In this document: piece by piece, positions 1 to 64,000 of the stretch
How positions within the stretch are numbered: the first letter of the stretch is position 1
Layout of the letters: the number at the start of each line of letters is the position of its first letter
Source: Minisyncoccota bacterium
Lineage (GTDB): Bacteria; Patescibacteriota; Minisyncoccia; UBA6257; 2-01-FULL-56-20
Direction of reading: 5' to 3'
DNA length: 64,000 nucleotides
NCBI GenBank assembly: GCA_031291905.1
Contig: JARLIC010000137.1
Coordinates: forward strand, 51,762-115,761
Made by a program: the position numbers and the translations under genes
Notes under the pieces: model-generated
What the model saw: the letters and a program-made list of their open reading frames with translations, nothing else
The model's database searches: none
What the model was told of the DNA's origin: nothing

Positions 1-534
1 GGCGCCGCATGCCCATGGAGTAAGGCTTCGACTCGTAAGCCGGAAGCTTGCTCTTGATGGCGAGGCGCGTCTTGACATCGGTCGTGTATCCATTCTGGTC
101 CACGACGGGCTCGAAGATGATTTCCACCGTGACGGTTCGGGCTTTGGCGTCTCCGGGCCGCTCCTGGCAGTCCTTGGAAACCAAGCTCAGCCGGCTCTTG
201 AGTTCAGCATTGACGCTCCCCGCGTCCAGGATTGCAAGCGACCCGAAGTCGACCTCATGCAGCGAACTTGCCACGCTTCACCTCTTTCGCCTGATTCTTT
301 GAAGGACTTAATGCCAGACAACCCGACGATTTTCGGAAATCTTGTCAAATTTTCGCCGCTTCCACTTGCAGTACAGCCTATGTATCTTGTATGGTCGACT
401 GTGACGACGGTGCGAACTTTGGTACGCAGAGCGAACGAGGCCGGTTTGAGAGCCGGCTTCGCAAGGACTTTGGAAAGTTTCTGGCTCGACCCGATGCTTC
501 GTCGCCCCGTTGGCCGAATGCTAGCTGAAAATCT

Positions 535-574
535 TGACAGTTGGAAAGATACAAGTTTCCAGTGTGATTGTCAA
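535..574 (+). promoter_or_regulatory. candidate promoter/operator (TTGACA with nested inverted repeats TTGACA..TGTCAA and TGGAAA..TTTCCA) upstream of the gene starting at 641
   Basis: Read directly from the lower-GC stretch 300-650. Motif CTTGTA/TACAAG recurs at ~341, ~388 and ~550. Confidence 0.3.
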
Positions 575-640
575 GGCTAAACCTTCTTCTTGCTTTTCGC
601 CTTGCTTTTCACGGAATTGACTAGAGGTTACCGAACGGAG

Positions 641-1132
641 ATGCCTTTCATGACTACGCCTGACAAGAATTCCAAACCTGCGGCGATTCCCGGCCGCACG
701 TCTCCAGATTACGGAGGCAAGTCGTCGCGAGAAAAACAGATCACCGTCCAGGCGACGCCCGAGATGGTCGAGCTGTTCGACGATGTGATTCATTATCTGA
801 ATCAGCATCGCAAATTCGGCACCAAGAAATATGACAAGAAGAGGTTCTATAACAGTCTTCTTTTGGGGGTGCTGGACTTCCACTACGCCGGCGACTTTGA
901 CATCGAGGAGTTCAAGAAGAAGGGCCTCGTGCTGACCCTGATCGACCGGGGGGCGCTGCTGCATTCGCGGAAGGAGGCGATCGATACAGCGCCTTATGGC
1001 AAGAAGGGGCGAGATTTGGAGGCGGGAGGGAAAGCCAATGCAACCGAGCCCTCGAAGGATGCGAAGGCCCAGCCGCATCGCAAGCTTCCAGGTTTACGCA
1101 TCCCGAAGGATTACCTTTTCGGCGACAATTGA
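641..1132 (+). CDS. hypothetical Lys-rich protein
   Basis: ORF 590..1132. ATG at 641 is preceded by GGAG. Composition looks coding, unlike the Arg-rich antisense ORFs. Confidence 0.4.
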   Translation: MPFMTTPDKNSKPAAIPGRTSPDYGGKSSREKQITVQATPEMVELFDDVIHYLNQHRKFGTKKYDKKRFYNSLLLGVLDFHYAGDFDIEEFKKKGLVLTLIDRGALLHSRKEAIDTAPYGKKGRDLEAGGKANATEPSKDAKAQPHRKLPGLRIPKDYLFGDN

Positions 1133-1432
1133 CGTCGTGGCGTCTTCGGGGCTGAGGGCGATCAGGATGGGGCCGAATACGAACTGATGCCATGATTCCA
1201 ATTCGGGCATCTTGGATTTGGCCCTGTCCAATAGGTTGGCCGGAATCTTCAGTAGGTCGCGATCCCACATCGTGTCGCCGCGTATACCACGAAATCGGAA
1301 CTGCTCGGGGGCCAGCATCGCCCTCCTTTCTTCTTGCAGTTCCTCCACGATACGCCGATAACGCTCGGCTTCGCACCTCCAGAAGTCCGGGCCGGCTTCG
1401 TCGCCACGCTCTCGCGCATCCTCGGGCGCCAT
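1094..1432 (-). CDS. hypothetical protein
   Basis: 112-aa ORF with balanced composition. Confidence 0.3.
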   Translation of the reverse strand: MAPEDARERGDEAGPDFWRCEAERYRRIVEELQEERRAMLAPEQFRFRGIRGDTMWDRDLLKIPANLLDRAKSKMPELESWHQFVFGPILIALSPEDATTSIVAEKVILRDA

Positions 1433-1693
1433 GCGTCATCCTCCGTCGCTGTCATCACACCGGGGGTGGGTTGTTTGCCTCTCCACGAGATCCTAATAAA
1501 TCATGGGCCGCAATGCAAGCAATTCGCTCTTGACGATCGGCTTCGGAGTATGAATCGGACGCGTCAGCATTGTTCGATGTCGACGCATTTCGTTTCGCAG
1601 TACAGCCTTGCGCCGAAGGTGCATTTGAAAGAAATATCCTAGAAAACCGGATGATTCATGCCTTGGCATCTAGAGTGCATCATCGCGTCAAGC

Positions 1694-2008
1694 TCATTCT
1701 GGCTTGCCATCCGGCCCCGATGCAGCTTTATTTTGCCTATTGACCTCTCTTTCTATGGCAAGATTTAGATAGTGCTCGCACTTCTTTAGATCCTTTAACG
1801 TTGGCTCGCCGATCTTGCTTCCCGCTCGGATGGCGTATTTGCAGATGTTGTACGTCAGGCCGTCGAGACTCTGAAGCAGATGAACGGGCTGGATCGGATG
1901 TCCGCATTTCTTGCATTCAGCGTCCGGGATGCGGTAGTGGGCGGGGCAGCGGTCGTCAGTTTCGGGCGATCGTGTTGTAGTTGGCGACAAAGCCAGCCTC
2001 CTTGTCAT
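1694..2008 (-). CDS. DUF3310-like phage protein
   Basis: C-terminal HY..ECKKCG...LQSLDGLTYNICKYAIRAGSK....DLKKCEHYLNLAIE matches the DUF3310 pattern. Start is uncertain (ATG at 2008 or TTG at 1990); both overlap the 3' end of the upstream gene. Confidence 0.5.
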   Translation of the reverse strand: MTRRLALSPTTTRSPETDDRCPAHYRIPDAECKKCGHPIQPVHLLQSLDGLTYNICKYAIRAGSKIGEPTLKDLKKCEHYLNLAIEREVNRQNKAASGPDGKPE

Positions 2009-3293
2009 AGATGAACGCCTCGGCGGCGCGAATATTGCCGACGTACCCGTTCTCGCTGTGCCAGGCGTCGGTGGCGCACAGGGACGGAATCCCCCGCACG
2101 CGGACGCCCGCGAACTCGTCACTCTTGAAGCCGTGAAAGTGCCCCGTCTTGAACTCACGCCACGTCGTCTCGGCCCAGTCCTGCTTCCGCTCCTGGGCCA
2201 TGATCAAGGGGAGCTTCTCGCGTTTGATCTTGTCGCCGTGCGTGTAGCCCAGCAGGTTGACGCCGTACCGGACGTACTTGCGGGATTTCAGGTCGCAGTC
2301 GACCTCCACCCGTGCGTCGTGGCGGAAATGGGCCGCGATCGTCCGTGCCAGGTGGTACGACGTGTGCCAGTCGTGGTTGCCGGGGACCAGGACGACCTTG
2401 ACCTTCGGGCAGCGGTCGGCGAACAGCTCGATCGCACCGACGTTACAGTCCATGCCGATTCCAACCATCTTGGGATACCGACCGTCCAGCTCCAGTTGCG
2501 TGCCGGCGGTGGTCGTGTTGCGGGTCGCATCGACGTGGAAGTGGTCGCTCCCGATCAGGAAGACGACCTCTTCGACGTCGTACTTGTCGAGACGACCCCA
2601 GAGTTCCTCCACCGCTTCACCGAAGACGCGTTCGGCGATCCGCAAGTCGTAGTTCTCGCCCGTCTCGGGCGCCCAGCACAGCTTCCCGAGGTGCAGGTCG
2701 GGGATGTTGATCTCGGCCAGGACGCCGCTGTTGGTTTTGCGTGGGGGCAGGGGAGGGCGGCTGAAGAAAGGAGCCTTCTCCGCCATCCGTGCGAAGAACG
2801 CTTCGGATGCGTCGGTCAACTGCTTGGGGATCAGCCGTTCCAGTTTCAACGAGACCCGCCAGAGGCCGTGGCGCTCGGCCTCGTCCGCACCGTTCCCCTT
2901 CATCTTCATGACGACTTCCCAGGCCGTGCATCCCCAGGTCTTGACGCGCCACGTCGCCAGGTCGACTTCGGCGTAGGCGACGGCGTCTTCCAGGGTGCGG
3001 ATGCGGCGGGGGCTGGCGAGTTCCAAACTCTGTTCGTCGCCGGTTTCCACGATCTTGGATCGCATCCCGTCCGCCGTCGGCTCGTCGATCGCGGCGTCGC
3101 GGTCCAGCTTGTGAAAATAGGCAAGAGCGGCGCTAGCCGAACAGTTGGCTTGCGAGCCGCCGACCCGGCACGAGCCGCCGGACTCGCGGACCTGACGAAG
3201 AATCCTCTTCTGATCGGGCGTCAACTTGGCCAAGGTGCAATTCCTTTTGGTGGGACCAAAAGCAAGGCGGATTGCAAGAAATAAGTATTGCAA
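1956..3293 (-). CDS. calcineurin-like metallophosphoesterase with ~200-aa N-terminal extension
   Basis: Metallophosphoesterase motifs are present in order: DLHLG, GSDHFH, VPGNHDW, GYTHGDK, GHFH. The start is more likely the TTG at ~3230 (MAKLTPDQKRIL, preceded by AAAGGAA). Confidence 0.75.
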   Translation of the reverse strand: MQYLFLAIRLAFGPTKRNCTLAKLTPDQKRILRQVRESGGSCRVGGSQANCSASAALAYFHKLDRDAAIDEPTADGMRSKIVETGDEQSLELASPRRIRTLEDAVAYAEVDLATWRVKTWGCTAWEVVMKMKGNGADEAERHGLWRVSLKLERLIPKQLTDASEAFFARMAEKAPFFSRPPLPPRKTNSGVLAEINIPDLHLGKLCWAPETGENYDLRIAERVFGEAVEELWGRLDKYDVEEVVFLIGSDHFHVDATRNTTTAGTQLELDGRYPKMVGIGMDCNVGAIELFADRCPKVKVVLVPGNHDWHTSYHLARTIAAHFRHDARVEVDCDLKSRKYVRYGVNLLGYTHGDKIKREKLPLIMAQERKQDWAETTWREFKTGHFHGFKSDEFAGVRVRGIPSLCATDAWHSENGYVGNIRAAEAFIYDKEAGFVANYNTIARN

Positions 3294-3308
3294 ATCGACG
3301 CCGACGAG

Positions 3309-3626
3309 TCAAGCGTCGTCCGCGTCGGGATCGTCGAAGACGTCGACGGGCTCCAGGTCGGATCGGAAGATCCGGGCCGCGCGTTCGCAGGCGGCGATCG
3401 TCATCTCCCACGACGCGTACTTCAGGCGCCCCCTGGTGTCGTGGGGAAGCTCGATCGGCATCTTGCCGCCGGCCGCGAGCTGGACGAACGGCAGGATCGC
3501 TTTCAGCCACAGCCGGTCGCTCGACTGGACCGCCAGGTATTCCGGGTCGACGTCGATGCACTCGTGGGAACAATCGAAACCATCGTCTTCGCCGTCGTCG
3601 ATCGGCGATTCGTCCAGTTCGTTCAT
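3309..3626 (-). CDS. hypothetical acidic protein
   Basis: ORF 3309..3674; internal Met MNELDESP starts at 3626. Confidence 0.4.
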   Translation of the reverse strand: MNELDESPIDDGEDDGFDCSHECIDVDPEYLAVQSSDRLWLKAILPFVQLAAGGKMPIELPHDTRGRLKYASWEMTIAACERAARIFRSDLEPVDVFDDPDADDA

Positions 3627-3910
3627 GATGCCTTCCTCTCCCGCGAAAGGGATTGGTCCGCTTTCTGGTGGCACTCTTTACACAAAAATTGCACGCAAAT
3701 CGGATCGGAATGGTCTGGATGATGGCGATCCAAGATCCTAGAATGAAAACAGGCTTGACAGACCGCAGGGCGGTCGATCAAGCCAAGTCGTTCCGCCAAT
3801 GCGGCGGCGCGACGGGCGGCGTGGTGCCGGTTCCGTCGCGACGTTCTATAGTTTTGAGAAGCTGCGATCGCACGGTTGAGCCTGCTGGCGAGTCGGGCTC
3901 GTTCGGTCAT
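3623..3910 (-). CDS. HNH endonuclease-like small protein
   Basis: CQACFHSRILDRHHPDHSDPICVQFLCKECH matches the HNH His/Asn and Cys4 zinc pattern. Confidence 0.55.
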   Translation of the reverse strand: MTERARLASRLNRAIAASQNYRTSRRNRHHAARRAAALAERLGLIDRPAVCQACFHSRILDRHHPDHSDPICVQFLCKECHQKADQSLSRERKAS

Positions 3911-3942
3911 GGCGTTTACACCCTGGGGAGGATGGTAAATCG

Positions 3943-4578
3943 ATGATGACGATGGTAGTTTGTGCGGCGGCCTTGGTAGGGCAGGCGCCCAAGGCTGAAA
4001 AACCGATGGCGTTGGACCCGGTCACTCAGGGTCGCGTCTACGCGGCATACACCGGTGCCAGGGAATGGTCGTTCGGCTTGGCCAACAAGCTCTGTTACCG
4101 GAACCCAATGGTCCCCCTTCTTAACAGGGCTCGCCAGAAATCCGACGCTGTTTACAGCTACACGCTTTACCACCTAGAGGAAGGCGCCGCCAAACAGATC
4201 TGCGAGGCGTACGGGATATCGCGGATGACGCTCGCCAAGGTGATCGCGGACCCTCGCAGCCAGGACGTCGACTTCATTCCCGAGACGAACGGGGATGGAG
4301 GGATCGCGATGGCGACCGCCACCAATTTCAGCAGAGGGACGCGGTTTAACCCAAGGAAGGTCGTCTTGCCAGCGTCGATAGCCAGGCGGATCGGGTACAA
4401 GAATCCAGACCCGAACGCGCCGCCACCGCCACCGCCCTGGCGTCCTGAGTCGTACACGAGCGATGGTCGTCGGATACCGGGAAGGGCGGCGGATCCAGAG
4501 ATCGAACAAAGAAAGAAGGAGATCAAGGAAAGAGCAAAAAACACCGTGATCAAAGACCCGATTCCCGCATCGCCGTGA
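3943..4578 (+). CDS. hypothetical protein (possible HTH segment GISRMTLAKVI)
   Basis: Only plus-strand ORF of coding-like composition in this block. GGGGAGGA lies upstream of the ATG. It is divergent from the HNH gene. Confidence 0.45.
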   Translation: MMTMVVCAAALVGQAPKAEKPMALDPVTQGRVYAAYTGAREWSFGLANKLCYRNPMVPLLNRARQKSDAVYSYTLYHLEEGAAKQICEAYGISRMTLAKVIADPRSQDVDFIPETNGDGGIAMATATNFSRGTRFNPRKVVLPASIARRIGYKNPDPNAPPPPPPWRPESYTSDGRRIPGRAADPEIEQRKKEIKERAKNTVIKDPIPASP

Positions 4579-4580
4579 TC

Positions 4581-5087
4581 CTAAGACCTGGACAATCCGC
4601 CATAACTCTTGAGAACGGCCGTGTACGTCATTACGCCGTCGATGATCATCTTGGCGAAAAAATTCGTGACCAAGAAGTAGCCCTGCCAGTATTGATCGGT
4701 GGCACTGATTCCAAGTTGCGCGTAGGCGATGACCGAGCCGTCGAACAGGGCCGTCATGAGCGTATACGGGACCACGCCGACGTTGAAAACGCCCTCGATC
4801 CGAACATCCGTCTGAATGGCCACTGGCAGCGAGGCCGCGAACACCAGGTCCATCGAACTGTCGTAGTGGACCGACGATGTTACGTCCGACGTCTGAACGT
4901 CCGTGCGGGCCTCCCATGATCGGATAGGGACGAACGTCGGAGCAAGCGGCTTCGTCCTGTCGCGACCGGGCGGCTTGGTGAGGAACACGAACTTGGTCCC
5001 CGCACCCGCATCGTTAGTGTAGCCTAAATAGAGATAGCCTTGGGTTCCCGCACGTTTCCCGTCGTCGCCGTCATCAAATCCCGCCAT
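4581..5087 (-). CDS. hypothetical tail-associated protein
   Basis: Last ORF of the distal-tail gene run. Confidence 0.4.
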   Translation of the reverse strand: MAGFDDGDDGKRAGTQGYLYLGYTNDAGAGTKFVFLTKPPGRDRTKPLAPTFVPIRSWEARTDVQTSDVTSSVHYDSSMDLVFAASLPVAIQTDVRIEGVFNVGVVPYTLMTALFDGSVIAYAQLGISATDQYWQGYFLVTNFFAKMIIDGVMTYTAVLKSYGGLSRS

Positions 5088-5448
5088 CGTCGCTCCATTT
5101 GCCCAGCGGGCATTCCATGTCGCGGCCCCACGGCTTCACGGCCATCGAACATCTGCACTCTCGGCACTTGTTCCGCTTGGCGTCGAAGGACTCGCACGTC
5201 TCGCATATCGCGTGGCGGCGGTCGAATTCGGCCTGATCGACGGTCGCGCAGCCGGACTTGATGAACGTCCCGACCGCCACGGCAAGACTTCCGACTTGCT
5301 CAAGCAGCGGCGGATATTCGGGCTCGACTCCGTTGTGCCGGTCGATCACGCGTCGCCATTTCTCCGGGCTCTTGGCGTGGTTATTGCACAAAACCGCGTA
5401 CGAATCGCACTCGCCCGTGATCGGGCAGCCGGAGCACTTCGGGTCCAT
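5074..5448 (-). CDS. Cys-rich (11 Cys) small protein
   Basis: Start MDPKCSGC at 5448 overlaps the stop of the upstream gene (ATGA). Motifs CSGCPITGEC and CETCES..KCRECRC are present. Confidence 0.45.
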   Translation of the reverse strand: MDPKCSGCPITGECDSYAVLCNNHAKSPEKWRRVIDRHNGVEPEYPPLLEQVGSLAVAVGTFIKSGCATVDQAEFDRRHAICETCESFDAKRNKCRECRCSMAVKPWGRDMECPLGKWSDDGGI

Positions 5449-6941
5449 CAAGCGACCTCGTCGATGAAAATGCGCGTGACGACGTCCCCGGCGCCGATCG
5501 GCAGCGGGGCCGAGTAGTGCACAGGGCCGGACGTGTAATCGAGGTGAAGTGGACCGCACGACGATCCGCTTCCAAAGGTCACGGCAAGTCCGGACGTCGG
5601 CCAGTTTCCCGCTCCGGTTCCATCGATGGAGCCATAAGGGTAAGACGGACTGCTTCCGCCGTACACGATATTGATTCCATCGATTGCAAACGGGGCGTAG
5701 AGCGATGTGCAGTCGAAATAGATCGCCACCTTGAATGGAGCCGACGGCCTGGGAAAAAAAGGGTCCGACCTCCAGTGGCCGAGTTTCGTGGAGCCGGGCC
5801 GCAGCGACCCGTTAGGCATCTCCCAGGGCGCATCGGAGTACTTCATAGTCACCGAGTAGAGCGTGGTCGTCGTCGGCGGCCCGGCGGGGAAGGTGGGCGT
5901 CCGCACTTCGATGTACGTAAGCACCAGGTCTTTCTTGGGGAGGTCGCAGGGCCAGCAACATCGCCCCTTGAGCACCGCGTCGGGAGCGTCCTTGGTGTTG
6001 ACGCTTCCGTTCTTGGAGCCGTCCGCCGCAATTAGGTTGAACGTCTGGGCGCCGATGCCGCCGCTGGAAGCATAGTAAGTACGGGGGCCGGCGACGATTC
6101 CGTACCCCCATTTCAGAAACGCCAGTCCGCCGCATTCCAACTGGACGTTGTGGCCGCCCGGTGCGTTGGTCGGGTTCGTGTAGGAGGGTTGGTTCCACCA
6201 GTCGACGTTGCCGATCCACCGATAATTCTGTGTGCCGTCGTTATTGAAGATCGGGGTCTTCGTTAAACGCACCGACCCCACTCTATTTTCCTCGGCGATC
6301 GACTCGTCCTTGATATTATACGACAAGACCACGTCGCCGTCGGGATAGAAGCCCTGGGCGACGCCGCTTGACCCGGCCGCACCCCCGCAGTTTCGACATG
6401 GGCACCGTAACGTCGCCGCTGCATCCACGTCGAACGCAATGACTGGGTTCAGCCAGGGGGCCGGGAGGCCGAATTGCTGGACGATCGCGAACGTCGCCGT
6501 GATCGGGTCGCATGCTATTGAGTCGTGAGGGATGGACCTGGCGTCAATAGAGCCGCTTGAATCGCCCGGCTGGCTCGCGTTGAACAACCGCACGCCGGCT
6601 GGACACGTGGAGACGGAGTATCGCACGGTGAGCTGCATGCCCCCCCGGCTGGGATCGGTAAGCAGGACGTCGTCGATGCACGTCAGCTCATATCGATAGT
6701 ACGCAACGCCCGTCTTTCTGACGCAATCGCCGCTGGTCCAATCGTCGGTCGTCCACGCAATCCAATCCGTCTGCCACGGACGTCCTCCGGAAGCCATTGG
6801 GGTCGGCTGTTTAAGCGCATACACGCCGAGGTCGTCCGTGACGACGCCGTTCTTGAGGTATTGACCGTCGCACGCCTTGCAGCCGTTGAGGCACTGAGGC
6901 GAGCTTCCGCAGCAGCAGCCTTGGCGGTTCTTGGCACCCAA
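5448..6941 (-). CDS. distal tail / receptor-binding candidate (497 aa, Cys-cluster N-terminus)
   Basis: Large Gly/Ser/Thr-rich protein downstream of the tape-measure protein. N-terminus reads GCCCGSSPQCLNGCKAC. Confidence 0.5.
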   Translation of the reverse strand: MGAKNRQGCCCGSSPQCLNGCKACDGQYLKNGVVTDDLGVYALKQPTPMASGGRPWQTDWIAWTTDDWTSGDCVRKTGVAYYRYELTCIDDVLLTDPSRGGMQLTVRYSVSTCPAGVRLFNASQPGDSSGSIDARSIPHDSIACDPITATFAIVQQFGLPAPWLNPVIAFDVDAAATLRCPCRNCGGAAGSSGVAQGFYPDGDVVLSYNIKDESIAEENRVGSVRLTKTPIFNNDGTQNYRWIGNVDWWNQPSYTNPTNAPGGHNVQLECGGLAFLKWGYGIVAGPRTYYASSGGIGAQTFNLIAADGSKNGSVNTKDAPDAVLKGRCCWPCDLPKKDLVLTYIEVRTPTFPAGPPTTTTLYSVTMKYSDAPWEMPNGSLRPGSTKLGHWRSDPFFPRPSAPFKVAIYFDCTSLYAPFAIDGINIVYGGSSPSYPYGSIDGTGAGNWPTSGLAVTFGSGSSCGPLHLDYTSGPVHYSAPLPIGAGDVVTRIFIDEVA

Positions 6942-6954
6942 TGGGTCGTCCTCG

Positions 6955-7386
6955 TCAAGATGATCCGTCGCACTCTTCCCAGATCACTTGCCAGACGTTG
7001 AGGATCTTGGCGAGCACTAGATACTGACTACCGCCGACACTGGAAAGCCCCATGTTGTAAGCCTTGATCGGGTTTTCCTGGTCCACCTTAAGCACGCAAT
7101 CCCCGCTGTCGTCGCGAGCCAGTCGGACGGCGTAAACATCCGCTTTCCCGAGCATGCGATTGCCGTCGGCGTCATCTTCGGACGCCGGGATTCCATCTGT
7201 CCCCGATTTGGCGTACATCAGGGTCGGTGCGTTAAGATATACCTGCCTCCCGCTTGGACCCGTCATCATGCCGAGCCCAGGGCCGGGACTTGTTCCAGCC
7301 TGATCCGACACCGCCCGGTTCAACTGGCTGATCGCCTTGGCGAACGGATTCGACGACGCGAATTTGGTGAGCTTTGGGCGAAACAT
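6955..7386 (-). CDS. hypothetical tail protein
   Basis: ORF within the tail operon. Confidence 0.45.
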   Translation of the reverse strand: MFRPKLTKFASSNPFAKAISQLNRAVSDQAGTSPGPGLGMMTGPSGRQVYLNAPTLMYAKSGTDGIPASEDDADGNRMLGKADVYAVRLARDDSGDCVLKVDQENPIKAYNMGLSSVGGSQYLVLAKILNVWQVIWEECDGSS

Positions 7387-8384
7387 CAGTCGGCGTACTC
7401 CGGCCAGATGTCGAATTGCAATTCCGCCGTGGAGTAGGGGGCTTCTCCACCTTTAACCTGGATCACTTGGTCCCATTTCCCATCTGGAGAAACGAAATAG
7501 TTCCAGCTCGATTGATTGCTTCCGTTTACATCTTCGACGAGGCCGTTCGCAAGAATATGGTGCGTAATGTCGTACGTCAGGCCGCCGGTCGCGACGTCCG
7601 GCCTGGCTTCATACTCGTAGCTGAGATAAAGCATGCTTTCGGCCTTGAACGCCGTATTGCCAAAACCGAGAGGGATGTCGTTTGTTTTGCCAACGAGGTT
7701 ATTGAGTTTTTCCGAATCAACGAACGGCATGTTGTGGCGGGTGATTGTGATCTCAAGTTTGGGCCGAACGAGGCCCACCTTGGAGTCGTCGATGTTTTCG
7801 CCGCTGGTCGCGAATTTGTACCCTGAAGCGTAAGGCGAATACGCCTCTCCGGCCGCCTTGATCCGCGTCGTCGTGAACGGATATCCGCTGAGATCCGCAC
7901 CGGGGAAGTTGGGATCGAACTCCTTGTCGTCGACAATGTACGTCGGAACGCCCCACGTCGTGGGGATGACGACCATGGCGTACATGCCCCATCCGACCAT
8001 GCCCGTGGCCGACCCGTCGCCGTCAGTGCGAAATTTTACGGGGCGGAATTCCCCCGTCCCCATGCAGATCATGCGGTCCCATAGGTAGCCGCTTTGTTGG
8101 CCTGGCAGCCCCGGCGATTTATCACCGCTGATCACAGGGAGTTTCGTTGGAAGTTTGCGATAGTATTTGCCGCCCGAATATGAAGACGAGCCGGCGAGCA
8201 ACTGAAGAAACTTGATGTAGTCCTTCCATGCGATCAAGAAATCAATTTGGACGACAAGCCCCTGGTCGGTCCAGGACGGACGGATTCCGCCCTGAGATCC
8301 ATTCTCGCCCACGAAGATCGCGGCTTGAACGCCGTCGTCTCCCCCGAATTGAATGGGATCGCTGGAATACGGATTATTGGCCAC
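7386..8384 (-). CDS. distal tail protein candidate
   Basis: 332-aa ORF immediately downstream of the tape-measure protein. Confidence 0.5.
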   Translation of the reverse strand: MANNPYSSDPIQFGGDDGVQAAIFVGENGSQGGIRPSWTDQGLVVQIDFLIAWKDYIKFLQLLAGSSSYSGGKYYRKLPTKLPVISGDKSPGLPGQQSGYLWDRMICMGTGEFRPVKFRTDGDGSATGMVGWGMYAMVVIPTTWGVPTYIVDDKEFDPNFPGADLSGYPFTTTRIKAAGEAYSPYASGYKFATSGENIDDSKVGLVRPKLEITITRHNMPFVDSEKLNNLVGKTNDIPLGFGNTAFKAESMLYLSYEYEARPDVATGGLTYDITHHILANGLVEDVNGSNQSSWNYFVSPDGKWDQVIQVKGGEAPYSTAELQFDIWPEYAD

Positions 8385-8396
8385 GCGATATCATCC

Positions 8397-9746
8397 TCAG
8401 AAGGGGACGGCCCCGAGTTGGGGCTGTTTGGCCATCTTCTCGATCGCAACCGTCATGCGCTGTTGCTGTTCGAGCGATTTCTTGGCGATCTCGGTTTGAT
8501 TGCGAAGTTCATTGTGCTTGCCGCCGGTGATGGCATCCTGGATCTGACGACTCAAGCCCTGGATATCCGTGTAGGCGGCCCCGCGATGGCCGCCGCCTTT
8601 CTTGAGAGCGGCTTCCTCGGCGCTGAGCGTCAACTGGTCCTGGATCAAAGCCTTGTTTCGCTTGTCGACCTCGATGTCGGCATTCATTGCGTCTGCATCA
8701 CGCTGGGCGAGTTCCAGTTGAGATTTGCCGGACACGGCGTCCCAGAATCGACCCAAGAAGCTGGACCCCGAACTGAGGCCCTGGACCATGCTCGTCGTCG
8801 CCGAAACCACCGCGTTGAGCATCTGAAGCAGCTTCGTGAAGACAGGAAGTACCGTTTCCCCAATCGCGGCCGACAGGTTCTCCCAGTTCCCCTTGAGCAT
8901 GCGGAGCTGCATCGAATAGCGATCCTGAGATCGAACGATGTCTCCTTCGGCCCTCGCCAGTCCACCCGTGATCAAGGCGTATCGCGCCAACACCTTGGCC
9001 GAGTCCGTGACCACGCCGTCCGTGCCCACTAGCCCCATCTCGAACGCCTTGGCTTTAACCTTGGCTTCGGTCAGAAGCACGCCGAATTCACGGAGCGGGC
9101 GCGACATGCCCGAAAGGCCTGACTGAATCTTCCGCATCGCATCTTCGACGGGCACGTTGAAGAACGACGACGCTTCGGCGGCGAGTTTGGATAGGTTGGC
9201 ACCCATCTTCGCCGAGTCCTTCTCACTGGCCCCCGCGCCTTGCAGGAGGAGACCGGAAGAGGAGGAAAGTTCGTGGGTCTCCCGTTTGGATACTCCGTAC
9301 TTCGCCGCGAGTTCGTCGGCTTGATTTCCGACGATGCCTTTGTGCGAACCGAACACCTGTTGCGACTTGGCTTCAGCTTCCTGGAGTTCGCTGGCCGATT
9401 CGGCCGCCGCCTTGAGGCTGGTCGTCAACAACTCCAGGGAGCCGACGACCGCCGCAATCGCGATCGCCGCAGTGCCGCCGGGGATGGCGGCTCCGGCCGC
9501 AGGATTCGCATTTTGCGGACGGGGCGTCAAATTGGCTACTGCGCCAAGACCTCCTCCTCCTCTATGGAGAAGCGCCCCGTAAATACTCCCGACTGCACCT
9601 CCGAAATTTCCGCCAAGCTTATTGGCGATCGTCAGGAACCCGCTCATCTGCCGCTTGGTCTGAGCCAGGGCGTGGTCAAGCCCCTGTGTGTTCGCCCCGA
9701 TGTTGATCACGGCTGAGCCGAGAACATGGGCGTTCATAAAATTCAT
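8397..9746 (-). CDS. tail tape measure protein (short, 449 aa)
   Basis: Gly/Ala-rich N-terminus, long coiled-coil-like middle, and position right after the G/GT chaperone pair. Confidence 0.6.
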   Translation of the reverse strand: MNFMNAHVLGSAVINIGANTQGLDHALAQTKRQMSGFLTIANKLGGNFGGAVGSIYGALLHRGGGGLGAVANLTPRPQNANPAAGAAIPGGTAAIAIAAVVGSLELLTTSLKAAAESASELQEAEAKSQQVFGSHKGIVGNQADELAAKYGVSKRETHELSSSSGLLLQGAGASEKDSAKMGANLSKLAAEASSFFNVPVEDAMRKIQSGLSGMSRPLREFGVLLTEAKVKAKAFEMGLVGTDGVVTDSAKVLARYALITGGLARAEGDIVRSQDRYSMQLRMLKGNWENLSAAIGETVLPVFTKLLQMLNAVVSATTSMVQGLSSGSSFLGRFWDAVSGKSQLELAQRDADAMNADIEVDKRNKALIQDQLTLSAEEAALKKGGGHRGAAYTDIQGLSRQIQDAITGGKHNELRNQTEIAKKSLEQQQRMTVAIEKMAKQPQLGAVPF

Positions 9747-10240
9747 GGCGACTCATTCCACGCCTTCTCGGCGTTCTGGCGTTCTTCGAGATAGACTTTG
9801 TATTCGGCGGCGGACCCTATGGCTTTCGCACCGGGCGGTTCCTCGTTCGCGAGACAGACGAGTTGCGGGATCGTGAACCGCGCCAGTTCCCATGGCTTGA
9901 ATTTGCCTTCCTTCATCGCACTGTGGTAGATTTCCCACCAGTTGATTTTCGGCTCGCTCGCCGTTGCCGCCGGGACGCCTGTGAGCCACTCGTTGCGCTG
10001 GGCGGCGTCATGCTCAGCTCGTCGGGTTTTGGGTCGGTGGCCACCATGTCGATGTTCGTCGCCTGGCCGACCATCGCGGCGTCCACCAAGCTCATTTCGG
10101 TGAACAGGGCCTCCGCGTCGGCCTCCGTGAACGTCGGATCGCCCTTGCGGATCGATAGGAACAACGTCTGCTTGACGCCTTCGATCGAGAGCAAGAGCTT
10201 GTCGGCCTCGGGGGTGCCGATCAGGTGTCGCGGCTGGCAC
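9743..10240 (-). CDS. gpT-like extension reached by -1 frameshift from the gpG-like ORF
   Basis: This ORF lies in the -1 frame relative to 9913..10467. The fused product would read ...ATDPK/TRRAEHDAAQRNEWLTGV... Confidence 0.45.
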   Translation of the reverse strand: MPAATPDRHPRGRQALALDRRRQADVVPIDPQGRSDVHGGRRGGPVHRNELGGRRDGRPGDEHRHGGHRPKTRRAEHDAAQRNEWLTGVPAATASEPKINWWEIYHSAMKEGKFKPWELARFTIPQLVCLANEEPPGAKAIGSAAEYKVYLEERQNAEKAWNESP

Positions 10241-10467
10241 GCCGTAGACAGGGCCTCTTTAAGCAGGAACTCCTGCTGCTTCCAATTCCACGACCCGCTC
10301 GCGATAGCCTTTTCGACTTCCTTGAACGGATCAGGGAACTGACGATCGATCCACTCCTGGAGGCAACCGAAGTCTCCAATGTCGAGCGGGTGAACCTTAT
10401 ATTCCTTGCCCTTGACCGTCATCGTCTTGGGCTGCGCCGTGAGTGCGGAAAGGTTATTCATGAGCAC
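9913..10467 (-). CDS. tail assembly chaperone (gpG-like)
   Basis: Acidic 184-aa protein between the tube protein and the tape-measure protein. Its 3' end is overlapped by a -1-frame ORF. Confidence 0.55.
   Translation of the reverse strand: MLMNNLSALTAQPKTMTVKGKEYKVHPLDIGDFGCLQEWIDRQFPDPFKEVEKAIASGSWNWKQQEFLLKEALSTACQPRHLIGTPEADKLLLSIEGVKQTLFLSIRKGDPTFTEADAEALFTEMSLVDAAMVGQATNIDMVATDPKPDELSMTPPSATSGSQASRRQRRASRKSTGGKSTTVR
10027..10033 (-). promoter_or_regulatory. candidate slippery heptamer C_CCA_AAA for the G/GT -1 frameshift
   Basis: Zero-frame codons are gac cca aaa ccc. The heptamer fits the X_XXY_YYZ form inside the overlap of the two frames. Confidence 0.35.
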
Positions 10468-10468
10468 C

Positions 10469-10882
10469 TTAACTGTAGGGGAAGAACTTGCTGTTGGATA
10501 CTAACGTGCAGGTGTATTTCACGACGTCCTTGATATCGATATTGGAGGCGAAGTTCGAGATGTCGAACAGCCCGTGTCCCATCACGGCTCCCGCATCGAG
10601 CCCGAGCACGGTCGGGCACGCCCTGATTCCCGAATAGAGGTTGAACATGAGGGCGCTGGGAATGCTGTCGACGTGGAACATTCCTTCGACGTTGACCGTG
10701 GTATTCGCCATCACCGGGATCTGGGTGTTGAACAGGATGTTCGCATCCCCGTCGTAGTTCGTGTTGTCAGTACTGTCCACCAGCGTGCGGGCGACGTCGA
10801 ATGTGTACTTCGTAATCGGGATGTTCGTCCCGTTGAAGGTAATATACGACTGCATGCCGACTCTTTTTCCATCTTCGCCCAT
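10469..10882 (-). CDS. major tail (tube) protein candidate
   Basis: 137-aa ORF directly upstream of the chaperone pair. Assigned by gene order only. Confidence 0.4.
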   Translation of the reverse strand: MGEDGKRVGMQSYITFNGTNIPITKYTFDVARTLVDSTDNTNYDGDANILFNTQIPVMANTTVNVEGMFHVDSIPSALMFNLYSGIRACPTVLGLDAGAVMGHGLFDISNFASNIDIKDVVKYTCTLVSNSKFFPYS

Positions 10883-10900
10883 CTCGACCCTCCCCCTTCG

Positions 10901-12454
10901 TCAGAAATACCGCTCGATGAAATACTCGAATTCGATGATGCGTTTGTAGAGGGTCACGTTTCCGCCGGGGCCGGTCGCCTTGAACTTCGGGAACTGGCGT
11001 TCGGTGCGGCGCAGATAGAGAAGGACGCCGTCGGAGAACACCAACGGGGCGTCCTGGAGCGAGGCGGCCACGGCGTCGGCCATCTGGCGGGCGAGCAATT
11101 TCTCGGTCGCGACGACTTCGATCAGGAAGACGCCGTTGATGATCGACCCATGTGCACCGCGTGAACTCCTGGATTCGTAGTCCTCGAACTCCCTCGGCTC
11201 GCTGAACACGACGTACGGCGGGTCGGTCTTGGGCAACTCGACGTCGGAGACGAACTTCTCGCCCGTCGGTGCCCCCTTGACGTCGCCGAACGCGGCGACG
11301 ATCGCCGGCTTGGTCCTCAGCCATGCGATACACGCGGCGATCAGATCCCACGGCTTGTCGTACCGCTGGTCGTCTGGCTGGAGGATCGACGTCTTGACCT
11401 GCGGAGCGGGCCACATCAGTGGAACGCGTCGCTTGGGGACGACCACGAACAGCGGATGCGGCCGGGGGTCGTGTCGCGGCGGCGGGACGACGAACTGAAG
11501 GAACTGGCTCGTGAAGACCCACGGCGCAGCCTTGCGGCCGCGAAGGCGGGGGACGACGATCGGATCGAAGACCGGGATGCTGCGGTAGGCGATCGGCGGT
11601 CGGGTCGCGACGACGATCGGAACGCGGAGAGCTTTCGATCCCTTGAGGCGGGATGGAACGACGGTCGGCTGGGTCGACCACTGGGGGGCCAGCTCGAATG
11701 CGTCGCCGGGCAGGATCGTGACGATCCCCTTGAGCCGGGGGCCTCGCGCTGGGCGGGCGACCACGATCGGGCTTGCCCCGCGAGGGCGGATCTGTCGCGT
11801 CGCGTCGAACGAAGAGTGCAGGACGATCGGCGATCGAAATCGGCGCCTTGAGGCCGCCGGAGTGGTTACTATCTGGGGCGAGGGAGGCGGGGCTTCGGCG
11901 ATGCCTCCGGGCAGGATCGTGACGATCCCCTTGAGCCGAGGGCCTCGCGTTGGACGGCGGACGACGACCGGAGGATGGGGGCTGGCCCCCTGATTAATCC
12001 CCCACTTGTACGCCGGATGGACGATGATCGCGGGGGCCGCACGACGCAACCGAGGCGGATCAACGACGACGATCTGGTTCGGCAGGCCGTCCTTCGGCGG
12101 CTGCGTGTACCGCGTGCGGACGATGATCGCACGGGGAAGCGGCTTGGGCCTGCGAGCGACGTTGACGCCGAGCCACGTCGGCTGAAGGGGCTTGGGAGAA
12201 CCACCTCCACCGCTTGGAGGAGGGGGCGTGGGGACGCCCGTGACGACCCGAGTCGACGTGATTTGGATCAGGTCGAACGGCGACGGGCGGCGCCGCGTGA
12301 CGTAGTTGACGCCGAACCAAGTCGGCTGGAGCGGCTTCGGCGAACCACCCGCACCGATCGGCGGCGGCGGGACGACCACCGTGGACGCCGGCGGACTGGG
12401 CGTGACGACCAGGATGCGGCGGCGTCGACTTCCGTACTGGTAGCGGATTCCCAT
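10901..12454 (-). CDS. Pro/Arg-rich repetitive N-terminal region fused to a tail-completion-like C-terminal domain
   Basis: GC3 is strongly biased in this frame. Internal repeats: GGSPKPLQPTW occurs twice and RGPRLKGIVTILPG twice. The C-terminal 150 aa are globular (VVFSEPREFEDYE...KRIIEFEYFIERYF). Confidence 0.5.
   Translation of the reverse strand: MGIRYQYGSRRRRILVVTPSPPASTVVVPPPPIGAGGSPKPLQPTWFGVNYVTRRRPSPFDLIQITSTRVVTGVPTPPPPSGGGGSPKPLQPTWLGVNVARRPKPLPRAIIVRTRYTQPPKDGLPNQIVVVDPPRLRRAAPAIIVHPAYKWGINQGASPHPPVVVRRPTRGPRLKGIVTILPGGIAEAPPPSPQIVTTPAASRRRFRSPIVLHSSFDATRQIRPRGASPIVVARPARGPRLKGIVTILPGDAFELAPQWSTQPTVVPSRLKGSKALRVPIVVATRPPIAYRSIPVFDPIVVPRLRGRKAAPWVFTSQFLQFVVPPPRHDPRPHPLFVVVPKRRVPLMWPAPQVKTSILQPDDQRYDKPWDLIAACIAWLRTKPAIVAAFGDVKGAPTGEKFVSDVELPKTDPPYVVFSEPREFEDYESRSSRGAHGSIINGVFLIEVVATEKLLARQMADAVAASLQDAPLVFSDGVLLYLRRTERQFPKFKATGPGGNVTLYKRIIEFEYFIERYF
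11708..11949 (-). repeat. near-identical 41-bp direct repeat (11708-11748 and 11909-11949) inside the CDS
   Basis: gggcaggatcgtgacgatccccttgagccg(g/a)gggcctcgcg occurs twice. Confidence 0.7.
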
Positions 12455-12561
12455 GTTCTACAGGCCCACCGCCATACGGGGAGGTTGTCATGGATGTGAA
12501 GAAAGCGGGGAGGAGATGCGGGGGCGGCTGAAGCCGGAGCCCCGCTGAACGAACGCGGGCG

Positions 12562-13020
12562 TCACTCCTCGTAGCGGACGCCGCCGATGCAGTTGACCTG
12601 CGCCGTGGTCGTCACCTTGAGGCCGAGGATCGTGCCGCCGGGGACCATGTCTTCCTGGCCCGGGGGCAACGGGTAGATGACCAGGCCGCCGAAGACCGGG
12701 ATCGGATAGACGTGCAGCACGTCGCCCGAGGTGGGAGCCCCGGTCTGCGTGTTCTTGCTGACGGCCTGGAGCACCTCGCCGACGCTCGAAGGGTCGTTGA
12801 CCTTCTTGGGGGGGACGCTAGTGTTGGTGAACGAGCCGCCGGCCTGACGCTCGACGACCAGCGTGCCCGGCGCGTTGGCACTGTTGGTGCCGTCGAAGCC
12901 GACCTCGTAGCCGAGGATGCGGAGCCTCTGATTGGGGGGAGCGACGAGCTGCATCACCGTCAGGGTATTGGCGTTGATGTTCGCCGTGGTCCAGGTCGCG
13001 TAGCCGATCAAACCAGCCAT
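12562..13020 (-). CDS. hypothetical neck/tail structural protein
   Basis: ORF 12562..13086 with internal start MAGLIGYATW at 13020. Confidence 0.45.
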   Translation of the reverse strand: MAGLIGYATWTTANINANTLTVMQLVAPPNQRLRILGYEVGFDGTNSANAPGTLVVERQAGGSFTNTSVPPKKVNDPSSVGEVLQAVSKNTQTGAPTSGDVLHVYPIPVFGGLVIYPLPPGQEDMVPGGTILGLKVTTTAQVNCIGGVRYEE

Positions 13021-13165
13021 GATGTGGAACCTCTTGATATGCGGAGGGATGGGAAAAGGCGGGGAACGAACGGGCCGAGGCTCCACGTTGGAACTGGCCG
13101 CCCGGCACGCCCGTCGAAGACGGGGTGTTTTGGAAGTGGGAAGGGGAAGTGGAGGCGAAGCCGCC

Positions 13166-13912
13166 TCAGTCGGGATGGTAGTACTGAAAAGGGATGGGCA
13201 CGACGACGGGCCGGCGTGGGGGGAGGACGATGGCTCCGCTGGCGTTGACCAGGAGGTCGTCCATGAACACGCGGCTCGACGTGTTGTTCGCCTGTGCGGC
13301 GAACCCGTAGTAGCCGCCCGACGTGATGTCCGAGGCGGTGAGCGACGAGATCACGTTCACGGAAGTCGGCTGAAACGCACCGCTCGAATCCATCGTGTAG
13401 CCGTCGCTCATCCGAGTGAGAGTGACGTTGAAGATGTTCAGGCCGTACGTGACGACGCGGATCGCGTACCAACTGCCCTGGATGAGCGAACTGTCAGAGT
13501 TGGTGACGGACGCCAGGGTTGTGACCGTGCCGTTGACGATCTTGTCGAACTGGAGGTGAGCCCCCGTGAACGCGTTGTTGTACGCCAGATTCACCCAGTA
13601 GGCCGACGTGGTCGAGTTGTCCATCGTCGCGGCCGAGCACCGCATCGTCGGCCCGACCTTGTACAAGCCGACCGTCGCCGAGGAAGTGACGTAGACCATG
13701 CCCGTCAGGTCGAACGTGGCGCCGGCGCCGGGGTCGGCGATGCCGCTGGTCGCGTAATATTTGGTTCCCGCCGTGCCACTCGACAGCACCAAGCTGTTCG
13801 GCGACGAAAAGAATTGAGCGGCCGACGTGACCATCCCCGCGTCGTTGTTCCAGTTCGCCGGGATCGCGGGCGGCGTGACCGAGTCCCAATTTCCAACCAG
13901 AGAAAACGCCAT
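13166..13912 (-). CDS. Ser/Thr-rich structural protein
   Basis: 248 aa, very S/T/N-rich and beta-rich in composition. Confidence 0.5.
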   Translation of the reverse strand: MAFSLVGNWDSVTPPAIPANWNNDAGMVTSAAQFFSSPNSLVLSSGTAGTKYYATSGIADPGAGATFDLTGMVYVTSSATVGLYKVGPTMRCSAATMDNSTTSAYWVNLAYNNAFTGAHLQFDKIVNGTVTTLASVTNSDSSLIQGSWYAIRVVTYGLNIFNVTLTRMSDGYTMDSSGAFQPTSVNVISSLTASDITSGGYYGFAAQANNTSSRVFMDDLLVNASGAIVLPPRRPVVVPIPFQYYHPD

Positions 13913-13915
13913 GGA

Positions 13916-14257
13916 TCAAGTCTTCTCCTGACACGAAGCCCACCATTGGGCGGCGGGGACGGCCGGGGCGGTGTAGCCGACGACCTGATAGATCCGCGTA
14001 CGTCCCGCGCCGTCGACCCAAACAAGCACGTCTTTTGAACTCAGATCCGCGTCGTCAAGGAAGTAGATTTTCGTCGGATTGAACTCGATAGTCCGATTCA
14101 TTCCAGTTTCATCGCTGGTGTCGACGATCGTCCGGGCCTCTCCGGGCTGAACGAAGCAACGGAGCGATTGCGAGGACGTGGACGACGCGACTCTCGCCCC
14201 GCCGTCCTGATCGGCACCGAACGCATTGTGTTGCACCGTGACCGTATGAGGAGCCAT
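13916..14257 (-). CDS. hypothetical head-tail joining protein
   Basis: ORF 13916..14278 with Met MAPHTVTV at 14257. Small protein between connector-like and neck genes. Confidence 0.4.
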   Translation of the reverse strand: MAPHTVTVQHNAFGADQDGGARVASSTSSQSLRCFVQPGEARTIVDTSDETGMNRTIEFNPTKIYFLDDADLSSKDVLVWVDGAGRTRIYQVVGYTAPAVPAAQWWASCQEKT

Positions 14258-14281
14258 GCGGGCGGAAGGTCGTCTCATGGG

Positions 14282-15529
14282 TTACGCTCGATGGGAAACG
14301 TAGAGGGCGAGATCCTGACGGACGGGGTCCGGGATCGCCAGGTTCATAAGGTCGTTGATCTCGTACGAGTAATAGCCCGTCGACTCTTTCTTGACCGCGT
14401 AATCGAGGTTGATCCGCGAATACACGGTCTTGACGAGGTCGATCGCCGCCGTCTGGATGACCGTCGGGATCGTGGTGAACCCCGCGTCGTAGATCACGCG
14501 GACCACGTCGTTGGAGTGGTCGATGCTGGAGTCGAGACCCTGCATCCAGCCCGGCCCCCACATCGAGCCGAAGCCGTCGCTGAAGCCCACGCCGGGCGTG
14601 ACCAGCAGTCCGGTTCGTCGGTCCAGCCGCGACGTCGACACGTCCTCGCTGAACACCTGGAGCTGGACGCCGTCCGACAAGGCTCCCTGGGAGGTTCCGT
14701 CGCAATAAATTTCCGACACCGGCCAGCGTCCGTAGCCCATGGGGTCGACTGTGGCTTTCCACCCCGAGACCGCGTTGACGGCTGCGGCGAGGTCGTTGAT
14801 CGTCGCGAGGCCGGCGAACAGGATCGGGGTCGACGACGCGATCCCATAGGACGCACCGGCGAGGTTGAGACCCGTGTACGAAACGCTGAATGGGTTGGGG
14901 AGAACCACGTCCACGGTGCTGAAGTCGACGTAGGCCACCTGATAGGCCGAAGGGTCGGCGGTGATCGTGATCGCCGTTCGCGGGCTCCGCGACACGCGGA
15001 CGGCCCGATGCACGGGCATCTCCGAAAGCATCACTTCGCCGTCAAGCGTCGGGCTCAGGTATTCGGTGTACTCGCGTCGTGAAAACGTCCGGTTGCAGTA
15101 GCGGCGGATCTTCTCGGTGACGCCCTGGAGGATCAGCGGCAGCATCGCCACCTTGGCGGGATCGGCCGCGATGTCGGGGTTGAGAGCGAGGGCCGAAGCG
15201 GCCGAAACCAGCACGTCGTATTGCGGCTGATTGCCTGGTGCGGCGACGACTTCCAGAAGCCCGAAGGCGAGTTCGCCGTTGTTCGACGCGAGCCGGACGT
15301 GGACGGCATAGCCGCCGGGGGCGAGTGAAGCCGTTTGAGCGGCCGTCAGCGACAGCAGGATGTTCGGAGGACCGGCCGCCGCGAACGTGGGCGTGAACGT
15401 GATCAACGCCGCGTCGGTCAGCCCAGTGGAGACCGTCGCCGCCAGGATCGCGGTGGACGCGAGCGGGCACGCCGTAACGACGATCGGCGTCTTCGCCGCC
15501 TGACCTTGGACCACCTGCCACGTAAACAT
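14282..15529 (-). CDS. Ig-like N-domain fused to gp6-like head-tail connector domain
   Basis: Middle segment LILQGVTEKIRRYCNRTF resembles the gp6-like connector signature. N-terminal ~100 aa are Ala/Thr-rich and beta-rich. Confidence 0.45.
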   Translation of the reverse strand: MFTWQVVQGQAAKTPIVVTACPLASTAILAATVSTGLTDAALITFTPTFAAAGPPNILLSLTAAQTASLAPGGYAVHVRLASNNGELAFGLLEVVAAPGNQPQYDVLVSAASALALNPDIAADPAKVAMLPLILQGVTEKIRRYCNRTFSRREYTEYLSPTLDGEVMLSEMPVHRAVRVSRSPRTAITITADPSAYQVAYVDFSTVDVVLPNPFSVSYTGLNLAGASYGIASSTPILFAGLATINDLAAAVNAVSGWKATVDPMGYGRWPVSEIYCDGTSQGALSDGVQLQVFSEDVSTSRLDRRTGLLVTPGVGFSDGFGSMWGPGWMQGLDSSIDHSNDVVRVIYDAGFTTIPTVIQTAAIDLVKTVYSRINLDYAVKKESTGYYSYEINDLMNLAIPDPVRQDLALYVSHRA

Positions 15530-15701
15530 GCGTAATCCTCAATCCAGGCGGTCGAAGTCAACTGCAATTACACGGGGCGGTGGGGCTCGTCGGCGTCGGA
15601 ATATACGCGGCGAACGGCAGCGAACACGGAATGGGATCGACGACCCCGCCGGCGCCCATGCCGAGGTTCGACAGAAAGTAGATGATCATGACGAAGCCTC
15701 C

Positions 15702-17057
15702 TCAGACGAGGACGTATGCGACCTCGCCGGACACCGAGACGGCGCCAGAGAGGTTGATGTTCAAGGCCGCACTACTCGCCGTCCTGAAACGGCCGATCGG
15801 AGAGTATGAGCCGCCCGCCGAAGCGTACTGAATCATGTAGCGAAGACCCGAGATGTCGGTCGTGGCCGACTGCCACTTGACGTTGACGGTTCCGTTCGCG
15901 GTCGCCGACCATTGGAGGACGACGATCTGCTTGCCGGCCGACGACGCGACGACCTGCGTGTTGCCCGATGAGCTGGCGGTGAAGGTCGCGTATAGCGGCG
16001 CCGTCGGGACCGCCCCGCTATAGAGCGTGCTGACGTCGTCGGCGTTGGCGATCTTGCCGATCAGGTTCGTCCCGGCCGCGACGCCTACCGGGTTCGTGAT
16101 CGTGCCGACCGTCGTGACGTTGGTCACGGTGCCGACCGTGGTCACGGTCGCCAACGTCTGGGCGGAAGCAATGCTGACCGTCGCTAGCAGGTTCGCGGCG
16201 TTGGATTGAGCCACCGTCACCGGGTTAGTGATCCCCGTGACCGCCGTGACGGTCGAGACCGTGGCGAGCGTCTGGGCGGCGGCCAGAGAGACGGTCGCAT
16301 TCAGGTTGGAAGCGGTCGGCTGAGCCACGGTGACCGGGTTCGTGACGCTGGTGACGGCCCCGACGGTCCCCACGTTCGTGACGGTCGCTAGGGTCTGGGC
16401 CGCCGCGATGGACACGGTCGCGTTGAGGTTGGACGCCGTGGGCTGCGAGACCGTCACGGCGTTGGTGATCGTGCCGACCGTGCCGACGTTGGTGACCGTA
16501 GCAAGGGTTTGCGCCGAAGCGATCGAGACCGTGGCGTTGAGATTGGCTGCGGTGGGCTGTGCGACAGTAACGGGATTGGTGATCCCCGTCACGGCGGTCA
16601 CGGTCGACACCGTGCCGACGGTCGTCACTGTCCCGAGCGTCTGCCCTGATGCGATGTTCGCCGTGCAAAGCAGACTGGAGGCCGTCGGCTGCACGACCGT
16701 CACCGGATTGGTGATCGACGTGATCGAGGAGATCGCCCCGACGCTGACGGTCCCGCTGATCGCGGCGAGCACCGTCAGTTGGCCGCTGCTGTTGACGACC
16801 GCCGTGTTGCCCCCCTGCTTGATCGACATGACCCAGGGGTTGGTGTTCGGCGTATCGCCGGGGTTGACGACCCACGTCCCATCCTGCACCACGGGCATGC
16901 CGTTTCCGACCTGGACTGGCTGGGCGACAGCCGCATTGTCGGTGACGCTCGTCATGAAGACCATGGCGGCGGGCGCGTAAGCCTCGCCCGCCGCCGTCTT
17001 GTAGGTGACGAGCTTGGCGCCGCCTGCCCCGGCATTGAGTTCAATGTTCGTGGACAA
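15702..17057 (-). CDS. fibrous protein with 7-8 tandem ~37-aa repeats (NPVTVAQPTASNLNATVSIAAAQTLATVTNVGTVG)
   Basis: Repeats are visible in the translation and as ~111-bp DNA tandem repeats. Confidence 0.7.
   Translation of the reverse strand: MSTNIELNAGAGGAKLVTYKTAAGEAYAPAAMVFMTSVTDNAAVAQPVQVGNGMPVVQDGTWVVNPGDTPNTNPWVMSIKQGGNTAVVNSSGQLTVLAAISGTVSVGAISSITSITNPVTVVQPTASSLLCTANIASGQTLGTVTTVGTVSTVTAVTGITNPVTVAQPTAANLNATVSIASAQTLATVTNVGTVGTITNAVTVSQPTASNLNATVSIAAAQTLATVTNVGTVGAVTSVTNPVTVAQPTASNLNATVSLAAAQTLATVSTVTAVTGITNPVTVAQSNAANLLATVSIASAQTLATVTTVGTVTNVTTVGTITNPVGVAAGTNLIGKIANADDVSTLYSGAVPTAPLYATFTASSSGNTQVVASSAGKQIVVLQWSATANGTVNVKWQSATTDISGLRYMIQYASAGGSYSPIGRFRTASSAALNINLSGAVSVSGEVAYVLV
16030..16800 (-). 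repeat. ~111-bp tandem DNA repeats encoding the 37-aa protein repeats
   Basis: Recurring gtgaccg..gtgacggtcg..accgtggc..gtctgggc.. blocks. Confidence 0.7.
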
Positions 17058-17060
17058 CGC

Positions 17061-18656
17061 TCAGCACTCCGAATTGAAAATATAATTGTTCGTCACATTG
17101 GTGGTGAGCGAGGCCACGAACTTGGGGACGACCCCTCCCCGCAGTGCGGTCGCCAACGCGGACGGGTCGCCGGTCGCACCGCCGAAGGTGTCGATGTAGC
17201 AGACGCCATTCGCGGCGGCGGGTCTCGCCGTGACGCGGACCGTCACCCAGCCGGCGGCGGACGGCGTGAACGTCGTGAGCGACAGTTGGTTCCAGGTCCC
17301 CGTGTTGGCGGGCGCCGTGGTTGAGGCCGCCGAAACGCCGATGGCCGGCTCGGCGAGCACCTCGAAGACGGGAGGCGTCGCCGTGCCGTAGTTCGCGTCA
17401 GCGTTGGTGTAGATCGTCAGCGTGGTTGCGGACGCCGCGACCGGAACGCGCCACTCTTGCGTTCCGGGTCCGGGGCCGAGCTTCTCGGCCGCCGATCCCG
17501 CCTGGACTGTTCCGGTCTGGACCGTCGCCGTATCCTGTCGGCCGAAGCAGCCGACTTGCATCAAGAGCGATCCGCTGCCGGCCGGGACCATGCGGCCGCT
17601 GATGTCGACCGCAGGAGGGGTCCCCCCGTTGCCGAATCCAAGCTGCGGACTGCCGTCGAGCGGCTCCATGAACGGCCGAGGCGAAAGGCCAACCAGACGC
17701 TCGCCGCCGAAGTTCAGTCGCGGGTTGGCCGCGATCCGGGAGTGGGCTCCGATGGACACCGCCGTCCGGGGAGTGGTGACGTAGAAATCGTTGTAATCCT
17801 CGTCGATCACCGACGTGTTGTTGGCTGAAACGCTGCCGTTGAAGAAATAGCAGCCGTAGATCCCTATCTTCGTGGTCAAGGTGACGGCCGAACTGGTGTA
17901 GGCGGAAGCGCCCCCGCCGAAGACGAAACTGCAATTCTGGATCGTCTGGCCGGTTGCGAGGAATGAGCCGGAGCCCGTCTGCGTAAGGCGGGCGCCGGAG
18001 CCGCCGCCATAGAACAGGCTGTTTTGGATGAGGTTGCCCAGGCTATATTCAGCGGTGTGGAGCGGCGGCCGAATTTCCACGCCAATCCCGCCGGTAGGCG
18101 AGACGACCGTGTTTTGTGTGAACGTCAAGTTCATCGCCGCGCCAGCCGTGCCGTCGAACCAGCAGGTGACCGTTTTGAGTTGATGGGGGATGAGAATGCA
18201 ATTCGCAACCGTCCAGTTGGACCACACCCCCGTGACATACAGGGCGCACGCCGCCTGAGACGTGTTCGATCCTGTGATCTGGAAACCTTGGATCGTGACG
18301 TAACTCTTTCCGGTCGCGTAGAGCGTCGCCGTGGCCGTGAGCGCCGTCGTGTCGTTCGACCAGCCGAGCCACTCCACCTGGCCGGTGGCCGGCGTGGCGT
18401 AACCGCCGGCGAGAAACCCTGTCCCGTCGCAGTCGCCGATGATCGAGAGCGGCCCGGCGAGCGTCGGCGACAGGCTGAGCGTCACGATCTCGCGATACGG
18501 AGTACCCGGCTCTACGTAGACGACGTCGCCCGTGCCCGACAGGGTGATTTTGGGAGTAGGCCCGATCGCGGCGCCAATGGTTTGCCATGGGTTCGTTGCG
18601 GAACCTGTGCCTGTACTGTCGCTGCCCCTGGAACTGCTGACGTAGTACAAAGCCAT
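17061..18656 (-). CDS. right-handed beta-helix (pectate-lyase-like) fibre/spike protein
   Basis: N-terminus SSRGSDSTGTGSATNPWQTIGAAIG is the hallmark start of beta-helix spike proteins. The sequence is Gly/Thr/Asn-rich. Real start is probably MALYYV at 18656. Confidence 0.6.
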   Translation of the reverse strand: MALYYVSSSRGSDSTGTGSATNPWQTIGAAIGPTPKITLSGTGDVVYVEPGTPYREIVTLSLSPTLAGPLSIIGDCDGTGFLAGGYATPATGQVEWLGWSNDTTALTATATLYATGKSYVTIQGFQITGSNTSQAACALYVTGVWSNWTVANCILIPHQLKTVTCWFDGTAGAAMNLTFTQNTVVSPTGGIGVEIRPPLHTAEYSLGNLIQNSLFYGGGSGARLTQTGSGSFLATGQTIQNCSFVFGGGASAYTSSAVTLTTKIGIYGCYFFNGSVSANNTSVIDEDYNDFYVTTPRTAVSIGAHSRIAANPRLNFGGERLVGLSPRPFMEPLDGSPQLGFGNGGTPPAVDISGRMVPAGSGSLLMQVGCFGRQDTATVQTGTVQAGSAAEKLGPGPGTQEWRVPVAASATTLTIYTNADANYGTATPPVFEVLAEPAIGVSAASTTAPANTGTWNQLSLTTFTPSAAGWVTVRVTARPAAANGVCYIDTFGGATGDPSALATALRGGVVPKFVASLTTNVTNNYIFNSEC

Positions 18657-18907
18657 CAGGCAACCCCTTTCGCTAGAGCCGCCATGCGAGGGGCGACTTC
18701 GGAGAGAAGTGCGGCGAGGGCTTCCGAAGGTAGGTTTTCCAGGAGATCCGAAACGAGAACGGCCGAATTCCCGGTGCAATCAACGAGCATTTCGCCGGTA
18801 ACAGAGTCGCAGAAGCCGATTTCGATCTTGTAGTCGTTTTTCAAAACGATCGACTTTGGACCCGGTATCGACGAAAGCACGTATGGATTAAGATCCATGC
18901 TGATCAA
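18656..18907 (-). CDS. small hypothetical protein
   Basis: 83-aa ORF. Its stop overlaps the next gene's start. Confidence 0.4.
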   Translation of the reverse strand: MISMDLNPYVLSSIPGPKSIVLKNDYKIEIGFCDSVTGEMLVDCTGNSAVLVSDLLENLPSEALAALLSEVAPRMAALAKGVA

Positions 18908-18970
18908 CCTCGCGATATGATTCGCCGAACGGCGGGGTGGGGCGGGCCTTGCTGAATTGCAAGAGATTTG

Positions 18971-18989
18971 GTAGGATCACCGATCCTAC
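18971..18989. promoter_or_regulatory. perfect palindrome GTAGGATC-acc-GATCCTAC in divergent intergenic region
   Basis: Read directly between divergent gene starts at 18907 and 19020. Confidence 0.35.
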
Positions 18990-19019
18990 TTCTAAACTGC
19001 AAGGCTTGGAGCAAGACAA

Positions 19020-20669
19020 ATGGCTTGGGATTCAGCGTACTATTCGTCGGTCAACGAAGATCTCTTGCGATTCATCCCGCCGGATAGTAACCGCGTGCTT
19101 GAGGTGGGATGCGGAACCGGGGCGTTGGCCTCGCGGTTCAAGCGGATCAATCCGAAGTGCGTGTACTGGGGAGTGGAGGCTGACCAAGATGCGGGCGAAG
19201 CAGCTCACAATAATCCTGATCTCGATATCATGTTTTCAGAAACAATCGAGCACTTCCTAGGTCGATATCCCACGGAGTGCGAGAATCCCGATTGCGTCGT
19301 ATTCGGCGACTGCCTCGAACACCTTGTCGATCCACACGCCGTTCTCAAGAAATGCGTTGAATGGCTTAAGCCCAACGGCTCCGTCGTCGCCTGCGTTCCC
19401 AATGTTCAGCATTGGAGCGTGATTCAAACACTGATCCAGGGCCAATGGCCTCGAATGGGATCAGGATTGTTTGATGCGACGCATCTCAGTTGGTTCACCA
19501 AGCAAAGCCTGATTGAGATGTTCGAGGCGGCGGGGCTAACTATCGCGAAGATCGTCCCTCGCAATATCGCGCCAGGCGGCGAGCGTCTCATCGACGCCGT
19601 GAAGGAGTTTGGGCTTACCGAGGACGTCGGACGGTTTAGGGAGGGATGCCAGGCGTATCAATGGCTGATCCACGCCGTCAAGGGCGACGTCCCAAGCCGT
19701 AAAGTTCTCATCCGTGGCTTCACCGCCGAAGGATGCTGCGCCCGACCGCGTCTCACGGAGCCGGGCGGAATGATCAATACGATTCCCGGCTTCCGCTACT
19801 CCGAGGTCACGACACAGGTCGAGCCGGGGGAATCCGTGGTCGTTGTACGTCAGCGATTCAACATCACCGAAGCCGCCATCCGCGAACACCTGAAGCACGG
19901 GCAGTTGATTATCGGCGAATGGGACGACGACCCGTGGTACGAAGGGTTCAACGGCAAGCTCAAGACGCCATCCGTCGAATGGGCTCTCAAGGCTTGCCAC
20001 GCGATCCAGGTCAGCACCGAAGCCATCGCCGAACTCGTGCGACCGATCAACCCGAACGTCGCAGTGTTCCCGAATCAGATCGCAGCCGTGGGACCAGAAC
20101 GAGAGTACGTCGAGTCCGACGTAATCCGGGTCTATTTGGGAGGCCAGAGGAATAAAGGCGACTGGGACAAAGTGATCCCCTTCGTCAACGGCATGTCCGC
20201 CGCGAGCCCGGATGTTTTTCACTTCGTCGTCGTGCACGATAGGGATCTCTACCAGGCCCTTGAAACGCATAGGAAGACATTTTACGCCTTCCAGCCTTAC
20301 GAAAAGTATCGGGCCATACTGAGGACGTGCGATGTGACGATTGCTTCTCTAGCCAACACGCGGTTCAATCGGTGCAAGAGCGATATAACCGTAATCGAAT
20401 GCGCGGTGGAAGGCGTGGCCGTGATTCCGTGCAATCCAGAGTCCAGCATGTACACTGAGCTAAGGTCTTGGAAATACAACAAGAAACCAAGCGAGTTCGC
20501 TGAATCCCTTCGCAGCCAGGGACGAAGAGATCGCAGTTGGTCCATCAGCAACCGCATGCTCTGCGACCACTACAAGAAGCGAGCCGCATGGTACGACGGC
20601 TTGCTCGACGACAAGGCTGAATTGGATCGCCAGTTGTTCGAGCGGCTGCCGGAACTTCGTCCTACTTGA
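19020..20669 (+). CDS. class I SAM-dependent methyltransferase fused to GT-B-like glycosyltransferase domain
   Basis: MTase motif I VLEVGCGTGALA and post-I, II and III motifs are present. The C-terminal half has an ..ECAVEGVAVI.. GT-B-like region. GC is lower than in neighbours and the strand is opposite. Confidence 0.65.
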   Translation: MAWDSAYYSSVNEDLLRFIPPDSNRVLEVGCGTGALASRFKRINPKCVYWGVEADQDAGEAAHNNPDLDIMFSETIEHFLGRYPTECENPDCVVFGDCLEHLVDPHAVLKKCVEWLKPNGSVVACVPNVQHWSVIQTLIQGQWPRMGSGLFDATHLSWFTKQSLIEMFEAAGLTIAKIVPRNIAPGGERLIDAVKEFGLTEDVGRFREGCQAYQWLIHAVKGDVPSRKVLIRGFTAEGCCARPRLTEPGGMINTIPGFRYSEVTTQVEPGESVVVVRQRFNITEAAIREHLKHGQLIIGEWDDDPWYEGFNGKLKTPSVEWALKACHAIQVSTEAIAELVRPINPNVAVFPNQIAAVGPEREYVESDVIRVYLGGQRNKGDWDKVIPFVNGMSAASPDVFHFVVVHDRDLYQALETHRKTFYAFQPYEKYRAILRTCDVTIASLANTRFNRCKSDITVIECAVEGVAVIPCNPESSMYTELRSWKYNKKPSEFAESLRSQGRRDRSWSISNRMLCDHYKKRAAWYDGLLDDKAELDRQLFERLPELRPT

Positions 20670-20955
20670 TGATCGCCAGGACGTTCTCTTCTTTCACCAG
20701 AAGCAGCTTCTTGCCGTCGACCTTGAATTCCTCGCCCGCGTACTTCGTGAACAAGACCGTGCGGCCGGGCGAGAAACCGACTTCGATCCGCTCGCCGTTC
20801 GATGCGATCCGACCCGGACCGACCGCCAAAACTGTGCCCTTGTTCGGCCTGTCCTTGGCGACGTCCGGGAGGACGATGCCGCCCTGCGAAACGTCTTCGG
20901 TCGCGTCACGTTCGATGATGCACCAGTCAAGCGTCGGAACGAGAGTCATCAACAA
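20662..20955 (-). CDS. groES: co-chaperonin GroES (Cpn10)
   Basis: GGIVLPDVAKDRPNKGTVLAVGPGR..NGERI...KYAG.E.K.DGK..L..EENVLAII aligns along the full length with the GroES pattern. Confidence 0.85.
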   Translation of the reverse strand: MLMTLVPTLDWCIIERDATEDVSQGGIVLPDVAKDRPNKGTVLAVGPGRIASNGERIEVGFSPGRTVLFTKYAGEEFKVDGKKLLLVKEENVLAIIK

Positions 20956-20965
20956 AACTCCAGGG

Positions 20966-21196
20966 GCCTATGAAATGAGCGATCAGCGATGCGGGACGTG
21001 CGAGCACTTTGGACATGAACCGCATGCCAAAGCAGAGGGATCCCCAGGATACTGCTATCGAATCCAGGAGTATTATTGCCCAGGCCCAGAATTCAAAGAC
21101 CTGGCGTGCGTGTCGGCCGACGTCGGCGGCATCTTTTATTGCCGCCCCGAATTCGGCTGCATTCTCTGGGAAAAGAAGGAGAAGAATGATGAGTGA
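20966..21196 (+). CDS. small Cys-rich protein, paralog A (MSDQRCGTCEH...FGCILWEKK)
   Basis: ATG at 20966. Shares conserved N- and C-termini with two downstream paralogs. Confidence 0.55.
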   Translation, partial: AYEMSDQRCGTCEHFGHEPHAKAEGSPGYCYRIQEYYCPGPEFKDLACVSADVGGIFYCRPEFGCILWEKKEKNDE

Positions 21197-21410
21197 CCAG
21201 CGATGCGGGACGTGTGAGCACTATTGTAGAAGTGATCTACAGGCTGAAGAGAACACGTACGGCACGTGTGATCGAATAGGAACAGAAGGTGGCCCTTGGC
21301 CAAGCGAAGACAATCTGGCGTGCGCTGTCGACAGGCAGGACGGGGCGGATCTTCGCTGCATGCCAACCTTCGGCTGCGTACTCTGGGAATCAAAGGAGTC
21401 AGCGAAATGA
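21186..21410 (+). CDS. small Cys-rich protein, paralog B
   Basis: Start ATGATGAGTGA overlaps paralog A's stop. Sequence MMSDQRCGTCEHY...FGCVLWESK. Confidence 0.55.
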   Translation: MMSDQRCGTCEHYCRSDLQAEENTYGTCDRIGTEGGPWPSEDNLACAVDRQDGADLRCMPTFGCVLWESKESAK

Positions 21411-21691
21411 GTGACCAGCGATGCGGGGCGTGCAATCGATTCGGCGGTCTTCTCAGAAAGGATTACATGAGAGAAGACTATCCAGAGCCTTCTGAGAGAT
21501 TCAGCTTTGGGTACTGCCGAGCGATCAAACTCAATCGAATTCCCAATAGCAATGAACCCAGCGGCGAGCCGGATTGCCTCGCGTTCACAACCGACGTAGA
21601 AGACTATTCAGCAGCATTGATGGTTCGCCCCAATTTCGGCTGCGTCCTCTGGGAGCCTAAACGAACACCGGATCTTCCGGCTGCGGATTGA
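21407..21691 (+). CDS. small Cys-rich protein, paralog C
   Basis: ATGA overlap with paralog B. Sequence MSDQRCGACNRF...FGCVLWEPK. Confidence 0.55.
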   Translation: MSDQRCGACNRFGGLLRKDYMREDYPEPSERFSFGYCRAIKLNRIPNSNEPSGEPDCLAFTTDVEDYSAALMVRPNFGCVLWEPKRTPDLPAAD

Positions 21692-22622
21692 GTTGGCGGC
21701 GTAAATCGTCGTACAAAACCTCTTCCCGCATACTCCGCGTCAGCACGTCCTTCACCGCGTGAACGTATCGCGAGTCCATGCCGTCGAGCCCGGCGGCGTG
21801 GCCGCGAAGGTGGGCGTTGGGCATGATCTCCGCCCATAAGCCGAATTGATCGGCCCAGTTCGGCAGATCGTCCATCATGCCGTCGAGCCACTTCAGGAAC
21901 GACTTCTGCTGCTCGGGCTTCTCGACGAGGTTCTGGCGGTAGGATTCGTTCTTGCCGTGGTGTCGCCAGTAACCGATGCGGACGGGGTCGCAGACGACCT
22001 TGCCCTTGCGGCCCATCGCGGCGAGGATCGTTCGTTCGGTGAACAGGTCGCAGTGCTCGGGCACTTCCGCCATCGCGTCGCGGAAGTCCTGGCCGCACCG
22101 GAAGGCGACGGCGGGCGACAACGCCCAGCTTGTGACGTACGCGAACGGCGTCAGCATGTCGCCGTCGATGACCATCGGCCTGTTCCTGAGAAGGTTCATC
22201 GGCACCAGAGGGCCGACACCGGTGAACCACATCGCAAGGTCTTCGTCTTCGGAGATAGCGAGGATCGCGGTCCACGTCTGTGCATCCGCGAACGTGTCGA
22301 AAGCGATGGTGATCCGCTCGCTGTACCGCTCATGGACGATGTCGTCGTCCTGGCACCACGCGAAGTATTCGGCCCCGTCGTCCATCGCCATCTCGGCGGC
22401 TTCACGCCAGTTCTCCCAGAGGCACGTCGCGTCGGTGCGTCGATGGGAGACGAGCGGGTTGTCTTTGTATTGGTGCATCAACTCGGCGGTCGCGTCCGTC
22501 ATGCCCTGATCGGCGACGAGTATCCGGCATGGCGAGATCTGCCCCAAGAGGCATTCGATCGTCTTGCCGAGGAATTCCGTGCGATCCAGGTGCGGGACGC
22601 CGACCGTGAGCTTGGGATGCAT
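21657..22622 (-). CDS. family-2 (GT-A) glycosyltransferase
   Basis: N-terminus LTVGVPHLDRTEFLGKTIECLLGQ...ILVADQG fits the GT2 start pattern. A DxD-like WCQDDD follows. Confidence 0.6.
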   Translation of the reverse strand: MHPKLTVGVPHLDRTEFLGKTIECLLGQISPCRILVADQGMTDATAELMHQYKDNPLVSHRRTDATCLWENWREAAEMAMDDGAEYFAWCQDDDIVHERYSERITIAFDTFADAQTWTAILAISEDEDLAMWFTGVGPLVPMNLLRNRPMVIDGDMLTPFAYVTSWALSPAVAFRCGQDFRDAMAEVPEHCDLFTERTILAAMGRKGKVVCDPVRIGYWRHHGKNESYRQNLVEKPEQQKSFLKWLDGMMDDLPNWADQFGLWAEIMPNAHLRGHAAGLDGMDSRYVHAVKDVLTRSMREEVLYDDLRRQLNPQPEDPVFV

Positions 22623-22709
22623 GGAGGATTCCGAAGAATGAGGAGCCGCCGCCCCGATCGTTTACAAGGCGAAGGGGGCGACGGCGATTAACACATCAGC
22701 AATCGCTGA

Positions 22710-23168
22710 TCAAAAGAACGTGTTTTCAAGCTGCACATACGCGGCCGTGTCGTTGTACGACGCGGGGGCGTAGTGCTCGACGAAGCCGTTGGCGTGAACG
22801 CCCGCGACTACCGACGCACCGGACACCGACAGGACCGGGAAAAGCCAAGGTCCCGTGCTCTGGTTGCCGAGGAACTCGCCCCGGATCTCCGCGACGAGGG
22901 TTCCGCCCGACGCCGAGGTGGCGGAGGCGAACAACAGGCCCGTGGATGCGACCAGGGTCGACCCAGTGCCGGTCGAAGCCGACGCGGCGTAGAACAGCAT
23001 CCTGGCCGAAGCCGCTCCACCCGAACCGGCGTCCAGGTGGAAAACCATCTTGTTGCGGCCGGTCATGGTCAACGCCGAGCCGATGGACGAGCCGGCGGCG
23101 TAGACGGCGGGGGGCAGTCCGGCGTTCAGCTCGCTGAACACGTCCCGGAACTTGCGACTTGCAAACAT
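22710..23168 (-). CDS. Ala/Ser/Gly-rich structural protein (decoration candidate)
   Basis: 152-aa ORF directly downstream of the capsid genes. Confidence 0.45.
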   Translation of the reverse strand: MFASRKFRDVFSELNAGLPPAVYAAGSSIGSALTMTGRNKMVFHLDAGSGGAASARMLFYAASASTGTGSTLVASTGLLFASATSASGGTLVAEIRGEFLGNQSTGPWLFPVLSVSGASVVAGVHANGFVEHYAPASYNDTAAYVQLENTFF

Positions 23169-23190
23169 GGGGATTACCTCCGGGAAGTGA

Positions 23191-24690
23191 TTAGGAGCCG
23201 AGCGAAAGCTGGACGAAGGGGGACGTCTTGTAGATCACGCCCGAGGGGGACGTCGACTGACGCGGCCCCATCCACAAGGACTTGCCGTCGTGGCGCTGCT
23301 TCCAGCGATACGCGATCTGGTCGGTGTCGAAGAGGAACTGTTCGCTGATCGCGACTTCGATGCCCGAGCGGTTCGCCACGCCGTACTGCGTGGGGTCGAT
23401 GAGCATGATGTCGCCGGTGCCCGAGACCTCAAGCTTTTCGGTCGTGAAGCGGATCGGCAGGCCGAGCAGGGTGCCCGCAGCCTGATACCGCATGCCGGCC
23501 GACTTGGTCCCGGCGATACTGGAAAGCATCGCGGCCTGGGTGATCTGTGAGTTGGGCTGGAACGCAAGGGTGGTGCCGTCGCGGACGTTAAGAAGTTGAC
23601 TGTAGGTCGCCTGGTGGGCGATGAACATCGCGTTCTTAAGACATGACATATCGAACAAGGCCAACATCGCCTGGAGGTCGGCGAGCTGGATCTTGTTCTG
23701 CAACAGGCGGGTCGCCGTGAGCAACGCCGGGCTCTGGCGGATTCCGGTCGGCTTGCCGGCTCCGTCGCCGTTCAGGAACACGAAGTCCGTCTTGTACGCC
23801 ATCGCCTTCAAAAAGAGGCTCTGAAGGACGGTGGCAGCCGAGATGTAGTTGTCGGCGACGAGGTCGCGGGAGATCTGCGTGTAAGCAGTCTGGTCGACGA
23901 TTTTGTACGTGATCTCGCGAAGCTTCGCGTCGGAAGCCTGGCGTTGGGTCGACTCGCCCTTGTAGAAGACCTGGATGCCGGCGGTCGCCGACGTCTGGCC
24001 GATGCCGGGGGCGAAGTACTGGTCCAGGGCGGGCCAGTGGACTTCGTTGGTCGCCCCGACCGGGATGTTGAAGGCGTACGGCTCGATCAGCGACTCTTCC
24101 ATCGCGATCTCGTTGTAGCCTCCGAGAATCTCCGGCTTCACGAAGTAGCCATAGGCGGAGCCGCCGGAAAGCGATTCACTGCCGGCGCGAGCGACGGCGG
24201 GCGACGCGGTCGACATGGAGCCGTCCCATGTCCGCTCCAGCTTGAAGTGCTCGACGAGCCGCTGGTCGGCGTGGTCGCGTTCGCCCTGAGACGCCGACGG
24301 GCGGGTTCGATAGAGCAGCCCGAGGATTTCGCCAAGGCCGCGACCGATCGCCTTGCCGTCCACGCCGCGATCGGCGGGGGATTCGGTGTGCTCGATCGTC
24401 CCGTTGAACGGAACGCCGTCGTCATCGAACTCCATGCCCTTGGACGGAGGGCCTTTACTGGGCTTATTGCCGCCGCTCTGGAGCGAACGCTTGAGGTCTT
24501 CAAGCTCCTTCGTGATCCCGGCGGTGGCGTCACTGAGTTGGCTGCGGACCATCGCGCTGACGTGGGCCTGAGCGTCGGATTCCTCGGCGAATCCGTACTC
24601 GATGTACCCTCGTGCGACCTTCTCGTCCGCGATATCGATCACATCGCCGGCCTTGTGCTCGTCGATGTTCTTCTTGAGCTTCACAAACAT
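23191..24690 (-). CDS. HK97-fold capsid protein paralog with N-terminal coiled-coil (delta-like) segment
   Basis: DLVADNYISAATVLQSLFLKAMAYKTDFVFLNGDGAGKPTGI matches the HK97 major-capsid signature. Start MFVKLKK at 24690. Confidence 0.7.
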   Translation of the reverse strand: MFVKLKKNIDEHKAGDVIDIADEKVARGYIEYGFAEESDAQAHVSAMVRSQLSDATAGITKELEDLKRSLQSGGNKPSKGPPSKGMEFDDDGVPFNGTIEHTESPADRGVDGKAIGRGLGEILGLLYRTRPSASQGERDHADQRLVEHFKLERTWDGSMSTASPAVARAGSESLSGGSAYGYFVKPEILGGYNEIAMEESLIEPYAFNIPVGATNEVHWPALDQYFAPGIGQTSATAGIQVFYKGESTQRQASDAKLREITYKIVDQTAYTQISRDLVADNYISAATVLQSLFLKAMAYKTDFVFLNGDGAGKPTGIRQSPALLTATRLLQNKIQLADLQAMLALFDMSCLKNAMFIAHQATYSQLLNVRDGTTLAFQPNSQITQAAMLSSIAGTKSAGMRYQAAGTLLGLPIRFTTEKLEVSGTGDIMLIDPTQYGVANRSGIEVAISEQFLFDTDQIAYRWKQRHDGKSLWMGPRQSTSPSGVIYKTSPFVQLSLGS

Positions 24691-24843
24691 GGGGTTCTCC
24701 CGATGTTGTCGTGGGTGTTGACAACGCTCGGCGCGGCGAATCTCCAGTCCGCCGGGGAGTCCGCCGCATCTCGAAGACGGGTCGGGCCGGGAACCTGATT
24801 GCTCGTGCGCTGACACGAAACAAAAACGTGTATTAAGATGTCG

Positions 24844-25884
24844 TTACTTGAGAACGACGAAGGGGCCGGCGGTCTGCGAGCCGTCGGCGATCGTGACGGG
24901 CTGCCTCCAGAGCGGCGAGCCGTCGACCCGGAACTTGAACCGAAAGACCGTACTGTCGGTGTCGAACATGAACTCGTCGGCCGACCGCGTCTCGACGAAC
25001 TCGCCGAGTGACCCACAGGTCACGCTCATGTCGGGGTCGCCGTTATTGTCCACGGTGCGGGCCACGAGGGCGTACTGGCTCCAGTCGCCGACGATCAAAT
25101 CGCCTTGCGTCCCGAGTGCGGGGCACTGTTCGACGGGCAGGAGCGGGCGGCCCTTGAGCAACGGGTACGGGTTGCCGTACATCCCCATCGGCATGTACAG
25201 ATTCGCGGGCCAGCCGGTCGTCGTGGCCACGGCGTCGAGCTTCAGCAGCGTGTCGTCGTTGCACATCCACGCCGCGTTGCGACGGCAGTACGGCCAGAGC
25301 CGGCTCCACATCGTGTCGACGTCGGCCTGTGCGATGTTGTTGGAGCCGTTCCGCGTGACCTGGATGCTGGAGTTGGCCGCGATCACGCCGAGCGGGTGAG
25401 TGATCCCCTTGCCGTTGATCATCGACTCGACGACGGCGTACTGGATTTCCTGGCTTGCGGCGTAGTCCAACATTCGTTCGACGAGCGGGGCGTCGGCGAG
25501 CAGGTCGTTGCTGAACGGCGTGGAAAAGACCATGGCTCGCTTGGGGACGAACTTGATCATCGCCGCCGCCGGCTGGCTGGCGTCCGGCGTGGCCGACTTG
25601 TCGTCGGTCGTTCCCTGCCATCGAACCTTGATGCCGCCGAAGCGAGAACCGGCGACGCGGCTGGTTTCGTCCAGTGCGGGCCACTCGGCTTCGTGCTTGT
25701 TGGTCGTCAGGAAGAGGCATCGCGCCAATGGGCCGTCGATCGCACGAGCCTTGTCCCACACCGACTGGAACAGCTCGGTGTCGAGCAGGAAGCCGCCGTT
25801 GGCCCCGCCGCCGTACGTATTCAGTGCGCGGGTGACGTCCGCAAAGTAACGGACGATCGGATTTCCGCTCTGTGCGGTCGTCAT
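24844..25884 (-). CDS. HK97-fold capsid protein paralog (no delta domain)
   Basis: NDLLADAPLVERMLDYAASQEIQYAVVESMINGKGITHPLGVI carries the same HK97 signature in a second, different sequence. Confidence 0.7.
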   Translation of the reverse strand: MTTAQSGNPIVRYFADVTRALNTYGGGANGGFLLDTELFQSVWDKARAIDGPLARCLFLTTNKHEAEWPALDETSRVAGSRFGGIKVRWQGTTDDKSATPDASQPAAAMIKFVPKRAMVFSTPFSNDLLADAPLVERMLDYAASQEIQYAVVESMINGKGITHPLGVIAANSSIQVTRNGSNNIAQADVDTMWSRLWPYCRRNAAWMCNDDTLLKLDAVATTTGWPANLYMPMGMYGNPYPLLKGRPLLPVEQCPALGTQGDLIVGDWSQYALVARTVDNNGDPDMSVTCGSLGEFVETRSADEFMFDTDSTVFRFKFRVDGSPLWRQPVTIADGSQTAGPFVVLK

Positions 25885-25925
25885 GCGATGCCTCGAAATG
25901 TCAAAGAACTTGCAGAGCGGTGGGA

Positions 25926-27071
25926 TTAAGCTTCGCCGCGAAACCAGCCCTTGAGATCCTGGATGCGTTGCGTGTTGGCCTTCTCGAAGTCGTCGATCGA
26001 CCTGAGAGCTTCCTTCAAGATGTCGTCAAGCGGACGGCCGACGAGCGGGGGAAGGTCGGGCCTGGCATCGACGACGGACTCGACTTCCTTGGCGGCCTCG
26101 ATGAATTCGTCGATGGCGGTTTCGACGGCCGACGCGGTTCGCTCGATCGTTTCGGGCTCAACGGCGGCTTGCGTCGCTTCAGGCTCGGGCTCGGGCGTGG
26201 TTCGTTCGACGGCTTCAGGCTTAACGACAGGGACGGCCTCTTCATCGAGGGACCGCTTCTCTTCGTCCTTCATGCACATCTCGACGTCGTCGCCCGCATC
26301 GTCGTCGGCGGATCGCTTCTTCTTTTTCTTCTTCTTGGTCTCGTCGTCTTCGTCGTCGTCCGGCTCATCGGCCTCATCTTCGTCGTCGTCGACCAAGGCG
26401 CCGCCGTCGGCAAGCGTCGATTCGTTCATGCGTTCGACGGGATCGACGCCGGTCAGTGTTCGCCTGACTTCTTCGGGCTCGTTCATCTGTTCAATGATGG
26501 GGTCCACTAGCGGTTTCACATCCTCGTTAGGGGACCAGAAACCACGCACGACGAGCCTTGCAATTGACCTAAGTTCTTGCTGGCTAAGTGCTTCGGGATT
26601 CCCTGGGACGGCCGTGACACTGTACTCCAGAAGCTCGGACGACCGATAAACCAGGTCGCAATTAGCGAGTTCGGGACGCGATCGAATCTCTTCGCGGGTC
26701 GGGACGCTCGCGTCTTTCGGGAGGATCGAGACCGACCAGCCTCGCATCGTGCCATCGCAATACATGTCGAAAAGCTGGGCCGAAAAATCGTCCTTGCCGA
26801 AAATCGTCTTGGCGAGCAGTCGTTCCGTGTTGTCCTTCTCGACCCGAACCCACTGGTTGCGACCAATCGGAAGCGATCCTCGCAGGGGGTCTTTGCCGTG
26901 CTCGAACAGCACAACGGGGTTGGTCCTGTACGCGACAAGGTCGATGCCTCGCGGCTCGATCACGGTCTTGTAGCGATCGACGGCGCGAGTCCCGATCTTG
27001 GCGACGACGGACCTCTCGGCGGGCTTGACGTCGTCAACGACGGCGGCAAAGGAGCGGATGATTTGATTCAT
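25926..27071 (-). CDS. prohead protease (S78/HK97-type) fused to acidic/Lys-rich scaffold-like C-terminus
   Basis: GTMRGWSVSI matches the GxxxGWSxGF-type S78 motif. The C-terminal half is D/E-rich with a KKKKKKK run and coiled-coil character. Confidence 0.7.
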   Translation of the reverse strand: MNQIIRSFAAVVDDVKPAERSVVAKIGTRAVDRYKTVIEPRGIDLVAYRTNPVVLFEHGKDPLRGSLPIGRNQWVRVEKDNTERLLAKTIFGKDDFSAQLFDMYCDGTMRGWSVSILPKDASVPTREEIRSRPELANCDLVYRSSELLEYSVTAVPGNPEALSQQELRSIARLVVRGFWSPNEDVKPLVDPIIEQMNEPEEVRRTLTGVDPVERMNESTLADGGALVDDDEDEADEPDDDEDDETKKKKKKKRSADDDAGDDVEMCMKDEEKRSLDEEAVPVVKPEAVERTTPEPEPEATQAAVEPETIERTASAVETAIDEFIEAAKEVESVVDARPDLPPLVGRPLDDILKEALRSIDDFEKANTQRIQDLKGWFRGEA

Positions 27072-27109
27072 ATCGGGGCTCGCAAGATGGGGCGTGGCCC
27101 CGAACAGGA

Positions 27110-27400
27110 TCAGTCGTTGTCGACGACGAACTGGGGCGGGACGTAGCTCGACTCGACCACGTCCTTCACGGCTTCGGTGCCAGTCGCCGGTGCGTGAAAC
27201 GCACCGAGGTCCGACACCGGGAGCCAGATGCCGTCGATGCGGTGATACATCGCGACCGGGAAAGTGCAGGTGATCACGTCGCCCGGCTTGGCCCTAGCGA
27301 TCTCCGTGACGTTATCCTGGAACTTAGCCCGGTCTTCTGCGGTGAGATGGTCGACCGGCGAGACGAGAAGGGGAGGGGGGAGGGGCATGATCAGTTCCAA
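27110..27400 (-). CDS. hypothetical protein
   Basis: 96-aa ORF. Confidence 0.35.
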   Translation of the reverse strand: MELIMPLPPPLLVSPVDHLTAEDRAKFQDNVTEIARAKPGDVITCTFPVAMYHRIDGIWLPVSDLGAFHAPATGTEAVKDVVESSYVPPQFVVDND

Positions 27401-27945
27401 GCCTTGCGGATTCGGTTGAGTTTCGTGAGGCTGGAGAGCATGACTTTGCTCTTTTGTTCAAGGCCGACGTTGTGACGACGTGGGGTTCCGGCTCGGTCGG
27501 TGTGAACTGCTGTCAGGCTGGTTCGCTTCGTGACGCCGACGTTATGCATCGCGTTAGCGGCCGAGATGTGCGGCCGGATATTGGCCTTGATCTTTCGCGG
27601 AGTGTGATTGGGGTTTATGCTGGTTCCAGCCGAGATGTTCGTGCTGACTCCGGCCATCTTGCCCGTGAGAAATGCAGGACCGGCGGCGTTCATCGCAGGC
27701 CGCAAGAAGGGGTGGGGGCGCATTTTCCAGGTGCCGAATTCCTGCGGGATCGCGTGGTTTGTTCCGGCGTAGAGCGTCAGAGTCTTCGTTGCTCTGTCGT
27801 AACGGTAGCCGATCGACTTTTGCAGATCCCCGGAGTCGACGGCTACCATGGTTTCCGCAATCGCCACCATCGCTTGGCCGGCGGCGTGCATTCGTTTTTC
27901 AACGAGGTCGTCAATCCACTTCGTGGGGTTCCACTGGATGCCCAT
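27391..27945 (-). CDS. HK97 gp10-family phage protein
   Basis: SGDLQKSIGY...LYAGTNHAIPQEFGT....PHPFLRPA matches the gp10-family pattern. Confidence 0.5.
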   Translation of the reverse strand: MGIQWNPTKWIDDLVEKRMHAAGQAMVAIAETMVAVDSGDLQKSIGYRYDRATKTLTLYAGTNHAIPQEFGTWKMRPHPFLRPAMNAAGPAFLTGKMAGVSTNISAGTSINPNHTPRKIKANIRPHISAANAMHNVGVTKRTSLTAVHTDRAGTPRRHNVGLEQKSKVMLSSLTKLNRIRKAWN

Positions 27946-27960
27946 CGATCACTCCGCCGC

Positions 27961-28506
27961 CTACGTATGAAGCACATGGAACGGCTTGCGGACGCCGGCG
28001 CTATGGGCTTCGGCCGCTTCCAGCGACAACAGGATCGCCTTCTCTGGAGACTTGAACCCGTCCGACCGCTTCACTGCGTAGAGGCAACCGAGTGCGATGT
28101 CTTGCCCGCAACCCACGGCGTCATATCGATCCAGCGATTCGCCTACCTGGAAATCCGAATCGATCCTGAACAGCCTTCCTTGGAATCCGACGAGGAAGGT
28201 TCCCGCCGATTCCTGGCCCCTGTCGACGCTGAGATGGCCGGCGGATCGAAACCGTTCCCTTACGGCGTCAACGAATCGAGTCACCATGTACTCGTAAACG
28301 TCGTCGCCTTGATGTAGCTTCGGTGGCGTGAATCCGTAGCGAAGGATCTGGCCCATCCGAAACGATGATGTGAAACCGAACAGCATATCGCCGTTCAGGA
28401 ACACTTTCTCGTCGGACCTGACGGTCAGAGACAAGCCGCCGACTGCGGCACTGTCTCCACCGACATAGACGTCTTTGCCGTAAACCAGTCCGGCTATACA
28501 GGTCAA
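27961..28506 (-). CDS. HslV/proteasome-beta-like Ntn hydrolase
   Basis: N-terminus M-TCIAG..GKDVYVGGDSAAVGG....KVF...D.LFGFTSS and later AVGCGQDIALG parallel HslV (TTIVSV...GDGQ..GN..KVR..GFAGG; AIGSGG). Confidence 0.5.
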   Translation of the reverse strand: MTCIAGLVYGKDVYVGGDSAAVGGLSLTVRSDEKVFLNGDMLFGFTSSFRMGQILRYGFTPPKLHQGDDVYEYMVTRFVDAVRERFRSAGHLSVDRGQESAGTFLVGFQGRLFRIDSDFQVGESLDRYDAVGCGQDIALGCLYAVKRSDGFKSPEKAILLSLEAAEAHSAGVRKPFHVLHT

Positions 28507-28528
28507 ACGCGACTCCTGATTGGCATAG

Positions 28529-28762
28529 TTAGACCAGCGGCTTCCGGTCCTCGGACCTCTTGACGAGATAAAAGTCTTCAGTCAAGAGTTCCAACAACTT
28601 GTCGCCGTGCTCGTTTCTTGGGATCGACTCGACCGTGACATGAACGACGTCGTCGTGTTTAGAATCGATGGTGATACGCCGGACAGGAACAGTGATCCCG
28701 AGTGCTTGGGCAAGTTCCTTAAGAAACAAGGCCGGTGCGAATAAACTGGTGACGTTGCTCAT
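28529..28762 (-). CDS. hypothetical protein
   Basis: 77-aa ORF. Confidence 0.35.
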   Translation of the reverse strand: MSNVTSLFAPALFLKELAQALGITVPVRRITIDSKHDDVVHVTVESIPRNEHGDKLLELLTEDFYLVKRSEDRKPLV

Positions 28763-28780
28763 TCAGTCCCTTTTGAGAAA

Positions 28781-29587
28781 TCAAGGAGCGACAATGAACT
28801 CTTCGCCGTCATCGCCAAGACGATACGTCAGGTGACAATGGCAATTTTGTCGGCACTGGCGATCGCCAATACTCCTGAGACTTCCGATCGGAACGAAGCC
28901 TCTCGCGGAGTCTTCCAGGCAGTCCCCGCAGTGTTCGGCTTCTCCAAGGACCAAGCGTTCCTGATCGAACACCATGTTCCTGGCGTACGTCGCTCGGGCG
29001 ATCTCTTGCGAGCAGCCCCAGGCGCAGGCACCGTAGGATTCGGCTCGGGCGATGAATTGATTAGCCGTGATCGGTGCGGGGAAGATGAAGACTTCCAGCG
29101 TCTTGTCCGGATTGAAGGGCTGGGGCCGAAGCATGTCGGCCTGGAAGCGATCGAGGTAGGCGTCTTGCGTTACGGCCTGGCGTTCGGCCTGCTGGAGTTC
29201 ATCACTGGTCAAGGCTCGCGGGCCGAGCAAGCCCATCGCACCGGCGACGATCGATTCGCGGACGAAGCCTTTTATCCGTTTGAAGAACCGGCCCGCTTGT
29301 TCACGTAGAGACCGCCCAACTTGCTCATCTTCGGCTGGGCCGAGAAGACTCCGGCCTTCGTTCCAGTCGAGCTGGCTCCTTGCGAACTGCTGGGCTTCAT
29401 GCTTAATCCACGCTTTGGAAAAAGCACGAATGGCTTCGAGAAGGCGAAGACGCTCATGCCCATCGAGTTGCCCCTTGTTGTAGCGTGCGGTCCAGCCGAG
29501 CTTTTTGAGGACGTGTGCGAGGATCGCTTCGGCCGAAGCCGGCTTGTTCGTCAGCCGCTTGCTTCCGAGGGAAGGTCCACGGACCAC
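28781..29587 (-). CDS. Mu F-like head morphogenesis protein
   Basis: Located directly after the portal gene. C-terminal H...CRQNCHCHL resembles the Mu F domain His/Cys motif. Confidence 0.55.
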   Translation of the reverse strand: MVRGPSLGSKRLTNKPASAEAILAHVLKKLGWTARYNKGQLDGHERLRLLEAIRAFSKAWIKHEAQQFARSQLDWNEGRSLLGPAEDEQVGRSLREQAGRFFKRIKGFVRESIVAGAMGLLGPRALTSDELQQAERQAVTQDAYLDRFQADMLRPQPFNPDKTLEVFIFPAPITANQFIARAESYGACAWGCSQEIARATYARNMVFDQERLVLGEAEHCGDCLEDSARGFVPIGSLRSIGDRQCRQNCHCHLTYRLGDDGEEFIVAP

Positions 29588-31209
29588 GGCAGGTGATCGA
29601 AAGGGTCGCGATCCTCACCCTCCGCTAATCCTTCGACTCCATGAAGCTCCGCATCCTCTTGATCGAGGCCGCCATAAGCACCGCGAAGGCCGTCAGTCCC
29701 GCCATGCTCAAGACTTCGATTGCGGCTTGCATTGGGCTTCTTCTTCTTGTCGTCGCCGCCCTTGGCTTTCGGCTTCTTCTTCACGTCCTTGTTGTTGACG
29801 GCCGGGTTCCCGCCGCCTTCGGCCATTCCGATCGCACCGGCGGTGGCCATCTTGATTGTAGCTTCATTCATCTTAACAATCATCGACAGCGGCGACATGG
29901 TGTTCGGAAGAATCGGCTCGTCCCCCCACGGCACCGGAGGGAGGCCGGTTTCGGCGTTCCTCTGGTTGATCGTGATGCTTCCGTTCCTCAGATCCATGTC
30001 GAATATCTTGGTTTCTTGCTCGCGATCGACCTTGAGCGGGTTGTCGAAAGCGAAGAACAGCCGCCGGTCCCATTGCTGGATCACCCGCGTCAACTTGCTT
30101 GCGATCGACATGCACCGGGGGCTGATCGCCTGCTCGGCGTGCATCTCCTTGGCGGCCTGGAGGTTCGCCAGGTTCGTGTCGGTGGAGAAGAACTCTATCG
30201 GCGTGCCCATCGCGGCGCACATCGCCTGCCAGTCGTACTCGGCGATCTTCAGGCCCGAGAGGTCGGTCGGCGCATAGGTCGTCGGCTGGAAGTTCCACAT
30301 CCCGGTCGTGACCAGGATGCCGCCCTGGCGAGAGCGGGCGTGCTTCATGTTCAGTTCTTGCTCGAACTTCAGCCGCTCGGCGTCGCCGGGCATCGCGTTC
30401 GCGTCGGCGGGCGATGCGATCAGGTTGGGACGAGGCCCTTGCGCCAGGAGTTGCTCCTGGACCGACACGAACTTGTCTTCGAGCTTGGCGTACTCGTAAG
30501 CGGCGTAGAGCGGCGGGTACGACGCTCCGTAAGGGTCTTTCAGGCTCACGCCGTGACCGAAGTAGACGATCTCGTCGGGCTCCAGTCGACTGGCGAAATA
30601 CTGGTAGTGCGACGGAATCGGGGTTCCGGCTGCGCGGACCGGGAGGACGTACTGGCTGAACAGCGGCCAGAATTCCGTGTACGGCCTGCCTTCCGGCCCC
30701 TTGGGGGCGAAGTAAGCACGGCCGATGATGTCGCTGTAGAGCGAGATCATTTTGAGGATGTAGACGAGATCGAACATCCCGTACGGATCGGGATTGTTGA
30801 GCGTGTGGAGAAACGGATGCTCGCGAATCTCTCGAATATTCGCGACGTTCGTTCCATTGCTGGGGACGTACCCCGCGTTCCGCATGTGGCAGAACTGCCG
30901 AAGCGAAACCTCTCGCGGGTCGGAGATGTCCTTCGGCTTCTTGCCGTTCGTCGAGTCCATGTACAACTTGAGCGGAACGGAACTGACGGCGTTCGCGTTG
31001 ATGACGGCACAACTGTAGGCGATCGACTTGAAGTGCTCGATCAACTCGACCGGCGAAGGGGCCGGCTTGGACCGCCACGCGTCCGTGGTCGACGGGCCGC
31101 CGATCCACCCGGTGCCGAGAGAGAATCCCCCAGGGGGTCCAGAGGAGCCTTTACGCTCGACACTGAACGCCGATGCGTCGGCCTGGAGTCTTTCGAGGAA
31201 GCTTGCCAA
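29551..31209 (-). CDS. portal protein
   Basis: 552 aa, located downstream of terminase. Acidic/basic C-terminal tail. Central HPFLHTLNNPDPYGMFDLVYILK segment. Confidence 0.7.
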   Translation of the reverse strand: MASFLERLQADASAFSVERKGSSGPPGGFSLGTGWIGGPSTTDAWRSKPAPSPVELIEHFKSIAYSCAVINANAVSSVPLKLYMDSTNGKKPKDISDPREVSLRQFCHMRNAGYVPSNGTNVANIREIREHPFLHTLNNPDPYGMFDLVYILKMISLYSDIIGRAYFAPKGPEGRPYTEFWPLFSQYVLPVRAAGTPIPSHYQYFASRLEPDEIVYFGHGVSLKDPYGASYPPLYAAYEYAKLEDKFVSVQEQLLAQGPRPNLIASPADANAMPGDAERLKFEQELNMKHARSRQGGILVTTGMWNFQPTTYAPTDLSGLKIAEYDWQAMCAAMGTPIEFFSTDTNLANLQAAKEMHAEQAISPRCMSIASKLTRVIQQWDRRLFFAFDNPLKVDREQETKIFDMDLRNGSITINQRNAETGLPPVPWGDEPILPNTMSPLSMIVKMNEATIKMATAGAIGMAEGGGNPAVNNKDVKKKPKAKGGDDKKKKPNASRNRSLEHGGTDGLRGAYGGLDQEDAELHGVEGLAEGEDRDPFDHLPWSVDLPSEASG

Positions 31210-31224
31210 GTTTGATTGTCGCCG

Positions 31225-31494
31225 CTAAAGAACCCGGTCAAGGAACCAGGCTGGATAAACGTCTTCGAGTTCCGATCGCCACAAGAGGCCGTCTCGGATG
31301 TCCTGTTTCCACATCTTGACGGTGACGTTCATCCACCGAGCACCGACCGCGAATCCGTTGGGCCTTCGGTCGGCGAACAAGCCGAACTGGAGGTCGCCCT
31401 TGCCCGTAGTCTCAAACAAGTACATCTCTTCAGCGGCTTCGCCGGAGAAATCCAGGCCGTCCTCTTTGGCGAACATCCTGTAAATCTCAGACAT
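31225..31494 (-). CDS. hypothetical protein
   Basis: 89-aa ORF. Confidence 0.35.
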   Translation of the reverse strand: MSEIYRMFAKEDGLDFSGEAAEEMYLFETTGKGDLQFGLFADRRPNGFAVGARWMNVTVKMWKQDIRDGLLWRSELEDVYPAWFLDRVL

Positions 31495-31584
31495 GGCGAG
31501 CCACTTCTTGCTGATCTTCAGCCTGCTTTTCGCACTGACATAGACAACCTCGCAATTTGATTAGCCGACCGAGAGGGGAGTGGT

Positions 31585-31827
31585 TCAGGCAGGCCCAACA
31601 GGTCCGCCCAACGGCGGCGGCGGGTAGACGATCGGCGGGTTTGGCCCGGGGAAAGGTCCGGGGCTCGGCTCTGGTGCCGGAGTTGGTTCGCTCGGCGGAT
31701 TGCTCGGTGGCCGTGGAACGGTCGGGTCCGACACGATCACGGGCGGCATCACAACGCGTCCGGGGCTGATTCGCGGTTCAAGCGGCATTGCACCGCAGCA
31801 GCCGCACAGGCTGGGTATGAATCGCAT
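31585..31827 (-). CDS. Pro-rich small protein (uncertain)
   Basis: ORF could be a GC-rich artefact. N-terminus MRFIPSLCGCCG is followed by PxP repeats. Confidence 0.25.
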   Translation of the reverse strand: MRFIPSLCGCCGAMPLEPRISPGRVVMPPVIVSDPTVPRPPSNPPSEPTPAPEPSPGPFPGPNPPIVYPPPPLGGPVGPA

Positions 31828-31866
31828 ATGGTTGATCCGTGGGAGTGGATCGGAGGGAGAGATGAA

Positions 31867-31970
31867 GTGACGCGCCTTGGAATCGAACCAAGGTGGGCCA
31901 TCTACTGACGACCCCAGCCGCCAACAGCCCCGCTAAAAGGAGCGAAGCCTAACGTTGGTTGTCCGCGTCA
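31867..31970 (-). tRNA. non-canonical tRNA-like gene (~104 nt), candidate anticodon UUA
   Basis: On the minus strand TGACGCG...CCTTGGTTCGATTCCAAGGCGCGTCA-C shows a canonical T-arm (GGTTCGATTCC) and perfect 7-bp acceptor pairing (TGACGCG/CGCGTCA) 96 nt apart. Hairpin GCTCC-TTTTAGC-GGGGC gives a 7-nt loop with anticodon positions UUA. The D-arm and long variable region do not fold cleanly by hand. Confidence 0.4.
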
Positions 31971-32295
31971 ACTGATTCACGATTATCGTGATACAAGAAA
32001 GATCAGCATGGCGGTAATGTTGGTGACAAGGCATACCGCCCCGATCGAGATCCTGAACTTTCGTGCTTCGGTGATGCCATCTTGTTTAATGAAATTCAAG
32101 GCGAACAAGTTGATAACAAGCCACGCCAGCCACGCTCAAGCCAAGTGGATCGCCATCTAGTTCCTTTGTTCTACAATAAGGCTGTGAATCAGATTTCCTT
32201 AATACAGCAATTCCCGATTTTGAATAATAAGTTTCTAGGGACACCGTACGCTTTGGTCGATAGATCCACGGCGTATTCCTCTGCGCGAATTCCTT

Positions 32296-32559
32296 TCAGA
32301 TCTTCGGGCGAGTGCTCGATCGGCGTGAAGTGCCAAGCGGCGTCTCCCGCACGTCCATCAGCACCGACGTATCGGCCAGCCTGTCCCGGTTCCGACTCAT
32401 CGATTCGCCGTTCCAACGCCTATCCCCCTGGAAAATGCCGTAGCGACGCCTGACATCGACGACCTCGGCCATGCATCGCGGGCACACTTCGTCGTCAGCC
32501 GCGCAACCGCAGTCGCTGCAATAATCTTCACAGACATCGGCGTCGTCGTTGATCATCAA
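32296..32559 (-). CDS. small protein with N-terminal Cys cluster (CEDYCSDCGC....CPRC)
   Basis: ATGA-coupled to the upstream membrane-protein gene. Confidence 0.35.
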   Translation of the reverse strand: MMINDDADVCEDYCSDCGCAADDEVCPRCMAEVVDVRRRYGIFQGDRRWNGESMSRNRDRLADTSVLMDVRETPLGTSRRSSTRPKI

Positions 32560-32822
32560 TCACGTCGTCCATAAAAACGCTGGTTCAGGGCGGCGATCGT
32601 TTCCTCGCCGCTCCAGTGCAGCCAGAGCAGAGCCCGATAGAGCCTGAGGCCGACCCAACTGGCGCCCATGATGGGAATCGAAAGCACGCCCATGAAAACC
32701 TTGAAGAGAAAATCGGACCACCCCATGACGGCGGGTCCGGCAAGCCTCTCCAGCATGACTTCCGTCTTCGTCGGGCGATCGATCACGGCTTGCCCCTCGG
32801 TTTCGTTCTCGTCTTGCAGCAC
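32556..32822 (-). CDS. small membrane protein
   Basis: Hydrophobic stretch FLFKVFMGVLSIPIMGASWVGLRLYRALLWL. Confidence 0.45.
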   Translation of the reverse strand: MLQDENETEGQAVIDRPTKTEVMLERLAGPAVMGWSDFLFKVFMGVLSIPIMGASWVGLRLYRALLWLHWSGEETIAALNQRFYGRRD

Positions 32823-32886
32823 AGCAAGATAAATTCATTGCTACGATGGCAAGACTATCATCTTGCGAAGCAGAACGCAAGTCAGA

Positions 32887-33318
32887 TTAGGCGCCGACTT
32901 CGGTCCAGCGTTCGTCGTCCCAATCGCTCGTCATCGCCTCGTAGGTTCCGTCGTGCTGGGCCGGCGGCGGCGGCTGGATATTGTGCTTGGCCCCGTAGAT
33001 CGCCATCGCACGAACGACGAGCGGCGGCGGATTGCCGGTGGTCGCGGTCAGCGTGTCCCACCACTGGTGCGGGCCGTCTCCCTCGATCGCGACCTGGCGG
33101 CAGAAGTCGCACCGGAGGGCGGCCAGATCGTAGCGTCGCAGGAGTCGGGTTGATCGCTGTGTCGACCGGGTGCAGCGAGGGCAGGGGGGGCCGTCGTGCT
33201 TGATCACGACCTGGACTTCATCGTCCGGCACGTCGGCTTCGACGGCTTCAATAATGGCGTCTTCGGCATCGCGGGGCTTCGGGGGACGGCCGCGACGTTT
33301 GGTCTCGATCGTGCTCAT
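32887..33318 (-). CDS. basic zinc-ribbon protein (KRRGRPPKP; CPRC...CDFC)
   Basis: Overlaps the TerL stop by 4 nt. Confidence 0.45.
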   Translation of the reverse strand: MSTIETKRRGRPPKPRDAEDAIIEAVEADVPDDEVQVVIKHDGPPCPRCTRSTQRSTRLLRRYDLAALRCDFCRQVAIEGDGPHQWWDTLTATTGNPPPLVVRAMAIYGAKHNIQPPPPAQHDGTYEAMTSDWDDERWTEVGA

Positions 33319-35864
33319 GCTACCTCTATGTCCGTGTCATGCCACGAGTCGGGCCACCAGCGGGGGTCTTGCCAATCTTGCTGGGCGGCTCGATCTTTTT
33401 CGATCTTCTCCAGCCACGCCCGCTCCAGCCGTTCGCGTTCCATGCGTTCGCGTTCTTCGGGGGGGATGGCGGCTGGGCCACGCTTCTGGACTTCAAGAGA
33501 GGCGTAGGCGAGCACGTCGACTGTGTCGTCGTGGGCACCGTTAGGAAAGGTCATCAACTCGGTTTCGAGGTTGTCGAGTTCCGGGTGATGCTTGGGAAAC
33601 CAAATCTGACCGGCTTCCATGCGTATCTGGGCGTCTACGCTTCGGGCTATTTTATCGACGTTCCCGGTCTTGAGCGACTGGATCGTCAAGCCTTGCTTTC
33701 GAGCCGCTTTAATGACTAGGTTTTGCGCTGCAACATCTTCGATTCCACAATACGACGCCTTGTGCTTGTCCATCATCGCACGAATAGACGGGACGAGCTT
33801 ATCGCCGGTCATCTGTTCGCGATGCATGTCAAGAAGAATCAGGTCGCTGTCCGGCGTCACAGCCCACGCGCCGATGCATGTGTAGTCCGCACTGGTTCTT
33901 GTAGAAAATGCGAGGTCTACCGCCAGGAAAATTCGGCAGTGATCGAGGCTGAATGATCGTGTTTCAAGCCTGATGTAGTTTTCGTGCCGATCATAGTATT
34001 TGAAATCTGATCGCCGAAATAATCCACCACCCTCGGGGGAGGGGCGTTGCTGATACACAGAATTAAAAAGATGTTTTTGGGTTGCTTTGACACGAAGCAG
34101 GTATTCTTCGTTGAAGTGCTCGGGCCAGAGGGCTTCGCCTCGCTTGCGTCCCATCGGATCGTTATCTTCGGCCAAAGCCGGAAGATTATAGACGACCCAT
34201 TCCTCGCCCGTCTCTTTCGCTCGATCCAGGATCTTGCCGACCATGTCGGCTTCATGCCACCTCTGCATGACGACGACGATCGACCCACCGGGCTCAAGCC
34301 GCGTGTACGCGGTTCCGACGTACCAGTTCCAAGCCTTCTCGCGAAGCGTCTCGCTGAACGCATCCTCTTGCTTCTGGACGTCGTCAAGCACAAGTAGGTG
34401 CGCTCCCTTCCCGAGCAACGCGCCCCCCATGCCGACGGTCTGCATTCCGCCGCTGTGGCCCTTGAGCATCCAGCGATCGGCGGCCTTGCTATCCTGGCGG
34501 ATCTTGACTCCGAAGTATTTCTCGCCGTCCTCTTCGATCAGGTCGCGTACCTTGCGTCCCCACTCGGAAGCGAACTCAGCCTCATACGACGCCAGGATCA
34601 CTTTCTTGTCCGGGTTCCTCCCCAGATACCACGCCGGGAAGTACATCGACGTCATTGTGCTATTGCACGTCGGAATCATCGAGCGGCCACACAAAAACAT
34701 GTGGCTCGGTGAGTCGACTTCGATGCAAACAGTGTCGCCGGTTCCGACGTACGTGGCGCCGATGTATCGGTTCGGCTGCTTAACGCCGTCGCGACATCGC
34801 GGCGACTTCCGAGGCGACTTGCAGGCCCCTGCTTTATAGAACATGACGCGGAATTTGGGTCCGCAATCTTTTCCATAAAGCGTAGCTCTTCCAAGTATCA
34901 GGCTCGCCTTGGTTCCGAGTGAACGAACGAGTTCAAGGCAGCCTTCAGCCAATGCTAGGTCTGTCGAGCAAAACTCGACCTGGCCATCCGGAGCGACATG
35001 GCCATCCGTGTCGCAAAGCCCACGAAGCAACTCAAACCTTTGGCTCTCGCTCGCTCGCAGGTATTGGTTCGGGACATGCTTGTTCTTCAGCAGGCCGAGT
35101 TCGCGAAGCTTTCCGCCAAGGCCCATGACCCCAAATACGTTTTCGACCGACCGATCTCTCGTCTCGTAGCCGAGCCGCGAAAGTTCTTCCTTGAACCACT
35201 CAGTATCCAGGCCGTTGCACGTGATGCCGCAGTTCTCGGAGCAGCCGTTTCCAAGCCAAACACCGAGGACGTACGGGTCGATCGGCAAGTCGGCATCGGG
35301 AAGCTGAAGTGCCCCCTGCTTGCGGACCATAAGCCTCTTGTTTCGAGGCTTCGAGAGATAGGCGGTGTCTTTGACGTGGAATATATCGCGAGTCTTCGCC
35401 TTGCTGACGACCCACTCGTGATTTTGGTCGGCGAAGATTTCATCGCCGTCGTCGGTTGTTACTCGGTAGATCGGGCGGTTCTTCCAGACGGGAGACTTTG
35501 CCACAACGTTACAGGGCTGACCGTCTTCATTAAAGACCTGATCGCCCGGCTTCAGTTCCCCTATCGTCGTCCAGCCGGAAGGCGTCGGGATCGGGGTGCT
35601 CAGGGCTAAGGCTTTCCCGTGCCTCGGTGGCACCGTCACAATTAATCGTTTGATCCGGCCCTCCGCCACATCCATCATCTTCTGCGTCAAGAAGAGAAGA
35701 TGTTTCGCCGGCTTCCACTGAAATTCGCTCGAAAGATGTGCATAGTGCGCGGGGCTCAGGTTCGCTATATGCTTCTCTAGGCTGAATCGCTCCTGCGAGT
35801 TGAGTGAGGCCGCCAAGGAGCGTAAGGACTCGATCTGTTGCGGCGTCTCCATTGAGGTGATCAA
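33315..35864 (-). CDS. terminase large subunit interrupted by an intein
   Basis: N-terminal ATPase region runs through the Walker A up to VTVPPRHGK. It resumes as STMTSMYFPAWYLG.. after ~317 inserted residues. C-terminal RNase-H-like nuclease (FLAVDLAFS...DSDLILLD). Confidence 0.85.
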   Translation of the reverse strand: MITSMETPQQIESLRSLAASLNSQERFSLEKHIANLSPAHYAHLSSEFQWKPAKHLLFLTQKMMDVAEGRIKRLIVTVPPRHGKALALSTPIPTPSGWTTIGELKPGDQVFNEDGQPCNVVAKSPVWKNRPIYRVTTDDGDEIFADQNHEWVVSKAKTRDIFHVKDTAYLSKPRNKRLMVRKQGALQLPDADLPIDPYVLGVWLGNGCSENCGITCNGLDTEWFKEELSRLGYETRDRSVENVFGVMGLGGKLRELGLLKNKHVPNQYLRASESQRFELLRGLCDTDGHVAPDGQVEFCSTDLALAEGCLELVRSLGTKASLILGRATLYGKDCGPKFRVMFYKAGACKSPRKSPRCRDGVKQPNRYIGATYVGTGDTVCIEVDSPSHMFLCGRSMIPTCNSTMTSMYFPAWYLGRNPDKKVILASYEAEFASEWGRKVRDLIEEDGEKYFGVKIRQDSKAADRWMLKGHSGGMQTVGMGGALLGKGAHLLVLDDVQKQEDAFSETLREKAWNWYVGTAYTRLEPGGSIVVVMQRWHEADMVGKILDRAKETGEEWVVYNLPALAEDNDPMGRKRGEALWPEHFNEEYLLRVKATQKHLFNSVYQQRPSPEGGGLFRRSDFKYYDRHENYIRLETRSFSLDHCRIFLAVDLAFSTRTSADYTCIGAWAVTPDSDLILLDMHREQMTGDKLVPSIRAMMDKHKASYCGIEDVAAQNLVIKAARKQGLTIQSLKTGNVDKIARSVDAQIRMEAGQIWFPKHHPELDNLETELMTFPNGAHDDTVDVLAYASLEVQKRGPAAIPPEERERMERERLERAWLEKIEKDRAAQQDWQDPRWWPDSWHDTDIEVA
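34662..35612 (-). mobile_element. intein with LAGLIDADG homing endonuclease inserted in the terminase P-loop
   Basis: Hint N-blocks ALALSTPIPTPSGWTTIGELKPGDQVFNEDG and ..IFADQNHEWVV. Two LAGLIDADG motifs: YVLGVWLGNGCS and LLRGLCDTDGHV. C-terminal block ..VCIEVDSPSHMFLCGRSMIPTCN followed by S. Confidence 0.7.
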
Positions 35865-36345
35865 TCTCGATCCTCTGCACGAACATCCCGTGGTACTTGG
35901 CGAGTTTGTCCATCGCCTCGGCCGCGTCGTGGAACTTGACCTCGATCGCGCCGCTCGGGTGGATCTTGAGATCCTTGATCAGGTTGCCCTTCTTGAGCTT
36001 CTTGACCTTCTTCAGGTCCAGCACAGGCTTCTCGATCGGCTCGCCGCTGGAGTCGAGCTTGACGTTGCCTCTGGCGTCCACGTCTTCAACGAACTCGACG
36101 AACTCCATCACGTCCAGTGAGGCGATCGTCGACAGTCGTGCCAGAACCTCGGCGACCGGCATCGCCCCGGATTCTTCGAGCTTCTGTTCGAGGTATCCGC
36201 TGATCACCCTGCTTTTGAGTAGTTGAAAGGCGGCCGACTCAGGATTCGCGTACCCCGCCATCTTCGCGGCTTTGACCGCGTTGTCTTTGGCGTCGCCAAG
36301 GTAGTAGTGGACGAACAGACGTTGGCGGTGGTTGAGCGTCGACAT
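35530..36345 (-). CDS. terminase small subunit
   Basis: N-terminus LNHRQRLFVHYYLGDAKDNAVKAAKMAGYANPESAAFQLLK fits the terminase small-subunit pattern. The 3' 335 nt overlap the TerL ORF in another frame. Confidence 0.65.
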   Translation of the reverse strand: MSTLNHRQRLFVHYYLGDAKDNAVKAAKMAGYANPESAAFQLLKSRVISGYLEQKLEESGAMPVAEVLARLSTIASLDVMEFVEFVEDVDARGNVKLDSSGEPIEKPVLDLKKVKKLKKGNLIKDLKIHPSGAIEVKFHDAAEAMDKLAKYHGMFVQRIEIDHLNGDAATDRVLTLLGGLTQLAGAIQPREAYSEPEPRALCTSFERISVEAGETSSLLDAEDDGCGGGPDQTINCDGATEARESLSPEHPDPDAFRLDDDRGTEAGRSGL

Positions 36346-36352
36346 GGGCGGT

Positions 36353-36577
36353 TCAGCGGGAGTGCGTGGGGAGCAGGATGTGGCCTACCAGGGTTCCCAA
36401 AGCGAAAACCGCCACGACGAACGTCACGGGGTAATCGGCGAACAGGCGAGCGGCGACCCGAGAATACGTGGCGTGAACGCCGAACGTCTTCATCAGCCAA
36501 ACGTCGGACGCGATGATGAACAACGCGACCGCGACCATCAGGGCCAACGTCAGCCATTGCCGTTGAACATCGTCCAT
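36353..36577 (-). CDS. two-TM small membrane protein (holin-like candidate)
   Basis: 74 aa with two hydrophobic helices, just upstream of TerS. Confidence 0.4.
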   Translation of the reverse strand: MDDVQRQWLTLALMVAVALFIIASDVWLMKTFGVHATYSRVAARLFADYPVTFVVAVFALGTLVGHILLPTHSR

Positions 36578-36593
36578 CGCGTCGCCCCGCGAA

Positions 36594-37064
36594 TCAAAGC
36601 GTGATATTGATGATGTCCGGCAGGTTGCATTTCTTACCGGGGTCGGCCGGAACGGGGCAGACGTGCATCGCCAGCCGCTTCTTGAGCAGTTCGTAATTTC
36701 CGGTGACTTCCGACAATCTCAGGTCCGTGGCGACGATCTTGTCATTGGCGAGTTTGAGCTTTCCAAGGCAGTCGTCGACTTCAGCCTCCGACTTGTCGAG
36801 CCGCTTAAGGATCGTCTCGAATCGCTGATCGTTCGCCGCACGGTAGATCGCCCACCCGAGGCCCACCACGCCCAACGCCGCGCCGATGGCGATCGGAAAG
36901 AAATCGTCCTGAGCCGCCGCCCATGACACGGACGCGATCGAGGCGAGTACGCCCGTAACCAATGCGTTTCCGCTCGAAACACCGTGCAACATGATCATCC
37001 CCTCGATCGACGCCAAATCACCCGTGCCGCCTTGTAGACGGCCGACGCGAGGAGACCGATCCAA
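36594..37064 (-). CDS. membrane-anchored coiled-coil protein (spanin-like candidate)
   Basis: One TM segment followed by a KLKLANDKIVATDLRLSEV coiled-coil region. Confidence 0.35.
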   Translation of the reverse strand: MDRSPRVGRLQGGTGDLASIEGMIMLHGVSSGNALVTGVLASIASVSWAAAQDDFFPIAIGAALGVVGLGWAIYRAANDQRFETILKRLDKSEAEVDDCLGKLKLANDKIVATDLRLSEVTGNYELLKKRLAMHVCPVPADPGKKCNLPDIINITL

Positions 37065-37510
37065 ACCGCCGCCCAGAACACGCGAGCATCAAGGAAGGGC
37101 CGATCCTCCATGTCGATCGCGGGCATGAACCAGGCGATGGCGAACATGGCGGCGACCCACAACAGGATGCCTAGTTGCCCCACTTTTCCGCTTCCGGCTT
37201 GGGGGCTTGCAGCGATGCACGATCGGCTCGCCACGCACTGGTCAGCGTGATCGCCGGATGGTCGCGGGGCAACTTGTCCTGAAGGCTCTGAAGGAAGGTC
37301 GTCACGACCGTTCCAAGCTTGGCCCAATCCGATGCGGGGATGTTGGACACCGCCATGACGGCGATCTTGAAGGCGAATTTCGCGAGCGTGAGCCACATTG
37401 CCGGGCCTCCTTGAATCCTTGGAGTGGAGCAAACGAAAGCAGCCGGGCCTGGCGTCTCACGACGGTTGGCCCGGCGCTGCCCGACGATCGAAATCGGCGG
37501 GGGATATGAA

Positions 37511-37813
37511 TCAGGGGGTCGGTGCGGAAGCCGGGGGATTGACGTCGAGCACGGCCGCGTCGATCTTGGCCTTCAGGGCGTCACCCTTGGCTTCGATGGC
37601 GGCGACTTCGGCGGGGTCGGCGACCTTGGACTTCAGATCGGCGATTTCGGTGACGAGGGTCGTCACGCTGGCCTGAAACTCGGCGAGCTTCGCGGTGAAC
37701 GAGGCGTCGAGAGCGTCGATCTTGCTGTCGATATTGCTGAACAAGGCCATGATCATATTCTCCAGGGCGGGACTAAGGGCAACGGTATGAACGATATTAA
37801 TTGTGAGCGGCAT
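37511..37813 (-). CDS. small coiled-coil protein
   Basis: 100 aa, Ala/Lys/Asp-rich. Confidence 0.35.
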   Translation of the reverse strand: MPLTINIVHTVALSPALENMIMALFSNIDSKIDALDASFTAKLAEFQASVTTLVTEIADLKSKVADPAEVAAIEAKGDALKAKIDAAVLDVNPPASAPTP

Positions 37814-37820
37814 GGCGTCC

Positions 37821-38639
37821 TCAGATTGCGAGGGCGATGGGCGGCGTGTCGGCGTCGGATGGATCTTCGATCACGGCCTTGATCGTGTAGGCTTCTTGGT
37901 AGCCGGTCGCGTTCCAGTGATCTTCCTTGTACCAGCCGAAGCCGTTCTGGCCCCACGCACGACTCCACGACCCGCAATGCCTCAACGCCGGCTTCCCGTT
38001 CCGCAGCGTCTTCTTGCCGCCCGCGATCAGGATGGCGTGATTTCCCGGACCGCGATCGACGCCCATGCAGCCTTCGGAATCGAGGTTGCTGTACGTGTTG
38101 CCGACCTGGATGGCCAGGATCACCGCACGACGACGGCCGCCGGCCTCACTCTGGACCTCTTCCCAGCTATTAAGCTGCTGGTCGATCTCGAAGCGGAATC
38201 GGAGGGCGTTCGCGACAGCTTTTGCCGAGAAGCTTCGCGGATTGGCAAGTGACGCGGGGATCTGGCCGACCTCGCAAATGCCGACCTTGGCGATCTGGGC
38301 CGCCGCGTCCAAGATGCTGGTCCCGACGTTCCAGCCGCCGGTCGCGACCGAGTAGGAGTACAACGGCTCAAGCTGGGCGTGCGGTTGCCCCGACTGGAGC
38401 CGGGCGAACATGAGACCCTGTGTCGAGCTGTAGTGCGTGCAGCCGTTGTAGCCGTTCTGGTCGAGCACCTTCAATTGGCTCGGCCAGTGATCCCAATCGG
38501 GGATCTCCGACGCTGGAATCACGCTGGACGCCATGCGCGGGATGGCGGATCGCAGGATCTCGGAACTGCGAGGCAGGCCAAGCAGAAACTTTTGTCCGCT
38601 GGGGGTGACGTGGCTACCGGAAGCGTATTGCGACATCAC
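37821..38639 (-). CDS. papain-like (C1 family) cysteine peptidase
   Basis: QNGYNGCTHYSS fits the Gln-Cys block. GPGNHAILIAGG fits the His block. SWSRAWGQNGFGWY fits the Asn-Trp block. Confidence 0.55.
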   Translation of the reverse strand: MMSQYASGSHVTPSGQKFLLGLPRSSEILRSAIPRMASSVIPASEIPDWDHWPSQLKVLDQNGYNGCTHYSSTQGLMFARLQSGQPHAQLEPLYSYSVATGGWNVGTSILDAAAQIAKVGICEVGQIPASLANPRSFSAKAVANALRFRFEIDQQLNSWEEVQSEAGGRRRAVILAIQVGNTYSNLDSEGCMGVDRGPGNHAILIAGGKKTLRNGKPALRHCGSWSRAWGQNGFGWYKEDHWNATGYQEAYTIKAVIEDPSDADTPPIALAI

Positions 38640-39271
38640 TGGCCCCTCAACGTCTTGATCTTGGCCATCACGTCGTCGAACGATTCGGGATTCGACACGT
38701 CGATCACCGGGGCCGGTGGCGCCGGCTCAGCGTCGTACTTCACGCCGGTCGCGGCCTCCTGAACGACTAAAACGGCCCGCGACGAAGCGTAACCGTCCAT
38801 TTTCCTGGCCTTCAGCTCCGGGCTGCTCGCCCCGTAAGCCCTCCAGTGGCAGTCCAGGCCCTTCCAGTCCGTGCCGACCGCCGCATCGCGGATCGCGGAC
38901 GACTTCACCGTCGCGTCGTCCGGCTCGATGAAGGACAGAGTCAACGTCCTGTCGTGCTTGACGGGAGCCGGGACTGGTGCGGGGGACGGATCGGGCTTGG
39001 GTGCGGGAGAGGGGGCAGGCCCTGGAATCGGTGCGGGAATCGGAACCGGCGCCGGAATGGGAGTAGGGGCCGGGCCGTGGCCGAACATGGCGGCGCCGAT
39101 CGCGATCCCCATGACCAGCGTCTTGACCTGATCGTACACCCACGCACCAGCGCCCATCGCCGCGCCTTCAACCTGAACCAACGCCTGATAGGCGGGAGTC
39201 TGGGCGGCTGCGGGGTCTGGCATGGGAAGCCCTTTGGAAAAGAAGGGACGTGGAGCAGGCAACGCCGACAT
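38636..39271 (-). CDS. membrane-anchored protein with PAPVPIPAP-type Pro-rich linker and C-terminal globular domain
   Basis: TM segment LVMGIAIGAAMF, then PAP repeats (DNA repeats at 38985-39065). Confidence 0.45.
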   Translation of the reverse strand: MSALPAPRPFFSKGLPMPDPAAAQTPAYQALVQVEGAAMGAGAWVYDQVKTLVMGIAIGAAMFGHGPAPTPIPAPVPIPAPIPGPAPSPAPKPDPSPAPVPAPVKHDRTLTLSFIEPDDATVKSSAIRDAAVGTDWKGLDCHWRAYGASSPELKARKMDGYASSRAVLVVQEAATGVKYDAEPAPPAPVIDVSNPESFDDVMAKIKTLRGQ

Positions 39272-39362
39272 TCGTTCGCCGGTTTTGGTTATCCCGGATC
39301 GGATTACGGATGCACGGGGCCTTTAGGGTTCAGCGTCGGAACGCCGGCGCTGCCTGCCCTGA

Positions 39363-39692
39363 TCAGGCGGATTGAGACGCACGCCGTTCGCGGCGGGTCT
39401 GATTCGACTTGGCGGGAGATGGGGCGGGAGTGGGCGATTCGGCTGACGCCGCCTTGGGCTCGGGTTTTGGGTCCGTAAGCGGGTCGCGTTGGAGAATTCC
39501 AAGATGGTCGACGCCCGATTTATGGCACACGGCACATGTGCAGAGCGATCCTCTTGGAATCTCAGAGACCCCGGTTCCCCGGCACCGTCCGCAAGTTGCG
39601 TGATCCACGAACCCCGTGGACCGACATGACTTACACGGATGCACATCTTTACATGTGAGTTGAGAGTAAGGCTTTGAGGATGCGCCGAACAT
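39363..39692 (-). CDS. DnaJ-type zinc-finger (CxxCxGxG x2) small protein
   Basis: CKSCRSTG and CGRCRGTG repeats. A further CTCAVCHKSG follows. Start taken at internal Met. Confidence 0.45.
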   Translation of the reverse strand: MFGASSKPYSQLTCKDVHPCKSCRSTGFVDHATCGRCRGTGVSEIPRGSLCTCAVCHKSGVDHLGILQRDPLTDPKPEPKAASAESPTPAPSPAKSNQTRRERRASQSA

Positions 39693-39978
39693 CAGGACGA
39701 GTTCCGGACCCTCGACTCGCGGCAACGGCGGAGTCCAGTCTGCCCAAATATTCTTCCGTGACATGCCGGTTCTTCACCTTTTCTGGCATCTGCTTGAGGT
39801 AGTCGGAAATAACCGTGAAATCAACCTCGAAGCATTCGGCGATATCCCTGAGAGGGATACCCGCCCGGTGCAGGTCGCTCCAGATCAGGACCGTGGCTCG
39901 AATCTCATTGAGTTTGCCGGCAGGTTCGTCTTTATGCGGAGGCTCTATCTGGATTCCGCGTTCGTCGACCCAACTCAT
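39649..39978 (-). CDS. HTH DNA-binding protein
   Basis: RATVLIWSDLHRAGIPLRDIAECFEVDFTVISDYL resembles a sigma region-4/resolvase-type HTH. Confidence 0.45.
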   Translation of the reverse strand: MSWVDERGIQIEPPHKDEPAGKLNEIRATVLIWSDLHRAGIPLRDIAECFEVDFTVISDYLKQMPEKVKNRHVTEEYLGRLDSAVAASRGSGTRPDVRRILKALLSTHM

Positions 39979-40032
39979 GCAGACGAGCCCTTTCGACAAT
40001 ACCTGTCTCTCTACTAATAGAAATTTGTCTTG

Positions 40033-40275
40033 CTATTTCTCTTGTTTGCCAAACATAATTTCGCATAACTCCTTTATTGTCTTCCACTTACGCATAGGAT
40101 AATCTTGTTGGGTGTTTGATTTTGGGTTATCGTTCGCTGCTATAAACAGTCGTGCGGCAGCGTTTATCGCGATACGGTAATCCGCCGAGTCGTTGTCTCC
40201 TTCTTTGGACAACTCTTCAACGCGAGCCATTGCTTCGGCATAGTTCTCGAACTTGGGTCTTTTCGGTTTCGCCAT
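40033..40275 (-). CDS. hypothetical protein
   Basis: Lower-GC ORF with start MAKPKRPKF. Confidence 0.35.
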   Translation of the reverse strand: MAKPKRPKFENYAEAMARVEELSKEGDNDSADYRIAINAAARLFIAANDNPKSNTQQDYPMRKWKTIKELCEIMFGKQEK

Positions 40276-40316
40276 TGCAACCTCATCGTTGTTAGTTATC
40301 TGGGATAACTTCGTGA

Positions 40317-40664
40317 TCACCGCGGTAATGCGTTCCAGTTACGGATCGCGATCCGCACTGAATCACCTTTGGAGCCTCGCATATAGCAGTTCGGGCAATG
40401 AACTTGCCAGAAACCAAAGTTCACGAAACAAGCTAGTCTGCCGTTGCCCCAAGTCCCATCGCAACCGCACCCAGGGCAAGGATCGATCGACGGCACTTCG
40501 GATTTGACAGCCTTAACATGGACGTTGATCGCTGCCATCCGTTCGTTGAACGCCCGGCCGTGCTTTTTCTTGCCCTCCGCATCGAGGGACTTGAACCACG
40601 CCTTGAGTTCCTTGGGCGAGTTAATGTCGGCGGGGATCATCTCAACCTCATTGTTGTCAGACAA
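40317..40664 (-). CDS. Lar-family-like restriction alleviation protein
   Basis: PCPGCGCDG....C......HCPNC.......DSVRIAIRNWNALPR fits the Lar pattern (CPFCG...C..CG....eAi.aWNrR). Confidence 0.55.
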   Translation of the reverse strand: MSDNNEVEMIPADINSPKELKAWFKSLDAEGKKKHGRAFNERMAAINVHVKAVKSEVPSIDPCPGCGCDGTWGNGRLACFVNFGFWQVHCPNCYMRGSKGDSVRIAIRNWNALPR

Positions 40665-41037
40665 GTCGACTCAAAAGCCTGTCGGCAACCGGAAACCCCC
40701 GCCTATCGACTATCGCATCGTACGCAACGTCATAGAATTTCGTTCGCCGCTCCAACTTTTCCTTTGCGGCGTAGGTTATGCACAAACACCCTCTGAGCAG
40801 ATACGAAGGCGTTTTAGAGACATCAAGATTGTCCAGGATCGAATCGATGATCTTGAACTCGCCTTCGTGGCACAATCGATCGATCGCATTGAAAACATGA
40901 TCGGTCGCCCCCTGACTATTGTCGATCGCCGTTAATGCGTATAGGTCTTCAAGGAACTCTGTAACATCGAAATCCATCATCCCTCCTAAATAGGATACGA
41001 CGCCGCGAACGAGTGCTCGCGACGCCGCTGTGATCAC
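40657..41037 (-). CDS. hypothetical protein
   Basis: ORF. Confidence 0.35.
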   Translation of the reverse strand: MITAASRALVRGVVSYLGGMMDFDVTEFLEDLYALTAIDNSQGATDHVFNAIDRLCHEGEFKIIDSILDNLDVSKTPSYLLRGCLCITYAAKEKLERRTKFYDVAYDAIVDRRGFPVADRLLSRLV

Positions 41038-41040
41038 TGC

Positions 41041-41349
41041 TTACTCAGTTCGCTCGATCGCCGCTATCGCCCACATCAGACATTGCTCAAGATTCGTCAG
41101 CGCCGATGACTGCTCACGCGACGCGGATGAGTGGTCGACGATGGACAAGGCGAGATTCTTGGCATCGTCCCGAAGTAACGCGAGAGGGATAACCTTGTCA
41201 GCCCGAACAGTGAGCTTTGCGGCGAACCGCTTCTCGACTTCTTCGCGGAATCGCTCGGCGCGAGTCTTTCCGTCATCGATATGAACAGCGTAGATGGGTG
41301 GCGGGTTATCTCTCACCGAACTTGGAGCCGGGTACACAGGGTTCATCAA
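41041..41349 (-). CDS. hypothetical protein
   Basis: ORF. Confidence 0.35.
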   Translation of the reverse strand: MMNPVYPAPSSVRDNPPPIYAVHIDDGKTRAERFREEVEKRFAAKLTVRADKVIPLALLRDDAKNLALSIVDHSSASREQSSALTNLEQCLMWAIAAIERTE

Positions 41350-41948
41350 AGCTCTCCTTCAAAAACCGATCCGCCGAAGTAGTCGATCACATCGAACTCA
41401 CGCGGGCGGGCGAACGGAATGTCGTCTTCCTGAAAAGCGTCCACCTCGGCCTGGCTGACAGGAACCGTTCGCCCCTGCCCACCCTGCCCGTTGTATCCGC
41501 CGCCGCCACGACCTTGCGGTGCGGGACCGCGACCCTGGGGAGGACCGCTGCGCGACTCGGCTTGCGGCTGGCGTTCGTTTCCGCCTTGGCTGCGCGGTCC
41601 GTCTTCGTCGCGAGCCTTAGCCTCAAGGTTCTGGACCCGGTCGGCGTTCACCTTGATTTTGCTCCGTTTCTCGCCGGTCGCCTTGTCGTCCCACTGGTCC
41701 ATCTTGAGCGAGCCTTCGACGAAGATCAGGTTGCCCTTGTGCAAGGTATTGCAGGCCCGCTCCGCCGCCGCACCCCAGACGGTCGCGTCGATATAGAGGA
41801 CTTCTTCCTTCCACTCGTCGTTCTTGTCCTTCCATGACCGATTGACGGCCATGCGGAGTTCGGTCACGGCCGATCCGCTTGGAATGCGGCGCAACTCGGG
41901 CTCGAAAGTCAGTCGGCCCATGAGTTGGACCTTATTTAAGTCAGCCAT
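41346..41948 (-). CDS. ssb: single-stranded DNA-binding protein
   Basis: N-terminal OB pattern MADLNKVQLMGRLTFEPELR..SGSAV..LRMAVNRSWKDK. Gly/Gln-rich tail ending EDDIPF plus ~20 extra residues. Confidence 0.8.
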   Translation of the reverse strand: MADLNKVQLMGRLTFEPELRRIPSGSAVTELRMAVNRSWKDKNDEWKEEVLYIDATVWGAAAERACNTLHKGNLIFVEGSLKMDQWDDKATGEKRSKIKVNADRVQNLEAKARDEDGPRSQGGNERQPQAESRSGPPQGRGPAPQGRGGGGYNGQGGQGRTVPVSQAEVDAFQEDDIPFARPREFDVIDYFGGSVFEGEL

Positions 41949-41964
41949 TCGTCGTCTCCTCTTC

Positions 41965-42306
41965 TTAGGAATATTGACCCGTCGGCAGGTCGTCGCCGTT
42001 GATCACGCATTCGTACGACGCTATGTTCGAGGACGTAATTTTCGCCGAAAAGTCGGCGATTCGAAATTTCCCCGACATACTGTACAACCGATTGCGAGAC
42101 GTGAGAATGCAATAGGCTGTAGCCTTCTGGCTCTGCAAGTACTCCAGGAGACCGTCGGGCAAATCGCTCAACCCGAAGACCCCCTTGACGCTGCCACCGA
42201 CGCCGCCGTTGGTAAGCCTCACGTCGATAGTATGAATCCCCAGTGCGACCGGCCCTACGCCATCGAACTCTATCCTCATCACCGCCGAACCACCATGACT
42301 ATCCAT
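41965..42306 (-). CDS. hypothetical protein
   Basis: Start MDSHGG is preceded by GGGAGGGTGAG. Confidence 0.4.
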   Translation of the reverse strand: MDSHGGSAVMRIEFDGVGPVALGIHTIDVRLTNGGVGGSVKGVFGLSDLPDGLLEYLQSQKATAYCILTSRNRLYSMSGKFRIADFSAKITSSNIASYECVINGDDLPTGQYS

Positions 42307-42307
42307 C

Positions 42308-42454
42308 TCACCCTCCCGCCATCTTAATAACGAACATTCCAACGACATAAACGAGCATCGCCGCAACCAGGCCGATCATCAAGAACCCGTTAGGCGCGGG
42401 CCGAAAAGGATCTATAACCGGCTGAGGTCGCTCAGGCTTCGGCGGAATCTCCAT
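42308..42454 (-). CDS. 48-aa hydrophobic peptide (MEIPPKPERP...LMIGLVAAMLVYVVGMFVIKMAGG)
   Basis: Not in the ORF track (<60 aa). Its ATG is preceded by the same GCGGGAGGGTGAGATGG element that also forms its stop (AGG-TGA). Confidence 0.35.
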   Translation of the reverse strand: MEIPPKPERPQPVIDPFRPAPNGFLMIGLVAAMLVYVVGMFVIKMAGG

Positions 42455-42544
42455 CTCACCCTCCCGCATACACCAGAAACCCCATTGCCACCACGAACAC
42501 CATCATCGCCACCGAGACGGCCGCCAGATGCCAGTTGAAGCGTC

Positions 42545-42931
42545 TCACAGCCCGTACCTCCCAGCCATCTCATGAACCCCTGAATCCGCCGCAACCTCGC
42601 AAACCGCCTGCTGCAACTCCTCCAGCGTCATCGCCCGACCCAGCGCGAGAATCGACTGATACGTCTCTTCCACCTGATCGCCGCAGTCTTCCGCCTTCAG
42701 CACCTTCTTGACGATGCGACGCAGCATGAACCGCTGGATGAAATTCGGATTGCGGCACTTGTCTAACGCGGTGCTCGATTTCCAGCACTCAAACAGCAGG
42801 ATCGCGATTTTCAAGATCGCGACGATGATCGCCACGGTTACGACGACGCTTCCTGGCTTGCTCTGAGCGTCGCGGGAGATGGTCGGCATGTTGGCGATGG
42901 TGCGTTCGGCGAGTCGGTCGATTTGGGTCAT
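42545..42931 (-). CDS. membrane protein
   Basis: TM segment VVVTVAIIVAILKIAILLF. Confidence 0.4.
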   Translation of the reverse strand: MTQIDRLAERTIANMPTISRDAQSKPGSVVVTVAIIVAILKIAILLFECWKSSTALDKCRNPNFIQRFMLRRIVKKVLKAEDCGDQVEETYQSILALGRAMTLEELQQAVCEVAADSGVHEMAGRYGL

Positions 42932-43305
42932 TGGGTCCCTTGCTTCTATTGTACGACGGCCTTGGTCGGCTATCGCATGAGGCTACTCCAGTTTACGGAA
43001 CGCTTGGATCGCTACTTGTTGCTTCGCCAATGCCGTCAATCAAGTATTTCCCCTTGCTGACCCAATTGACGCACGCTCCATTACTGGTTGCAAATCGAGA
43101 TAGACCTTTTGTGAGGCCGTTTGGCCCGCTCAGGTGAATCGACTCTATCACTGTGCCGTGCTCGAAAATCCTATGAGTGACCCCGAATGCATCAATCACA
43201 TCGAAGCACTGTTTTGTAGGGTGGATTCTGTTCATCGTATCTCCGATAGCCTTTGTCTTGTAATTGCAATGCGTACCAAACGGCCACGTGGCCATGCGGC
43301 GTACG

Positions 43306-43785
43306 TCACGCCGCGTTACTATCGGCCTCCAATGGGTAAAACTTGCCGCCCATTCTATAGCCGATAACTACCCCCAGGGTGTTCCGCGTCTCTTGTTTAA
43401 TGTGCTTGAACGCCTCCGGGGATCTCGCCATTACATGGCGTATGTTATACAGTCCTAACTTCTCTAGACGTTTGTGGGACAACAGCATCCCGCCGTTTGC
43501 GTCAGCCATGCCAGTGATAATGCGAACCCATTCTTGAATGGGCTTTGGTTTTTCCTGCTTCTTCTTTACAGAGATAGGATTCGGATCGCACTGATCCCGT
43601 GCAGGCTTCTGCTTCAGCCCTACGCCGCCGAATTCCGCTTTCGAGCACGACGGCCATGATGGGTACAAGAGAGCGACCCATCCTTTTCGACGACGAAATT
43701 CAGCCACGTCGTCCGGACGGCCGAACGGATCTTCCTTGATCCGATCGGCATAGGCCCTGGCTTCCCGATACTTCATAACAAGCAT
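43306..43785 (-). CDS. hypothetical protein
   Basis: ORF. Confidence 0.35.
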   Translation of the reverse strand: MLVMKYREARAYADRIKEDPFGRPDDVAEFRRRKGWVALLYPSWPSCSKAEFGGVGLKQKPARDQCDPNPISVKKKQEKPKPIQEWVRIITGMADANGGMLLSHKRLEKLGLYNIRHVMARSPEAFKHIKQETRNTLGVVIGYRMGGKFYPLEADSNAA

Positions 43786-43808
43786 GTACGCTTCTCGCCT
43801 CTTGCTGA

Positions 43809-44909
43809 TTACTTGATCTTGAAAGAGTATTCCTTGCGCTGGCCGTGATTAAGTTCGTCGAGCACCCCGCGCGCCGACGTCTTAACACCTTTATTCCTGT
43901 GGTACTCGCGCGCTTCTCGCGCCGCCTTGATGATGCCTGAAGCCTTGAGGTCAACGAGTTTGCTATGCCATTTCGTCCGGAGCAGCGACTCGCCTTCGCT
44001 GTTCTTCTGGATGTAGAACAGGGGGGCGACTACGCTCTCGTTGATGAACTCGCCGTCGTGCAATTCGACGAATAGAGGCCAGAGTTGCCTAAGGATTTCG
44101 CGGTCCTGGCTTGCGAGGTTCATCATCATCTTGATGCATCGAACACTGCGAGTGCCGCCCGGCTGGACTACGTAGCCATCCTGTGCAAACAAGTCGCGCA
44201 GGAAAACAGCGTTGGCCACACCGGCCTCGCATTTCGCCTTGAAGTCGTCATGCGGCGTGATGCGACGCCGTTCTTCGTTGGTTGCGATGTAAGCATTGGA
44301 CTCCTCGCGCTTATCCTGCATTTCATAGACCATGCAGGGGACGAACTCGATCGCATCGATCATATTTGCCGCAAGGAGCCGATGCCCTCCATCGTACACA
44401 AAGAAAGAACCGTCCGGACGACGTGCCACAAGCAGCGTGCCGAACGACGACCACCTGAATTTCCTCTTGATCGACTTGGCGAAATGAATGGCCGTCTCTC
44501 GCTGATAAGAGACGTCGATGAACAAACTCGACTTGTCGAGCATCATGAACTCGCCAGTTTCGTCCAGGATCGCACAGTCGCCGCCCGGCACCGCGAAGCC
44601 AAAGCCGTCGTCAACGTCGTCCTGATACGAAGTCTCAAAGTACACCGTGCACGGCACCGCCGCCCTGTCGACAGCCATTAGGATTTCGCGGCCCGATTTC
44701 AGCGTGCCGTCGGGATAGAATTGCACGACATGCCTACTGTTCCTCCATAGGCCGTTCCTGATGTCCTCTGTGAGCGCCATGACCAGACGCATGTCCCTTG
44801 GCCCGGTTGGTGCCCCAACCATGATCGCCCTGGCTCGCTCTGGAGTCACCATCTCAATGCTCGTGTCGCCACTATGCTCAACCATCGTTGCTTTCAAAAC
44901 CGTAGACAT
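43809..44909 (-). CDS. ParB-like nuclease domain protein
   Basis: LLVARRPDGSFFVYDGGHRLLAA fits the ParB N-domain GxxRxxA motif. Confidence 0.55.
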   Translation of the reverse strand: MSTVLKATMVEHSGDTSIEMVTPERARAIMVGAPTGPRDMRLVMALTEDIRNGLWRNSRHVVQFYPDGTLKSGREILMAVDRAAVPCTVYFETSYQDDVDDGFGFAVPGGDCAILDETGEFMMLDKSSLFIDVSYQRETAIHFAKSIKRKFRWSSFGTLLVARRPDGSFFVYDGGHRLLAANMIDAIEFVPCMVYEMQDKREESNAYIATNEERRRITPHDDFKAKCEAGVANAVFLRDLFAQDGYVVQPGGTRSVRCIKMMMNLASQDREILRQLWPLFVELHDGEFINESVVAPLFYIQKNSEGESLLRTKWHSKLVDLKASGIIKAAREAREYHRNKGVKTSARGVLDELNHGQRKEYSFKIK

Positions 44910-44970
44910 TCATGATCTCCTGTTATGAAGTTGCACTGAAACACCTGAACTGAAAACCCAACACCGACCC

Positions 44971-45255
44971 TCAGTCGTTGGCACTCTCGACGAGCGACAT
45001 TGACGCTTCGCCAGAAGACTCGTCTTCGGCTTGATCCTTGAATACGCCCTTCTTGCGTAAGTTGATAAGAGCGACGATGGCATCGTTCATTGTGCACGGA
45101 AAGTATTGGATCATATTGACCCAGAGAACTTCGTGCTCATAGGTACTGCCTATTTGGTCTGCCGACAAAGTGATTTCGCCTTCACTCTTTAAGCGCTTGT
45201 ACGTGGCCTCCAGAACTTCCTGGAAATCTTTTCTGTCACGGATTCTCACGATCAA
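44971..45255 (-). CDS. hypothetical protein
   Basis: ORF. Confidence 0.35.
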   Translation of the reverse strand: MIVRIRDRKDFQEVLEATYKRLKSEGEITLSADQIGSTYEHEVLWVNMIQYFPCTMNDAIVALINLRKKGVFKDQAEDESSGEASMSLVESAND

Positions 45256-46150
45256 CCTCCTCTAAGTAATCGATGCGCTGGCCGATCCACCGCATCATGG
45301 GAACTGGGAAAGAATTGCCGAGCACCGTCGTTCGCTGCTTGTCGCTCGCGGGGCGACCCTTATAAGTGACGCTCGTCCACTCATCCGGAAATCCCTGAAG
45401 CCTCTCCCACTCGATCGGCGTGAGCCGCCTTGTGATGCCGTCCCTGGCCACAAGCACTCCTTCGCCACCCTGACTTGCCCGAAGCGTCGGCGTCATTCCG
45501 ACGCAAGCTTTAGGGGTAGGGTCTCCGGTCCAACCGACGGGCTCCTTCCGAGTGCTTCCAGGAATTCGGGCGGCGCCGTCTTTCCGTATCGCGGAAACCT
45601 TGCCAGCATCTTGTCGATGGCCTCTGGCGTCAAAAAGTACCGCTGCGGCACGCTGCCATCGTCCTCCAGAATGTCCGACAACGAAGACGCGACGGCGTCG
45701 CTGGGGGACTCCGAAAGACTGGCAGTCCAGCACACGCCAGCACACGCCAAACCCGCACTCGGCCAGGATTTCAAGGAAGTTTCCGAAAGCCCTTCCGTTG
45801 TCGATGGACAGGATGCCAGGGACGTTTTCCCAGACGAACCATCGCGGGCGAAGAACCTCAAGAAGTCTTGCATAGTGCAGCGTGAGTCCGCCGCGATCGT
45901 CAGCCATGCCTTGTCGGCTTCCGACAATGGACCAACTTTGGCAAGGCGGTCCGCCAACGAGGACGTCGATCGGCCCATGTTCATCTCCGATGGTCGTCAT
46001 GTCGCCAAGGTTAGGAACGCTCGGATGCCGTTCAGCCAGCAACGCTGAAGCGAATGGGTCGATTTCAGAGAAAAAAGACGGCTTCCATCCCAGCGGTTCC
46101 CACGCCACCGTGGCGGCTTCTATCCCGCTGCACACACTGCCATAGATCAT
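45236..46150 (-). CDS. dcm: DNA (cytosine-5)-methyltransferase
   Basis: Motif I GSVCSGIEAA, motif IV GGPPCQSWS, ENV, QRRRRVFVVG and LGNSFPV are all present. Start MIYGSVC at 46150. Confidence 0.8.
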   Translation of the reverse strand: MIYGSVCSGIEAATVAWEPLGWKPSFFSEIDPFASALLAERHPSVPNLGDMTTIGDEHGPIDVLVGGPPCQSWSIVGSRQGMADDRGGLTLHYARLLEVLRPRWFVWENVPGILSIDNGRAFGNFLEILAECGFGVCWRVLDCQSFGVPQRRRRVFVVGHSGGRWQRAAAVLFDARGHRQDAGKVSAIRKDGAARIPGSTRKEPVGWTGDPTPKACVGMTPTLRASQGGEGVLVARDGITRRLTPIEWERLQGFPDEWTSVTYKGRPASDKQRTTVLGNSFPVPMMRWIGQRIDYLEEVDRENP

Positions 46151-46217
46151 CGTCGCTATCCCAATCCTGAATCGCCACGCAAGGTTCACGCGACTCGACG
46201 ATGTTGCTTTGCCATAA

Positions 46218-47329
46218 TTACTTATTGATCGGCATAACAACATACGTATAATTTTCGCCCGACCTGAACACCACCGCGTTCTTCGGGTCCAGCAAATCCA
46301 CCGTCAGGACCGTATCCATCTCCAGTGACCGCAACGCTTCGACGACGTACTGCGGGTCCATCGTCAGCGACATTCCATCCCCATCGAAGCCGCCCAGCAA
46401 AGGCAACTCGATGCACGATTGGCCGACGTCTGAGGCGTTGCTGGTCAACTCCACGCCATCGGACGAGAACTTGAACGTGACGCCCCGGCTTTCCTCGCTG
46501 GTCACGATCGAAGCCTGTTGCGTGGCCGACAAGAACGACGCCACGTCCAGCGGGATCGTGTACGTCGAGCTTTTGGGAAACACATCCTGATATCGCGGGA
46601 ACCGGCCTTCCACCAGCCGACTGTAGATCACGCTGTTCGACGACCGAACCACGACCGCAACGCCCTTAAGGAAGGCGACGTGAATCTGATCGCCGTCGCC
46701 GGACAGAGCCTTGTCGATCAGCTTCAGAGCTTTGACCGGAAGAACGCATTGCGAATCGTCCACGTCGCCGACCCGCTCAGCAGGAACCGTGGCTCGTGCC
46801 AGACGGCGGCCGTCGGTTCCGACGAACGAGACGCTGTCGTCCGCCCGTTCGACCAGGACGCCGCCGAGAGCGTATCGAGCCGAGTTCAGGTCGGTCGCAA
46901 AAGCCGTCCTCTTGATCAGCTTCTTCAAGTCCGAGTCGATCAGGACCATGTACGATTCGCTGTCAAACCCGGCTGGCTCGGGGAACAAACTTGGTTCTTC
47001 GTTCGGCAGGTTGAACCGTGACCGCTTGCCCCGGATCAGCAACTTGTCATCATCGGCTTCGATGCTGATCTCGTCGTCGATCGACGTCCGCAGGATTTGA
47101 CTGACGCGGTCGGTCGGCAGGATAACATGGCCGTCTCGATCGAACTTCACGCCAAGCAGCGTCCGCCGCACCCCGACTTCCAGATCCGTCGCGATCAATG
47201 TGCATTCGTCGTTGTCGATGACAAGTTTCACGTTTTGCAGGATCGGCTTGGGTGATCGAGCCGGCACGACGCTGGCGACCGTTGTAAACGCTTCGAGCAA
47301 GGCTTTTCGGTTGAACGTCGCTTTCAAGG
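46218..47329 (-). CDS. dnaN: DNA polymerase III beta subunit (sliding clamp)
   Basis: N-terminus KATFNRKALLEAFTTVASVVPARSPKPILQNVKL....LIATDLEV and C-terminal YTYVVMPINK are present. Likely TTG start at 47329 with GAGGTGG upstream. Confidence 0.8.
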
Positions 47330-47815
47330 TTCCACCTCGTGTGTCGGGCCATCTGATAGAAAGGTAGCCATCTGGTAATAGAACTTCTCTCGCCCCTCGA
47401 AGTCGTCTTCGACGGCGCATGCTTCGACCTTGCCGGCGTCCAAAAACATCGCCGCCGCACAGCCAGCCTGATCGATTTCGAGGTATACAGTGCGGTACTT
47501 ATGGGATTCGGTGTGTTTGAACATCATGCCGATTCCACCCTGGACGCAAGGTGACAGCCGCGTCAGGAATTGCATTCCTGGGTATTCAGCGAACAAGAAG
47601 TACTGAGCGACATCCAAAGCTTCCAGCGTCGGCGTCGGTGCGTCATATCCGTCCCACCCTGGCTTGAGCATCGTCAGCTTCACGAGCTTGGATTTCCAGT
47701 CGATCACGCTTCCCCTGACTCCCTCTGATCTCGATCCGCAAAAAACGTCTCGTAATCTGCTTTCGTCAACGACAGCAACTCGTCGTCCGGCATGCTGGCG
47801 AGGTAGGTGTTCCAC
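47324..47815 (-). CDS. hypothetical protein
   Basis: ORF. Confidence 0.35.
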   Translation of the reverse strand: MEHLPRQHAGRRVAVVDESRLRDVFCGSRSEGVRGSVIDWKSKLVKLTMLKPGWDGYDAPTPTLEALDVAQYFLFAEYPGMQFLTRLSPCVQGGIGMMFKHTESHKYRTVYLEIDQAGCAAAMFLDAGKVEACAVEDDFEGREKFYYQMATFLSDGPTHEVEP

Positions 47816-48126
47816 TTTTCCCAGAAGTCGACTTTAGGCTTAGCCTCTTCTTGATCTCTCTCGAACTCGATCCTGTACCTACACCACCAATCACAGAACA
47901 CAACGTCTAATGCTTCGGGTTTCGTCCTATCTCCAAGCATTTCGTCAAGGGATGCTATGTTCGCCTTGACTATCGCGAGTTTGGCACTACACGACTTAAA
48001 CTGGTATCCGACCTCATCCTTGACCACCTTCGCCGGCACCTTGATCGCCCACGATTCGACGCCGACCGCGTCCATCCCGGTGGGGAACCAGACTCCGGGA
48101 GTGGATTGAAGGTCCCGCATGTTCAT
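47704..48126 (-). CDS. hypothetical protein
   Basis: ORF. Confidence 0.35.
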   Translation of the reverse strand: MNMRDLQSTPGVWFPTGMDAVGVESWAIKVPAKVVKDEVGYQFKSCSAKLAIVKANIASLDEMLGDRTKPEALDVVFCDWWCRYRIEFERDQEEAKPKVDFWEKWNTYLASMPDDELLSLTKADYETFFADRDQRESGEA

Positions 48127-48512
48127 GATTCAGGCTCCCTTGGTTTGCCGACGCCTCGATAGAAGAACCGGTAGTCGTCGATCGTAAATCTCAGTTTCAC
48201 TGTCGGCTCGATCGTCAGAAGGAAGTCGTGCCAGGTTTCCCAGTACTGAATCTGGCTGACAGCCCTATCGCGGAGAGACGTCCCTTCGAGGCGTATTTTC
48301 ATGTCGCTTTCCCAATACGCGACGTGCTTCTTTATCACAAAGTCGGCGACGTCCCCCGCCTCAATCTCGCACGTCCAGTTGTCGCGGCCGACAGCAGTCT
48401 GTACGTATTTCATTCCGTCTTCCATGGTCCCAATTCTCCCGATCGTCGTCCACTTGACCGTAATCGGGGGATACGGCGATCCGTCGGGCTGTAGACTAGG
48501 CATGTTCATCAC
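48123..48512 (-). CDS. hypothetical protein
   Basis: ORF. Confidence 0.4.
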   Translation of the reverse strand: MMNMPSLQPDGSPYPPITVKWTTIGRIGTMEDGMKYVQTAVGRDNWTCEIEAGDVADFVIKKHVAYWESDMKIRLEGTSLRDRAVSQIQYWETWHDFLLTIEPTVKLRFTIDDYRFFYRGVGKPREPES

Positions 48513-48796
48513 GCCGCCTCCTGGTGAATCAAATGCTCCGCGTCACACACCTTGAGGATGCTCAACGCGAGCTGGACCGCCTGATCCCTGGGTAGCTTCA
48601 TGAACCCCCACAGGCCAGGGCTTTTGAACGACACGTCGATCAAATCGCCTTCGCCGTCCTGGACCGCGATTTTGGCTACGGACTGGGCCTCAACGCGAAC
48701 GGTGTCGATCGGCCTTCCGGAGAGCGACCGATTGACCGTCAGCATCCGCATGGCCGTCTCTCGAAGCGAAACACTCATCTTCGCTCGCATTCTCAT
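48509..48796 (-). CDS. hypothetical protein (first gene of the minus-strand block)
   Basis: ORF. Confidence 0.35.
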   Translation of the reverse strand: MRMRAKMSVSLRETAMRMLTVNRSLSGRPIDTVRVEAQSVAKIAVQDGEGDLIDVSFKSPGLWGFMKLPRDQAVQLALSILKVCDAEHLIHQEAA

Positions 48797-48930
48797 GGGC
48801 TCCTCGATTGTCTTGCTTTCAAGCGTCCATCCTCAGCGAGCCCAATCCTACCGGGCGAACATTTGCATGTCAATGGAGAAAGCAAGAAATTTCACTTGCC
48901 ACTAAACAGGGCTTCATGAAGTGAAATCCG

Positions 48931-49304
48931 AGCCGTCGAGACCTTTCGACGGGGAGGGTTTCGCAAGACTCCTCCGCGTTCGGCTGGTCCCGGCCCCATC
49001 GCGAATAGTTGGAGCCCACACGCAGAAATGGCCCAGGATGCCCCAGGAGCGATCCGTGATGTCAAACTGATGGAATCTACCAACCTGGTCCCGGCGATCG
49101 CGTGGTGAGCCCAGGAGAGGCCTCCGAACGCAGGGGGTTGCGAGCCGGGCGACGGCGTCCCCCGCGAACCGATTTTCGGCCTCGCGTGATATACAAGAAA
49201 AACCGTCGGCCTCGTGCGAATTCGGAATTAGCTTGCGCAGTACAAGAACAAGCGTCGCTCAATCTGGATTGCGAGCCGTTCGCCGTCGAAAGGTCTCGAC
49301 GGCT
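48931..49304. promoter_or_regulatory. 22-bp perfect inverted repeat pair (48931-48952 / 49283-49304) bracketing ~330 bp of the divergent control region
   Basis: agccgtcgagacctttcgacgg versus its exact reverse complement. Confidence 0.5.
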
Positions 49305-49574
49305 CACGTCTCCCCTTAGAATTTGCATTCAGGTAAGAAGATTAGATATGGCTAAACCAAATACTAAAACCTAATCCTTCGGAGTCAAAAAGACAATACT
49401 TCGCACGGCCAGCGTGCCCGAACCTTCTTTATATAGGGAATCCATCAAAGATCGTGAATGCAAGCGGCCGATTGTCTTGCTTTGCTAAAAATCTTGCAAT
49501 CTGTCTTGACGTTCGGAATAAACGGCGGTAGGATCTGGCTCGGGCGACAAGAACGTTGGAATGGCAAGGAGAAC

Positions 49575-50741
49575 ATGCGAATGAGTGAGCTGATCGTGGA
49601 GGTGTGCGAAGTACTGGAAGTCCTGCCGCATGGGAATGCGGATCGGCTTGAGATCGTCACGGTGAAAAATTGGCCCGTGGTTGTCCAGAAGGGCCTTCTC
49701 AAGCAAGGCGATCCCGTCGTTTTCTTTCCGCCGGACAGCGTCTTGACCGAAGAACTGGCCGATCGGCTCGGCATCCGGAAGTACCTCGCCCCGGTCAAGA
49801 CCGGCGAATCCGTCACCGGCTATCGGGTCCGGGCCACTCGGCTTCGCGGTGTCGCCAGTTTCGGGACGATCGACCATGAGATCCCGGAAGGCTTCGCGGT
49901 CGGGGCCGACGTGGCGGAGCACTACGGCGTAACGAAGTGGGAGCCGCCGGCACGGGGTGGCGACAATTGGGCTGGCGGAGGGCTCAAGGGCAGCCAGTAT
50001 CGCGTCACCAATGCGGCGTTCCACCGATACAAGAGCATCAGCAATATTCGGCACAATCGCAATGCGTTCAAGGACGGCGAGATGGTCGTCCTCACGGAGA
50101 AGGTCCACGGCTCCAATATGAGGTCCGGCCTCATCAAGACGCCGTACGACCCCGGAACCGGCTTTATTGGTTTCTTGCGGCGGATTTACTGCCGGGTGTT
50201 CGGTTCGCCGGAGCCGACCTACGAGTTGATGGCCGGGAGCCACAACCTTCCTCGCGACGTCTATAGCGAAGACGGCAGCCTCACAGAGTACGCCCTCCCG
50301 ATCGGCGAACCGAACGTCGTCGGCCTGCTCAAGTACCTGAGCAACGGCGAGCACGACGTCATCCTGTTCAGCGAACTGTTCGGCAGCGGCGTCCAAGATA
50401 TGACGTATGGCCACAAGGACGGCAGTCGTGGCTTCCTGGCCTTCGACATCACGATCGACGGACGATATCTGGACGCGGTTGAGAAGTACGACCTGCTGTC
50501 CCGCTATCAGGTACCGACCGTCCCCGTGCTTTACACGGGACCCTTCTCATGGGATGTCGTCGAAGCCTATACCGATGGCCCGACCACGATCTGTGATCCC
50601 AAGGATGCCGGCCCGTTCAAGGGTCGCGAGGGCGTCGTCGTGACGTGCTTGACGGAGCCTCGGGACTATCCAGGCCGGAAGATTTACAAGTCGATTTCGG
50701 CGGATTATTTGGCCCGGAAGAATGCCACGGATTCCCACTGA
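49575..50741 (+). CDS. ATP-dependent RNA ligase (Rnl family) with N-terminal tRNA-binding-like OB domain
   Basis: N-terminus EVLEVLPHGNADRLEIV...GDPVVFFPPDSVL resembles the HPNADkL tRNA-binding domain. Ligase motif I LTEKVHGSN matches Rnl EKIHGTN. Later EGVVV and KIYK fit motifs IV and V. AAGGAGAAC upstream of the ATG. Confidence 0.65.
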   Translation: MRMSELIVEVCEVLEVLPHGNADRLEIVTVKNWPVVVQKGLLKQGDPVVFFPPDSVLTEELADRLGIRKYLAPVKTGESVTGYRVRATRLRGVASFGTIDHEIPEGFAVGADVAEHYGVTKWEPPARGGDNWAGGGLKGSQYRVTNAAFHRYKSISNIRHNRNAFKDGEMVVLTEKVHGSNMRSGLIKTPYDPGTGFIGFLRRIYCRVFGSPEPTYELMAGSHNLPRDVYSEDGSLTEYALPIGEPNVVGLLKYLSNGEHDVILFSELFGSGVQDMTYGHKDGSRGFLAFDITIDGRYLDAVEKYDLLSRYQVPTVPVLYTGPFSWDVVEAYTDGPTTICDPKDAGPFKGREGVVVTCLTEPRDYPGRKIYKSISADYLARKNATDSH

Positions 50742-50752
50742 GGAGGATCAAG

Positions 50753-51142
50753 ATGAGCGATAAGGCGAACGGCGGCTACGTGATCCCGGAGAATATCTTG
50801 AACATGATGGAATTCGGATTCTCCGGAGTCCACGAGAAGAAGCCCGTGGCCATGAGGCATGCTGAGGTCGACAAGGCTTTCCTCGCGGCCAAGAAGGCTT
50901 GTGCAGAACTGATCGAGGCCGAGAACGCCTATCTCGTGTCGCGGGGCTTCGTGATGGAGCTTGATCACGAGAAGGAGGTCGTCCGGTGGCGCGAACCCAA
51001 GGAGCATGGCGGCTCGCTTTGGGGGCGGCAGCAAGCCCTCGGGGTCGCATGCAGGAAAGAGCAGATGGCTAAATACGCAGCCGAGCAGGATATCGCGAAA
51101 CTCAAGGCTGAGCATGGGATTGAGGACGGGGGTGCGAAGTGA
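50753..51142 (+). CDS. hypothetical protein
   Basis: GGAGGA upstream of ATG at 50753. Confidence 0.4.
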   Translation: MSDKANGGYVIPENILNMMEFGFSGVHEKKPVAMRHAEVDKAFLAAKKACAELIEAENAYLVSRGFVMELDHEKEVVRWREPKEHGGSLWGRQQALGVACRKEQMAKYAAEQDIAKLKAEHGIEDGGAK

Positions 51143-51750
51143 GCGAACAAGCCAAAAGCAGCGACGCGCGATCCCCGCACACTGACGCCCTCGATACGCT
51201 CGGAAGCATCATTACAGAGAACGAAAAGCGAGACGCGATCCACCTGGCGGTTGAAAATGTCGTGGCGGCCCACGTTCTTCGGCCTGGAGAGCATGTCGGT
51301 TTCTGGGCTGTTGGGATAGTCGGGAGCAGTTCTAAGCCAGTTGGGATCGTCGATCCTTTCCTGAAGACGGCCGTCAATGAAGGCGAGCACTTCTGGCTGA
51401 TCGTCTACCCTCGCCAGATCACGTCGCTTCGTCACGTCTGGACGCACCCGGCGTTTCCTGACGCATCGGAGCTGAAGACGCAGGAGGTCGCGATTCAACG
51501 CGAAGTCGATCCCGTTGCGGAGTCACGGCGGTGGATCGATAACTTCGCCGCGTCAATCGATCAAACGACCAATCGGCTGATGGAGGCGGCTGCCACTTGG
51601 ATCAATGACCGCGAGTTCACGTACGACAACAGCCGAGCCTATAGTGACTTTCAGCACAAGTTCCCGGAGTTCTGGGGCCACTATGAAGTCGTGACTGGGG
51701 CGAAGGTTGAAGAGGACGATCGCGAGAGGTTCTTTACGTGTGGCTGCTAA
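51139..51750 (+). CDS. hypothetical protein
   Basis: GTGA-coupled start. Confidence 0.4.
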   Translation: MSEQAKSSDARSPHTDALDTLGSIITENEKRDAIHLAVENVVAAHVLRPGEHVGFWAVGIVGSSSKPVGIVDPFLKTAVNEGEHFWLIVYPRQITSLRHVWTHPAFPDASELKTQEVAIQREVDPVAESRRWIDNFAASIDQTTNRLMEAAATWINDREFTYDNSRAYSDFQHKFPEFWGHYEVVTGAKVEEDDRERFFTCGC

Positions 51751-51763
51751 GGGAGGAAGCGAA

Positions 51764-52207
51764 ATGAATCGTCGTATCTTTGGAAAGAAATCAACAGGTT
51801 GGCTTGCGGCGTTCGGGGCTGTGCTTGGCGTGAAGACGGCACAGGCCCATGAGCCTTTCGGCCTGAAGGCGACGGGCCAACTAGAGACGATGGGCTACTG
51901 GAAAACCAAGCCGGATAATCCTGCCAGCACCGATCGGTATGGAATTTACATCAAGTTGGATAGTCCAGTTATCCAAGATGACGGAACCAAGTTGGATGAT
52001 TTCATCCTCCATATTTCAGAGTGCCGCAGGGCGTGGCATCTAAAATACAGAGTGACGAGTGCGGATGGAGTCATCTCGAAACAGTCAATCCATTGCGATC
52101 AACGCAATGCTATTCACGTCAATCGGAAGGGCTTGGATCAAATCCAGATTGGGACGGCTGCAATTTTCTTGCCGCCGAAGTACGAGGAGACGTCTTCATG
52201 TCCATGA
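51764..52207 (+). CDS. Tat-signal secreted protein, paralog 1
   Basis: MNRRIFGKKSTGWLAAFGAVLGVKTAQA signal. GGGAGGAAG upstream. Confidence 0.55.
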   Translation: MNRRIFGKKSTGWLAAFGAVLGVKTAQAHEPFGLKATGQLETMGYWKTKPDNPASTDRYGIYIKLDSPVIQDDGTKLDDFILHISECRRAWHLKYRVTSADGVISKQSIHCDQRNAIHVNRKGLDQIQIGTAAIFLPPKYEETSSCP

Positions 52208-52632
52208 ATCTGAATCGCCGCGCCTTCAGCAAGAAATCAGCCGGAGCATTCGGAGCCGTCCTCGCAGCCCTGGGCGTGAAGACGGCGACGGCGGAGAAGC
52301 TGTCGACGCCGATGGCTGGTGGTCGGCTGGAGACGGTGGGCTATTGGACCCACGAAACCTGCAAGCCCGATGTCGATCCATTGCCGGCCGTGCATCTCCA
52401 TGGTCAGGATTGGCCCGCTGGGTCCAAACGGCTCCACGTGCAATCCAGGGTGGCCAAGCTAAATCACAGCTATACGGCCGCATGGAAAGGCAAGCCACAA
52501 ATGAAGTGCACCAATTGGGCCGTCGTTCGCGTGTACCTGAACCGCGATGGAACAGAGACGTACGAGTTTGTCCCGGCCGATGGTCAGTCTGAATTGCTTC
52601 GCAAGAATGAGCCGATCGGCACCTTTTCCTGA
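52198..52632 (+). CDS. Tat-signal secreted protein, paralog 2
   Basis: MSMNLNRRAFSKKSAGAFGAVLAALGVKTATA signal. Shares the RLETVGYW motif with paralog 1. Confidence 0.55.
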   Translation: MSMNLNRRAFSKKSAGAFGAVLAALGVKTATAEKLSTPMAGGRLETVGYWTHETCKPDVDPLPAVHLHGQDWPAGSKRLHVQSRVAKLNHSYTAAWKGKPQMKCTNWAVVRVYLNRDGTETYEFVPADGQSELLRKNEPIGTFS

Positions 52633-52642
52633 AAGGACCACC

Positions 52643-52981
52643 ATGAACCGGCGTGACTTCGTTGGCAAGGCGGCTGGGGCTTCGGCCCTGGCTGCTACTG
52701 GCGGAATGGCAAAGGCTGACGTAGTCGAGCCGCCGGCAGAGGTTTGCAAACTTCGGCACACGGCCGAAGATGGGCCGCCGTGCGTGAGGATCAAGGTGCT
52801 CGGGGTCACGAAAATCTATGACATGAGCGCCACGAGCTGGAATAGCGATCACCCCGGCTCCAAATGGGAATGCGAGTACGAGTTGACTCGGATCGACGGC
52901 AGCACGGTAATCAGAACCGCGAACACGGTTCAACTGGGCAGCGACAAGCAGCCCAAATCCTTTGGATTCGACCTCTCTTGA
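52643..52981 (+). CDS. Tat-signal secreted protein 3
   Basis: MNRRDFVGKAAGASALAATGGMAKA signal. Confidence 0.5.
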   Translation: MNRRDFVGKAAGASALAATGGMAKADVVEPPAEVCKLRHTAEDGPPCVRIKVLGVTKIYDMSATSWNSDHPGSKWECEYELTRIDGSTVIRTANTVQLGSDKQPKSFGFDLS

Positions 52982-53001
52982 CAATCAGGAGTCCCCAGAG
53001 A

Positions 53002-53316
53002 ATGCATGATCGCACGGAGCACCTCGACTTGCTGGCCGACCACGTTGTTGAGATCATAGGCGGGCTTCAGCGTGAAGCCGTCCGGGAAGCCGTCAGCGAC
53101 GCGACCGCGATCAACATTTGCAAGATCAAACCTTCGGCTATTCATCCTAATGGCCAGCCGATGTTTGATGCCAAAACCTTGCAATACGCTGACGGCCTCA
53201 TGGAAGACGTGTTTAGCCACATCGCCAGCAAGTGGTCCGAGTTCCGCGAGATTCAGCGGCGGCTCTGTTCGGCGAGTGCGATGCATTACGATGAAAATGG
53301 GGACTTCGATCTATGA
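53002..53316 (+). CDS. hypothetical protein
   Basis: CAGGAG upstream. Confidence 0.35.
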   Translation: MHDRTEHLDLLADHVVEIIGGLQREAVREAVSDATAINICKIKPSAIHPNGQPMFDAKTLQYADGLMEDVFSHIASKWSEFREIQRRLCSASAMHYDENGDFDL

Positions 53317-53570
53317 GCAAGGCAAAACCAGAAACCAGGAGTTCAGAACCAATCAAGGAGATCAAGAGCGAAATGCAAGTCCGTAGAGAAGTTTACGAAG
53401 CGGCGAAGCGAGACATCATCCAGGTCGTCGTCGAACTGGCCACGGAGCACGAGTTGTTCCCTATCGAGATCGTCGCGATCCTTGGCGAGATCGGTGCGAA
53501 GTTCTCGGTGGAAGAACTCAACCGCCAGTACGAAGAGTTCTACGAACCGGCCGACGCGGACGCGAGGTGA
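53313..53570 (+). CDS. hypothetical protein
   Basis: ORF. Confidence 0.35.
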   Translation: MSKAKPETRSSEPIKEIKSEMQVRREVYEAAKRDIIQVVVELATEHELFPIEIVAILGEIGAKFSVEELNRQYEEFYEPADADAR

Positions 53571-53595
53571 CAACGATGCAACCGCCCGCTCGACG

Positions 53596-54225
53596 ATGAG
53601 TGGGCGGCCTTTTATCAGGAGTGCCATATTGAGGTATGTGAGCATCGATATCGAGACGACGGGATTGAATCCGGAGACGGATCAGATCCTTGAGTTCGGA
53701 GCCGTGATCGACGACACGCTGAGGCCAGATGTTCCGGTTGAGGAACTGCCGACGTTCCGCAAGGTAATCCGGAGCGACCGGCTATCCGGGACGCCAATGG
53801 CAATCGCCATCAACGCGAGCCTGATCAACTTCATTGCTTCCGTGGAAAAGCCGGAAGAGAACGAATTGTTCTGCCTTCCTAAAGATCTTGGCTTCGAGTT
53901 CTTCGTTTGGCTTCGAGGTCATGGATTCAAGATCAAGAACAACTCGAATGCGGCCTTTGTGCCAGCAGGAAAGAACTACGCCGGATTCGATTCCAGGTTC
54001 CTAAATAAGATCCCCCACTGGAATACGTATCTGACTCCATGCCATCGCACGCTCGACCCCGCCATCCTCTACTTCGATCCCCTGAAGGACGAGAAGCCGC
54101 CGAGCCTTTACGAATGCCTGGAGCGGGCTGGGTTCGACGCTACGGTGAAGCACACGGCCGTCGACGACGCACGTGATGTGGTGCGACTTCTTAGGCATAA
54201 GTTTGCGGAGGTGTCTGGTGGCTGA
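53596..54225 (+). CDS. DEDD-family 3'-5' exonuclease
   Basis: Exo I motif YVSIDIETTGL and Exo III motif HTAVDDARDVVRLL. Confidence 0.7.
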   Translation: MSGRPFIRSAILRYVSIDIETTGLNPETDQILEFGAVIDDTLRPDVPVEELPTFRKVIRSDRLSGTPMAIAINASLINFIASVEKPEENELFCLPKDLGFEFFVWLRGHGFKIKNNSNAAFVPAGKNYAGFDSRFLNKIPHWNTYLTPCHRTLDPAILYFDPLKDEKPPSLYECLERAGFDATVKHTAVDDARDVVRLLRHKFAEVSGG

Positions 54226-55180
54226 GAACACGAAGATTCAGTGGGCCACGCACACCTGGAGCCCACATCGTGGATGTGCGAAAATCAGCCCTGGGTGTGC
54301 TAATTGCTACGCGGAACGCGGCAGTCATCGCAACCCAGGACTATTCGGCGTATGGGGAGTGAACGGCAACCGAGTCATCAACGCTGACTGGGACAAGCCG
54401 CTGGCGTGGGACCGCAAGGCCGCCAAGCTCGGCGAACGGCACCGCGTGTTCCCGTCGCTGTGCGACCCGTTCGAGGATCGCGAGGATCTGGACGGGTCGC
54501 GGTCGCGGCTTCTGGAGTTGATCAGCAAAACGCCGAACCTCGATTGGCTGCTACTGACGAAACGTCCCGAGAACTGGCGTCCGCTGATGCAAAGATTGGC
54601 GAACGCCGGAGTCAGCGACGGCGACTGCTTGGCGGGCGACTGGCTCGCCGGAAATCCGCCCGCCAACGTCTGGCTCGGCGTGTCGGTCGAGAATCAGGAA
54701 TACGCGGACAAGCGTCTGCCTATCTTGCTTCAGATCCCAGCCGCGATCCGCTGGGTGAGCTATGAACCCGCGTTGGGGCTAGTCGATTTTAAACCTCATA
54801 TCTGGGACATCGACTGGATCGTATGCGGTGGCGAGAGCGGGCCAAGGGCCAGGCCCTTCGACCTTCGCTGGGCCGAAGCCGCACGCGATCAATGCAAGGA
54901 AACCGACGTGTTGTTCTTCATGAAGCAGGCCGGTTCTCGGCCGATCATGAGCAGCGACGAGGCCAATCCCATCAAGCGGGCCGTCTGCGAGAAATACAAC
55001 GCCGGCTGGATCGAGCGGCACATCACCGATCCCAAAGGCGGTGCGATCGAGGAATGGCCAGAGGATCTGAGGGTCCGCGAGATCCCAGTTGTCGGAGCGA
55101 CGCCAGCCGAGATCAAGAAGGCCGAGGCGAAGGGGATGCCGCTGTTTGATTCTACAGAGAAGGAGACTGGCCTTGAGTGA
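54218..55180 (+). CDS. phage Gp37/Gp68-family protein
   Basis: TKIQWATHTWSPHRGCAKISPGCANCYAERG fits the N-terminal hallmark of this family. Probable GTG start at 54218 after GGAG. Confidence 0.6.
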   Translation: MAENTKIQWATHTWSPHRGCAKISPGCANCYAERGSHRNPGLFGVWGVNGNRVINADWDKPLAWDRKAAKLGERHRVFPSLCDPFEDREDLDGSRSRLLELISKTPNLDWLLLTKRPENWRPLMQRLANAGVSDGDCLAGDWLAGNPPANVWLGVSVENQEYADKRLPILLQIPAAIRWVSYEPALGLVDFKPHIWDIDWIVCGGESGPRARPFDLRWAEAARDQCKETDVLFFMKQAGSRPIMSSDEANPIKRAVCEKYNAGWIERHITDPKGGAIEEWPEDLRVREIPVVGATPAEIKKAEAKGMPLFDSTEKETGLE

Positions 55181-55475
55181 CGCGAAAGAGATTATCGCCA
55201 AGCTGGAATTTATCGATGGTATTCATAGTCTGTATCAGGACGATCGAAAGACGATCGACGAGGCTATTGAGTTCATTGAGCGGCTAACGAAGCCGATGAC
55301 GCTGAAAGAGTGCCGCGACATCTTGAACGCGAACGAGTACAGCTTCGATCTCTGGGACGCACCTTGGGAAGTAGAGGGCGACGTGCTCTACAACGGGCTG
55401 GACGCACTGACATTGTTTGAGGCAAACGCACTGTCGCGTGCCTACATGGTCCAGAAGGAGGCTGGACGTGGCTGA
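55173..55475 (+). CDS. hypothetical protein (TTG start)
   Basis: AGGAG lies 7 nt upstream of TTG. Confidence 0.35.
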   Translation: MSDAKEIIAKLEFIDGIHSLYQDDRKTIDEAIEFIERLTKPMTLKECRDILNANEYSFDLWDAPWEVEGDVLYNGLDALTLFEANALSRAYMVQKEAGRG

Positions 55476-55842
55476 AACGAGCGAACTGCTAAAAGAGATC
55501 CGGCACGTCCTGGATAGCGAGAATACCGAGATAATAGATCTCTACGACGCCCTTGAGAAGGCGGCCGAGTTCATCGAGGGATGCGGCAAGCCAACCGAGA
55601 AGATCAAGGCGAAGTCGAATACGACGAAAGGGCTTCTCGAAGCCTGCCTGTGCGGCAAGTCTCCCGTCGTGCTCGACAACACGGCGAACGGCAAGTGGTC
55701 GATCGGATGCTATCAGGCGTTCTTCGGGCTGATGCCGGGCGAAACTGAATGCAAGGACAGGCCGGCGGTCGTTGAAGCGGAGTCGCGAGGGCATGCGGTC
55801 GAGACCTGGAATGAGCTGATCGTGCGGCGCAGGAATGCGTGA
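55468..55842 (+). CDS. Lar-like zinc-ribbon protein (weak)
   Basis: CLCGKS....C......ECKD......HAVETWNELIVRR. GTG start after AAGGAGG. Confidence 0.35.
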   Translation: MAETSELLKEIRHVLDSENTEIIDLYDALEKAAEFIEGCGKPTEKIKAKSNTTKGLLEACLCGKSPVVLDNTANGKWSIGCYQAFFGLMPGETECKDRPAVVEAESRGHAVETWNELIVRRRNA

Positions 55843-55896
55843 CGCCGCGAAGTCCGCCTTGCAATTCCATATTAGTAGACGAGAACAGGAGAGAAC

Positions 55897-56640
55897 ATGG
55901 GGATTCCGAGGGCGATCCTGTGTACGCCAAGATTTTCCGACGAGGTCAACGCTTTGTCGTTCATGTCCTCCCAGAATGCGACAAGAAATGAACTTCATCC
56001 ACCCGAAGATCATATCGAGATCGTGTACAACGTCGGCGCGAAAGGGTCGCTTTTGACCCTCTGCTTCAACCAGCTCCTCGTCGAAGCCCTGAATAAACGA
56101 GACGAAGGCGAAGTCGATTATATAGTCATGGCTCACGCGGACATAGCGGCCAGCCCAGGATGGCTCAACGTCTTATTCTCTCGCCTCCGCCAACGCGGAG
56201 ACGTGGTCGTGTCGGCGGTCGTGCCGATCAAGGAGCCGCAGAAATCCAAGACGAGCTGTGCCGTCGGCTCGCGCAGAGACCACTACGATATCCGCCGCTA
56301 TATCACGACAGAAGATCGCCTGTCGACGCCCGAGACGTTCGCCACCAAAGATGTCGCAAGGGACGACGACGAGGTTTTGCTGATAAATACAGGCATGTGG
56401 ATCGGAGATCTTTCATGGCCAGGATGGGACGCCTTCGCGTTCGACTTCGAGAACAAGATCATGGTGAACCCGGCCAGCGGGAAGCGCCAGGCGTTTTGTC
56501 TTCCTGAGGACTGGGCCATGTCTTTTGCCCTAGATGAGGCCACCGCTCCGTACAGTGCGTCGTGGGCCGTGCAAACCTACCATTTTGGCCCGAGCGTCTG
56601 GGATAGCCACGAGATTCCGGCTGCCGTGGGGGCGCAATGA
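55897..56640 (+). CDS. hypothetical protein, possible GT-A-like DxD (DYIVMAHAD)
   Basis: ORF. Confidence 0.35.
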   Translation: MGIPRAILCTPRFSDEVNALSFMSSQNATRNELHPPEDHIEIVYNVGAKGSLLTLCFNQLLVEALNKRDEGEVDYIVMAHADIAASPGWLNVLFSRLRQRGDVVVSAVVPIKEPQKSKTSCAVGSRRDHYDIRRYITTEDRLSTPETFATKDVARDDDEVLLINTGMWIGDLSWPGWDAFAFDFENKIMVNPASGKRQAFCLPEDWAMSFALDEATAPYSASWAVQTYHFGPSVWDSHEIPAAVGAQ

Positions 56641-57516
56641 GCAAGACGAACTCGGATCGCGACCGGCTCAACTTCATCGGCCAATCCTATGCCACCGTCA
56701 ACCATAACGGCCATGCGTGGGAAGTCAGGTTCATGAACGGCCAATGTGCCGTTCACAAGCAGCTACGCAAAGCCGTGGACGAGGCTATGCGATTCACCAA
56801 AGCGATAACCCGGGACGGAGATTGAATCCATGTCCACCACCGCATTTTTGATCTATGCTTCTTTCGTGGCCGGAGCCGCCTGTGCGGTCGCCTTCTCTTG
56901 GGTCGTCTCCAAGATCACCTTCCGTCCCAAAAAATAGACACCAACAGCAAGATATTTCGCTTGCTTTTTGGTCGGCGTCTTGCTAAAGTATAGAAAGGAG
57001 AAGATCAATCGTAACAGCAAGACGGAGGGACAGTTTGAGCGTTGTGAAAGAGGCTGTTTTCGTCACGGTTCTGATCGTGGCGTGGTACGCGGCGTGGCTG
57101 GCGATCGATTTCGTCAGACCCATGGATACGGCGGAAGCCAGGAAGTCGAATCCCGGGGCCGTAACGCCCGAGAACGCCCCGCTTCTTGGGCCTGGAATCG
57201 AGCGAACGATCGAAGCGTTGGGCGGATCAGTGGAGGAAGGGGTTGAGCCTTGAGTGAAGATTTCAAGTCGGTCATTGCGTTCGAAAAGGCTTGCGGCAAG
57301 GAATTGGACGCAGTGGAGGGAGAGTAAGATGGCAAAGATGCTGAGGATCGTGGTTCGGTCCTATATTTTCGACGAGGTCGACATCGCCGAAGACGAGTGG
57401 AATGCGATGAGCCGCAAAGACAGGGAAGACATGGCTCGCACGGTTTTGCGAGGCGCGGGCATCTGTGACATCGAGTTTAACGAAGAGTATCTGGACGAAG
57501 GGGAGGACGACTGAAC

Positions 57517-57963
57517 GTGGAATCAGCTTTCAGGCAAGTTTGCCGGTTTGAAGAGGCGTTCGGACATGAATTGTCCAGTAAGCCTCCGGCAGCACCAAGC
57601 AGGGATACGATCCGGCTTCGGCGGAAACTGATCCTTGAAGAAGCACGAGAGACGCTGGCTGCTCTCCGCGTCGTCCAGAAGGCCGTTGAGGCTGGAGACT
57701 CCGTGACTGGCGAGATGCTGGCCGAGGTGGCTGATGGATCGGCGGATTTGCAATTCGTCTGCAAGGGAACCGATGTCGCCTTTGGGGTCGACGGGCCTGC
57801 GGTCATGAACGAAGTGTGCCGAGCCAACCTCTCGAAATTCGGCCCTGGCCACTACTACGACGAGACGGGAAAGCTCAGAAAACCACCGGGATTCAAGCCT
57901 CCCGACATTCTCGGCGTGATCATGAATCAGAAGCCACTCGCTGAGTTGTACGGGAGCGAATGA
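57517..57963 (+). CDS. MazG/HisE-like nucleotide pyrophosphohydrolase
   Basis: FEEAFG......LRRKLILEEARE...A......E.ADGSADLQFVCKG..VAFGVDG...EVCRANLSKF. Confidence 0.5.
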   Translation: MESAFRQVCRFEEAFGHELSSKPPAAPSRDTIRLRRKLILEEARETLAALRVVQKAVEAGDSVTGEMLAEVADGSADLQFVCKGTDVAFGVDGPAVMNEVCRANLSKFGPGHYYDETGKLRKPPGFKPPDILGVIMNQKPLAELYGSE

Positions 57964-58098
57964 TGCATGAGTCCCGACGCCACAAGATCCTGGCCCGCAT
58001 CGAGAAGCGGAAGTGGCCTGAAGGCGACACTGCCTACATTCACCCTTTCTACTTTCCCGGCGTAAAGTCGAAGACAATAACGACGTGGGACGAGTTCT

Positions 58099-58530
58099 GT
58101 GTCGCGATGGGAATCGAATCGAAACTCAGGGAGCCAGAGATTGAGTATCCTGACCGGAATAAGTCCGTCCCAATGGGAGCGAGACCATATCATCGCCGTA
58201 AGGCAGGGCGTTAAGTACATCGCCGAGCACGATGCTGTGCCGGACACACCGATGTGGGACATGCTGGTTCATCGTCACGAGATCAATACCGCGAGGTTCG
58301 ACCACTACCATCACGTCGTCGGCAACGCTCTCGAAGAACTAGCCAGGCGACGCCTGACCGAATTCACCTGCCCGCCGCCCTACGACCACAAAGCCCCGTG
58401 CATCCCGTCGATCGAATGCCGGCCCGAAGTCCCGCTCCATCCCCAGGTCGTGCCTGAGCCGGGTTCGGTGATCAGCCTTGTTATCGGGCTCGTCCTATTG
58501 ATGGCTTTTGGCGTGAGGAGGATGCGATGA
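58099..58530 (+). CDS. hypothetical protein with C-terminal TM segment
   Basis: VISLVIGLVLLMAFGV. Start uncertain. Confidence 0.3.
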   Translation: MSRWESNRNSGSQRLSILTGISPSQWERDHIIAVRQGVKYIAEHDAVPDTPMWDMLVHRHEINTARFDHYHHVVGNALEELARRRLTEFTCPPPYDHKAPCIPSIECRPEVPLHPQVVPEPGSVISLVIGLVLLMAFGVRRMR

Positions 58531-58877
58531 GCACGTTCTACGCGAAATCCAGCAAGGTCGACGCGGTGCAGTGGTTCAAGGAAGGCGATCATCCCGACGT
58601 CTATATGCTCGGCGGCGACCCGTACTTCAAGACAGAAAACTCGGTCGTTCCTCAAGACGTGAATCCTGGGGATTGGATCGTCACGCCGCCGAACGGCAGG
58701 TCGATGCTTTGTTCGCACGAAGAGTTCAATGAGGCGTACGGCCAAGAAAGCGATTCCATCAAAGCCTTCGCCAACCACGTCCGCGACGTCAGCAGCGAGT
58801 TCTCGTCGGTCCACGGCAAGCGGTTGATCGTCGTCGATGAGAGCAAACTGAAAGCGTTCCTGCAAGCAACGGAGTAG
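58527..58877 (+). CDS. hypothetical protein
   Basis: ORF. Confidence 0.35.
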   Translation: MSTFYAKSSKVDAVQWFKEGDHPDVYMLGGDPYFKTENSVVPQDVNPGDWIVTPPNGRSMLCSHEEFNEAYGQESDSIKAFANHVRDVSSEFSSVHGKRLIVVDESKLKAFLQATE

Positions 58878-58881
58878 AGCG

Positions 58882-59496
58882 ATGGCCGCAAAGACCACCA
58901 GGATCAAGAGGCTGACCAAGAAGAAGAAGGATGAGGCTGCGAAGAACGTCCCGTTGGCCAAGCACATCGCGAAGAAAATGGGATGGCGAGATCTTCCGAT
59001 GGAGGATCAGATCCAAGAGGCGTCCGTCGGCCTGTGCAAAGCGGTGAACGGATTCGATCCATCCAGGGGAACGAAGCTGAGCACCATGATCGGCCGATGT
59101 GCGATGAACGAGATCTTGTCTGCGAGGCGGAAGTACGGTTTGATCCGGATACCAGACTACCTCCAAGAGAAAGCGAACGCCGAACACGGCCTCCAGAAGC
59201 ACGTCAAACAGGCCGGAAAGCGGCTCAGTATCGACGGGATATCGGAGGACTCGGAATTTCATCCAAGGTGCCCCGAAGACGACGACTCCGAGTTCGGCTG
59301 GAAGGCGATGCGGGCGGTTCGATGGGCCGTCCAGAAGCTTCCGCCGATCGAGCGGGACGTGATTCGCGGGCTGATGTTCCGCCAGGAAACAGCCCGCGAA
59401 CTGGGCAAGAAGCACGGCGTCCACGTCTCGGTGGTGCGTCACCTGAAAGACACAGCCTTGGCGAAGTTGCGAGCGAGTTTGGTTAAGCACGTGTAA
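58882..59496 (+). CDS. sigma-70 family sigma factor
   Basis: Region 2: PMEDQIQEASVGLCKAVNGFDPSRGTKLSTMIGRCAMNEI. Region 4: IERDVIRGLMFRQETARELG...VSVVRHLKDTALAKLR. Confidence 0.75.
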   Translation: MAAKTTRIKRLTKKKKDEAAKNVPLAKHIAKKMGWRDLPMEDQIQEASVGLCKAVNGFDPSRGTKLSTMIGRCAMNEILSARRKYGLIRIPDYLQEKANAEHGLQKHVKQAGKRLSIDGISEDSEFHPRCPEDDDSEFGWKAMRAVRWAVQKLPPIERDVIRGLMFRQETARELGKKHGVHVSVVRHLKDTALAKLRASLVKHV

Positions 59497-59511
59497 ATAA
59501 CTGGGGGCGAC

Positions 59512-60072
59512 ATGGCCAAAAAGAAGCCGACCGCGAAAGGATTGATTCCCTTTGACCTGCCATTGAATGAGGAACAAAAAGAACTGGCGGCGTCGTGCGA
59601 GAGGATGGTGGTGAACATAGCGAAGAAGTCGGCGAATCGGAACAACAACTTCGACGACCTGATCGACGCCGGGCAGATGGGCCTCATACGAGCCGCCCAG
59701 ACATACGACGAGGCGAAAGGTGCGTTTTCGACGCACGCGTATCGGTGGATTTTAGCGAAAGTGCTGAGAGCAAGACATGAGCTAAACAAGAACAACGCCA
59801 GAAAGGATTACGCATTCGACGTGCGGAATCTTCCGTCTCGCCCGGCCGAAGACACCTGGTTTGACCCAGATGTCGTATTGCAAGCCTTCGACTCCCTTCC
59901 CAGGCAACTTCAGGACGTTGTTCGACTCAGGGTCTGGGATGACGACGCCAAGAAGCTGGATAAGGTCGCCAGGCGGCTGGGCTGCGTAAAACAAACGGTC
60001 TTAACCCGCCAAGCCAAGGCGTTCGGAATCCTCCGCGACACGCTCTGGCGATACGCACGGGAGGCTTCATGA
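59512..60072 (+). CDS. sigma-70 family sigma factor (second, adjacent)
   Basis: Region 2: FDDLIDAGQMGLIRAAQTYDEAKGAFSTHAYRWI. Region 4: LQDVVRLRVWDDDAKKLDKVARRLGCVKQTVLTRQAKAFGILR. Confidence 0.75.
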   Translation: MAKKKPTAKGLIPFDLPLNEEQKELAASCERMVVNIAKKSANRNNNFDDLIDAGQMGLIRAAQTYDEAKGAFSTHAYRWILAKVLRARHELNKNNARKDYAFDVRNLPSRPAEDTWFDPDVVLQAFDSLPRQLQDVVRLRVWDDDAKKLDKVARRLGCVKQTVLTRQAKAFGILRDTLWRYAREAS

Positions 60073-60422
60073 CCAACTCGTGCCCCGGCTGCCGATCAAC
60101 CAAGGTCCAGCCCGTCTTGTCGCTACATGTCGGCTGGCGGGTCTTGTGCTCCGGGTGCTTGATGATGGGGCCGATCGGCGTGGATCAGACGGACGCGGAG
60201 AACAGGTGGAATAGGTTGCCACGAGTTTCCGATTTGGACGCCGAGATGAGGTATTTGTTCGATGTGATCAGTGCTGTCGCCAGGGGAGCCCATGACGACG
60301 AGCAGATGGAGTTCAGGACAAGTCTGAGCGGCTCTTGGATGACGGTAGGCGGCATCCGAAGGGCTGTTGCTCAGTGGAAGAATCTGCCTCGTGCGGAATA
60401 CGCTATTGAGGAGCTGCCATGA
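60069..60422 (+). CDS. Lar-family-like restriction alleviation protein
   Basis: SCPGCRS......(x12)...CSGC..MGP.....DAENRWNRLPR. Confidence 0.55.
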   Translation: MTNSCPGCRSTKVQPVLSLHVGWRVLCSGCLMMGPIGVDQTDAENRWNRLPRVSDLDAEMRYLFDVISAVARGAHDDEQMEFRTSLSGSWMTVGGIRRAVAQWKNLPRAEYAIEELP

Positions 60423-60703
60423 GTATGACCCTGCACCAGCTCGCCGACGAGCTTCTGGAGATCCGCCGCTACGTGCGGAGCCACCCAAAGCACGTCAAGG
60501 AGCGAATGGCTGTGATTAACGATCGCGACATTGTGAATGTCGGGCGGTATCACCCATTCCATAGAAAACTGAAACGAATGGCGACCAATGTCAACGCCGG
60601 TCTCGATCGCATCGTCGTCGACCCCGAGATCCTCGAAGGCTACCTCTACGGGGCCGCCGCCGAGATTCGTGAACTCGCTATAAAGCTGGAAACTACAGGA
60701 TGA
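60419..60703 (+). CDS. hypothetical protein
   Basis: ORF. Confidence 0.35.
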   Translation: MSMTLHQLADELLEIRRYVRSHPKHVKERMAVINDRDIVNVGRYHPFHRKLKRMATNVNAGLDRIVVDPEILEGYLYGAAAEIRELAIKLETTG

Positions 60704-60718
60704 TTCGGGGGCCTGGAG

Positions 60719-61018
60719 ATGGGCTGGAGAGAACGCAATCGGCCACCGGGCTTCAGGCATCTCAAGCGAGTCTGGTGCAAATACCTTGAGCGGCTTATCT
60801 GGCGGGAATCGGGCGCTTGGCGTGGCAACAACAGAAGCTATCGCGGCTGGGTCCGCCACATGAGAACAACGGCGGAAATTCGGGCCTACGACCCAGAGTT
60901 CTGCCGAGCGAAACGAAGCCCGCACCGACTGCCGGATGTTCGCGACGGCTACTGGCGGCGGAATCAGAGATGCTGGAAACGATTCCGGTCCTCGCAGTAC
61001 AAAATGAGGCCGATGTAA
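60719..61018 (+). CDS. basic Arg/Trp-rich small protein, paralog 1
   Basis: MGWRERNRP...DPEFCRAKRSP...WKRFR. Confidence 0.45.
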   Translation: MGWRERNRPPGFRHLKRVWCKYLERLIWRESGAWRGNNRSYRGWVRHMRTTAEIRAYDPEFCRAKRSPHRLPDVRDGYWRRNQRCWKRFRSSQYKMRPM

Positions 61019-61039
61019 CAATTAGGAGGTAGGCGATTC

Positions 61040-61246
61040 ATGGCAAAGGCAATGGATATCACGGGGCAGGTTTTTGGTAGGCTAACTGCCGTGAGCCGGC
61101 TTGTTGGCCCAAACATTTCCACCGTCAGCATGGACCACGCCGTCGAGGTCGCCCAGGCCGCACGGCTGAAATTCATTCGGGATAACGAAGGCAGGCTCAG
61201 CTACGATCCCGACTGGCACCTGAAGAATCGTTTCGCGGAGGAATAA
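61040..61246 (+). CDS. small protein with GQVFGRLTAV motif (resembles N-termini of phage HNH/AP2 endonucleases)
   Basis: 68-aa ORF. Confidence 0.35.
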   Translation: MAKAMDITGQVFGRLTAVSRLVGPNISTVSMDHAVEVAQAARLKFIRDNEGRLSYDPDWHLKNRFAEE

Positions 61247-61250
61247 TCCA

Positions 61251-61523
61251 ATGGGCTGGCGGGACAAGAATCAGCCCCAGAACGGCAGTCGTTGCTGGCA
61301 CGCCTACGGATGCCTCAACAAGTTCATGGGGCGAAAGTGGGCGAGCGGAAACTACTATCGCCATTTCCGCGTCATGCGAATCCTGAAGGCTTGCGATCCC
61401 GAGTTCAACAGGCCCGGCCGAAGCTATCGCCAGACGCCGCATCCTTGGGACGACGTCTACATAAAGTGCCAGAAGACGTGGAAGAAATTCCGCAGAACCA
61501 GATGGAAACCCAAACAAACATGA
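61251..61523 (+). CDS. basic Arg/Trp-rich small protein, paralog 2
   Basis: MGWRDKNQP...DPEFNRPGRSY...WKKFRR. Confidence 0.45.
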   Translation: MGWRDKNQPQNGSRCWHAYGCLNKFMGRKWASGNYYRHFRVMRILKACDPEFNRPGRSYRQTPHPWDDVYIKCQKTWKKFRRTRWKPKQT

Positions 61524-61774
61524 GCGAGAAACCAAAGTGTCCAGCGAAATGGACGCTACCTGAAATCATTTGGGCATTGCGTGATATTAAATATCTGGGA
61601 CACGACCAGTGGAAGATGGTCGCTGGCAAGAGCGGTCGAGCGAAGACGCATATCCAAGGTTCTCGCTACGACGCGCTTCTTGACATCGAGACAGCCAGGG
61701 CCGTCGTTGCGTGGGAGAAAGTCCGACGCGGAGACTGGCGGCTATCGGTAGCAGCAAACCCGGAGACATCATGA
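61520..61774 (+). CDS. hypothetical protein
   Basis: ATGA-coupled; start MSEKPKCPAKW. Confidence 0.4.
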   Translation: MSEKPKCPAKWTLPEIIWALRDIKYLGHDQWKMVAGKSGRAKTHIQGSRYDALLDIETARAVVAWEKVRRGDWRLSVAANPETS

Positions 61775-61965
61775 CCACCGGCATCACCAAGGCTGCCCTG
61801 GATCAACTGCCGCCCTTCGAGGCTTGGGTGATCAAACGCCGGCTTGTCGACAAAGAGAACTCGTGGAGGCGACTGGAATCTGAATGCGGTCTAGCCGTCT
61901 ACCGTTTAAAGCAGATCGAGCGTGAGGCTTTACTGAAGTTGTTTAATCCCGAGGGACAAGTATGA
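61771..61965 (+). CDS. small sigma-region-4-like HTH protein
   Basis: ECGLAVYRLKQIEREALLKL resembles a region 4.2 helix-turn-helix. Confidence 0.35.
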   Translation: MTTGITKAALDQLPPFEAWVIKRRLVDKENSWRRLESECGLAVYRLKQIEREALLKLFNPEGQV

Positions 61966-62909
61966 CCCGCCCCCCGATCCCGCTTCTTGCCCCGAACGTC
62001 ACTTGCGGCTTCCCGTATTTCGATCCCGACGTCTTCGAGACAGGCTTGGGCGTCCAGTATTTCAAGGAAGCCGGCGTCGCACTGATCTCGCGTCCTAACG
62101 TGAATATCGCGGCGGCTGCCGGGTTCCTGGACAGCTTTGACGACAGCCTTGGGTTTCGCGAGTACCTGTTCGACCCCGTGAATATCGACGACGGGGCGCA
62201 AGCGGCCAAGTACGCGGGACAGGGGTGCTATCAAAGCTATAGTGCGAAGAGGACCTGGAACAAGGACGCCGGAAGGTATCTCGACCACATCAAGGAGTTA
62301 GGTCACGGCTCCGTTCTTGAAGCGGCCAGTTATGGGTTCCAGTTCTGGGGAGTCGACCGAGCACTTACGCATGAGTTGGTCCGGCACCGGATGCTCAGTT
62401 TTTCACAGACATCGCAACGTTTCTGCGATGACAAAGCGTTGCGATTTGTTGAGAGGCCGGAGTATCAGCCCGAAAGATTGCCGGACGACGCGGGCGACGA
62501 ACTTAAGAGAGATGTCGCGTGGGCAGACACGAAGTTTCAGCAGATCATTAATAGTTTCGTGAGTCATTACGAATTATCCGCCGAGAATCTTGGCTCCGCT
62601 CGCGACCACGGCCATCCGCTGCTTCAAGGCGGCTCGGCGACCGAGAAGCGTAAGCATCTCAATCAGGTCGCGAGAGAATGCCTTCCCAATTGTTGCGAGG
62701 CCCCGATCGTCGTCACCGGCAACGCGAGGGCTTGGCGCGGATTCCTGGACCAGCGAGCCACGCCGCACGCCGACGTGCCGATCCGCGAGTTGGCCATCAA
62801 GGTTCTGAAAGCGTTATTGGTGACGAGTCCATTGTTGTTCGGCGACTATGAGATCGCGAAGCAGGATGATGGAACCGAGGCCGCTACGACCGCCTACCGC
62901 AAGGTCTGA
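61962..62909 (+). CDS. thyX: flavin-dependent thymidylate synthase
   Basis: ThyX signature RHRMLSFSQTSQR (RHRxxxxxxxSxR). Confidence 0.8.
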   Translation: MTRPPIPLLAPNVTCGFPYFDPDVFETGLGVQYFKEAGVALISRPNVNIAAAAGFLDSFDDSLGFREYLFDPVNIDDGAQAAKYAGQGCYQSYSAKRTWNKDAGRYLDHIKELGHGSVLEAASYGFQFWGVDRALTHELVRHRMLSFSQTSQRFCDDKALRFVERPEYQPERLPDDAGDELKRDVAWADTKFQQIINSFVSHYELSAENLGSARDHGHPLLQGGSATEKRKHLNQVARECLPNCCEAPIVVTGNARAWRGFLDQRATPHADVPIRELAIKVLKALLVTSPLLFGDYEIAKQDDGTEAATTAYRKV

Positions 62910-63066
62910 AAGCCATGCCAGAAACCGACCACGCCAGATACATCAGCCTTCTAACCAACCTGTACTCCGGTGCGACGTTGAGCGATAGTGAGCATATCGA
63001 GTTGACGAATTTGCATTTCGCGAATATAGCCAGGGTTGGAAAGATCACCACCGAGGGTGCGGCACC

Positions 63067-63363
63067 ATGAATATCCAAGATTGCAGTTTTCCGGTCAACG
63101 GAGACAGGTTTACTTTCGCACTCGTCAGCAAGGATGCTCACGATACCACTGTCGCCATCAAAGACGCCCGCATTAAGGAACTTGAAGCGTCTCTCTATGA
63201 AGCGCAGTTCGACCTAAAGTACGCCAAGTGGTCGACAGATAATGCGTACGCCGTCGTCGACAAGCTCGGAATTAGGATCGGCAAACTTCGGGTGCATCTC
63301 GCGGCCCGCGACGCCGAGATCGCTGAACTGAAGCTCAGAATCACCAGTGGAGACGCAGAATGA
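63067..63363 (+). CDS. hypothetical protein
   Basis: ORF. Confidence 0.35.
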   Translation: MNIQDCSFPVNGDRFTFALVSKDAHDTTVAIKDARIKELEASLYEAQFDLKYAKWSTDNAYAVVDKLGIRIGKLRVHLAARDAEIAELKLRITSGDAE

Positions 63364-64000
63364 TTCGCTACGGGAAGCGGTTGTCGAAGAAGACGATCTT
63401 CGATTACGTCCAGTGCCGTGACGAGAACAGTCATGCGGATTTCGTGTTCGCCGATCTAGTTCGGCAACTCGAAGAGAGAGAAGAAGAACTCGAAGCGAAA
63501 GACGCGGAACTGGCCGAGGCGGCCGAGCCGAAGGCTTGCGGTGCATACAGGATCGTCCACGAGGACGAGTACGCGGAGCTGAAGCGGCAGGCGAATATCG
63601 GCCGCGCCAAGGAAGAACTCTACTTTCGAGCGATGGACGCCAAGGACGCCGAGATCGATCGATATAAGGGCGCGACGGAACTCGCTGGCAAATTGATCGA
63701 CGACAGGAATTCGATCATCGAATCCAAGGACATGACGATCGCTGACCTTGAACGCGACATGGTCTGCCTTGAGCACGAACGTAAGGCTTCCCGACTGGCT
63801 TCCGGCAAGAACGGAGAAACGATCGGCAAACTTCGTGGGGAAGTTAAGACGAAGGACGCCGAGATCGCGTCCCTGAAGTCCGACCTCCAAGCCGTCGTTT
63901 TTGAGAGCGAATCGCAGGCGGCCGAGATCATCCGACAGCGAGACGAGGCCAGGGCCGAACTTCGCAAACTCCAGCGTCTCCAGAGCAGCGAGTCCACCTA
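63360..64000 (+). CDS. coiled-coil protein with repeated KDAEI(A/D) heptad-like units (3' partial)
   Basis: ATG at 63360 overlaps the previous stop. No stop before the window end. Confidence 0.4.
   Translation, partial: MIRYGKRLSKKTIFDYVQCRDENSHADFVFADLVRQLEEREEELEAKDAELAEAAEPKACGAYRIVHEDEYAELKRQANIGRAKEELYFRAMDAKDAEIDRYKGATELAGKLIDDRNSIIESKDMTIADLERDMVCLEHERKASRLASGKNGETIGKLRGEVKTKDAEIASLKSDLQAVVFESESQAAEIIRQRDEARAELRKLQRLQSSEST

Follow-up and report, generated by a model that had tools for sequence, protein, structure and literature searches.

The gene at 15702..17057 (minus strand) of the window, which is the whole 64,000-nt stretch of DNA that was analysed, very probably encodes a virion fibre, judging from its sequence and the modelled structure of its 451-aa product. 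The best explanation, with a probability of roughly 0.55, is that the product is a structural fibre (adhesin) of a large siphophage-like virus, most likely mounted at the neck. The host of this virus is probably a planctomycete. Phages of Planctomycetota are almost unstudied; a search of the literature on planctomycete phage fibres found nothing relevant. The fibre type is widespread and was previously uncharacterised. It is a virion part of an ordinary kind, modular and mobile, and the current understanding of phage fibres is not overturned by the present results.

Architecture of the fibre protein

The reading frame starts with a TTG codon that has GGAG 9 nt upstream, begins 3 nt past the stop of the upstream gene, and ends with the stop codon at 15702-15704. 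It is present in the ORF list, public gene calls predict the same 451-aa product, which is identical in NCBI and Logan sequences, and 95 homologues with conserved ends were found. No second member of the family was found within the window.

The protein has the generic layout of a phage fibre, namely a conserved N-terminal region, a repetitive variable shaft and a C-terminal globular domain. The N-terminal region (aa 1-114, MSTNIELNAGAGGAKL...; 16716..17057, minus), the proposed virion-proximal anchor, includes a motif, M-A-D-N-V-x-L-x-x-G-x-G-G...R-T, that is common to the family. In L017, L018, P0115 and P0138 this region is swapped for a different N-terminal domain. The C-terminal domain (aa 345-450; 15708..16025, minus), recognised by AF2, Foldseek and a cluster search, is predicted to be an 8-stranded jelly-roll of ~110 aa (pLDDT 91-97 in the AF2 monomer). 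Foldseek matches were to jelly-rolls in the PDB and to uncharacterised phage proteins in BFVD, with E down to 4e-12. In the monomer model the shaft scored pLDDT 43-70 and the N-terminal region 60-70, and DSSP assigned no strands across aa 100-340. The description of the product as a fibre protein in an earlier, sequence-only reading of this DNA is supported by the combination of N-terminal region, T/V/A-rich shaft, jelly-roll with pLDDT >90 and a tailspike-like beta-helix neighbour.

The fibre would form a homotrimer, with the N-terminal region serving as the anchor on the virion-proximal side and the jelly-roll as a distal knob that nucleates trimerisation. The knob may bind a host surface ligand, likely a glycan, and the fibre and the beta-helix enzyme could together serve as an accessory device for adsorption and depolymerisation.

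Neighbouring genes and the mobile cassette

The upstream partner (17061..18656, minus) is a 531-aa protein in which AF2 predicts a right-handed beta-helix (aa 1-305), a low-confidence linker and a CBM-like beta-sandwich (aa 400-495), followed by a C-terminal peptide ending in ...NNYIFNSEC. Foldseek matched it to GH136 lacto-N-biosidase, phage 7-7-1 tail fibres, Klebsiella phage tailspikes, pectin methylesterases and CBM61/36. The beta-helix gene adjoins the fibre gene in L001, L003, L007, L009-L012, L014 and L017. A third gene (18656..18898, minus), called as a gene in L008, predicts an 80-aa protein, homologues of which (36-55% identity) are encoded next to the beta-helix and fibre genes in L001, L003 and L017. 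The three genes are 33-55% identical between window-type, Paludisphaera-type and L017 phages, and the head and neck genes of these phages do not cross-match. Judged by these comparisons, the 80-aa, beta-helix/CBM and fibre genes are co-inherited as a cassette in unrelated phage chassis.

On the downstream side, the gene previously labelled a connector (14282..15529, minus) predicts a 415-aa head-tail adaptor with extra domains (PHROG 442, E 2.3e-13) and is syntenic in L004, L006, L007, L009-L012 and L014. Further on, a 517-aa protein (10901..12454, minus) has a Pro/Arg-rich N-terminus and a C-terminal gp17/THJP (tail-to-head joining) domain (Pfam PF11367, aa 375-485). A 152-aa protein at 12562-13020 was considered as a paralogue of the knob and rejected, as BLASTP returned no alignment. 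Beyond the cassette are a methyltransferase-glycosyltransferase fusion, MT-GT (19020..20669, plus; Pfam Methyltransf_23, PHROG 7162), conserved in L006, L007, L009, L010, L012, L014 and L016, and a GT2 glycosyltransferase (21657..22622, minus; Pfam PF00535), conserved in L007, L009, L010, L014 and L016.

Mounting site

The neck is the most likely single site for the fibre, an assignment made tentatively from gene content, and the N-terminus is proposed to be an exchangeable anchor. Directly downstream of the fibre gene is a conserved 43-aa ORF (MIIYFLSNLGMGAGG...; 15558..15689, minus), called as a gene in L008, which is a candidate docking peptide. Its N-terminal motif is conserved in L004-L007, L009-L012 and L014. 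In L001 and L003 the same motif forms the N-terminal 27-28-aa extension of a gp17-family protein, in which the Pfam gp17 domain begins at residue 28/29. A peptide with the motif [FW]L[SQ]NLGMG[AV]GG follows every 'MADNV'-type fibre gene examined (window-type loci, Paludisphaera-type loci and L005), and in the window-type phages it is a free ORF of 43-56 aa adjoining the adaptor gene. Proteins of the gp17/gpU type build the hexameric tail-to-head joining ring (PMC11099176). The fibre would then be mounted at the neck, with the downstream peptide as a candidate docking element. The peptide-THJP fusion occurs in one Paludisphaera prophage lineage only (L001 and L003/L015) and may be a single event, and the adjacency of the peptide could reflect operon history rather than contact. 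A point against the best explanation is that both termini of the fibre stay conserved among phages that differ in their heads and tails, an unusual pattern for an anchor specific to one chassis.

The sequence-only reading had proposed a head or neck fibre from the location of the gene between the beta-helix and connector genes. The position alone is a weak guide: the cassette follows the tail-tip genes in L017 and lies upstream of the terminase gene in L032. Because placement varies in this way, gene position does not fix the mounting site, and it was dropped as proof of a neck location. The clue that favours the neck is the fusion of the peptide to the gp17/THJP protein in L001 and L003. L017 and L018, which carry the alternative N-terminal domain, are loci where the cassette sits elsewhere or the peptide is absent.

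Mounting at the tail tip, as a distal tail fibre or receptor-binding protein, is an unlikely alternative; the gene would then simply occupy a permissive insertion site where the head and tail modules meet. The fibre, 80-aa and beta-helix genes of L017 follow the TMP and tail-tip genes, the classical position for tail fibres, and the partner protein resembles tailspikes and the tail fibres of phage 7-7-1. The distal tail module has no other obvious large receptor-binding protein, either in the window (tip proteins of 332, 143 and 497 aa) or in L001 (316, 118, 144 and 128 aa). However, the L017 fibre has a different N-terminal domain and lacks the LSNLGMG peptide, and so may be a re-targeted version, and the MADNV-type loci link the peptide to neck proteins.

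It is improbable that the product is instead a head fibre or capsid decoration, whose jelly-roll would attach to the capsid lattice as a cement protein does, with the N-terminus and repeats pointing away from the head. The best solved-structure match of the knob is indeed the trimeric cement protein of Helicobacter phage KHP40 (PDB 7dou chain 4; E 3.1e-4, target TM 0.51, 118 columns), with the HFTV1 turret and a viral protrusion domain among the other matches. The fibre gene follows the MCP genes in window-type phages and L028, and stand-alone proteins of 106-135 aa made of the C-terminal domain exist. These fold matches are weak, however, and jelly-rolls are generic; the KHP40 protein is a stand-alone, capsid-bound protein of 124 aa with 13% identity and neither shaft nor N-terminal region. 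Lattice-specific binding is also hard to reconcile with the 40-59% identity of the domain among phages whose capsid proteins show no cross-matches and differ in domain make-up (HK97-like of 449 aa, an MCP-protease fusion of 716 aa, and two MCP paralogues). The almost invariably C-terminal position of the domain suits a distal or trimerising knob.

Relationship to known neck and tail structures

For a neck-mounted fibre, two known systems would serve as precedents by analogy, both of them accessory adhesins. The neck passage structure (NPS) of lactococcal 936-group siphophages consists of neck-associated accessory adhesion proteins that look non-essential, and binding of a neck CBM to host cells has been demonstrated (PMC6669499). 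The N-terminal part of these proteins is conserved, and CBMs or pectin-lyase-like beta-helices are among their variable distal parts (PMC6669499); in the window, similarly, the fibre and the beta-helix/CBM protein are encoded among neck genes. The two differ in that the window enzyme/CBM and fibre are separate proteins with a neck location deduced from genes, and they share no sequence similarity, with nothing found among 50,697 phage records. When the N-terminal 114 aa was searched by tblastn against all of INPHARED for the conserved NPS N-terminal region (~180 aa), only a chance-level match (E 0.9) was returned.

The neck fibres of the Anabaena myophage A-1(L) consist of gp82-gp81-gp80, are trimeric, and are encoded in a small operon with a distal carbohydrate-binding-type module (PMC10966104). 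Like the whiskers formed by T4 fibritin, they are hooked to the neck ring by an N-terminal domain (PMC10966104). However, in the A-1(L) fibres many trimers of separate proteins are strung together like beads, whereas the window fibre is a single chain with beta-type repeats, and T4 fibritin is an alpha-helical coiled coil. Neither has detectable homology to the window fibre.

A C-terminal jelly-roll of ~110 aa after a repetitive shaft is also found in the tail needle knob of Sf6 (3rwn) and in TNF/C1q-like trimeric heads. The Sf6 knob and OX40L are among the fold matches of the C-terminal domain, but these are weak (E 3e-3 to 1e-2, TM 0.3-0.4) and without sequence similarity.

The repeat array

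Tandem protein repeats had been reported in the sequence-only reading, and they are present with a consensus that matches the one quoted there. The same-residue count, taken as the best at offsets of 30-50, was 80, far above the 35.1 +/- 2.7 (maximum 47) obtained in 2000 shuffles. The details differ. In place of 7-8 copies of 37 aa (111 bp), the array has 5 full units and a 13-aa stub, and the units are 38, 41 or 44 aa (114, 123 or 132 nt). In each unit a core of ~34 aa comes first, and then a variable series of T-V-x linkers of 3 residues. Repeat 1 (aa 115-158, 44 aa; 16584..16715), repeat 2 (aa 159-196, 38 aa; 16470..16583), repeat 3 (aa 197-237, 41 aa; 16347..16469), which is the copy that had been quoted, repeat 4 (aa 238-275, 38 aa; 16233..16346) and repeat 5 (aa 276-319, 44 aa; 16101..16232) are followed by the truncated sixth unit and junction (aa 320-332, ITNPVGVAAGTNL; 16062..16100), which lead into the C-terminal domain; all are on the minus strand.

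Nor are the copies near-identical, as had been stated. Their cores share 62-88% identity at the protein level and 63-76% at the DNA level; with the DNA copies in register, exact identity extends over at most 11 nt, and no exact direct repeat exceeds 17 nt. Near-identical head-to-tail DNA copies, the hallmark of a slippage-prone locus, were not found in the array, and Tandem Repeats Finder detected only 2.0 copies of a 114-nt unit at 77%, repeat 2 being one of them. Codon differences among the repeats comprise 160 synonymous and 83 non-synonymous changes. Because protein identity is 62-88% at a DNA identity of 63-76%, the repeats are judged to be old and under selection. Across 229 family repeat units the hydrophobic positions V6 (82%), L14 (82%) and V18 (72%) are kept, and together with the synonymous excess this points to a folded, packed repeat.

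Glycosylation of the repeats by the neighbouring glycosyltransferases is a candidate modification suggested by synteny only. The GT genes hold the same place beside the cassette in L007, L009, L010, L012, L014 and L016, MT-GT alone occurs at the locus edge in L006, and GT genes are also near family members in L040 and L041. GT2 and MT-GT are embedded in the structural module, an arrangement used to recognise phages with glycosylated virion proteins. The family is present without GT2 or MT-GT genes in Paludisphaera-type, L017, L005 and L028 loci. Sequons of the N-x-S/T type are not enriched in the fibre protein (7 versus 8.5 +/- 2.5), and only 42% of the 229 units retain the asparagine of 'NAT'.

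There is little likelihood that the Thr/Ser-rich region has no folded shaft at all and is a flexible, heavily O-glycosylated, mucin-like linker modified by GT2 and MT-GT. Its composition (24% Thr, 7% Ser), the lack of secondary structure in the AF2 model and the synteny of the GT genes in window-type phages, with their proximity to family genes in L040 and L041, would fit such a linker, and glycosylation of virions by phage GTs has been reported for mycobacteriophages. Set against this are the strictly conserved hydrophobic positions and synonymous excess expected of a folded repeat, the occurrence of the same repeats in lineages without these GTs (L001, L003 and L017), and sequons that are neither enriched nor conserved.

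Repeats from metagenomes carry a general assembly risk, and a collapsed assembly had been named as the finding that would undo the earlier interpretation. Such an origin is very unlikely because copies this diverged in DNA would not collapse, and because L008, a separate Logan assembly (run SRR23300986; reads possibly shared with the MAG of the window), matches window positions 12702-20057 with 0 mismatches in 7356 nt. That the array is an artefact, or the ORF no real gene, has a negligible chance of being correct, as no specific support for it was found, the same protein occurs on 4 contigs, exact repeats within the DNA reach no more than 17 nt, and the 95 homologues have conserved ends.

Shaft variation among relatives

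Shafts in the family range from none to several hundred residues, with mixed repeat types; relatives carry 0-5 type-A units and 0-6 TQSGxW units per protein. L034 and L045 have the N-terminal motif and C-terminal domain without a shaft, and the shafts of L040, L041, L046, L028 and L032 are quite different. Among the close relatives P0005, P0008 and P0010, 395/396 and 378/379 residues are identical outside in-frame deletions of 79 and 96 aa. The one indel examined at the DNA level, a 288-nt deletion, is bounded by 9-11 nt of microhomology, and three assemblies contain the identical long allele of this set. Because near-identical alleles differ by these clean in-frame deletions, shaft length varies in nature, as far as the alleles compared reveal. 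By the same comparisons, the family treats the shaft as an exchangeable insert, blocks of which are gained or lost in frame.

The earlier expectation that the repeats are prone to expansion or contraction holds for length differences in P0005, P0008 and P0010. The slippage route does not, since the window repeats, at 63-76% DNA identity, are not a slippage-prone array. Likewise, the suggested comparison of copy number revealed differences among relatives that are >99% identical, but not in the window phage, where the allele is the same on all 4 contigs. Changes in fibre length and mounting during phage evolution could be studied simply in this family, which combines clean in-frame shaft indels with a candidate docking peptide found either as a free ORF or fused to the neck-ring protein.

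More speculatively, and with a low probability, the 80-aa gene, the beta-helix/CBM (or LamG) gene, the fibre gene and the LSNLGMG peptide may form a self-contained, 'plug-and-play' adhesion module. It would move between unrelated chassis with its own docking peptide, free or fused to the tail-to-head joining ring, its shaft being tuned by microhomology-mediated in-frame indels and, in one lineage, its Thr-rich shaft being glycosylated by MT-GT and GT2. If so, a new host-binding device could be bolted onto any siphophage neck.

Breadth of the family

The C-terminal domain was found in 1,988 representative clusters of metagenomic proteins (50% identity) at E<=1e-3, and is nearly always C-terminal in proteins that span 121-1063 aa. 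Pfam (E<=0.1) and NCBIfam scans of the fibre protein gave no matches, and a PHROGs scan gave only phrog_21945 (E 0.0028), for which no function is annotated; no curated model for a fibre, collar or receptor-binding protein in these three collections matched significantly. No annotated Pfam or PHROGs family recurred among 47 family members. PDB sequence searches with the fibre protein, a distant member and the family profile found no matches. Searches of the 50,697 phage records in INPHARED by tblastn, using the whole protein and its N-terminal and C-terminal parts, returned nothing significant, and INPHARED holds no cultured relative of the family. A profile search of genome contigs with the C-terminal alignment detected one weak locus in Paracoccaceae.

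A family of ~2,000 clusters (50% identity) with a common knob, which has no Pfam, NCBIfam or functionally annotated PHROG model, is now defined. It has a testable architecture, and the prophage of Paludisphaera borealis PX4, at about 2.501-2.522 Mb of CP019082, provides a cultivable entry point.

The repeat is also reused with other C-terminal domains, in P0076 and P0095. P0095 resembles the window protein in its linker and junction (TVSTVTTVGTITN...AGSNLIGKV) and in the order of repeats followed by a C-terminal domain, but that domain is DUF6385, to which the window protein shows no match. Assignment of the window C-terminal domain to DUF6385 (PF19912), a family on which no literature was found, was rejected: when the family was compared with P0095 by hhalign, the alignment covered the pre-domain junction alone, and Pfam gave no match at E<=0.1. 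The junction itself, TVTTVGTITN..AGTNLIGK, is conserved even in P0095 despite its DUF6385 C-terminal domain.

Repeat structure of the fibre protein

The fibre gene is a 451-aa ORF on the minus strand at 15702..17057. It starts with TTG 3 nt past the stop codon of the upstream gene, and GGAG lies 9 nt upstream of the start. The identical 451-aa protein is a hypothetical protein in an NCBI MAG and was found on four contigs. L008, a Logan assembly, matches the window with 0 mismatches over the 7356 nt from 12702 to 20057, and its gene calls agree. Two overlapping 216-aa ORFs, one on each strand, span the repeat region (16225-16980); these are shadow ORFs arising from GC-rich repetitive coding sequence and not genes.

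Repeat units were delimited by anchoring on [IV]TN[PA]V. Five units of 44, 38, 41, 38 and 44 aa start at aa 115, 159, 197, 238 and 276, and a 13-residue stub at aa 320 joins the array to the C-terminal domain. Each consists of a core of approximately 34 aa (ITNPVTVAQPTA.NLNATVSIA.AQTLATV) and then T-V-x steps of three residues, which vary in number. The repeat signal of 80 is about 16 standard deviations above that of shuffled sequences (35.1 ± 2.7). The sequence-only reading of a fibre built from repeats was correct, the layout being an anchor, a repeat shaft and a knob, but its 7-8 near-identical copies of 37 aa are replaced by five full units of 38-44 aa and the stub, with cores sharing 62-88% protein and 63-76% DNA identity. 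The longest exact DNA match in register is 11 nt and the longest exact direct repeat 17 nt, and Tandem Repeats Finder reports only two copies, at 77%. Codon differences among the copies are 160 synonymous and 83 non-synonymous. This divergence, together with the synonymous excess, indicates old repeats maintained by selection at the protein level rather than a fresh near-identical array, and the copies are too diverged for the array to be a product of collapse by the assembler.

Variation in shaft length, also proposed from the sequence, holds for the family, and a single allele was seen in the window phage. Three related proteins, P0005 (475 aa), P0008 (396 aa) and P0010 (379 aa), differ by in-frame losses of 79 and 96 residues, each a single deletion ending within repeat motifs, with 395/396 and 378/379 identical residues outside the deletions. 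The breakpoint of the 288-nt deletion is ambiguous by 9 nt inside an 11-nt common stretch (CTCTGCACCGC), and the copies around it are just 70% identical over ±30 nt. Three independent assemblies carry the long allele with every base identical. Because such short microhomology cannot cause k-mer collapse, the deletions look like real microhomology-mediated events.

Predicted fold and modularity of the family

AlphaFold2 modelling with 47 family sequences gave a confident prediction only for aa 345-450 (pLDDT 91-97), an eight-stranded beta-sandwich. The N-terminal 110 residues score 60-70 and the repeats 43-70, with no strands assigned. Over 229 units, hydrophobic positions V6, L14 and V18 are conserved at 82%, 82% and 72%, a pattern more in keeping with a packed beta structure than with a disordered linker.

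The C-terminal domain has no match in Pfam, NCBIfam, annotated PHROG or PDB sequences. Foldseek places it among jelly-rolls, though every one of these matches is weak. They include the trimeric cement protein of phage KHP40 (E 3e-4, TM 0.51), the STMV coat protein, PirA, Ena spore-appendage subunits, the HFTV1 turret, the Sf6 needle knob and sugar-binding modules. Predicted viral structures match the knob far better, namely the C-terminus of a 1010-aa protein (E 4e-12, 30% identity) and stand-alone phage proteins of 106-118 aa (TM 0.86), all uncharacterised. When aa 320-451 were searched exhaustively with phmmer, 1,988 representative clusters matched at E<=1e-3, 639 of them at E<=1e-10. Of the 150 clusters listed, nearly all have the knob ending at the C-terminus, in proteins of 121-1063 aa.

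The 95 homologues are alike in their N-terminal motif (MADNV.L..G..GAT.RT...) and their C-terminal domain, and the middle varies. An HMM of the window unit finds 0-5 copies per family protein, most in the window protein, which has none of the second repeat type, TQSGxW (0-6 copies). Among IMG/VR relatives, the same knob follows wholly different shafts, including 38-aa VSATDLDIRDL... repeats, coiled-coil-like segments and extra globular domains. Two loci carrying relatives, L034 and L045, encode family members without any shaft, and P0076 and P0095 combine the repeat or junction of the window protein with other C-terminal domains. In the distant family members at L040 8705-10330 and L041 5230-6807, a different and very regular repeat of approximately 38 aa (VSATDLDIRDLSSATDSVAVEGGN.TDVKVTLDGETVG) precedes the same knob. 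The fibre gene is a real gene, and the fibre is of an uncharacterised yet widespread kind, with an ordinary plan and a new sequence family.

A mobile cassette

The window is a large tailed-phage genome. Read along the minus strand, genes for the small terminase, large terminase, portal and two HK97-fold capsid paralogues are followed by a 152-aa gene, a GT2 glycosyltransferase gene and a GroES-like gene, and then, on the opposite strand, a methyltransferase-glycosyltransferase (MT-GT) fusion. The 80-aa gene that comes next is followed by the beta-helix gene, fibre gene and 43-aa ORF. Beyond these lie the 415-aa head-tail adaptor, a 120-aa gene, a 248-aa gene whose product may be LamG-like, and a further 152-aa gene. 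A 517-aa protein ending in a gp17 (tail-to-head joining) domain (10901-12454) precedes the tail tube, chaperone, tape measure and tip proteins. The neighbours originally named, a beta-helix protein and a connector, were confirmed by the model of the first and by the 415-aa adaptor. The upstream partner is modelled as a right-handed beta-helix over aa 1-305 (pLDDT 70-94), a linker and a CBM-like sandwich. Its structural matches include GH136 lacto-N-biosidase, Agrobacterium phage 7-7-1 tail fibres, Klebsiella phage tailspikes, pectin methylesterases and CBM61/36.

Three kinds of phage carry the 80-aa, beta-helix and fibre genes together, at 33-55% identity. In window-type phages they are found in L007, L009-L012 and L014. 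In the HK97-like prophages L001, L003 and L015, from Paludisphaera borealis and its relatives, they lie between the head-closure gene and a gp17-type gene, and in L017 behind the tape measure and tip genes. Comparison of head and neck genes among the three groups gave no cross-matches. The beta-helix gene is swapped for a LamG protein in L006 and for an 805-aa beta-helix-rich protein in L004, and a search for the partner gene in L016 found no match. In L005 and L006 the replacing protein has a LamG_3 domain and is unlike the 248-aa protein of the window in sequence.

Partners adjoining the fibre end in similar peptides (NNYIFNSEC, INIYQIEA, NTYIFQVEG, NYIFQVEG, PWIYGDQIQE, PWIFGDQIES; window 17061-17090, L001 9970-9997, L003, L007, L017, L005, L004), despite differing bodies (beta-helix, LamG_3 or the 805-aa protein). 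This common tail may serve for docking; relatives P0101 and P0102 are without the partner peptide.

Mounting site on the particle

The 43-aa ORF directly after the fibre gene (15558-15689; MIIYFLSNLGMGAGG...) begins with a motif, [FW]L[SQ]NLGMG[AV]GG, that is kept in L004-L007, L009-L012 and L014, and the remainder diverges. Paludisphaera-type loci have no separate peptide ORF. There, the gp17-family protein directly after the fibre gene opens with the motif (MSFLYWLSNLGMGAGGTITPTGPPTLR in L001, MNLLLWAYQLGMGVGG... in L003), and the Pfam gp17 domain begins at residue 28 or 29. A six-frame regular-expression scan of the window and L001-L046 found matches only at these peptide and gp17 N-terminal positions. 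SPP1 gp17 and lambda gpU are typical proteins of the terminator, the hexameric ring that joins tail to head (PMC11099176). As the motif lies beside the adaptor gene in one lineage and on the gp17 protein in another, the peptide occurs either free or fused to a neck ring protein. It was not found where the fibre N-terminal domain differs (L017, L018). This Rosetta-stone hint, from one fusion lineage, suggests that the MADNV-type N-terminus docks at the neck via the peptide, and lends indirect support to neck mounting. The tail tip and the capsid are less likely alternative sites. In L028 an MCP-protease fusion and the tail terminator flank the family gene, which in L032 lies upstream of the terminase; since its position differs among phages, position alone says little about the site of the fibre on the particle.

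Glycosyltransferase genes

In window-type relatives GT2 and MT-GT occupy the same site, with the capsid genes on one side and the cassette on the other, and L040 and L041 carry GT genes of the same PHROG (7162), or GT2, near distant family members. L001, L003 and L017 have the same repeats without GT2 and MT-GT genes. N-x-S/T sequons are not enriched, and the asparagine of 'NAT' is not conserved. The Thr-rich shaft, or else the capsid protein, could carry O-glycosylation.

Within the structural operon, 18900-22700 forms an island of lower GC (0.57-0.58 vs 0.64-0.66 on the flanks) containing GT2, the GroES-like co-chaperonin gene (20662-20955) and the opposite-strand MT-GT fusion. The GT2/MT-GT arrangement is kept in L007, L009, L010 and L012, where a putative 87-aa gene replaces the GroES-like gene.

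Other features of the phage genome

The capsid paralogues (346 and 541 aa; 24844-25884 and 23191-24816, minus strand) are adjacent, both match Pfam Phage_capsid, and L014 and L016 have the pair as well. In the 517-aa protein (minus strand), the gp17 domain forms only the last third (Pfam match aa 375-485), and the first ∼370 aa are Pro/Arg-rich with internal repeats, e.g. GGGGSPKPLQPTW.GVN twice. Homologues in L007 and L009 are 509-541 aa. The 248-aa candidate LamG-like protein (13166-13912, minus strand), among the neck genes, has homologues in L004 and L006. A small Cys-rich zinc-finger-like protein (5074-5559, minus strand; L001 16675-17061; L017 8986-9339) is 35-50% identical across the three phage types having the cassette; it has a weak DUF6171 match in L003 and directly precedes the fibre gene in L017.

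The source MAG is labelled 'Candidatus Pacebacteria' at NCBI, and the window is a phage genome of 55-66% GC. Among cellular sequences, its nearest relatives are the prophage genes P0016 and P0101 in the planctomycete Paludisphaera borealis. The label of the bin is probably in error, with a member of Isosphaeraceae the likely host.

Follow-up and report, generated by a model that had tools for sequence, protein, structure and literature searches.

Judged by their sequences, three consecutive overlapping small genes, here termed ORFs A, B and C, are lineage-specific tandem copies within a large family of small four-cysteine accessory proteins. We analyzed a stretch of 64,000 nucleotides of DNA (the window), which according to its gene content is part of the genome of an uncultured tailed phage: portal and large terminase genes, two capsid-family genes, tail genes, a DNA polymerase III beta clamp gene and an RNA ligase gene were all identified. 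No tRNA genes and no Rfam matches were found in the window. A blastn search of the region against 50,697 deposited phage genomes returned no nucleotide match, and a tblastn search of the same genomes with the capsid protein retrieved distant matches only.

Organization of the array and its surroundings

The three genes and the features around them are listed in Table 1. The upstream gene on the same strand encodes a fusion protein in which residues 14-176 match the Pfam model Methyltransf_23 (E = 1.2e-21) and residues 260-543 match the PHROG 7162 glycosyltransferase (E = 4.5e-20). The array of this clade belongs to a glycosylation island that is embedded in the structural module, and it has the same strand as the methyltransferase-glycosyltransferase gene. 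The GC content at third codon positions (GC3) is 0.55-0.63 in ORFs A-C and 0.69 in the upstream gene, against 0.82-0.85 in the surrounding structural genes, which suggests that the plus-strand block has a history different from that of the structural module.

Table 1. Coordinates in the window of the array, its start signals and the genes around it.
Feature	Positions	Strand	Remarks
Methyltransferase-glycosyltransferase gene	19020-20669	+	549 aa; SAM methyltransferase (N-terminal) fused to glycosyltransferase (C-terminal); upstream, same strand block
GroES/Cpn10 gene	20662-20955	-	Pfam Cpn10, E = 8.7e-26; between the methyltransferase-glycosyltransferase gene and the array
Shine-Dalgarno-like AGGGG	20962-20966	+	8 nt before the ATG of ORF A; read from the sequence
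Three small genes	20975-21691	+	ORFs A-C
ORF A	20975-21196	+	73 aa; first copy, four-Cys family (MSDQRCGTCEHF...FGCILWEKKEKNDE)
Shine-Dalgarno AAGGAG of ORF B	21176-21181	+	Lys-Glu codons ending ORF A
ORF B	21189-21410	+	73 aa; second copy; alternative ATG at 21186
Shine-Dalgarno AAGGAG of ORF C	21393-21398	+	Lys-Glu codons ending ORF B
ORF C	21407-21691	+	94 aa; third copy, conserved 'core' type
Family-2 glycosyltransferase (GT2) gene	21657-22622	-	321 aa; Pfam Glycos_transf_2, E = 4.3e-8; convergent; right boundary of the array
152-aa ORF	22710-23168	-	
Two capsid-family genes	23191-24816 and 24844-25884	-	

An initial annotation of the region had proposed a tandem triplication of a small cysteine-rich gene, and the triplication is real: the encoded proteins recognize each other as paralogs in BLASTP searches, with E-values of 1e-19 for A and B (46% identity), 1e-12 for A and C and 4e-13 for B and C. 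Their termini are alike and as originally described, MSDQRCG(T/A)C at the N-terminus and P.FGC(I/V)LWE.K at the C-terminus. All three proteins are acidic, with a pI of 5.1 for ORF A, 4.4 for ORF B and 4.9 for ORF C. The overlaps between stop and start codons were likewise found exactly as reported. The A/B junction reads ATGATGAGTGA and corresponds to an overlap of 8 nt, or of 11 nt when counted from the ATG at 21186, and the B/C junction is an ATGA with an overlap of 4 nt. With its final 35 nt, ORF C runs into the 3' end of the GT2 gene, which is convergent. For each of ORFs A, B and C, a Shine-Dalgarno-like motif is separated from the ATG by 7-8 nt.

A large unnamed family of phage proteins

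ORFs A-C belong, by the residues that they share with their relatives, to a large unnamed family of small acidic proteins encoded by uncultured phages. The earlier statement that no named family could be recognized holds after scans of Pfam, PHROGs and NCBIfam with the three ORFs and 72-149 relatives, none of which gave a match above threshold. Searches of PDB sequences with two profiles and with ORF B yielded nothing relevant, and tblastn searches with ORF C and two family members detected no match in the 50,697 deposited phage genomes. The rarity that the first description implied was, in contrast, contradicted. A word-indexed search had found only 13 relatives, whereas an exhaustive search of 1.84 billion representatives, using a profile built from the window ORFs and 12 relatives, recovered 3,304 metagenomic clusters defined at 50% identity (E ≤ 1e-3), 219 of them with E ≤ 1e-10, so that the family comprises at least 3,304 such clusters. 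Among 185,579 bacterial species genomes only two motif matches were obtained, both on contigs of metagenome-assembled genomes (Dormiibacterota and Planctomycetota). The source names of ten family clusters read 'hypothetical protein' or were empty, ten longer members scanned for domain fusions carried no informative extra domain, and a literature search on the motif, on HiPIP-like phage proteins and on four-cysteine counter-defence proteins found nothing relevant.

Family members are mostly 70-100 aa long and follow the consensus M..CGTCKHW...G.C.RI...A..(E)DGS.Y.A.L....DFGCVLWE.K. In an alignment of 149 members, residues C6, C9, C37, A59, F77 and C79 (ORF C numbering) are invariant and D63, G78 and E83 nearly so. 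The family can thus be recognized by a CxxC at about residues 4-9, a third cysteine within G-x-C-x-(R/K)-I, the alanine at position 59, the Phe77-Gly-Cys79 motif and an L-(W/H/F)-E near the C-terminus; every invariant was found in all three window ORFs, and the domain spans the whole protein. The four family cysteines, C6, C9, C27 and C62 in ORF A and C6, C9, C37 and C79 in ORF C, are present in 149/149 members, and 77 of these proteins have exactly four cysteines. The claim of four conserved cysteines per ORF was accordingly upheld, except that Cys45 in the 'LAC' of ORFs A and B falls outside the conserved set, the matching residue being F, I or Y in ORF C and in most relatives. The proteins are predominantly acidic, 88% having a pI below 6, with a median of 4.9.

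The gene neighbourhood was surveyed in 55 non-redundant locus groups, drawn from contigs of viral and metagenomic origin, by clustering their ORFs. The recurrent neighbours were the methyltransferase-glycosyltransferase (6/55 groups) and the GT2 (5/55), both in the clade of the window only, and no conserved neighbour gene was detected outside this clade in the same 55 groups. Tandem copies are also confined to the clade of the window, the other 49 locus groups being single-copy. The usual setting elsewhere is a run of small genes of the early or replication region.

Copy number, selection and conserved gene ends in related phages

In all six lineages of related phages (6/6), the genes follow the order methyltransferase-glycosyltransferase, small gene or genes, convergent GT2, and the tail-to-tail overlap of 35 bp with the GT2 gene is conserved in the relatives. 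The number of copies varies, with one in L002, two in L001 and L017, and three in L007, L010 and the phage of the window, which is also represented by L022-24. The first copy usually overlaps the stop codon of the methyltransferase-glycosyltransferase gene, often as ATGA. One of the checks suggested by the initial annotation was a search for the same array next to GroES or glycosyltransferases in other phages, and the array does lie beside glycosyltransferases in the related lineages and beside GroES in 2/6 lineages. The GroES/Cpn10 gene occupies the site in the window and in L007 and is absent there in L001, L002, L010 and L017. Besides this gene, unrelated ORFs of 133 aa (L001) and 66 aa (L007) have landed at the same position, which accordingly behaves as a hot spot for accessory genes.

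The copies are not equivalent. The 94-aa type represented by ORF C (itself identical to P0001) is present in 5/6 lineages and its identity between phages (64-72%) is close to that of the methyltransferase-glycosyltransferase (64-69%) and of the GT2 (63-76%). The other copies are about 30-45% identical to each other and to the C type and differ from phage to phage, the exception being the pair formed by ORF A and the first copy of L017. ORF A is the only non-C copy with a recognizable ortholog; outside its own phage (L022-24), ORF B has its closest relative in the single copy of L002 (52% identity). The 94-aa type is therefore a conserved core gene, accompanied by extra copies that vary by phage.

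We then asked of these comparisons what they say about selection. ORF A and its L017 ortholog are 81% identical with a dN/dS of 0.16, and the orthologs of ORF C in L017, L007, L001 and L010 (64-72% identity) give a dN/dS of 0.25-0.47, so that over whole genes the ortholog values range from 0.16 to 0.47. These values, and the observation that the 94-aa copy diverges at the rate of the flanking enzymes, do not bear out the diversifying selection that had been postulated. The strong divergence of the middle portions, on which this proposal was built, was confirmed between paralogs (30-45% identity) but not between orthologs, the middle of ORF A being almost unchanged in the 81% identical L017 protein. 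In comparisons of paralog with paralog, synonymous sites are saturated (dS > 1.8 or not computable) although the protein invariants are kept, and positive selection following duplication is for this reason beyond the reach of dN/dS testing. Rapid diversification of a given gene was not detected, and the pattern fits old duplications or a turnover of cassettes.

The same data bear on whether these ORFs are genes at all. That they are untranslated, their similarity reflecting a repeat at the DNA level, could be argued from the fact that ORF B was skipped by the gene caller in three contigs of the same phage (L022-24), from a GC3 far below that of the structural genes and from the conservation of the gene ends at the nucleotide level. 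Such an artefact is nevertheless barely credible in view of the low dN/dS between orthologs, the correctly spaced Shine-Dalgarno motifs, the conservation of the paralogous proteins in spite of synonymous saturation, and the existence of thousands of protein-level relatives that display the same invariant residues with different codons. We conclude from these sequence comparisons that the three paralogous ORFs are real genes and can be translated.

The junctions between copies are equally well conserved. Overlaps of 8 nt (ATGAGTGA in the window) were present at 8/8 junctions examined in relatives, and the residues W-E-x-K-E are encoded in the arrangement TGGGAAnnnAAGGAG at the junctions of L017, L007 and L001, as in the window. 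The AAGGAG motif occurs at the junctions of the same three lineages and is absent from both L010 junctions. The array thus displays the hallmarks of a translationally coupled operon, a stop/start overlap together with a ribosome-binding site located inside the upstream gene. Because the overlaps are conserved in every related array and each start is preceded by a Shine-Dalgarno motif, the translational coupling put forward in the initial annotation is plausible. No conserved RNA hairpin that might gate such coupling was found at the gene junctions, where the predicted structure did not exceed that of shuffled sequence (z from -1.2 to +1.6).

Conservation at the gene ends extends to synonymous positions. 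The CxxC knuckle is encoded by TGC-GGG-ACG-TG(C/T) in 13/14 distinct paralog genes of the clade; ORF C has TGC-GGG-GCG-TGC, with GCG (Ala) replacing ACG. The knuckle glycine is GGG in 14/14 genes, a codon used for only 19% of the glycines that eight large window genes encode, and the knuckle threonine is ACG in 13/13. At identical residues, third-position identity reaches 0.84-0.87 at the 5' end and 0.71-0.76 in the 3' motif. The methyltransferase-glycosyltransferase gene and the middle part of the C orthologs, taken as background, give 0.64-0.65. The codons at the conserved ends differ in other lineages of the four-cysteine family. Both the synonymous conservation and the differences in copy number would follow if the conserved ends underwent gene conversion or unequal crossing-over with each other. 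Selection acting on the region of translation initiation could account for the conserved ends just as well.

A putative metal centre and the possible function of the array

No signal peptide was found in these proteins, which start with M-x(1-4)-C. Since four cysteines are invariant in a cytoplasmic protein devoid of signal peptide, we infer a single metal centre: the four residues probably bind one metal and tie the N- and C-termini together. A first AlphaFold2 model, computed with 15 sequences, was too poor to be used (pLDDT 54). With 72 sequences, ORF C was modelled at medium confidence (pLDDT 76) as a small beta-sheet with the cysteines at turns or strand ends, comprising short strands at residues 12-15, 35-37 and 41-44, a hairpin at residues 59-73 and one short helix.

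The explanation that we favour, and to which we give about an even chance of being correct, is that these are small binding proteins stapled by a metal, whose genes were amplified when the conserved ends recombined unequally. The metal centre would most simply be a structural Zn(Cys)4 site, or alternatively contain iron or an iron-sulfur cluster, and would pin the termini around the small beta-sheet, leaving the middle loops free to vary. Each protein would work by itself and bind a macromolecule of the host or of the phage, in host takeover or counter-defence; such a stand-alone binding function is suggested by the acidity of the proteins, by the lack of a conserved partner gene and by the early or accessory location of the genes elsewhere. 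The extra paralogs might widen the range of targets. Transcription would place the array on one message together with the methyltransferase-glycosyltransferase gene, its translation would be coupled, and its copy number would shift through unequal recombination between the conserved gene ends. Against this explanation stand the medium confidence of the model, the position in the glycosylation island, which would equally fit a glycosylation-linked or virion-linked role, and the synonymous conservation of the ends, which could reflect a constraint on translation initiation instead. A more far-reaching version, which we consider unlikely, would see in the family a new class of environmental phage mini-proteins, metal-stapled and with a fold not seen before, whose loops bind varied host targets, such as those of defence or takeover, and whose cassette array in this clade is expanded and reshuffled at the conserved ends, so that each phage has a set of its own. 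A still bolder one would place a HiPIP-like [4Fe-4S] centre in these proteins, which would then be the first phage-borne proteins of that type.

This last proposition, in which the four cysteines ligate a [4Fe-4S] cluster and the proteins serve as small phage-borne redox or cluster-carrying modules, seems improbable to us. It originates from weak Pfam matches of the 149 members, to HIPIP in six (best E-value 0.0074), to HPIP_like in six (best 0.016) and to BssC_TutF in one. The first three family cysteines align to Cys43, Cys46 and Cys63 of HiPIP by profile-profile and HMM comparison, with a similar spacing in the members that have a short loop. By reading of the sequences, both groups have an aromatic residue two to three positions past the second cysteine, and the last cysteine lies in a G-aromatic-C-x-x-W or F-G-C-x-x-W context. 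An acidic protein rich in aromatic residues around its cysteines also resembles small electron carriers. Against this, the best score shown was 15 bits (P0044, E = 0.03), over positions 27-52 of the 66 of the HIPIP profile, and membership in HiPIP (PF01355) was rejected since none of the 149 reached the Pfam gathering score of 22 bits. The hhalign probability was 1-4%, whether a single HiPIP or an alignment of 22 HiPIP sequences was used, and a HiPIP HMM built for the purpose gave at most 8.8 bits. The fourth cysteine was never aligned, the third and fourth being about 35-45 residues apart (42 in ORF C) instead of 13, which departs from the HiPIP spacing C-x2-C-x(~16)-C-x(~13)-C. Neither a Tat signal peptide nor a redox partner encoded nearby was found, and the proteins have no N-terminal extension, the first cysteine following after 4-6 residues. 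Because zinc-finger models score equally weakly (Zn_ribbon_LapB in 5/149, Znf_XAF1_N in 5/149), the HiPIP signal reflects mostly the CxxC knuckle, and we treat the HiPIP-likeness as a mere lead and not as a classification.

The surroundings of the array raise the question of a link with glycosylation, the small proteins serving the flanking methyltransferase-glycosyltransferase and GT2 as substrates, carriers or specificity adaptors, either as glycosylated ribosomal peptides or as factors for capsid glycosylation; taken together, these possibilities appear to us quite improbable. The array sits exactly between the two enzyme genes in 6/6 lineages, it is often ATGA-joined to the first and overlaps the second tail to tail, and amplification occurs only where both enzymes are present. 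Conserved ends and variable middles in tandem are also reminiscent of arrays of precursor peptides, and Cys-rich S-glycosylated bacteriocins, a loose parallel, are made by GT2-type enzymes. However, 49/55 locus groups have no adjoining glycosyltransferase or methyltransferase, which implies that the basic function of the family is independent of them, and since the site is a hot spot for unrelated genes the adjacency may be positional only. Nor is there a leader/core organization, both ends being conserved and the whole chain being predicted to fold, while orthologs are under purifying selection over their full length and scans of the neighbouring genes turned up neither an exporter nor a protease. 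Glycocin-like peptide precursors were rejected as a candidate class because they are defined by a leader/core structure, an obligatory co-occurrence with a glycosyltransferase and an associated exporter or protease.

Returning to the metal-stapled binding proteins that we favour, small phage proteins of unknown function have been the source of many factors for host takeover and counter-defence. The window offers a natural experiment in which one conserved and two diverged copies are carried on a presumed single message. If these proteins do act as modules for target binding, the arrays specific to each lineage would illustrate the way in which phages diversify such tools; if the iron-sulfur cluster is real, these proteins would constitute a new kind of phage-encoded cofactor protein; and if neither holds, they form one more domain of unknown function, now definable. 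With at least 3,300 clusters, the family is nonetheless absent from curated libraries and solved structures, was not seen in cultured phages with three queries and has so far escaped study. What we consider worth following is that the predicted fold is unmatched, that the family is absent from cultured phages and that synonymous sites are conserved at the ends of the genes.

Comparison with known systems

The sole structural neighbour found is A0A6J5ND48, an 81-aa protein of an uncultured Caudovirales phage in BFVD (Foldseek probability 0.98, 24% identity over 86 aligned columns). This protein evidently belongs to the four-cysteine family and, being without annotation, adds no functional information. 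With HiPIP (PF01355) and with HPIP_like (PF18524) and BssC_TutF (PF08201), which stand for the HiPIP-like small subunits of benzylsuccinate synthase, the four-cysteine family shares a small size, acidity, one CxxC and two lone cysteines, aromatic residues beside the ligands and a C-x-x-W at the last cysteine. It differs from HiPIP by the absence of an N-terminal helical region and of a Tat signal, and by a spacing between the third and fourth cysteines that is about three times longer; no fold match to HiPIP was found.

The initial annotation had assumed a zinc-ribbon scaffold. Zinc ribbons and rubredoxin-type knuckles, such as Zn_ribbon_LapB (PF18073), do have in common with our proteins an N-terminal CxxC followed by an aromatic residue, four cysteines and a small size. 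These folds are, however, built from two CxxC (or CxxH) knuckles, which in the classic zinc ribbon each lie on a beta-hairpin, whereas the four-cysteine family has a single CxxC and two lone cysteines located about 17-30 and about 35-45 residues further on, and this single pair also led us to reject rubredoxin, in which two pairs bind one iron. The profile check that had been suggested argues in the same direction, no zinc-ribbon model reaching its threshold: Zn_ribbon_LapB matched with E = 0.0037, under its cut-off and over the knuckle only, and Zn_Ribbon_YjdM scored 14.6 bits for a cut-off of 30.8.

A last comparison can be drawn with Com of phage Mu, a small, basic, RNA-binding zinc protein with four cysteines in two CxxC pairs, encoded upstream of its target gene. 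None of the searches that we ran found a sequence relationship between the two. Both are small four-cysteine phage proteins whose gene has an overlapping arrangement with that of a modification enzyme; unlike Com, the proteins of the four-cysteine family are acidic and carry one CxxC, and their genes lie downstream of the enzyme gene.

The right end of the array and conservation of its gene ends

The last small gene of the array overlaps tail to tail with the convergent family-2 glycosyltransferase gene (GT2) by 35 bp, or by 47 bp in L010, and this arrangement is conserved across lineages, as mapped in the window and in four contigs of related phages sharing the array layout. The Pro/Asp-rich tail (PK.P.D.PA.D) was found to track the final array position, whichever copy occupies it, and not the paralog type: it is present in array copies L002_1 and L010_3 and missing from the mid-array copy of L010, which is of the C type (the 94-aa core copy). 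From this association with position we conclude that the tail is probably constrained because the same DNA also encodes the GT2 C-terminus.

The conserved gene ends of the paralogs (window 20975-21691, L001, L002, L007, L010 and L017) are also conserved at synonymous sites, with a third-position identity of 0.75-0.87 at the gene ends compared to a background of 0.65. The glycine of the CxxC knuckle is encoded by GGG in 14/14 paralog genes, whereas GGG represents only 19% of Gly codons, and the knuckle codons read TGC-GGG-ACG-TG(C/T) in 13 of these genes, with GCG (Ala) in ORF C. Such synonymous conservation could result from gene conversion or from a translation-initiation constraint. In L022 (9288-9499), a contig of the window's own phage, the automatic gene caller run on the public contigs picked up ORFs A and C and passed over ORF B; because of this missed gene, database counts of the four-Cys family are probably underestimates.

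Coordinates of the array overlaps and of other phage genes
Feature	Contig	Position	Strand
Methyltransferase-glycosyltransferase-like fusion, single 549-aa protein	window	19020-20669	
GroES/Cpn10 gene	window	20662-20955	-
Small gene/GT2 overlap	window	21657-21691	
Small gene/GT2 overlap	L001	10248-10282	
Small gene/GT2 overlap	L002	4204-4238	
Small gene/GT2 overlap	L007	5225-5259	
Small gene/GT2 overlap	L010	6453-6499	
HK97-type Phage_capsid family gene, 541 aa	window	23191-24816	-
HK97-type Phage_capsid family gene, 346 aa	window	24844-25884	-
Large-terminase ORF, 849 aa	window	33315-35864	-
DNA polymerase III beta clamp, phage's own	window	46218-47420	-
RNA ligase with OB-fold domain	window	49458-50741	+
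DUF5131 (phage Gp37/Gp68-like) protein	window	54173-55180	+

Flanking enzymes and the antisense GroES/Cpn10 gene

Upstream of the array, the fusion protein has a SAM methyltransferase at aa 14-176 and resembles a glycosyltransferase in its C-terminal part (aa 260-543), and the GC3 of its gene is 0.69, as compared to 0.82-0.85 in structural genes. This fusion, taken with the GT2 that lies beside the capsid genes, suggests a module for virion or other glycan modification. Between the fusion gene, whose 3' end it overlaps by 8 bp, and the array lies the antisense GroES/Cpn10 gene, the start of which is separated from the ORF A start codon (ATG) by just 19 bp; a plus-strand message running from upstream into the array would therefore be antisense to GroES/Cpn10. 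This gene is found at the array site in the window and in L007, and is absent there from L001, L002, L010 and L017.

Capsid, terminase and other phage genes

The two Phage_capsid genes are adjacent, the 541-aa product having an N-terminal region of ~220 aa beyond the capsid-domain match, and L001 and L002 carry the same pair. In the large-terminase ORF the terminase domains begin only at ~residue 400 and are preceded by a LAGLIDADG domain (residues 275-322), which may represent an intein or else a homing endonuclease fused to the terminase. In L003-L006, contigs of an unrelated phage lineage, the sole member of the four-Cys family directly follows and overlaps that phage's own clamp gene (region 4406-5754 in L003). 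The RNA ligase and DUF5131 genes belong to the plus-strand block in the right-hand part of the window. Finally, in the related phage L002 a gene at 13337-13654, adjoining the portal gene, has a Pfam match to the Acb2/Tad1-hairpin, a known kind of counter-defence sponge, from which counter-defence cargo is predicted in the window's phage group.

Follow-up and report, generated by a model that had tools for sequence, protein, structure and literature searches.

The 64-kb stretch of DNA analyzed here (the window) harbors the head module of an uncultured tailed phage of large size, the host of which probably belongs to the Planctomycetota. The genes for TerS, TerL, the portal, a gp10-like protein and a probable protease-scaffold protein (25926..27071) lie upstream of, and on the same strand as, two adjacent genes coding for HK97-family capsid proteins, here termed capA (24844-25884; 346 aa) and capB (23191-24690; 499 aa), and the coordinates of the protease gene and of both capsid genes were confirmed, all three on the minus strand. 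On that strand too, a small protein of unassigned family, p96 (27110..27400), is encoded between the gp10-like gene and the protease gene, and an Ala/Gly/Ser-rich, conserved protein that is possibly a capsid accessory, p152 (22710..23168), is encoded after capB. Portal, terminase and protease are each represented once in the window, which also encodes a GroES homologue, and none of its ORFs between the protease gene and capA or capB is a separate scaffold gene. The spacer between capA and capB, which constitutes the 5' leader of capB, holds a structured RNA element (24725..24814, minus strand), adjoined on its upstream side by a small hairpin (ACACG..CGTGT; 24813-24831). No terminator was found between the two capsid genes, which are hence probably co-transcribed.

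Both capsid proteins score far above the cut-offs of PF05065 (24.2 bits) and TIGR01554 (27.5 bits), with 88 bits (E=9e-25) and 103.8 bits, respectively, for capA and 93.7 bits (E=1.6e-26) and 111 bits for capB. Profile comparison matched capB to HK97 gp5 and T5 pb8, and neither capsid protein had a reported match to a Pfam family other than PF05065 or to an encapsulin family. The AlphaFold2 models of capA (mean pLDDT 77) and capB (mean pLDDT 73) present a complete HK97 fold, comprising N-arm, E-loop, P-domain with spine helix and A-domain, and their best Foldseek matches in the PDB are the RcGTA, Mycofy1, T5 and HK97 capsids (E-values from 1e-15 to 1e-11), with which they align over some 300-345 columns at target-normalised TM-scores of 0.65-0.71; the RcGTA capsid is the best match of both (6e-16 for capA, 5e-15 for capB), and the SaPIbov5 Ccm/phi12 structure 7rwz is among the fold matches of capA. 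The two proteins are 25% identical to each other over about 310 residues (E=5e-16). Profiles and predicted structures thus concur in presenting capA and capB as complete HK97-family major capsid proteins (MCPs), and they bear out the first-pass annotation of this DNA in its central claim of two adjacent HK97-fold capsid genes downstream of a protease-scaffold gene. The capsid signature reported there holds in part: the NG(D/K)G..P.G loop is shared by the two (NGKGITHPLG and NGDGAGKPTG), but the DAP motif is found only in capA, capB having ADNY instead. Neither protein is a member of the T4 Gp23 family; PF05065 is the only Pfam family reported, and T4 structures are absent from the 50 Foldseek matches listed for each model.

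The ORF of capB, taken mechanically, reaches a GTG at 24816, but the gene in fact begins with the ATG at 24690, as judged from a GGGAG Shine-Dalgarno sequence, from the homologues, which begin with MF(V/I)KLK, and from the conserved RNA element occupying the upstream stretch. From this start, capB comprises an N-terminal extension of 179 residues (24154..24690) and an HK97-fold core (residues 180-499 plus the stop codon; 23191..24153). The extension had been described as a coiled coil; a 32-residue helix (residues 40-71) is indeed predicted, but it sits between a small folded domain (residues 1-37) and a disordered linker (residues 72-116) that is followed by two short helices (residues 119-148), so that a plain coiled coil is not what the model depicts. 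A long and largely helical extension ahead of the HK97 core fits the architecture of delta-domain MCPs, and full-length T5 pb8 (458 aa) is collinear with capB in a weak profile alignment; we therefore interpret residues 1-179 as a putative delta, or scaffolding, domain. The extension is common to all capB orthologues, including those that are the only capsid protein of their locus, and evolves faster than the core (34-55% versus 49-64% identity). capA, on the other hand, is devoid of a delta-type N-terminal domain: its HK97 fold is preceded only by residues 1-34, which are modelled at low confidence, and a conserved motif, GGFLL, that aligns with residues ~94-102 of the RcGTA capsid is reached as early as residues 30-34. 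A longer A-domain loop in capB is also present in its single-capsid relatives, and no sequence feature distinguishing a hexamer from a pentamer specialist was found in either protein.

Both capsid genes are strongly biased in codon usage. The effective number of codons (Nc) of capB is the lowest of the head module in all five genomes compared, and that of its core is the lowest among 28 window genes, in keeping with capB being the protein made in the largest amount; among the large genes of the window, capA (Nc 36.1) ranks next after capB (Nc 34.5). Such a strong bias in capA, together with its high conservation, is unlike what would be predicted for a protein present in 55 copies, and codon bias is a weak hint as to a restriction of one protein to the vertices.

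The probable protease gene matches phrog_11321, a family of unknown function (E=6e-13), and, weakly and far below the cut-off, the protease/scaffold part of NF045541, an NCBIfam model of a protease-MCP fusion (E=3e-5); it has no Pfam match, PF04586 included. Its His58 and Ser113 are invariant across five orthologues, and a homologue with 42% identity (locus L028) matches phrog_80, annotated as head maturation protease (E=2e-5). On these grounds, the product is probably a prohead protease with an acidic tail, composed of a protease domain (residues ~1-190), a long acidic, lysine-rich linker and a conserved C-terminal helix. Its N-terminal domain is 49-57% identical in tandem and single-capsid relatives alike. 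p152 follows capB in every tandem or single-capsid locus that reaches past capB, with 28-87% identity, and has no match in Pfam, PHROG or NCBIfam.

The capB leader is an ancestral, conserved and structured RNA. In the RNAalifold consensus structure derived from eight loci, 91% of the alignment cells are paired, as against 34-47% in slid controls, and 15 of the 25 pairs present compensatory changes, as against 1-4 in the controls; none of 500 shuffles matched the observed value. The covariance model finds a single copy per genome, always immediately 5' of capB, and this holds as well for the single-capsid loci L005, L006 and L010. The leader has no match in Rfam and is a candidate for a new cis-regulatory element governing capsid gene expression.

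At least nine further metagenomic loci have the tandem pair in this order, the most diverged at approximately 45-50% identity, and the arrangement protease-capA-leader-capB-p152-GT2 can be traced in L001, L002, L009, L022-L024, L026, L027 and L029. Core identities of capA and capB across loci (66/64, 53/50 and 52/49%) are close to those of the portal, and the conservation of capA is at least equal to that of capB. Both genes have remained intact and neither is decaying, even where identity between loci has dropped to about 50%, and neither of the outcomes that the first-pass annotation named as refuting it, a truncated pseudogene or a failure to match capsid profiles, was found, both proteins exceeding the PF05065 and TIGR01554 cut-offs. 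L003-L006 and L031, which are more distantly related, share the protease, p152 and GT2 genes but have capB as the sole capsid gene; capB is therefore ancestral and can make whole capsids alone in those genomes. Among phage loci, capA is restricted to the tandem subclade. In a neighbour-joining tree of proteins that are 25-40% identical, capA groups with P0088 and P0089 in 100 of 100 replicates and capB, with the same frequency, with other MCPs that have a long N-terminus, while monophyly of capA and capB is never recovered (0/100). The scores agree: capA reaches 244 bits against P0088 and at most 122 against any capB, and capB reaches 194 bits against P0033 and at most 93 against any capA. The two genes are hence not the paralogs, in the T4 sense, that they had been taken for. 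P0088 and P0090 are each the only MCP of an unrelated head module, and capA was instead acquired horizontally from a separate capsid lineage, not generated by local duplication of capB, and was inserted between the protease gene and the capB leader.

Capsid genes of both types are also found singly in what appear to be satellite-like elements, the contigs of which are incomplete. L030 is an element integrated at a tRNA-Leu gene, with an integrase, a Xis-like HTH protein, a protease and a capA-type MCP that is nested within the phage capA clade; no other capsid gene was seen in L030, no tail genes lie between the MCP and the integrase, and the contig ends 3 kb upstream of capA. L010 is plasmid-like, with ParA, RHH and replication-initiator genes, and its capsid part is limited to the leader, a capB nested within the phage capB clade, and p152. 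With capA alone in one element and capB alone in the other, each protein may be able to build a shell of its own.

A two-gene arrangement of this kind is rare, and it suggests a T4-like two-protein shell of independent origin. The reading that we tentatively favor, although we hold it at somewhat less than an even chance, is that of a single shell in which capB is the major, self-scaffolding subunit and capA an added subunit, probably at the vertices. In this scheme, capB, the original MCP of the lineage, would form the bulk of the lattice as hexamers, its delta-like domain of about 180 residues acting as a built-in scaffold that is removed by the upstream protease. The capA protein, brought in from a different capsid lineage and kept by purifying selection since its insertion, would be confined to a minority of sites, which are most likely the eleven pentameric vertices, in the manner of T4 gp24 and SaPIbov5 Ccm, and the two proteins would thus divide the labour within one icosahedral lattice. 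A shell with a vertex specialist, as put forward in the first-pass annotation, remains the most plausible reading of the genes. The assignment of roles, however, is reversed: the long downstream gene had been proposed as the extra or vertex protein, but its status as sole capsid gene in L003-L006 and L031, its ancestral leader and its top rank in codon bias in all five genomes point to capA as the newcomer. An extended version, which we consider unlikely, would see here a chimeric capsid in a Planctomycetota-associated phage clade, with a hexon/penton split independent of that of T4, a second protein exchanged with elements like L030 and L010, and an RNA leader that sets the relative output of the two genes.

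Similarly unlikely is a two-component shell of reversed roles, in which the lattice would be built by capA, scaffolded by the extended tail of the protease, and capB would provide vertices or scaffolding, or one with mixed or position-specific hexamers, even though several features lend themselves to it. capA occupies the canonical place, immediately downstream of the protease/scaffold gene, exceeds capB slightly in conservation and, as noted above, is second only to it in codon bias among the large genes; moreover, mixed HK97 shells are known from an irregularly tiled two-component encapsulin (PMC11071501). The acidic linker of the protease measures 326-383 aa in tandem loci and 279-294 aa in single-capsid relatives, and is thus extended in the former, but the C-terminal helix is present in the latter too, so that only the low-complexity linker differs. 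In a similar vein, p96 was detected by tblastn only in loci that bear capA (L001, L002, L009, L022, L023, L026, L027 and L029); its lack of a match in L003-L006 and L010 is weak evidence of absence for such a short, fast-evolving protein. Against a reversal of roles stand the position of capB as ancestral sole MCP with the strongest codon bias, and the location of the added protein at the vertices in both known phage precedents (PMC9958956, PMC8569155).

It is improbable that capA is a captured satellite gene or an anti-satellite measure that, for instance, pre-empts a size-redirecting capsid homologue; in this view, capsid genes of the group circulate between phages and satellite-like elements, and the phage copy would serve in that conflict and not be required for shell geometry as such. 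The capA-type MCP of the integrated element L030 and the reduced capsid part of L010 would accord with such an origin, and SaPIbov5 Ccm is a known satellite-encoded capsid homologue (PMC8569155), but the satellite status of both elements is putative on incomplete contigs, and the nesting of their genes within the phage clades makes transfer from phage to element at least as likely. A structural role would equally predict long purifying selection at a fixed position of the head operon, and capA in the window lies within a complete, syntenic phage head operon and not on a satellite lacking virion genes. The occurrence of each capsid type alone in some element (capB in L003-L006, L010 and L031; capA in L030) and a plausible scaffold for each leave room for two alternative particles of differing size, cargo or conditions, capA with the protease tail and capB scaffolding itself, yet this too is improbable, given the single portal, terminase and protease of the window, a strict adjacency and co-orientation over ~50% divergence that fits one assembly line better, and the absence of a phage precedent in the literature searched.

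Should the favored reading of capB as lattice and capA as vertex subunit hold, this would be a second two-component HK97 shell, arisen within the ordinary PF05065 family through recruitment of a foreign capsid protein, and it would imply that such shells can arise through horizontal transfer. The related one-gene and two-gene systems would provide a natural set for addressing how proteins fit five-fold and six-fold positions and how scaffolding is shared. Capsid piracy has been documented mainly in staphylococcal and enterobacterial systems, and the integrative and plasmid-like elements with a single capsid gene suggest that it may also operate in an unrelated bacterial phylum.

Nearly all tailed phages use one capsid protein for hexamers and pentamers, the T4 vertex protein, which is explained by gene duplication, being the textbook exception. 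T4 gp31 is a GroES-like co-chaperonin needed to fold gp23, and the GroES homologue of the window is one likeness between the two systems. Others are the presence of two adjacent HK97-fold genes with some 20-25% identity downstream of protease/scaffold genes, which in T4 code for the gp21 protease and the gp22 scaffold, and the pairing of a protein that has a long N-terminal region with one that has a short one. In T4, gp24 forms the pentamers, is ~20% identical to gp23, the hexamer protein, and carries a short propeptide where the major protein has a long one, and gp24-bypass mutants show that both positions can in principle be filled by the ancestral protein (PMC9958956). Unlike those of T4, capA and capB belong to PF05065/TIGR01554 and not to the Gp23 family, the pair stems from acquisition of a foreign MCP and not from local duplication, the genes stand in the opposite order, that of the short, added protein preceding the other, and the scaffold would consist of a built-in delta-like domain and a protease tail, with no gp22 core.

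Multi-gene shells are rare according to a 2026 review (PMC13185644). SaPIbov5 Ccm, which occupies the pentamers of a shell formed with the phi12 capsid protein (PMC8569155; PDB 7rwz), is another parallel: in both cases a foreign, divergent second HK97-fold homologue accompanies a resident capsid protein, presumably in a joint shell here, and satellite-like elements (L030 and L010) carry single capsid genes of the present group. Ccm, however, is satellite-encoded and alters capsid size and shape against the phage, whereas capA is stable and syntenic in the phage operon of at least ten loci. With HK97 gp5 and T5 pb8, capB shares family, fold, long extension, an upstream protease and the lack of a separate scaffold gene, and the single-capsid relatives L003-L006 resemble such ordinary systems; the tandem loci depart from them in having both an additional MCP that lacks a delta domain and a conserved structured RNA leader ahead of capB, and the delta domain, which is cleaved by the prohead protease in HK97 and T5, would be cleaved likewise in capB. 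Finally, Family 2B two-component encapsulins also present two adjacent genes for HK97-fold shell proteins, which co-assemble (PMC11071501) as capA and capB may do, but these form nanocompartments in cells and involve neither a portal or terminase nor the packaging of DNA, whereas the genes described here lie in a complete phage head module.

Two capsid genes, capA (24844-25884, 346 aa) and capB (23191-24690, 499 aa), lie in tandem on the minus strand, separated by a spacer of 153 nt. Each exceeds the curated thresholds of Pfam PF05065 and TIGR01554, and their products align with each other at 25% identity (E=5e-16). AlphaFold2 models built from alignments of 43 (capA) and 37 (capB) homologues predict the whole HK97 fold in both proteins (pLDDT 77 and 73, respectively), and Foldseek searches against the PDB return the same top capsids for the two (RcGTA, Mycofy1, T5, HK97 and the capsid-forming island EcCI2), in a ranking with which profile searches of PDB sequences agree. 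The profile matches and the models thus confirm the tandem of HK97-fold capsid genes proposed in the first-pass annotation. CapA has no long N-terminal leader, its fold being preceded by 34 low-confidence residues that end in a conserved GGFLL motif (residues 30-34). CapB, the true start of which is the ATG at 24690, carries some 180 additional N-terminal residues, modelled as a small folded domain and a 32-residue helix, which a disordered linker separates from two short helices. By eye, residues 1-37 (24580-24690) and the long helix resemble the N-domain and connecting helix of ribosomal protein L9; this likeness was set aside, as Pfam returned no match even at E<=10. Readthrough of the capA TAA into capB was likewise rejected: the two genes share a frame in the window, with 51 sense codons between the capA TAA and the capB ATG, but their frames differ in the related loci L001 (163-nt spacer) and L002 (161 nt), so that the shared frame is a coincidence.

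The order protease-capA-spacer-capB-p152-glycosyltransferase, in which p152 is the 152-aa protein encoded after capB, recurs in nine further, independent contigs of metagenomic or viral origin (L001, L002, L009, L022, L023, L024, L026, L027 and L029), and matching entries between the capA and capB homologue lists suggest that tandem contigs number at least 13. Identity to the window across the tandem loci ranges from 70% to 51% for capA and from about 60% to 43% for capB. The cores of the two proteins are similarly conserved (capA/capB, 66/64, 53/50 and 52/49%), with the portal close to them (50-62%), and the capB extension evolves faster than the core (34-55% identity); neither gene is decaying. 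A pseudogene or a truncated copy is ruled out, both genes being whole and conserved in ten loci or more. No tandem was found in cultured relatives: in the collection of phage genomes, the records that match (11 for capA and 101 for capB) each hold a single matching place, and the annotated phage genomes listed for both queries match them at the same gene. A scan of genome contigs yielded one distant match, in a Phycisphaerales MAG (L031).

The head module of the phage is complete in the window, on the minus strand. It opens with the small terminase (35530-36345) and the large terminase (33315-35864), an 849-aa protein with a LAGLIDADG domain (residues 275-322) lying before the Terminase_6N match that marks the main ATPase domain (residues 402-622); the domain looks like an intein or a homing-endonuclease insertion. 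In L002 the terminase is called as two genes. Next come the portal (29551-31209) and a conserved protein of 268 aa, and between the portal and a gp10/neck-like gene lies a gene for an HslV/proteasome-beta-like peptidase (27961-28506; phrog_1040), which is absent from all related loci examined and is therefore a window-specific candidate for a second protease. A 96-aa protein, p96 (27110-27400), separates the gp10-like gene from the gene that the first-pass annotation called a protease-scaffold fusion (25926-27071), for which assignment as a protease appears reasonable on the basis of weak matches and invariant His58 and Ser113. Beyond capB come p152 (22710-23168), which like p96 gave no match in family searches (Pfam, PHROG and NCBIfam), and a family-2 glycosyltransferase (21657-22622), which is kept directly behind capB-p152 in tandem and in most single-capsid loci. 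Together with a plus-strand methyltransferase fused to a weakly glycosyltransferase-like region (19020-20669), conserved in tandem loci, this enzyme suggests glycosylation of the virion or capsid. About 2 kb from the capsid genes, the phage encodes a GroES/Cpn10 co-chaperonin (20662-20955, minus strand) that is highly codon-biased (Nc 32) and has no homologue detected in the retrieved flanks of relatives; it recalls gp31 of T4, which helps gp23 to fold. Between the GroES and glycosyltransferase genes, on the plus strand and so opposite to the head genes, a small Cys-rich ORF is present three times in tandem (about 20990-21691), each copy starting with MSDQRCG(T/A)C.. and ending with ..FGC(I/V)LWE.K. 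Other phage-like genes of the window, besides the GroES homologue, encode a DnaN clamp, a C5 methylase, an RNA ligase and ThyX. The head modules of relatives contain homing-endonuclease-like genes, each at a different site: a GIY-YIG-like N-terminus seen by eye in L001 (861-2036, minus strand), an HNH_3 gene in L009 (10376-11185) and a faint NUMOD3 match in L002 (13291-13908). These varied insertions point to frequent mobile-element traffic in the head region.

In relatives at a greater distance, the same protease (about 48% identity), p152 and the glycosyltransferase are retained beside a single capsid gene, which is always of the long capB type (36% identity in L003/L004, 40% in L005/L006 and 29% in L031). 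CapB is hence the original, sole capsid protein of the lineage, to which capA was added in one subclade. Pairwise scores place the two proteins in separate lineages, capA scoring higher to other capsid lineages (244 bits to P0088 and 171 to P0094) than to any capB (at most 122), and capB scoring best to other proteins with a long N-terminus (194 bits to P0033, as against at most 93 to any capA). The same story is told by a neighbour-joining tree of 57 HK97 domains (100 bootstraps), distance-based and drawn on divergent proteins. It recovers capA and capB as monophyletic in 96 and 100 replicates, joins capA to P0088/P0089 and capB to P0033/P0034 in all 100, and groups capA with capB in none. 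P0088 and P0090 each serve as the sole capsid gene of a head module unrelated to this one; of the other capA relatives, several are long (538-570 aa), among them one with an additional prohead-protease domain (PF04586). Scores and trees together rule out a local tandem duplication as the origin of the pair. The description of the two genes as paralogs in the first-pass annotation thus gives way to that of an acquired second capsid gene, and capA and capB are best called xenologs.

The spacer between the two genes holds an element more conserved than the flanking proteins. An invariant motif, ATCAGG-N3-4-CCG-N3-CGA-N5-CTTCGAG, has a single exact copy in the window (24770-24799), as it does in each tandem locus, and RNAalifold on eight loci predicts an outer helix around a hairpin. 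This structured RNA of about 90 nt makes up, with a small upstream hairpin, the 5' leader of capB (24725-24831, minus strand). In this structure 91% of cells are paired, as against 34-47% when partners are slid, and 15 of 25 pairs show compensatory changes, as against 1-4 in the slid controls, and the observed values are reached in none of 500 shuffles; strong support comes from this covariation, the folding energy of the element alone not being unusual (z=-1.1). Searches with a covariance model place the element, in a single copy per genome, directly upstream of capB in every case; L005, L006 and L010, all single-capsid loci, have it too, and none is detected in L003/L004. The element is the ancestral 5' leader of capB, and the insertion of capA took place upstream of it. 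It has no Rfam match and may be a new cis-regulatory element acting on a capsid gene, with translational control, mRNA stabilisation and processing as candidate functions. No intrinsic terminator, sought as a control of stoichiometry, was found between capA and capB. Scanning metagenome contigs with the exact motif gave 11 matches, all of them chance occurrences in unrelated DNA, as was one of seven viral-contig matches (L025).

Each gene also occurs singly in elements of another kind. An element integrated next to tRNA-Leu (L030, identical to L028; 1989-10141, JGI Ga0133944_1003558) encodes an integrase, a Xis-like HTH protein and a member of the same protease family (42% identity); a gene of the capA type is its only visible capsid gene, in a contig that is incomplete. 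Capsid and integrase are separated by just three small genes, none of them a tail gene. The capsid protein falls within the capA clade of the phages (basal in 0/100), and the element resembles a satellite with head genes only, or else an unusual prophage. A second, plasmid-like contig (L010; 1-10117, Logan DRR438466_22394) carries ParA, an RHH protein, a replication initiator and an HTH_17 protein, followed by the leader, capB and p152. Its capB nests inside the tandem-phage clade, and portal and protease are not visible in the incomplete contig. Either each capsid protein is able to form a shell by itself, or the elements are satellite-like, contributing one capsid component and drawing the rest from a helper; since both contigs are incomplete, the single-gene copies are a lead and not a result. 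The chromosomal genes beside L030 are Planctomycetota-style (a GFO/IDH/MocA oxidoreductase and a 3-keto-disaccharide hydrolase). The 119-kb parent contig of the window is labelled at NCBI as a Candidatus Pacebacteria MAG, an assignment that is probably a binning artefact, given a GC content of about 60% in the window, the Phycisphaerales MAG as sole genome match and the L030 neighbours, typical of Planctomycetota and similar phyla.

Codon usage bears on the roles of the two proteins. CapB has the lowest Nc of the head module in all five genomes tested (capB/capA, 34.5/36.1 in the window and 43.6/47.9, 31.6/43.8, 30.1/37.1 and 31.5/35.1 elsewhere), and none of the 28 window genes matches its core in codon bias, capA coming second among the large ones. 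This is a weak indication that capB is the most abundant protein, but it also says that capA would not be a trace component. None of the sequence features examined in capA and capB settles their roles, and the longer A-domain loop of capB is ruled out as a hexamer specialisation following the arrival of capA, for single-capsid relatives have it too, and it thus predates capA. In T4, 65 residues are removed from the major protein and 10 from the vertex protein, which is the derived copy (PMC9958956), and in SaPIbov5 it is the incoming homologue, Ccm, that occupies the pentamers (PMC8569155). On grounds of analogy and parsimony, capA, the newcomer without a delta domain, seems the better vertex candidate and capB a self-scaffolding bulk protein. 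Both would then build one shell, with capB as its bulk and capA at its vertices, a version that we advance tentatively, at just short of an even chance. Taken together with its rival, in which the roles are reversed or mixed, some form of co-assembly is reasonably likely. The interpretation in the first-pass annotation is upheld in part: a two-protein shell is the likelier reading, but its placing of the second gene at the vertex or in an auxiliary position is probably the wrong way round.

In the literature searched, matches for two HK97 capsid genes are restricted to T4, Ccm of SaPIbov5 and the two-component encapsulins, with no tailed phage beyond T4. The encapsulins demonstrate co-assembly of HK97 proteins encoded side by side (PMC11071501). 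CapB alone is an ordinary capsid protein of the HK97/T5 type, with a delta domain. Like Ccm, capA is a foreign capsid homologue, but it differs in being phage-encoded and syntenic. CapA and capB would work most like gp23 and gp24 of T4, although they are not duplicates of each other and both fall outside the Gp23 family.
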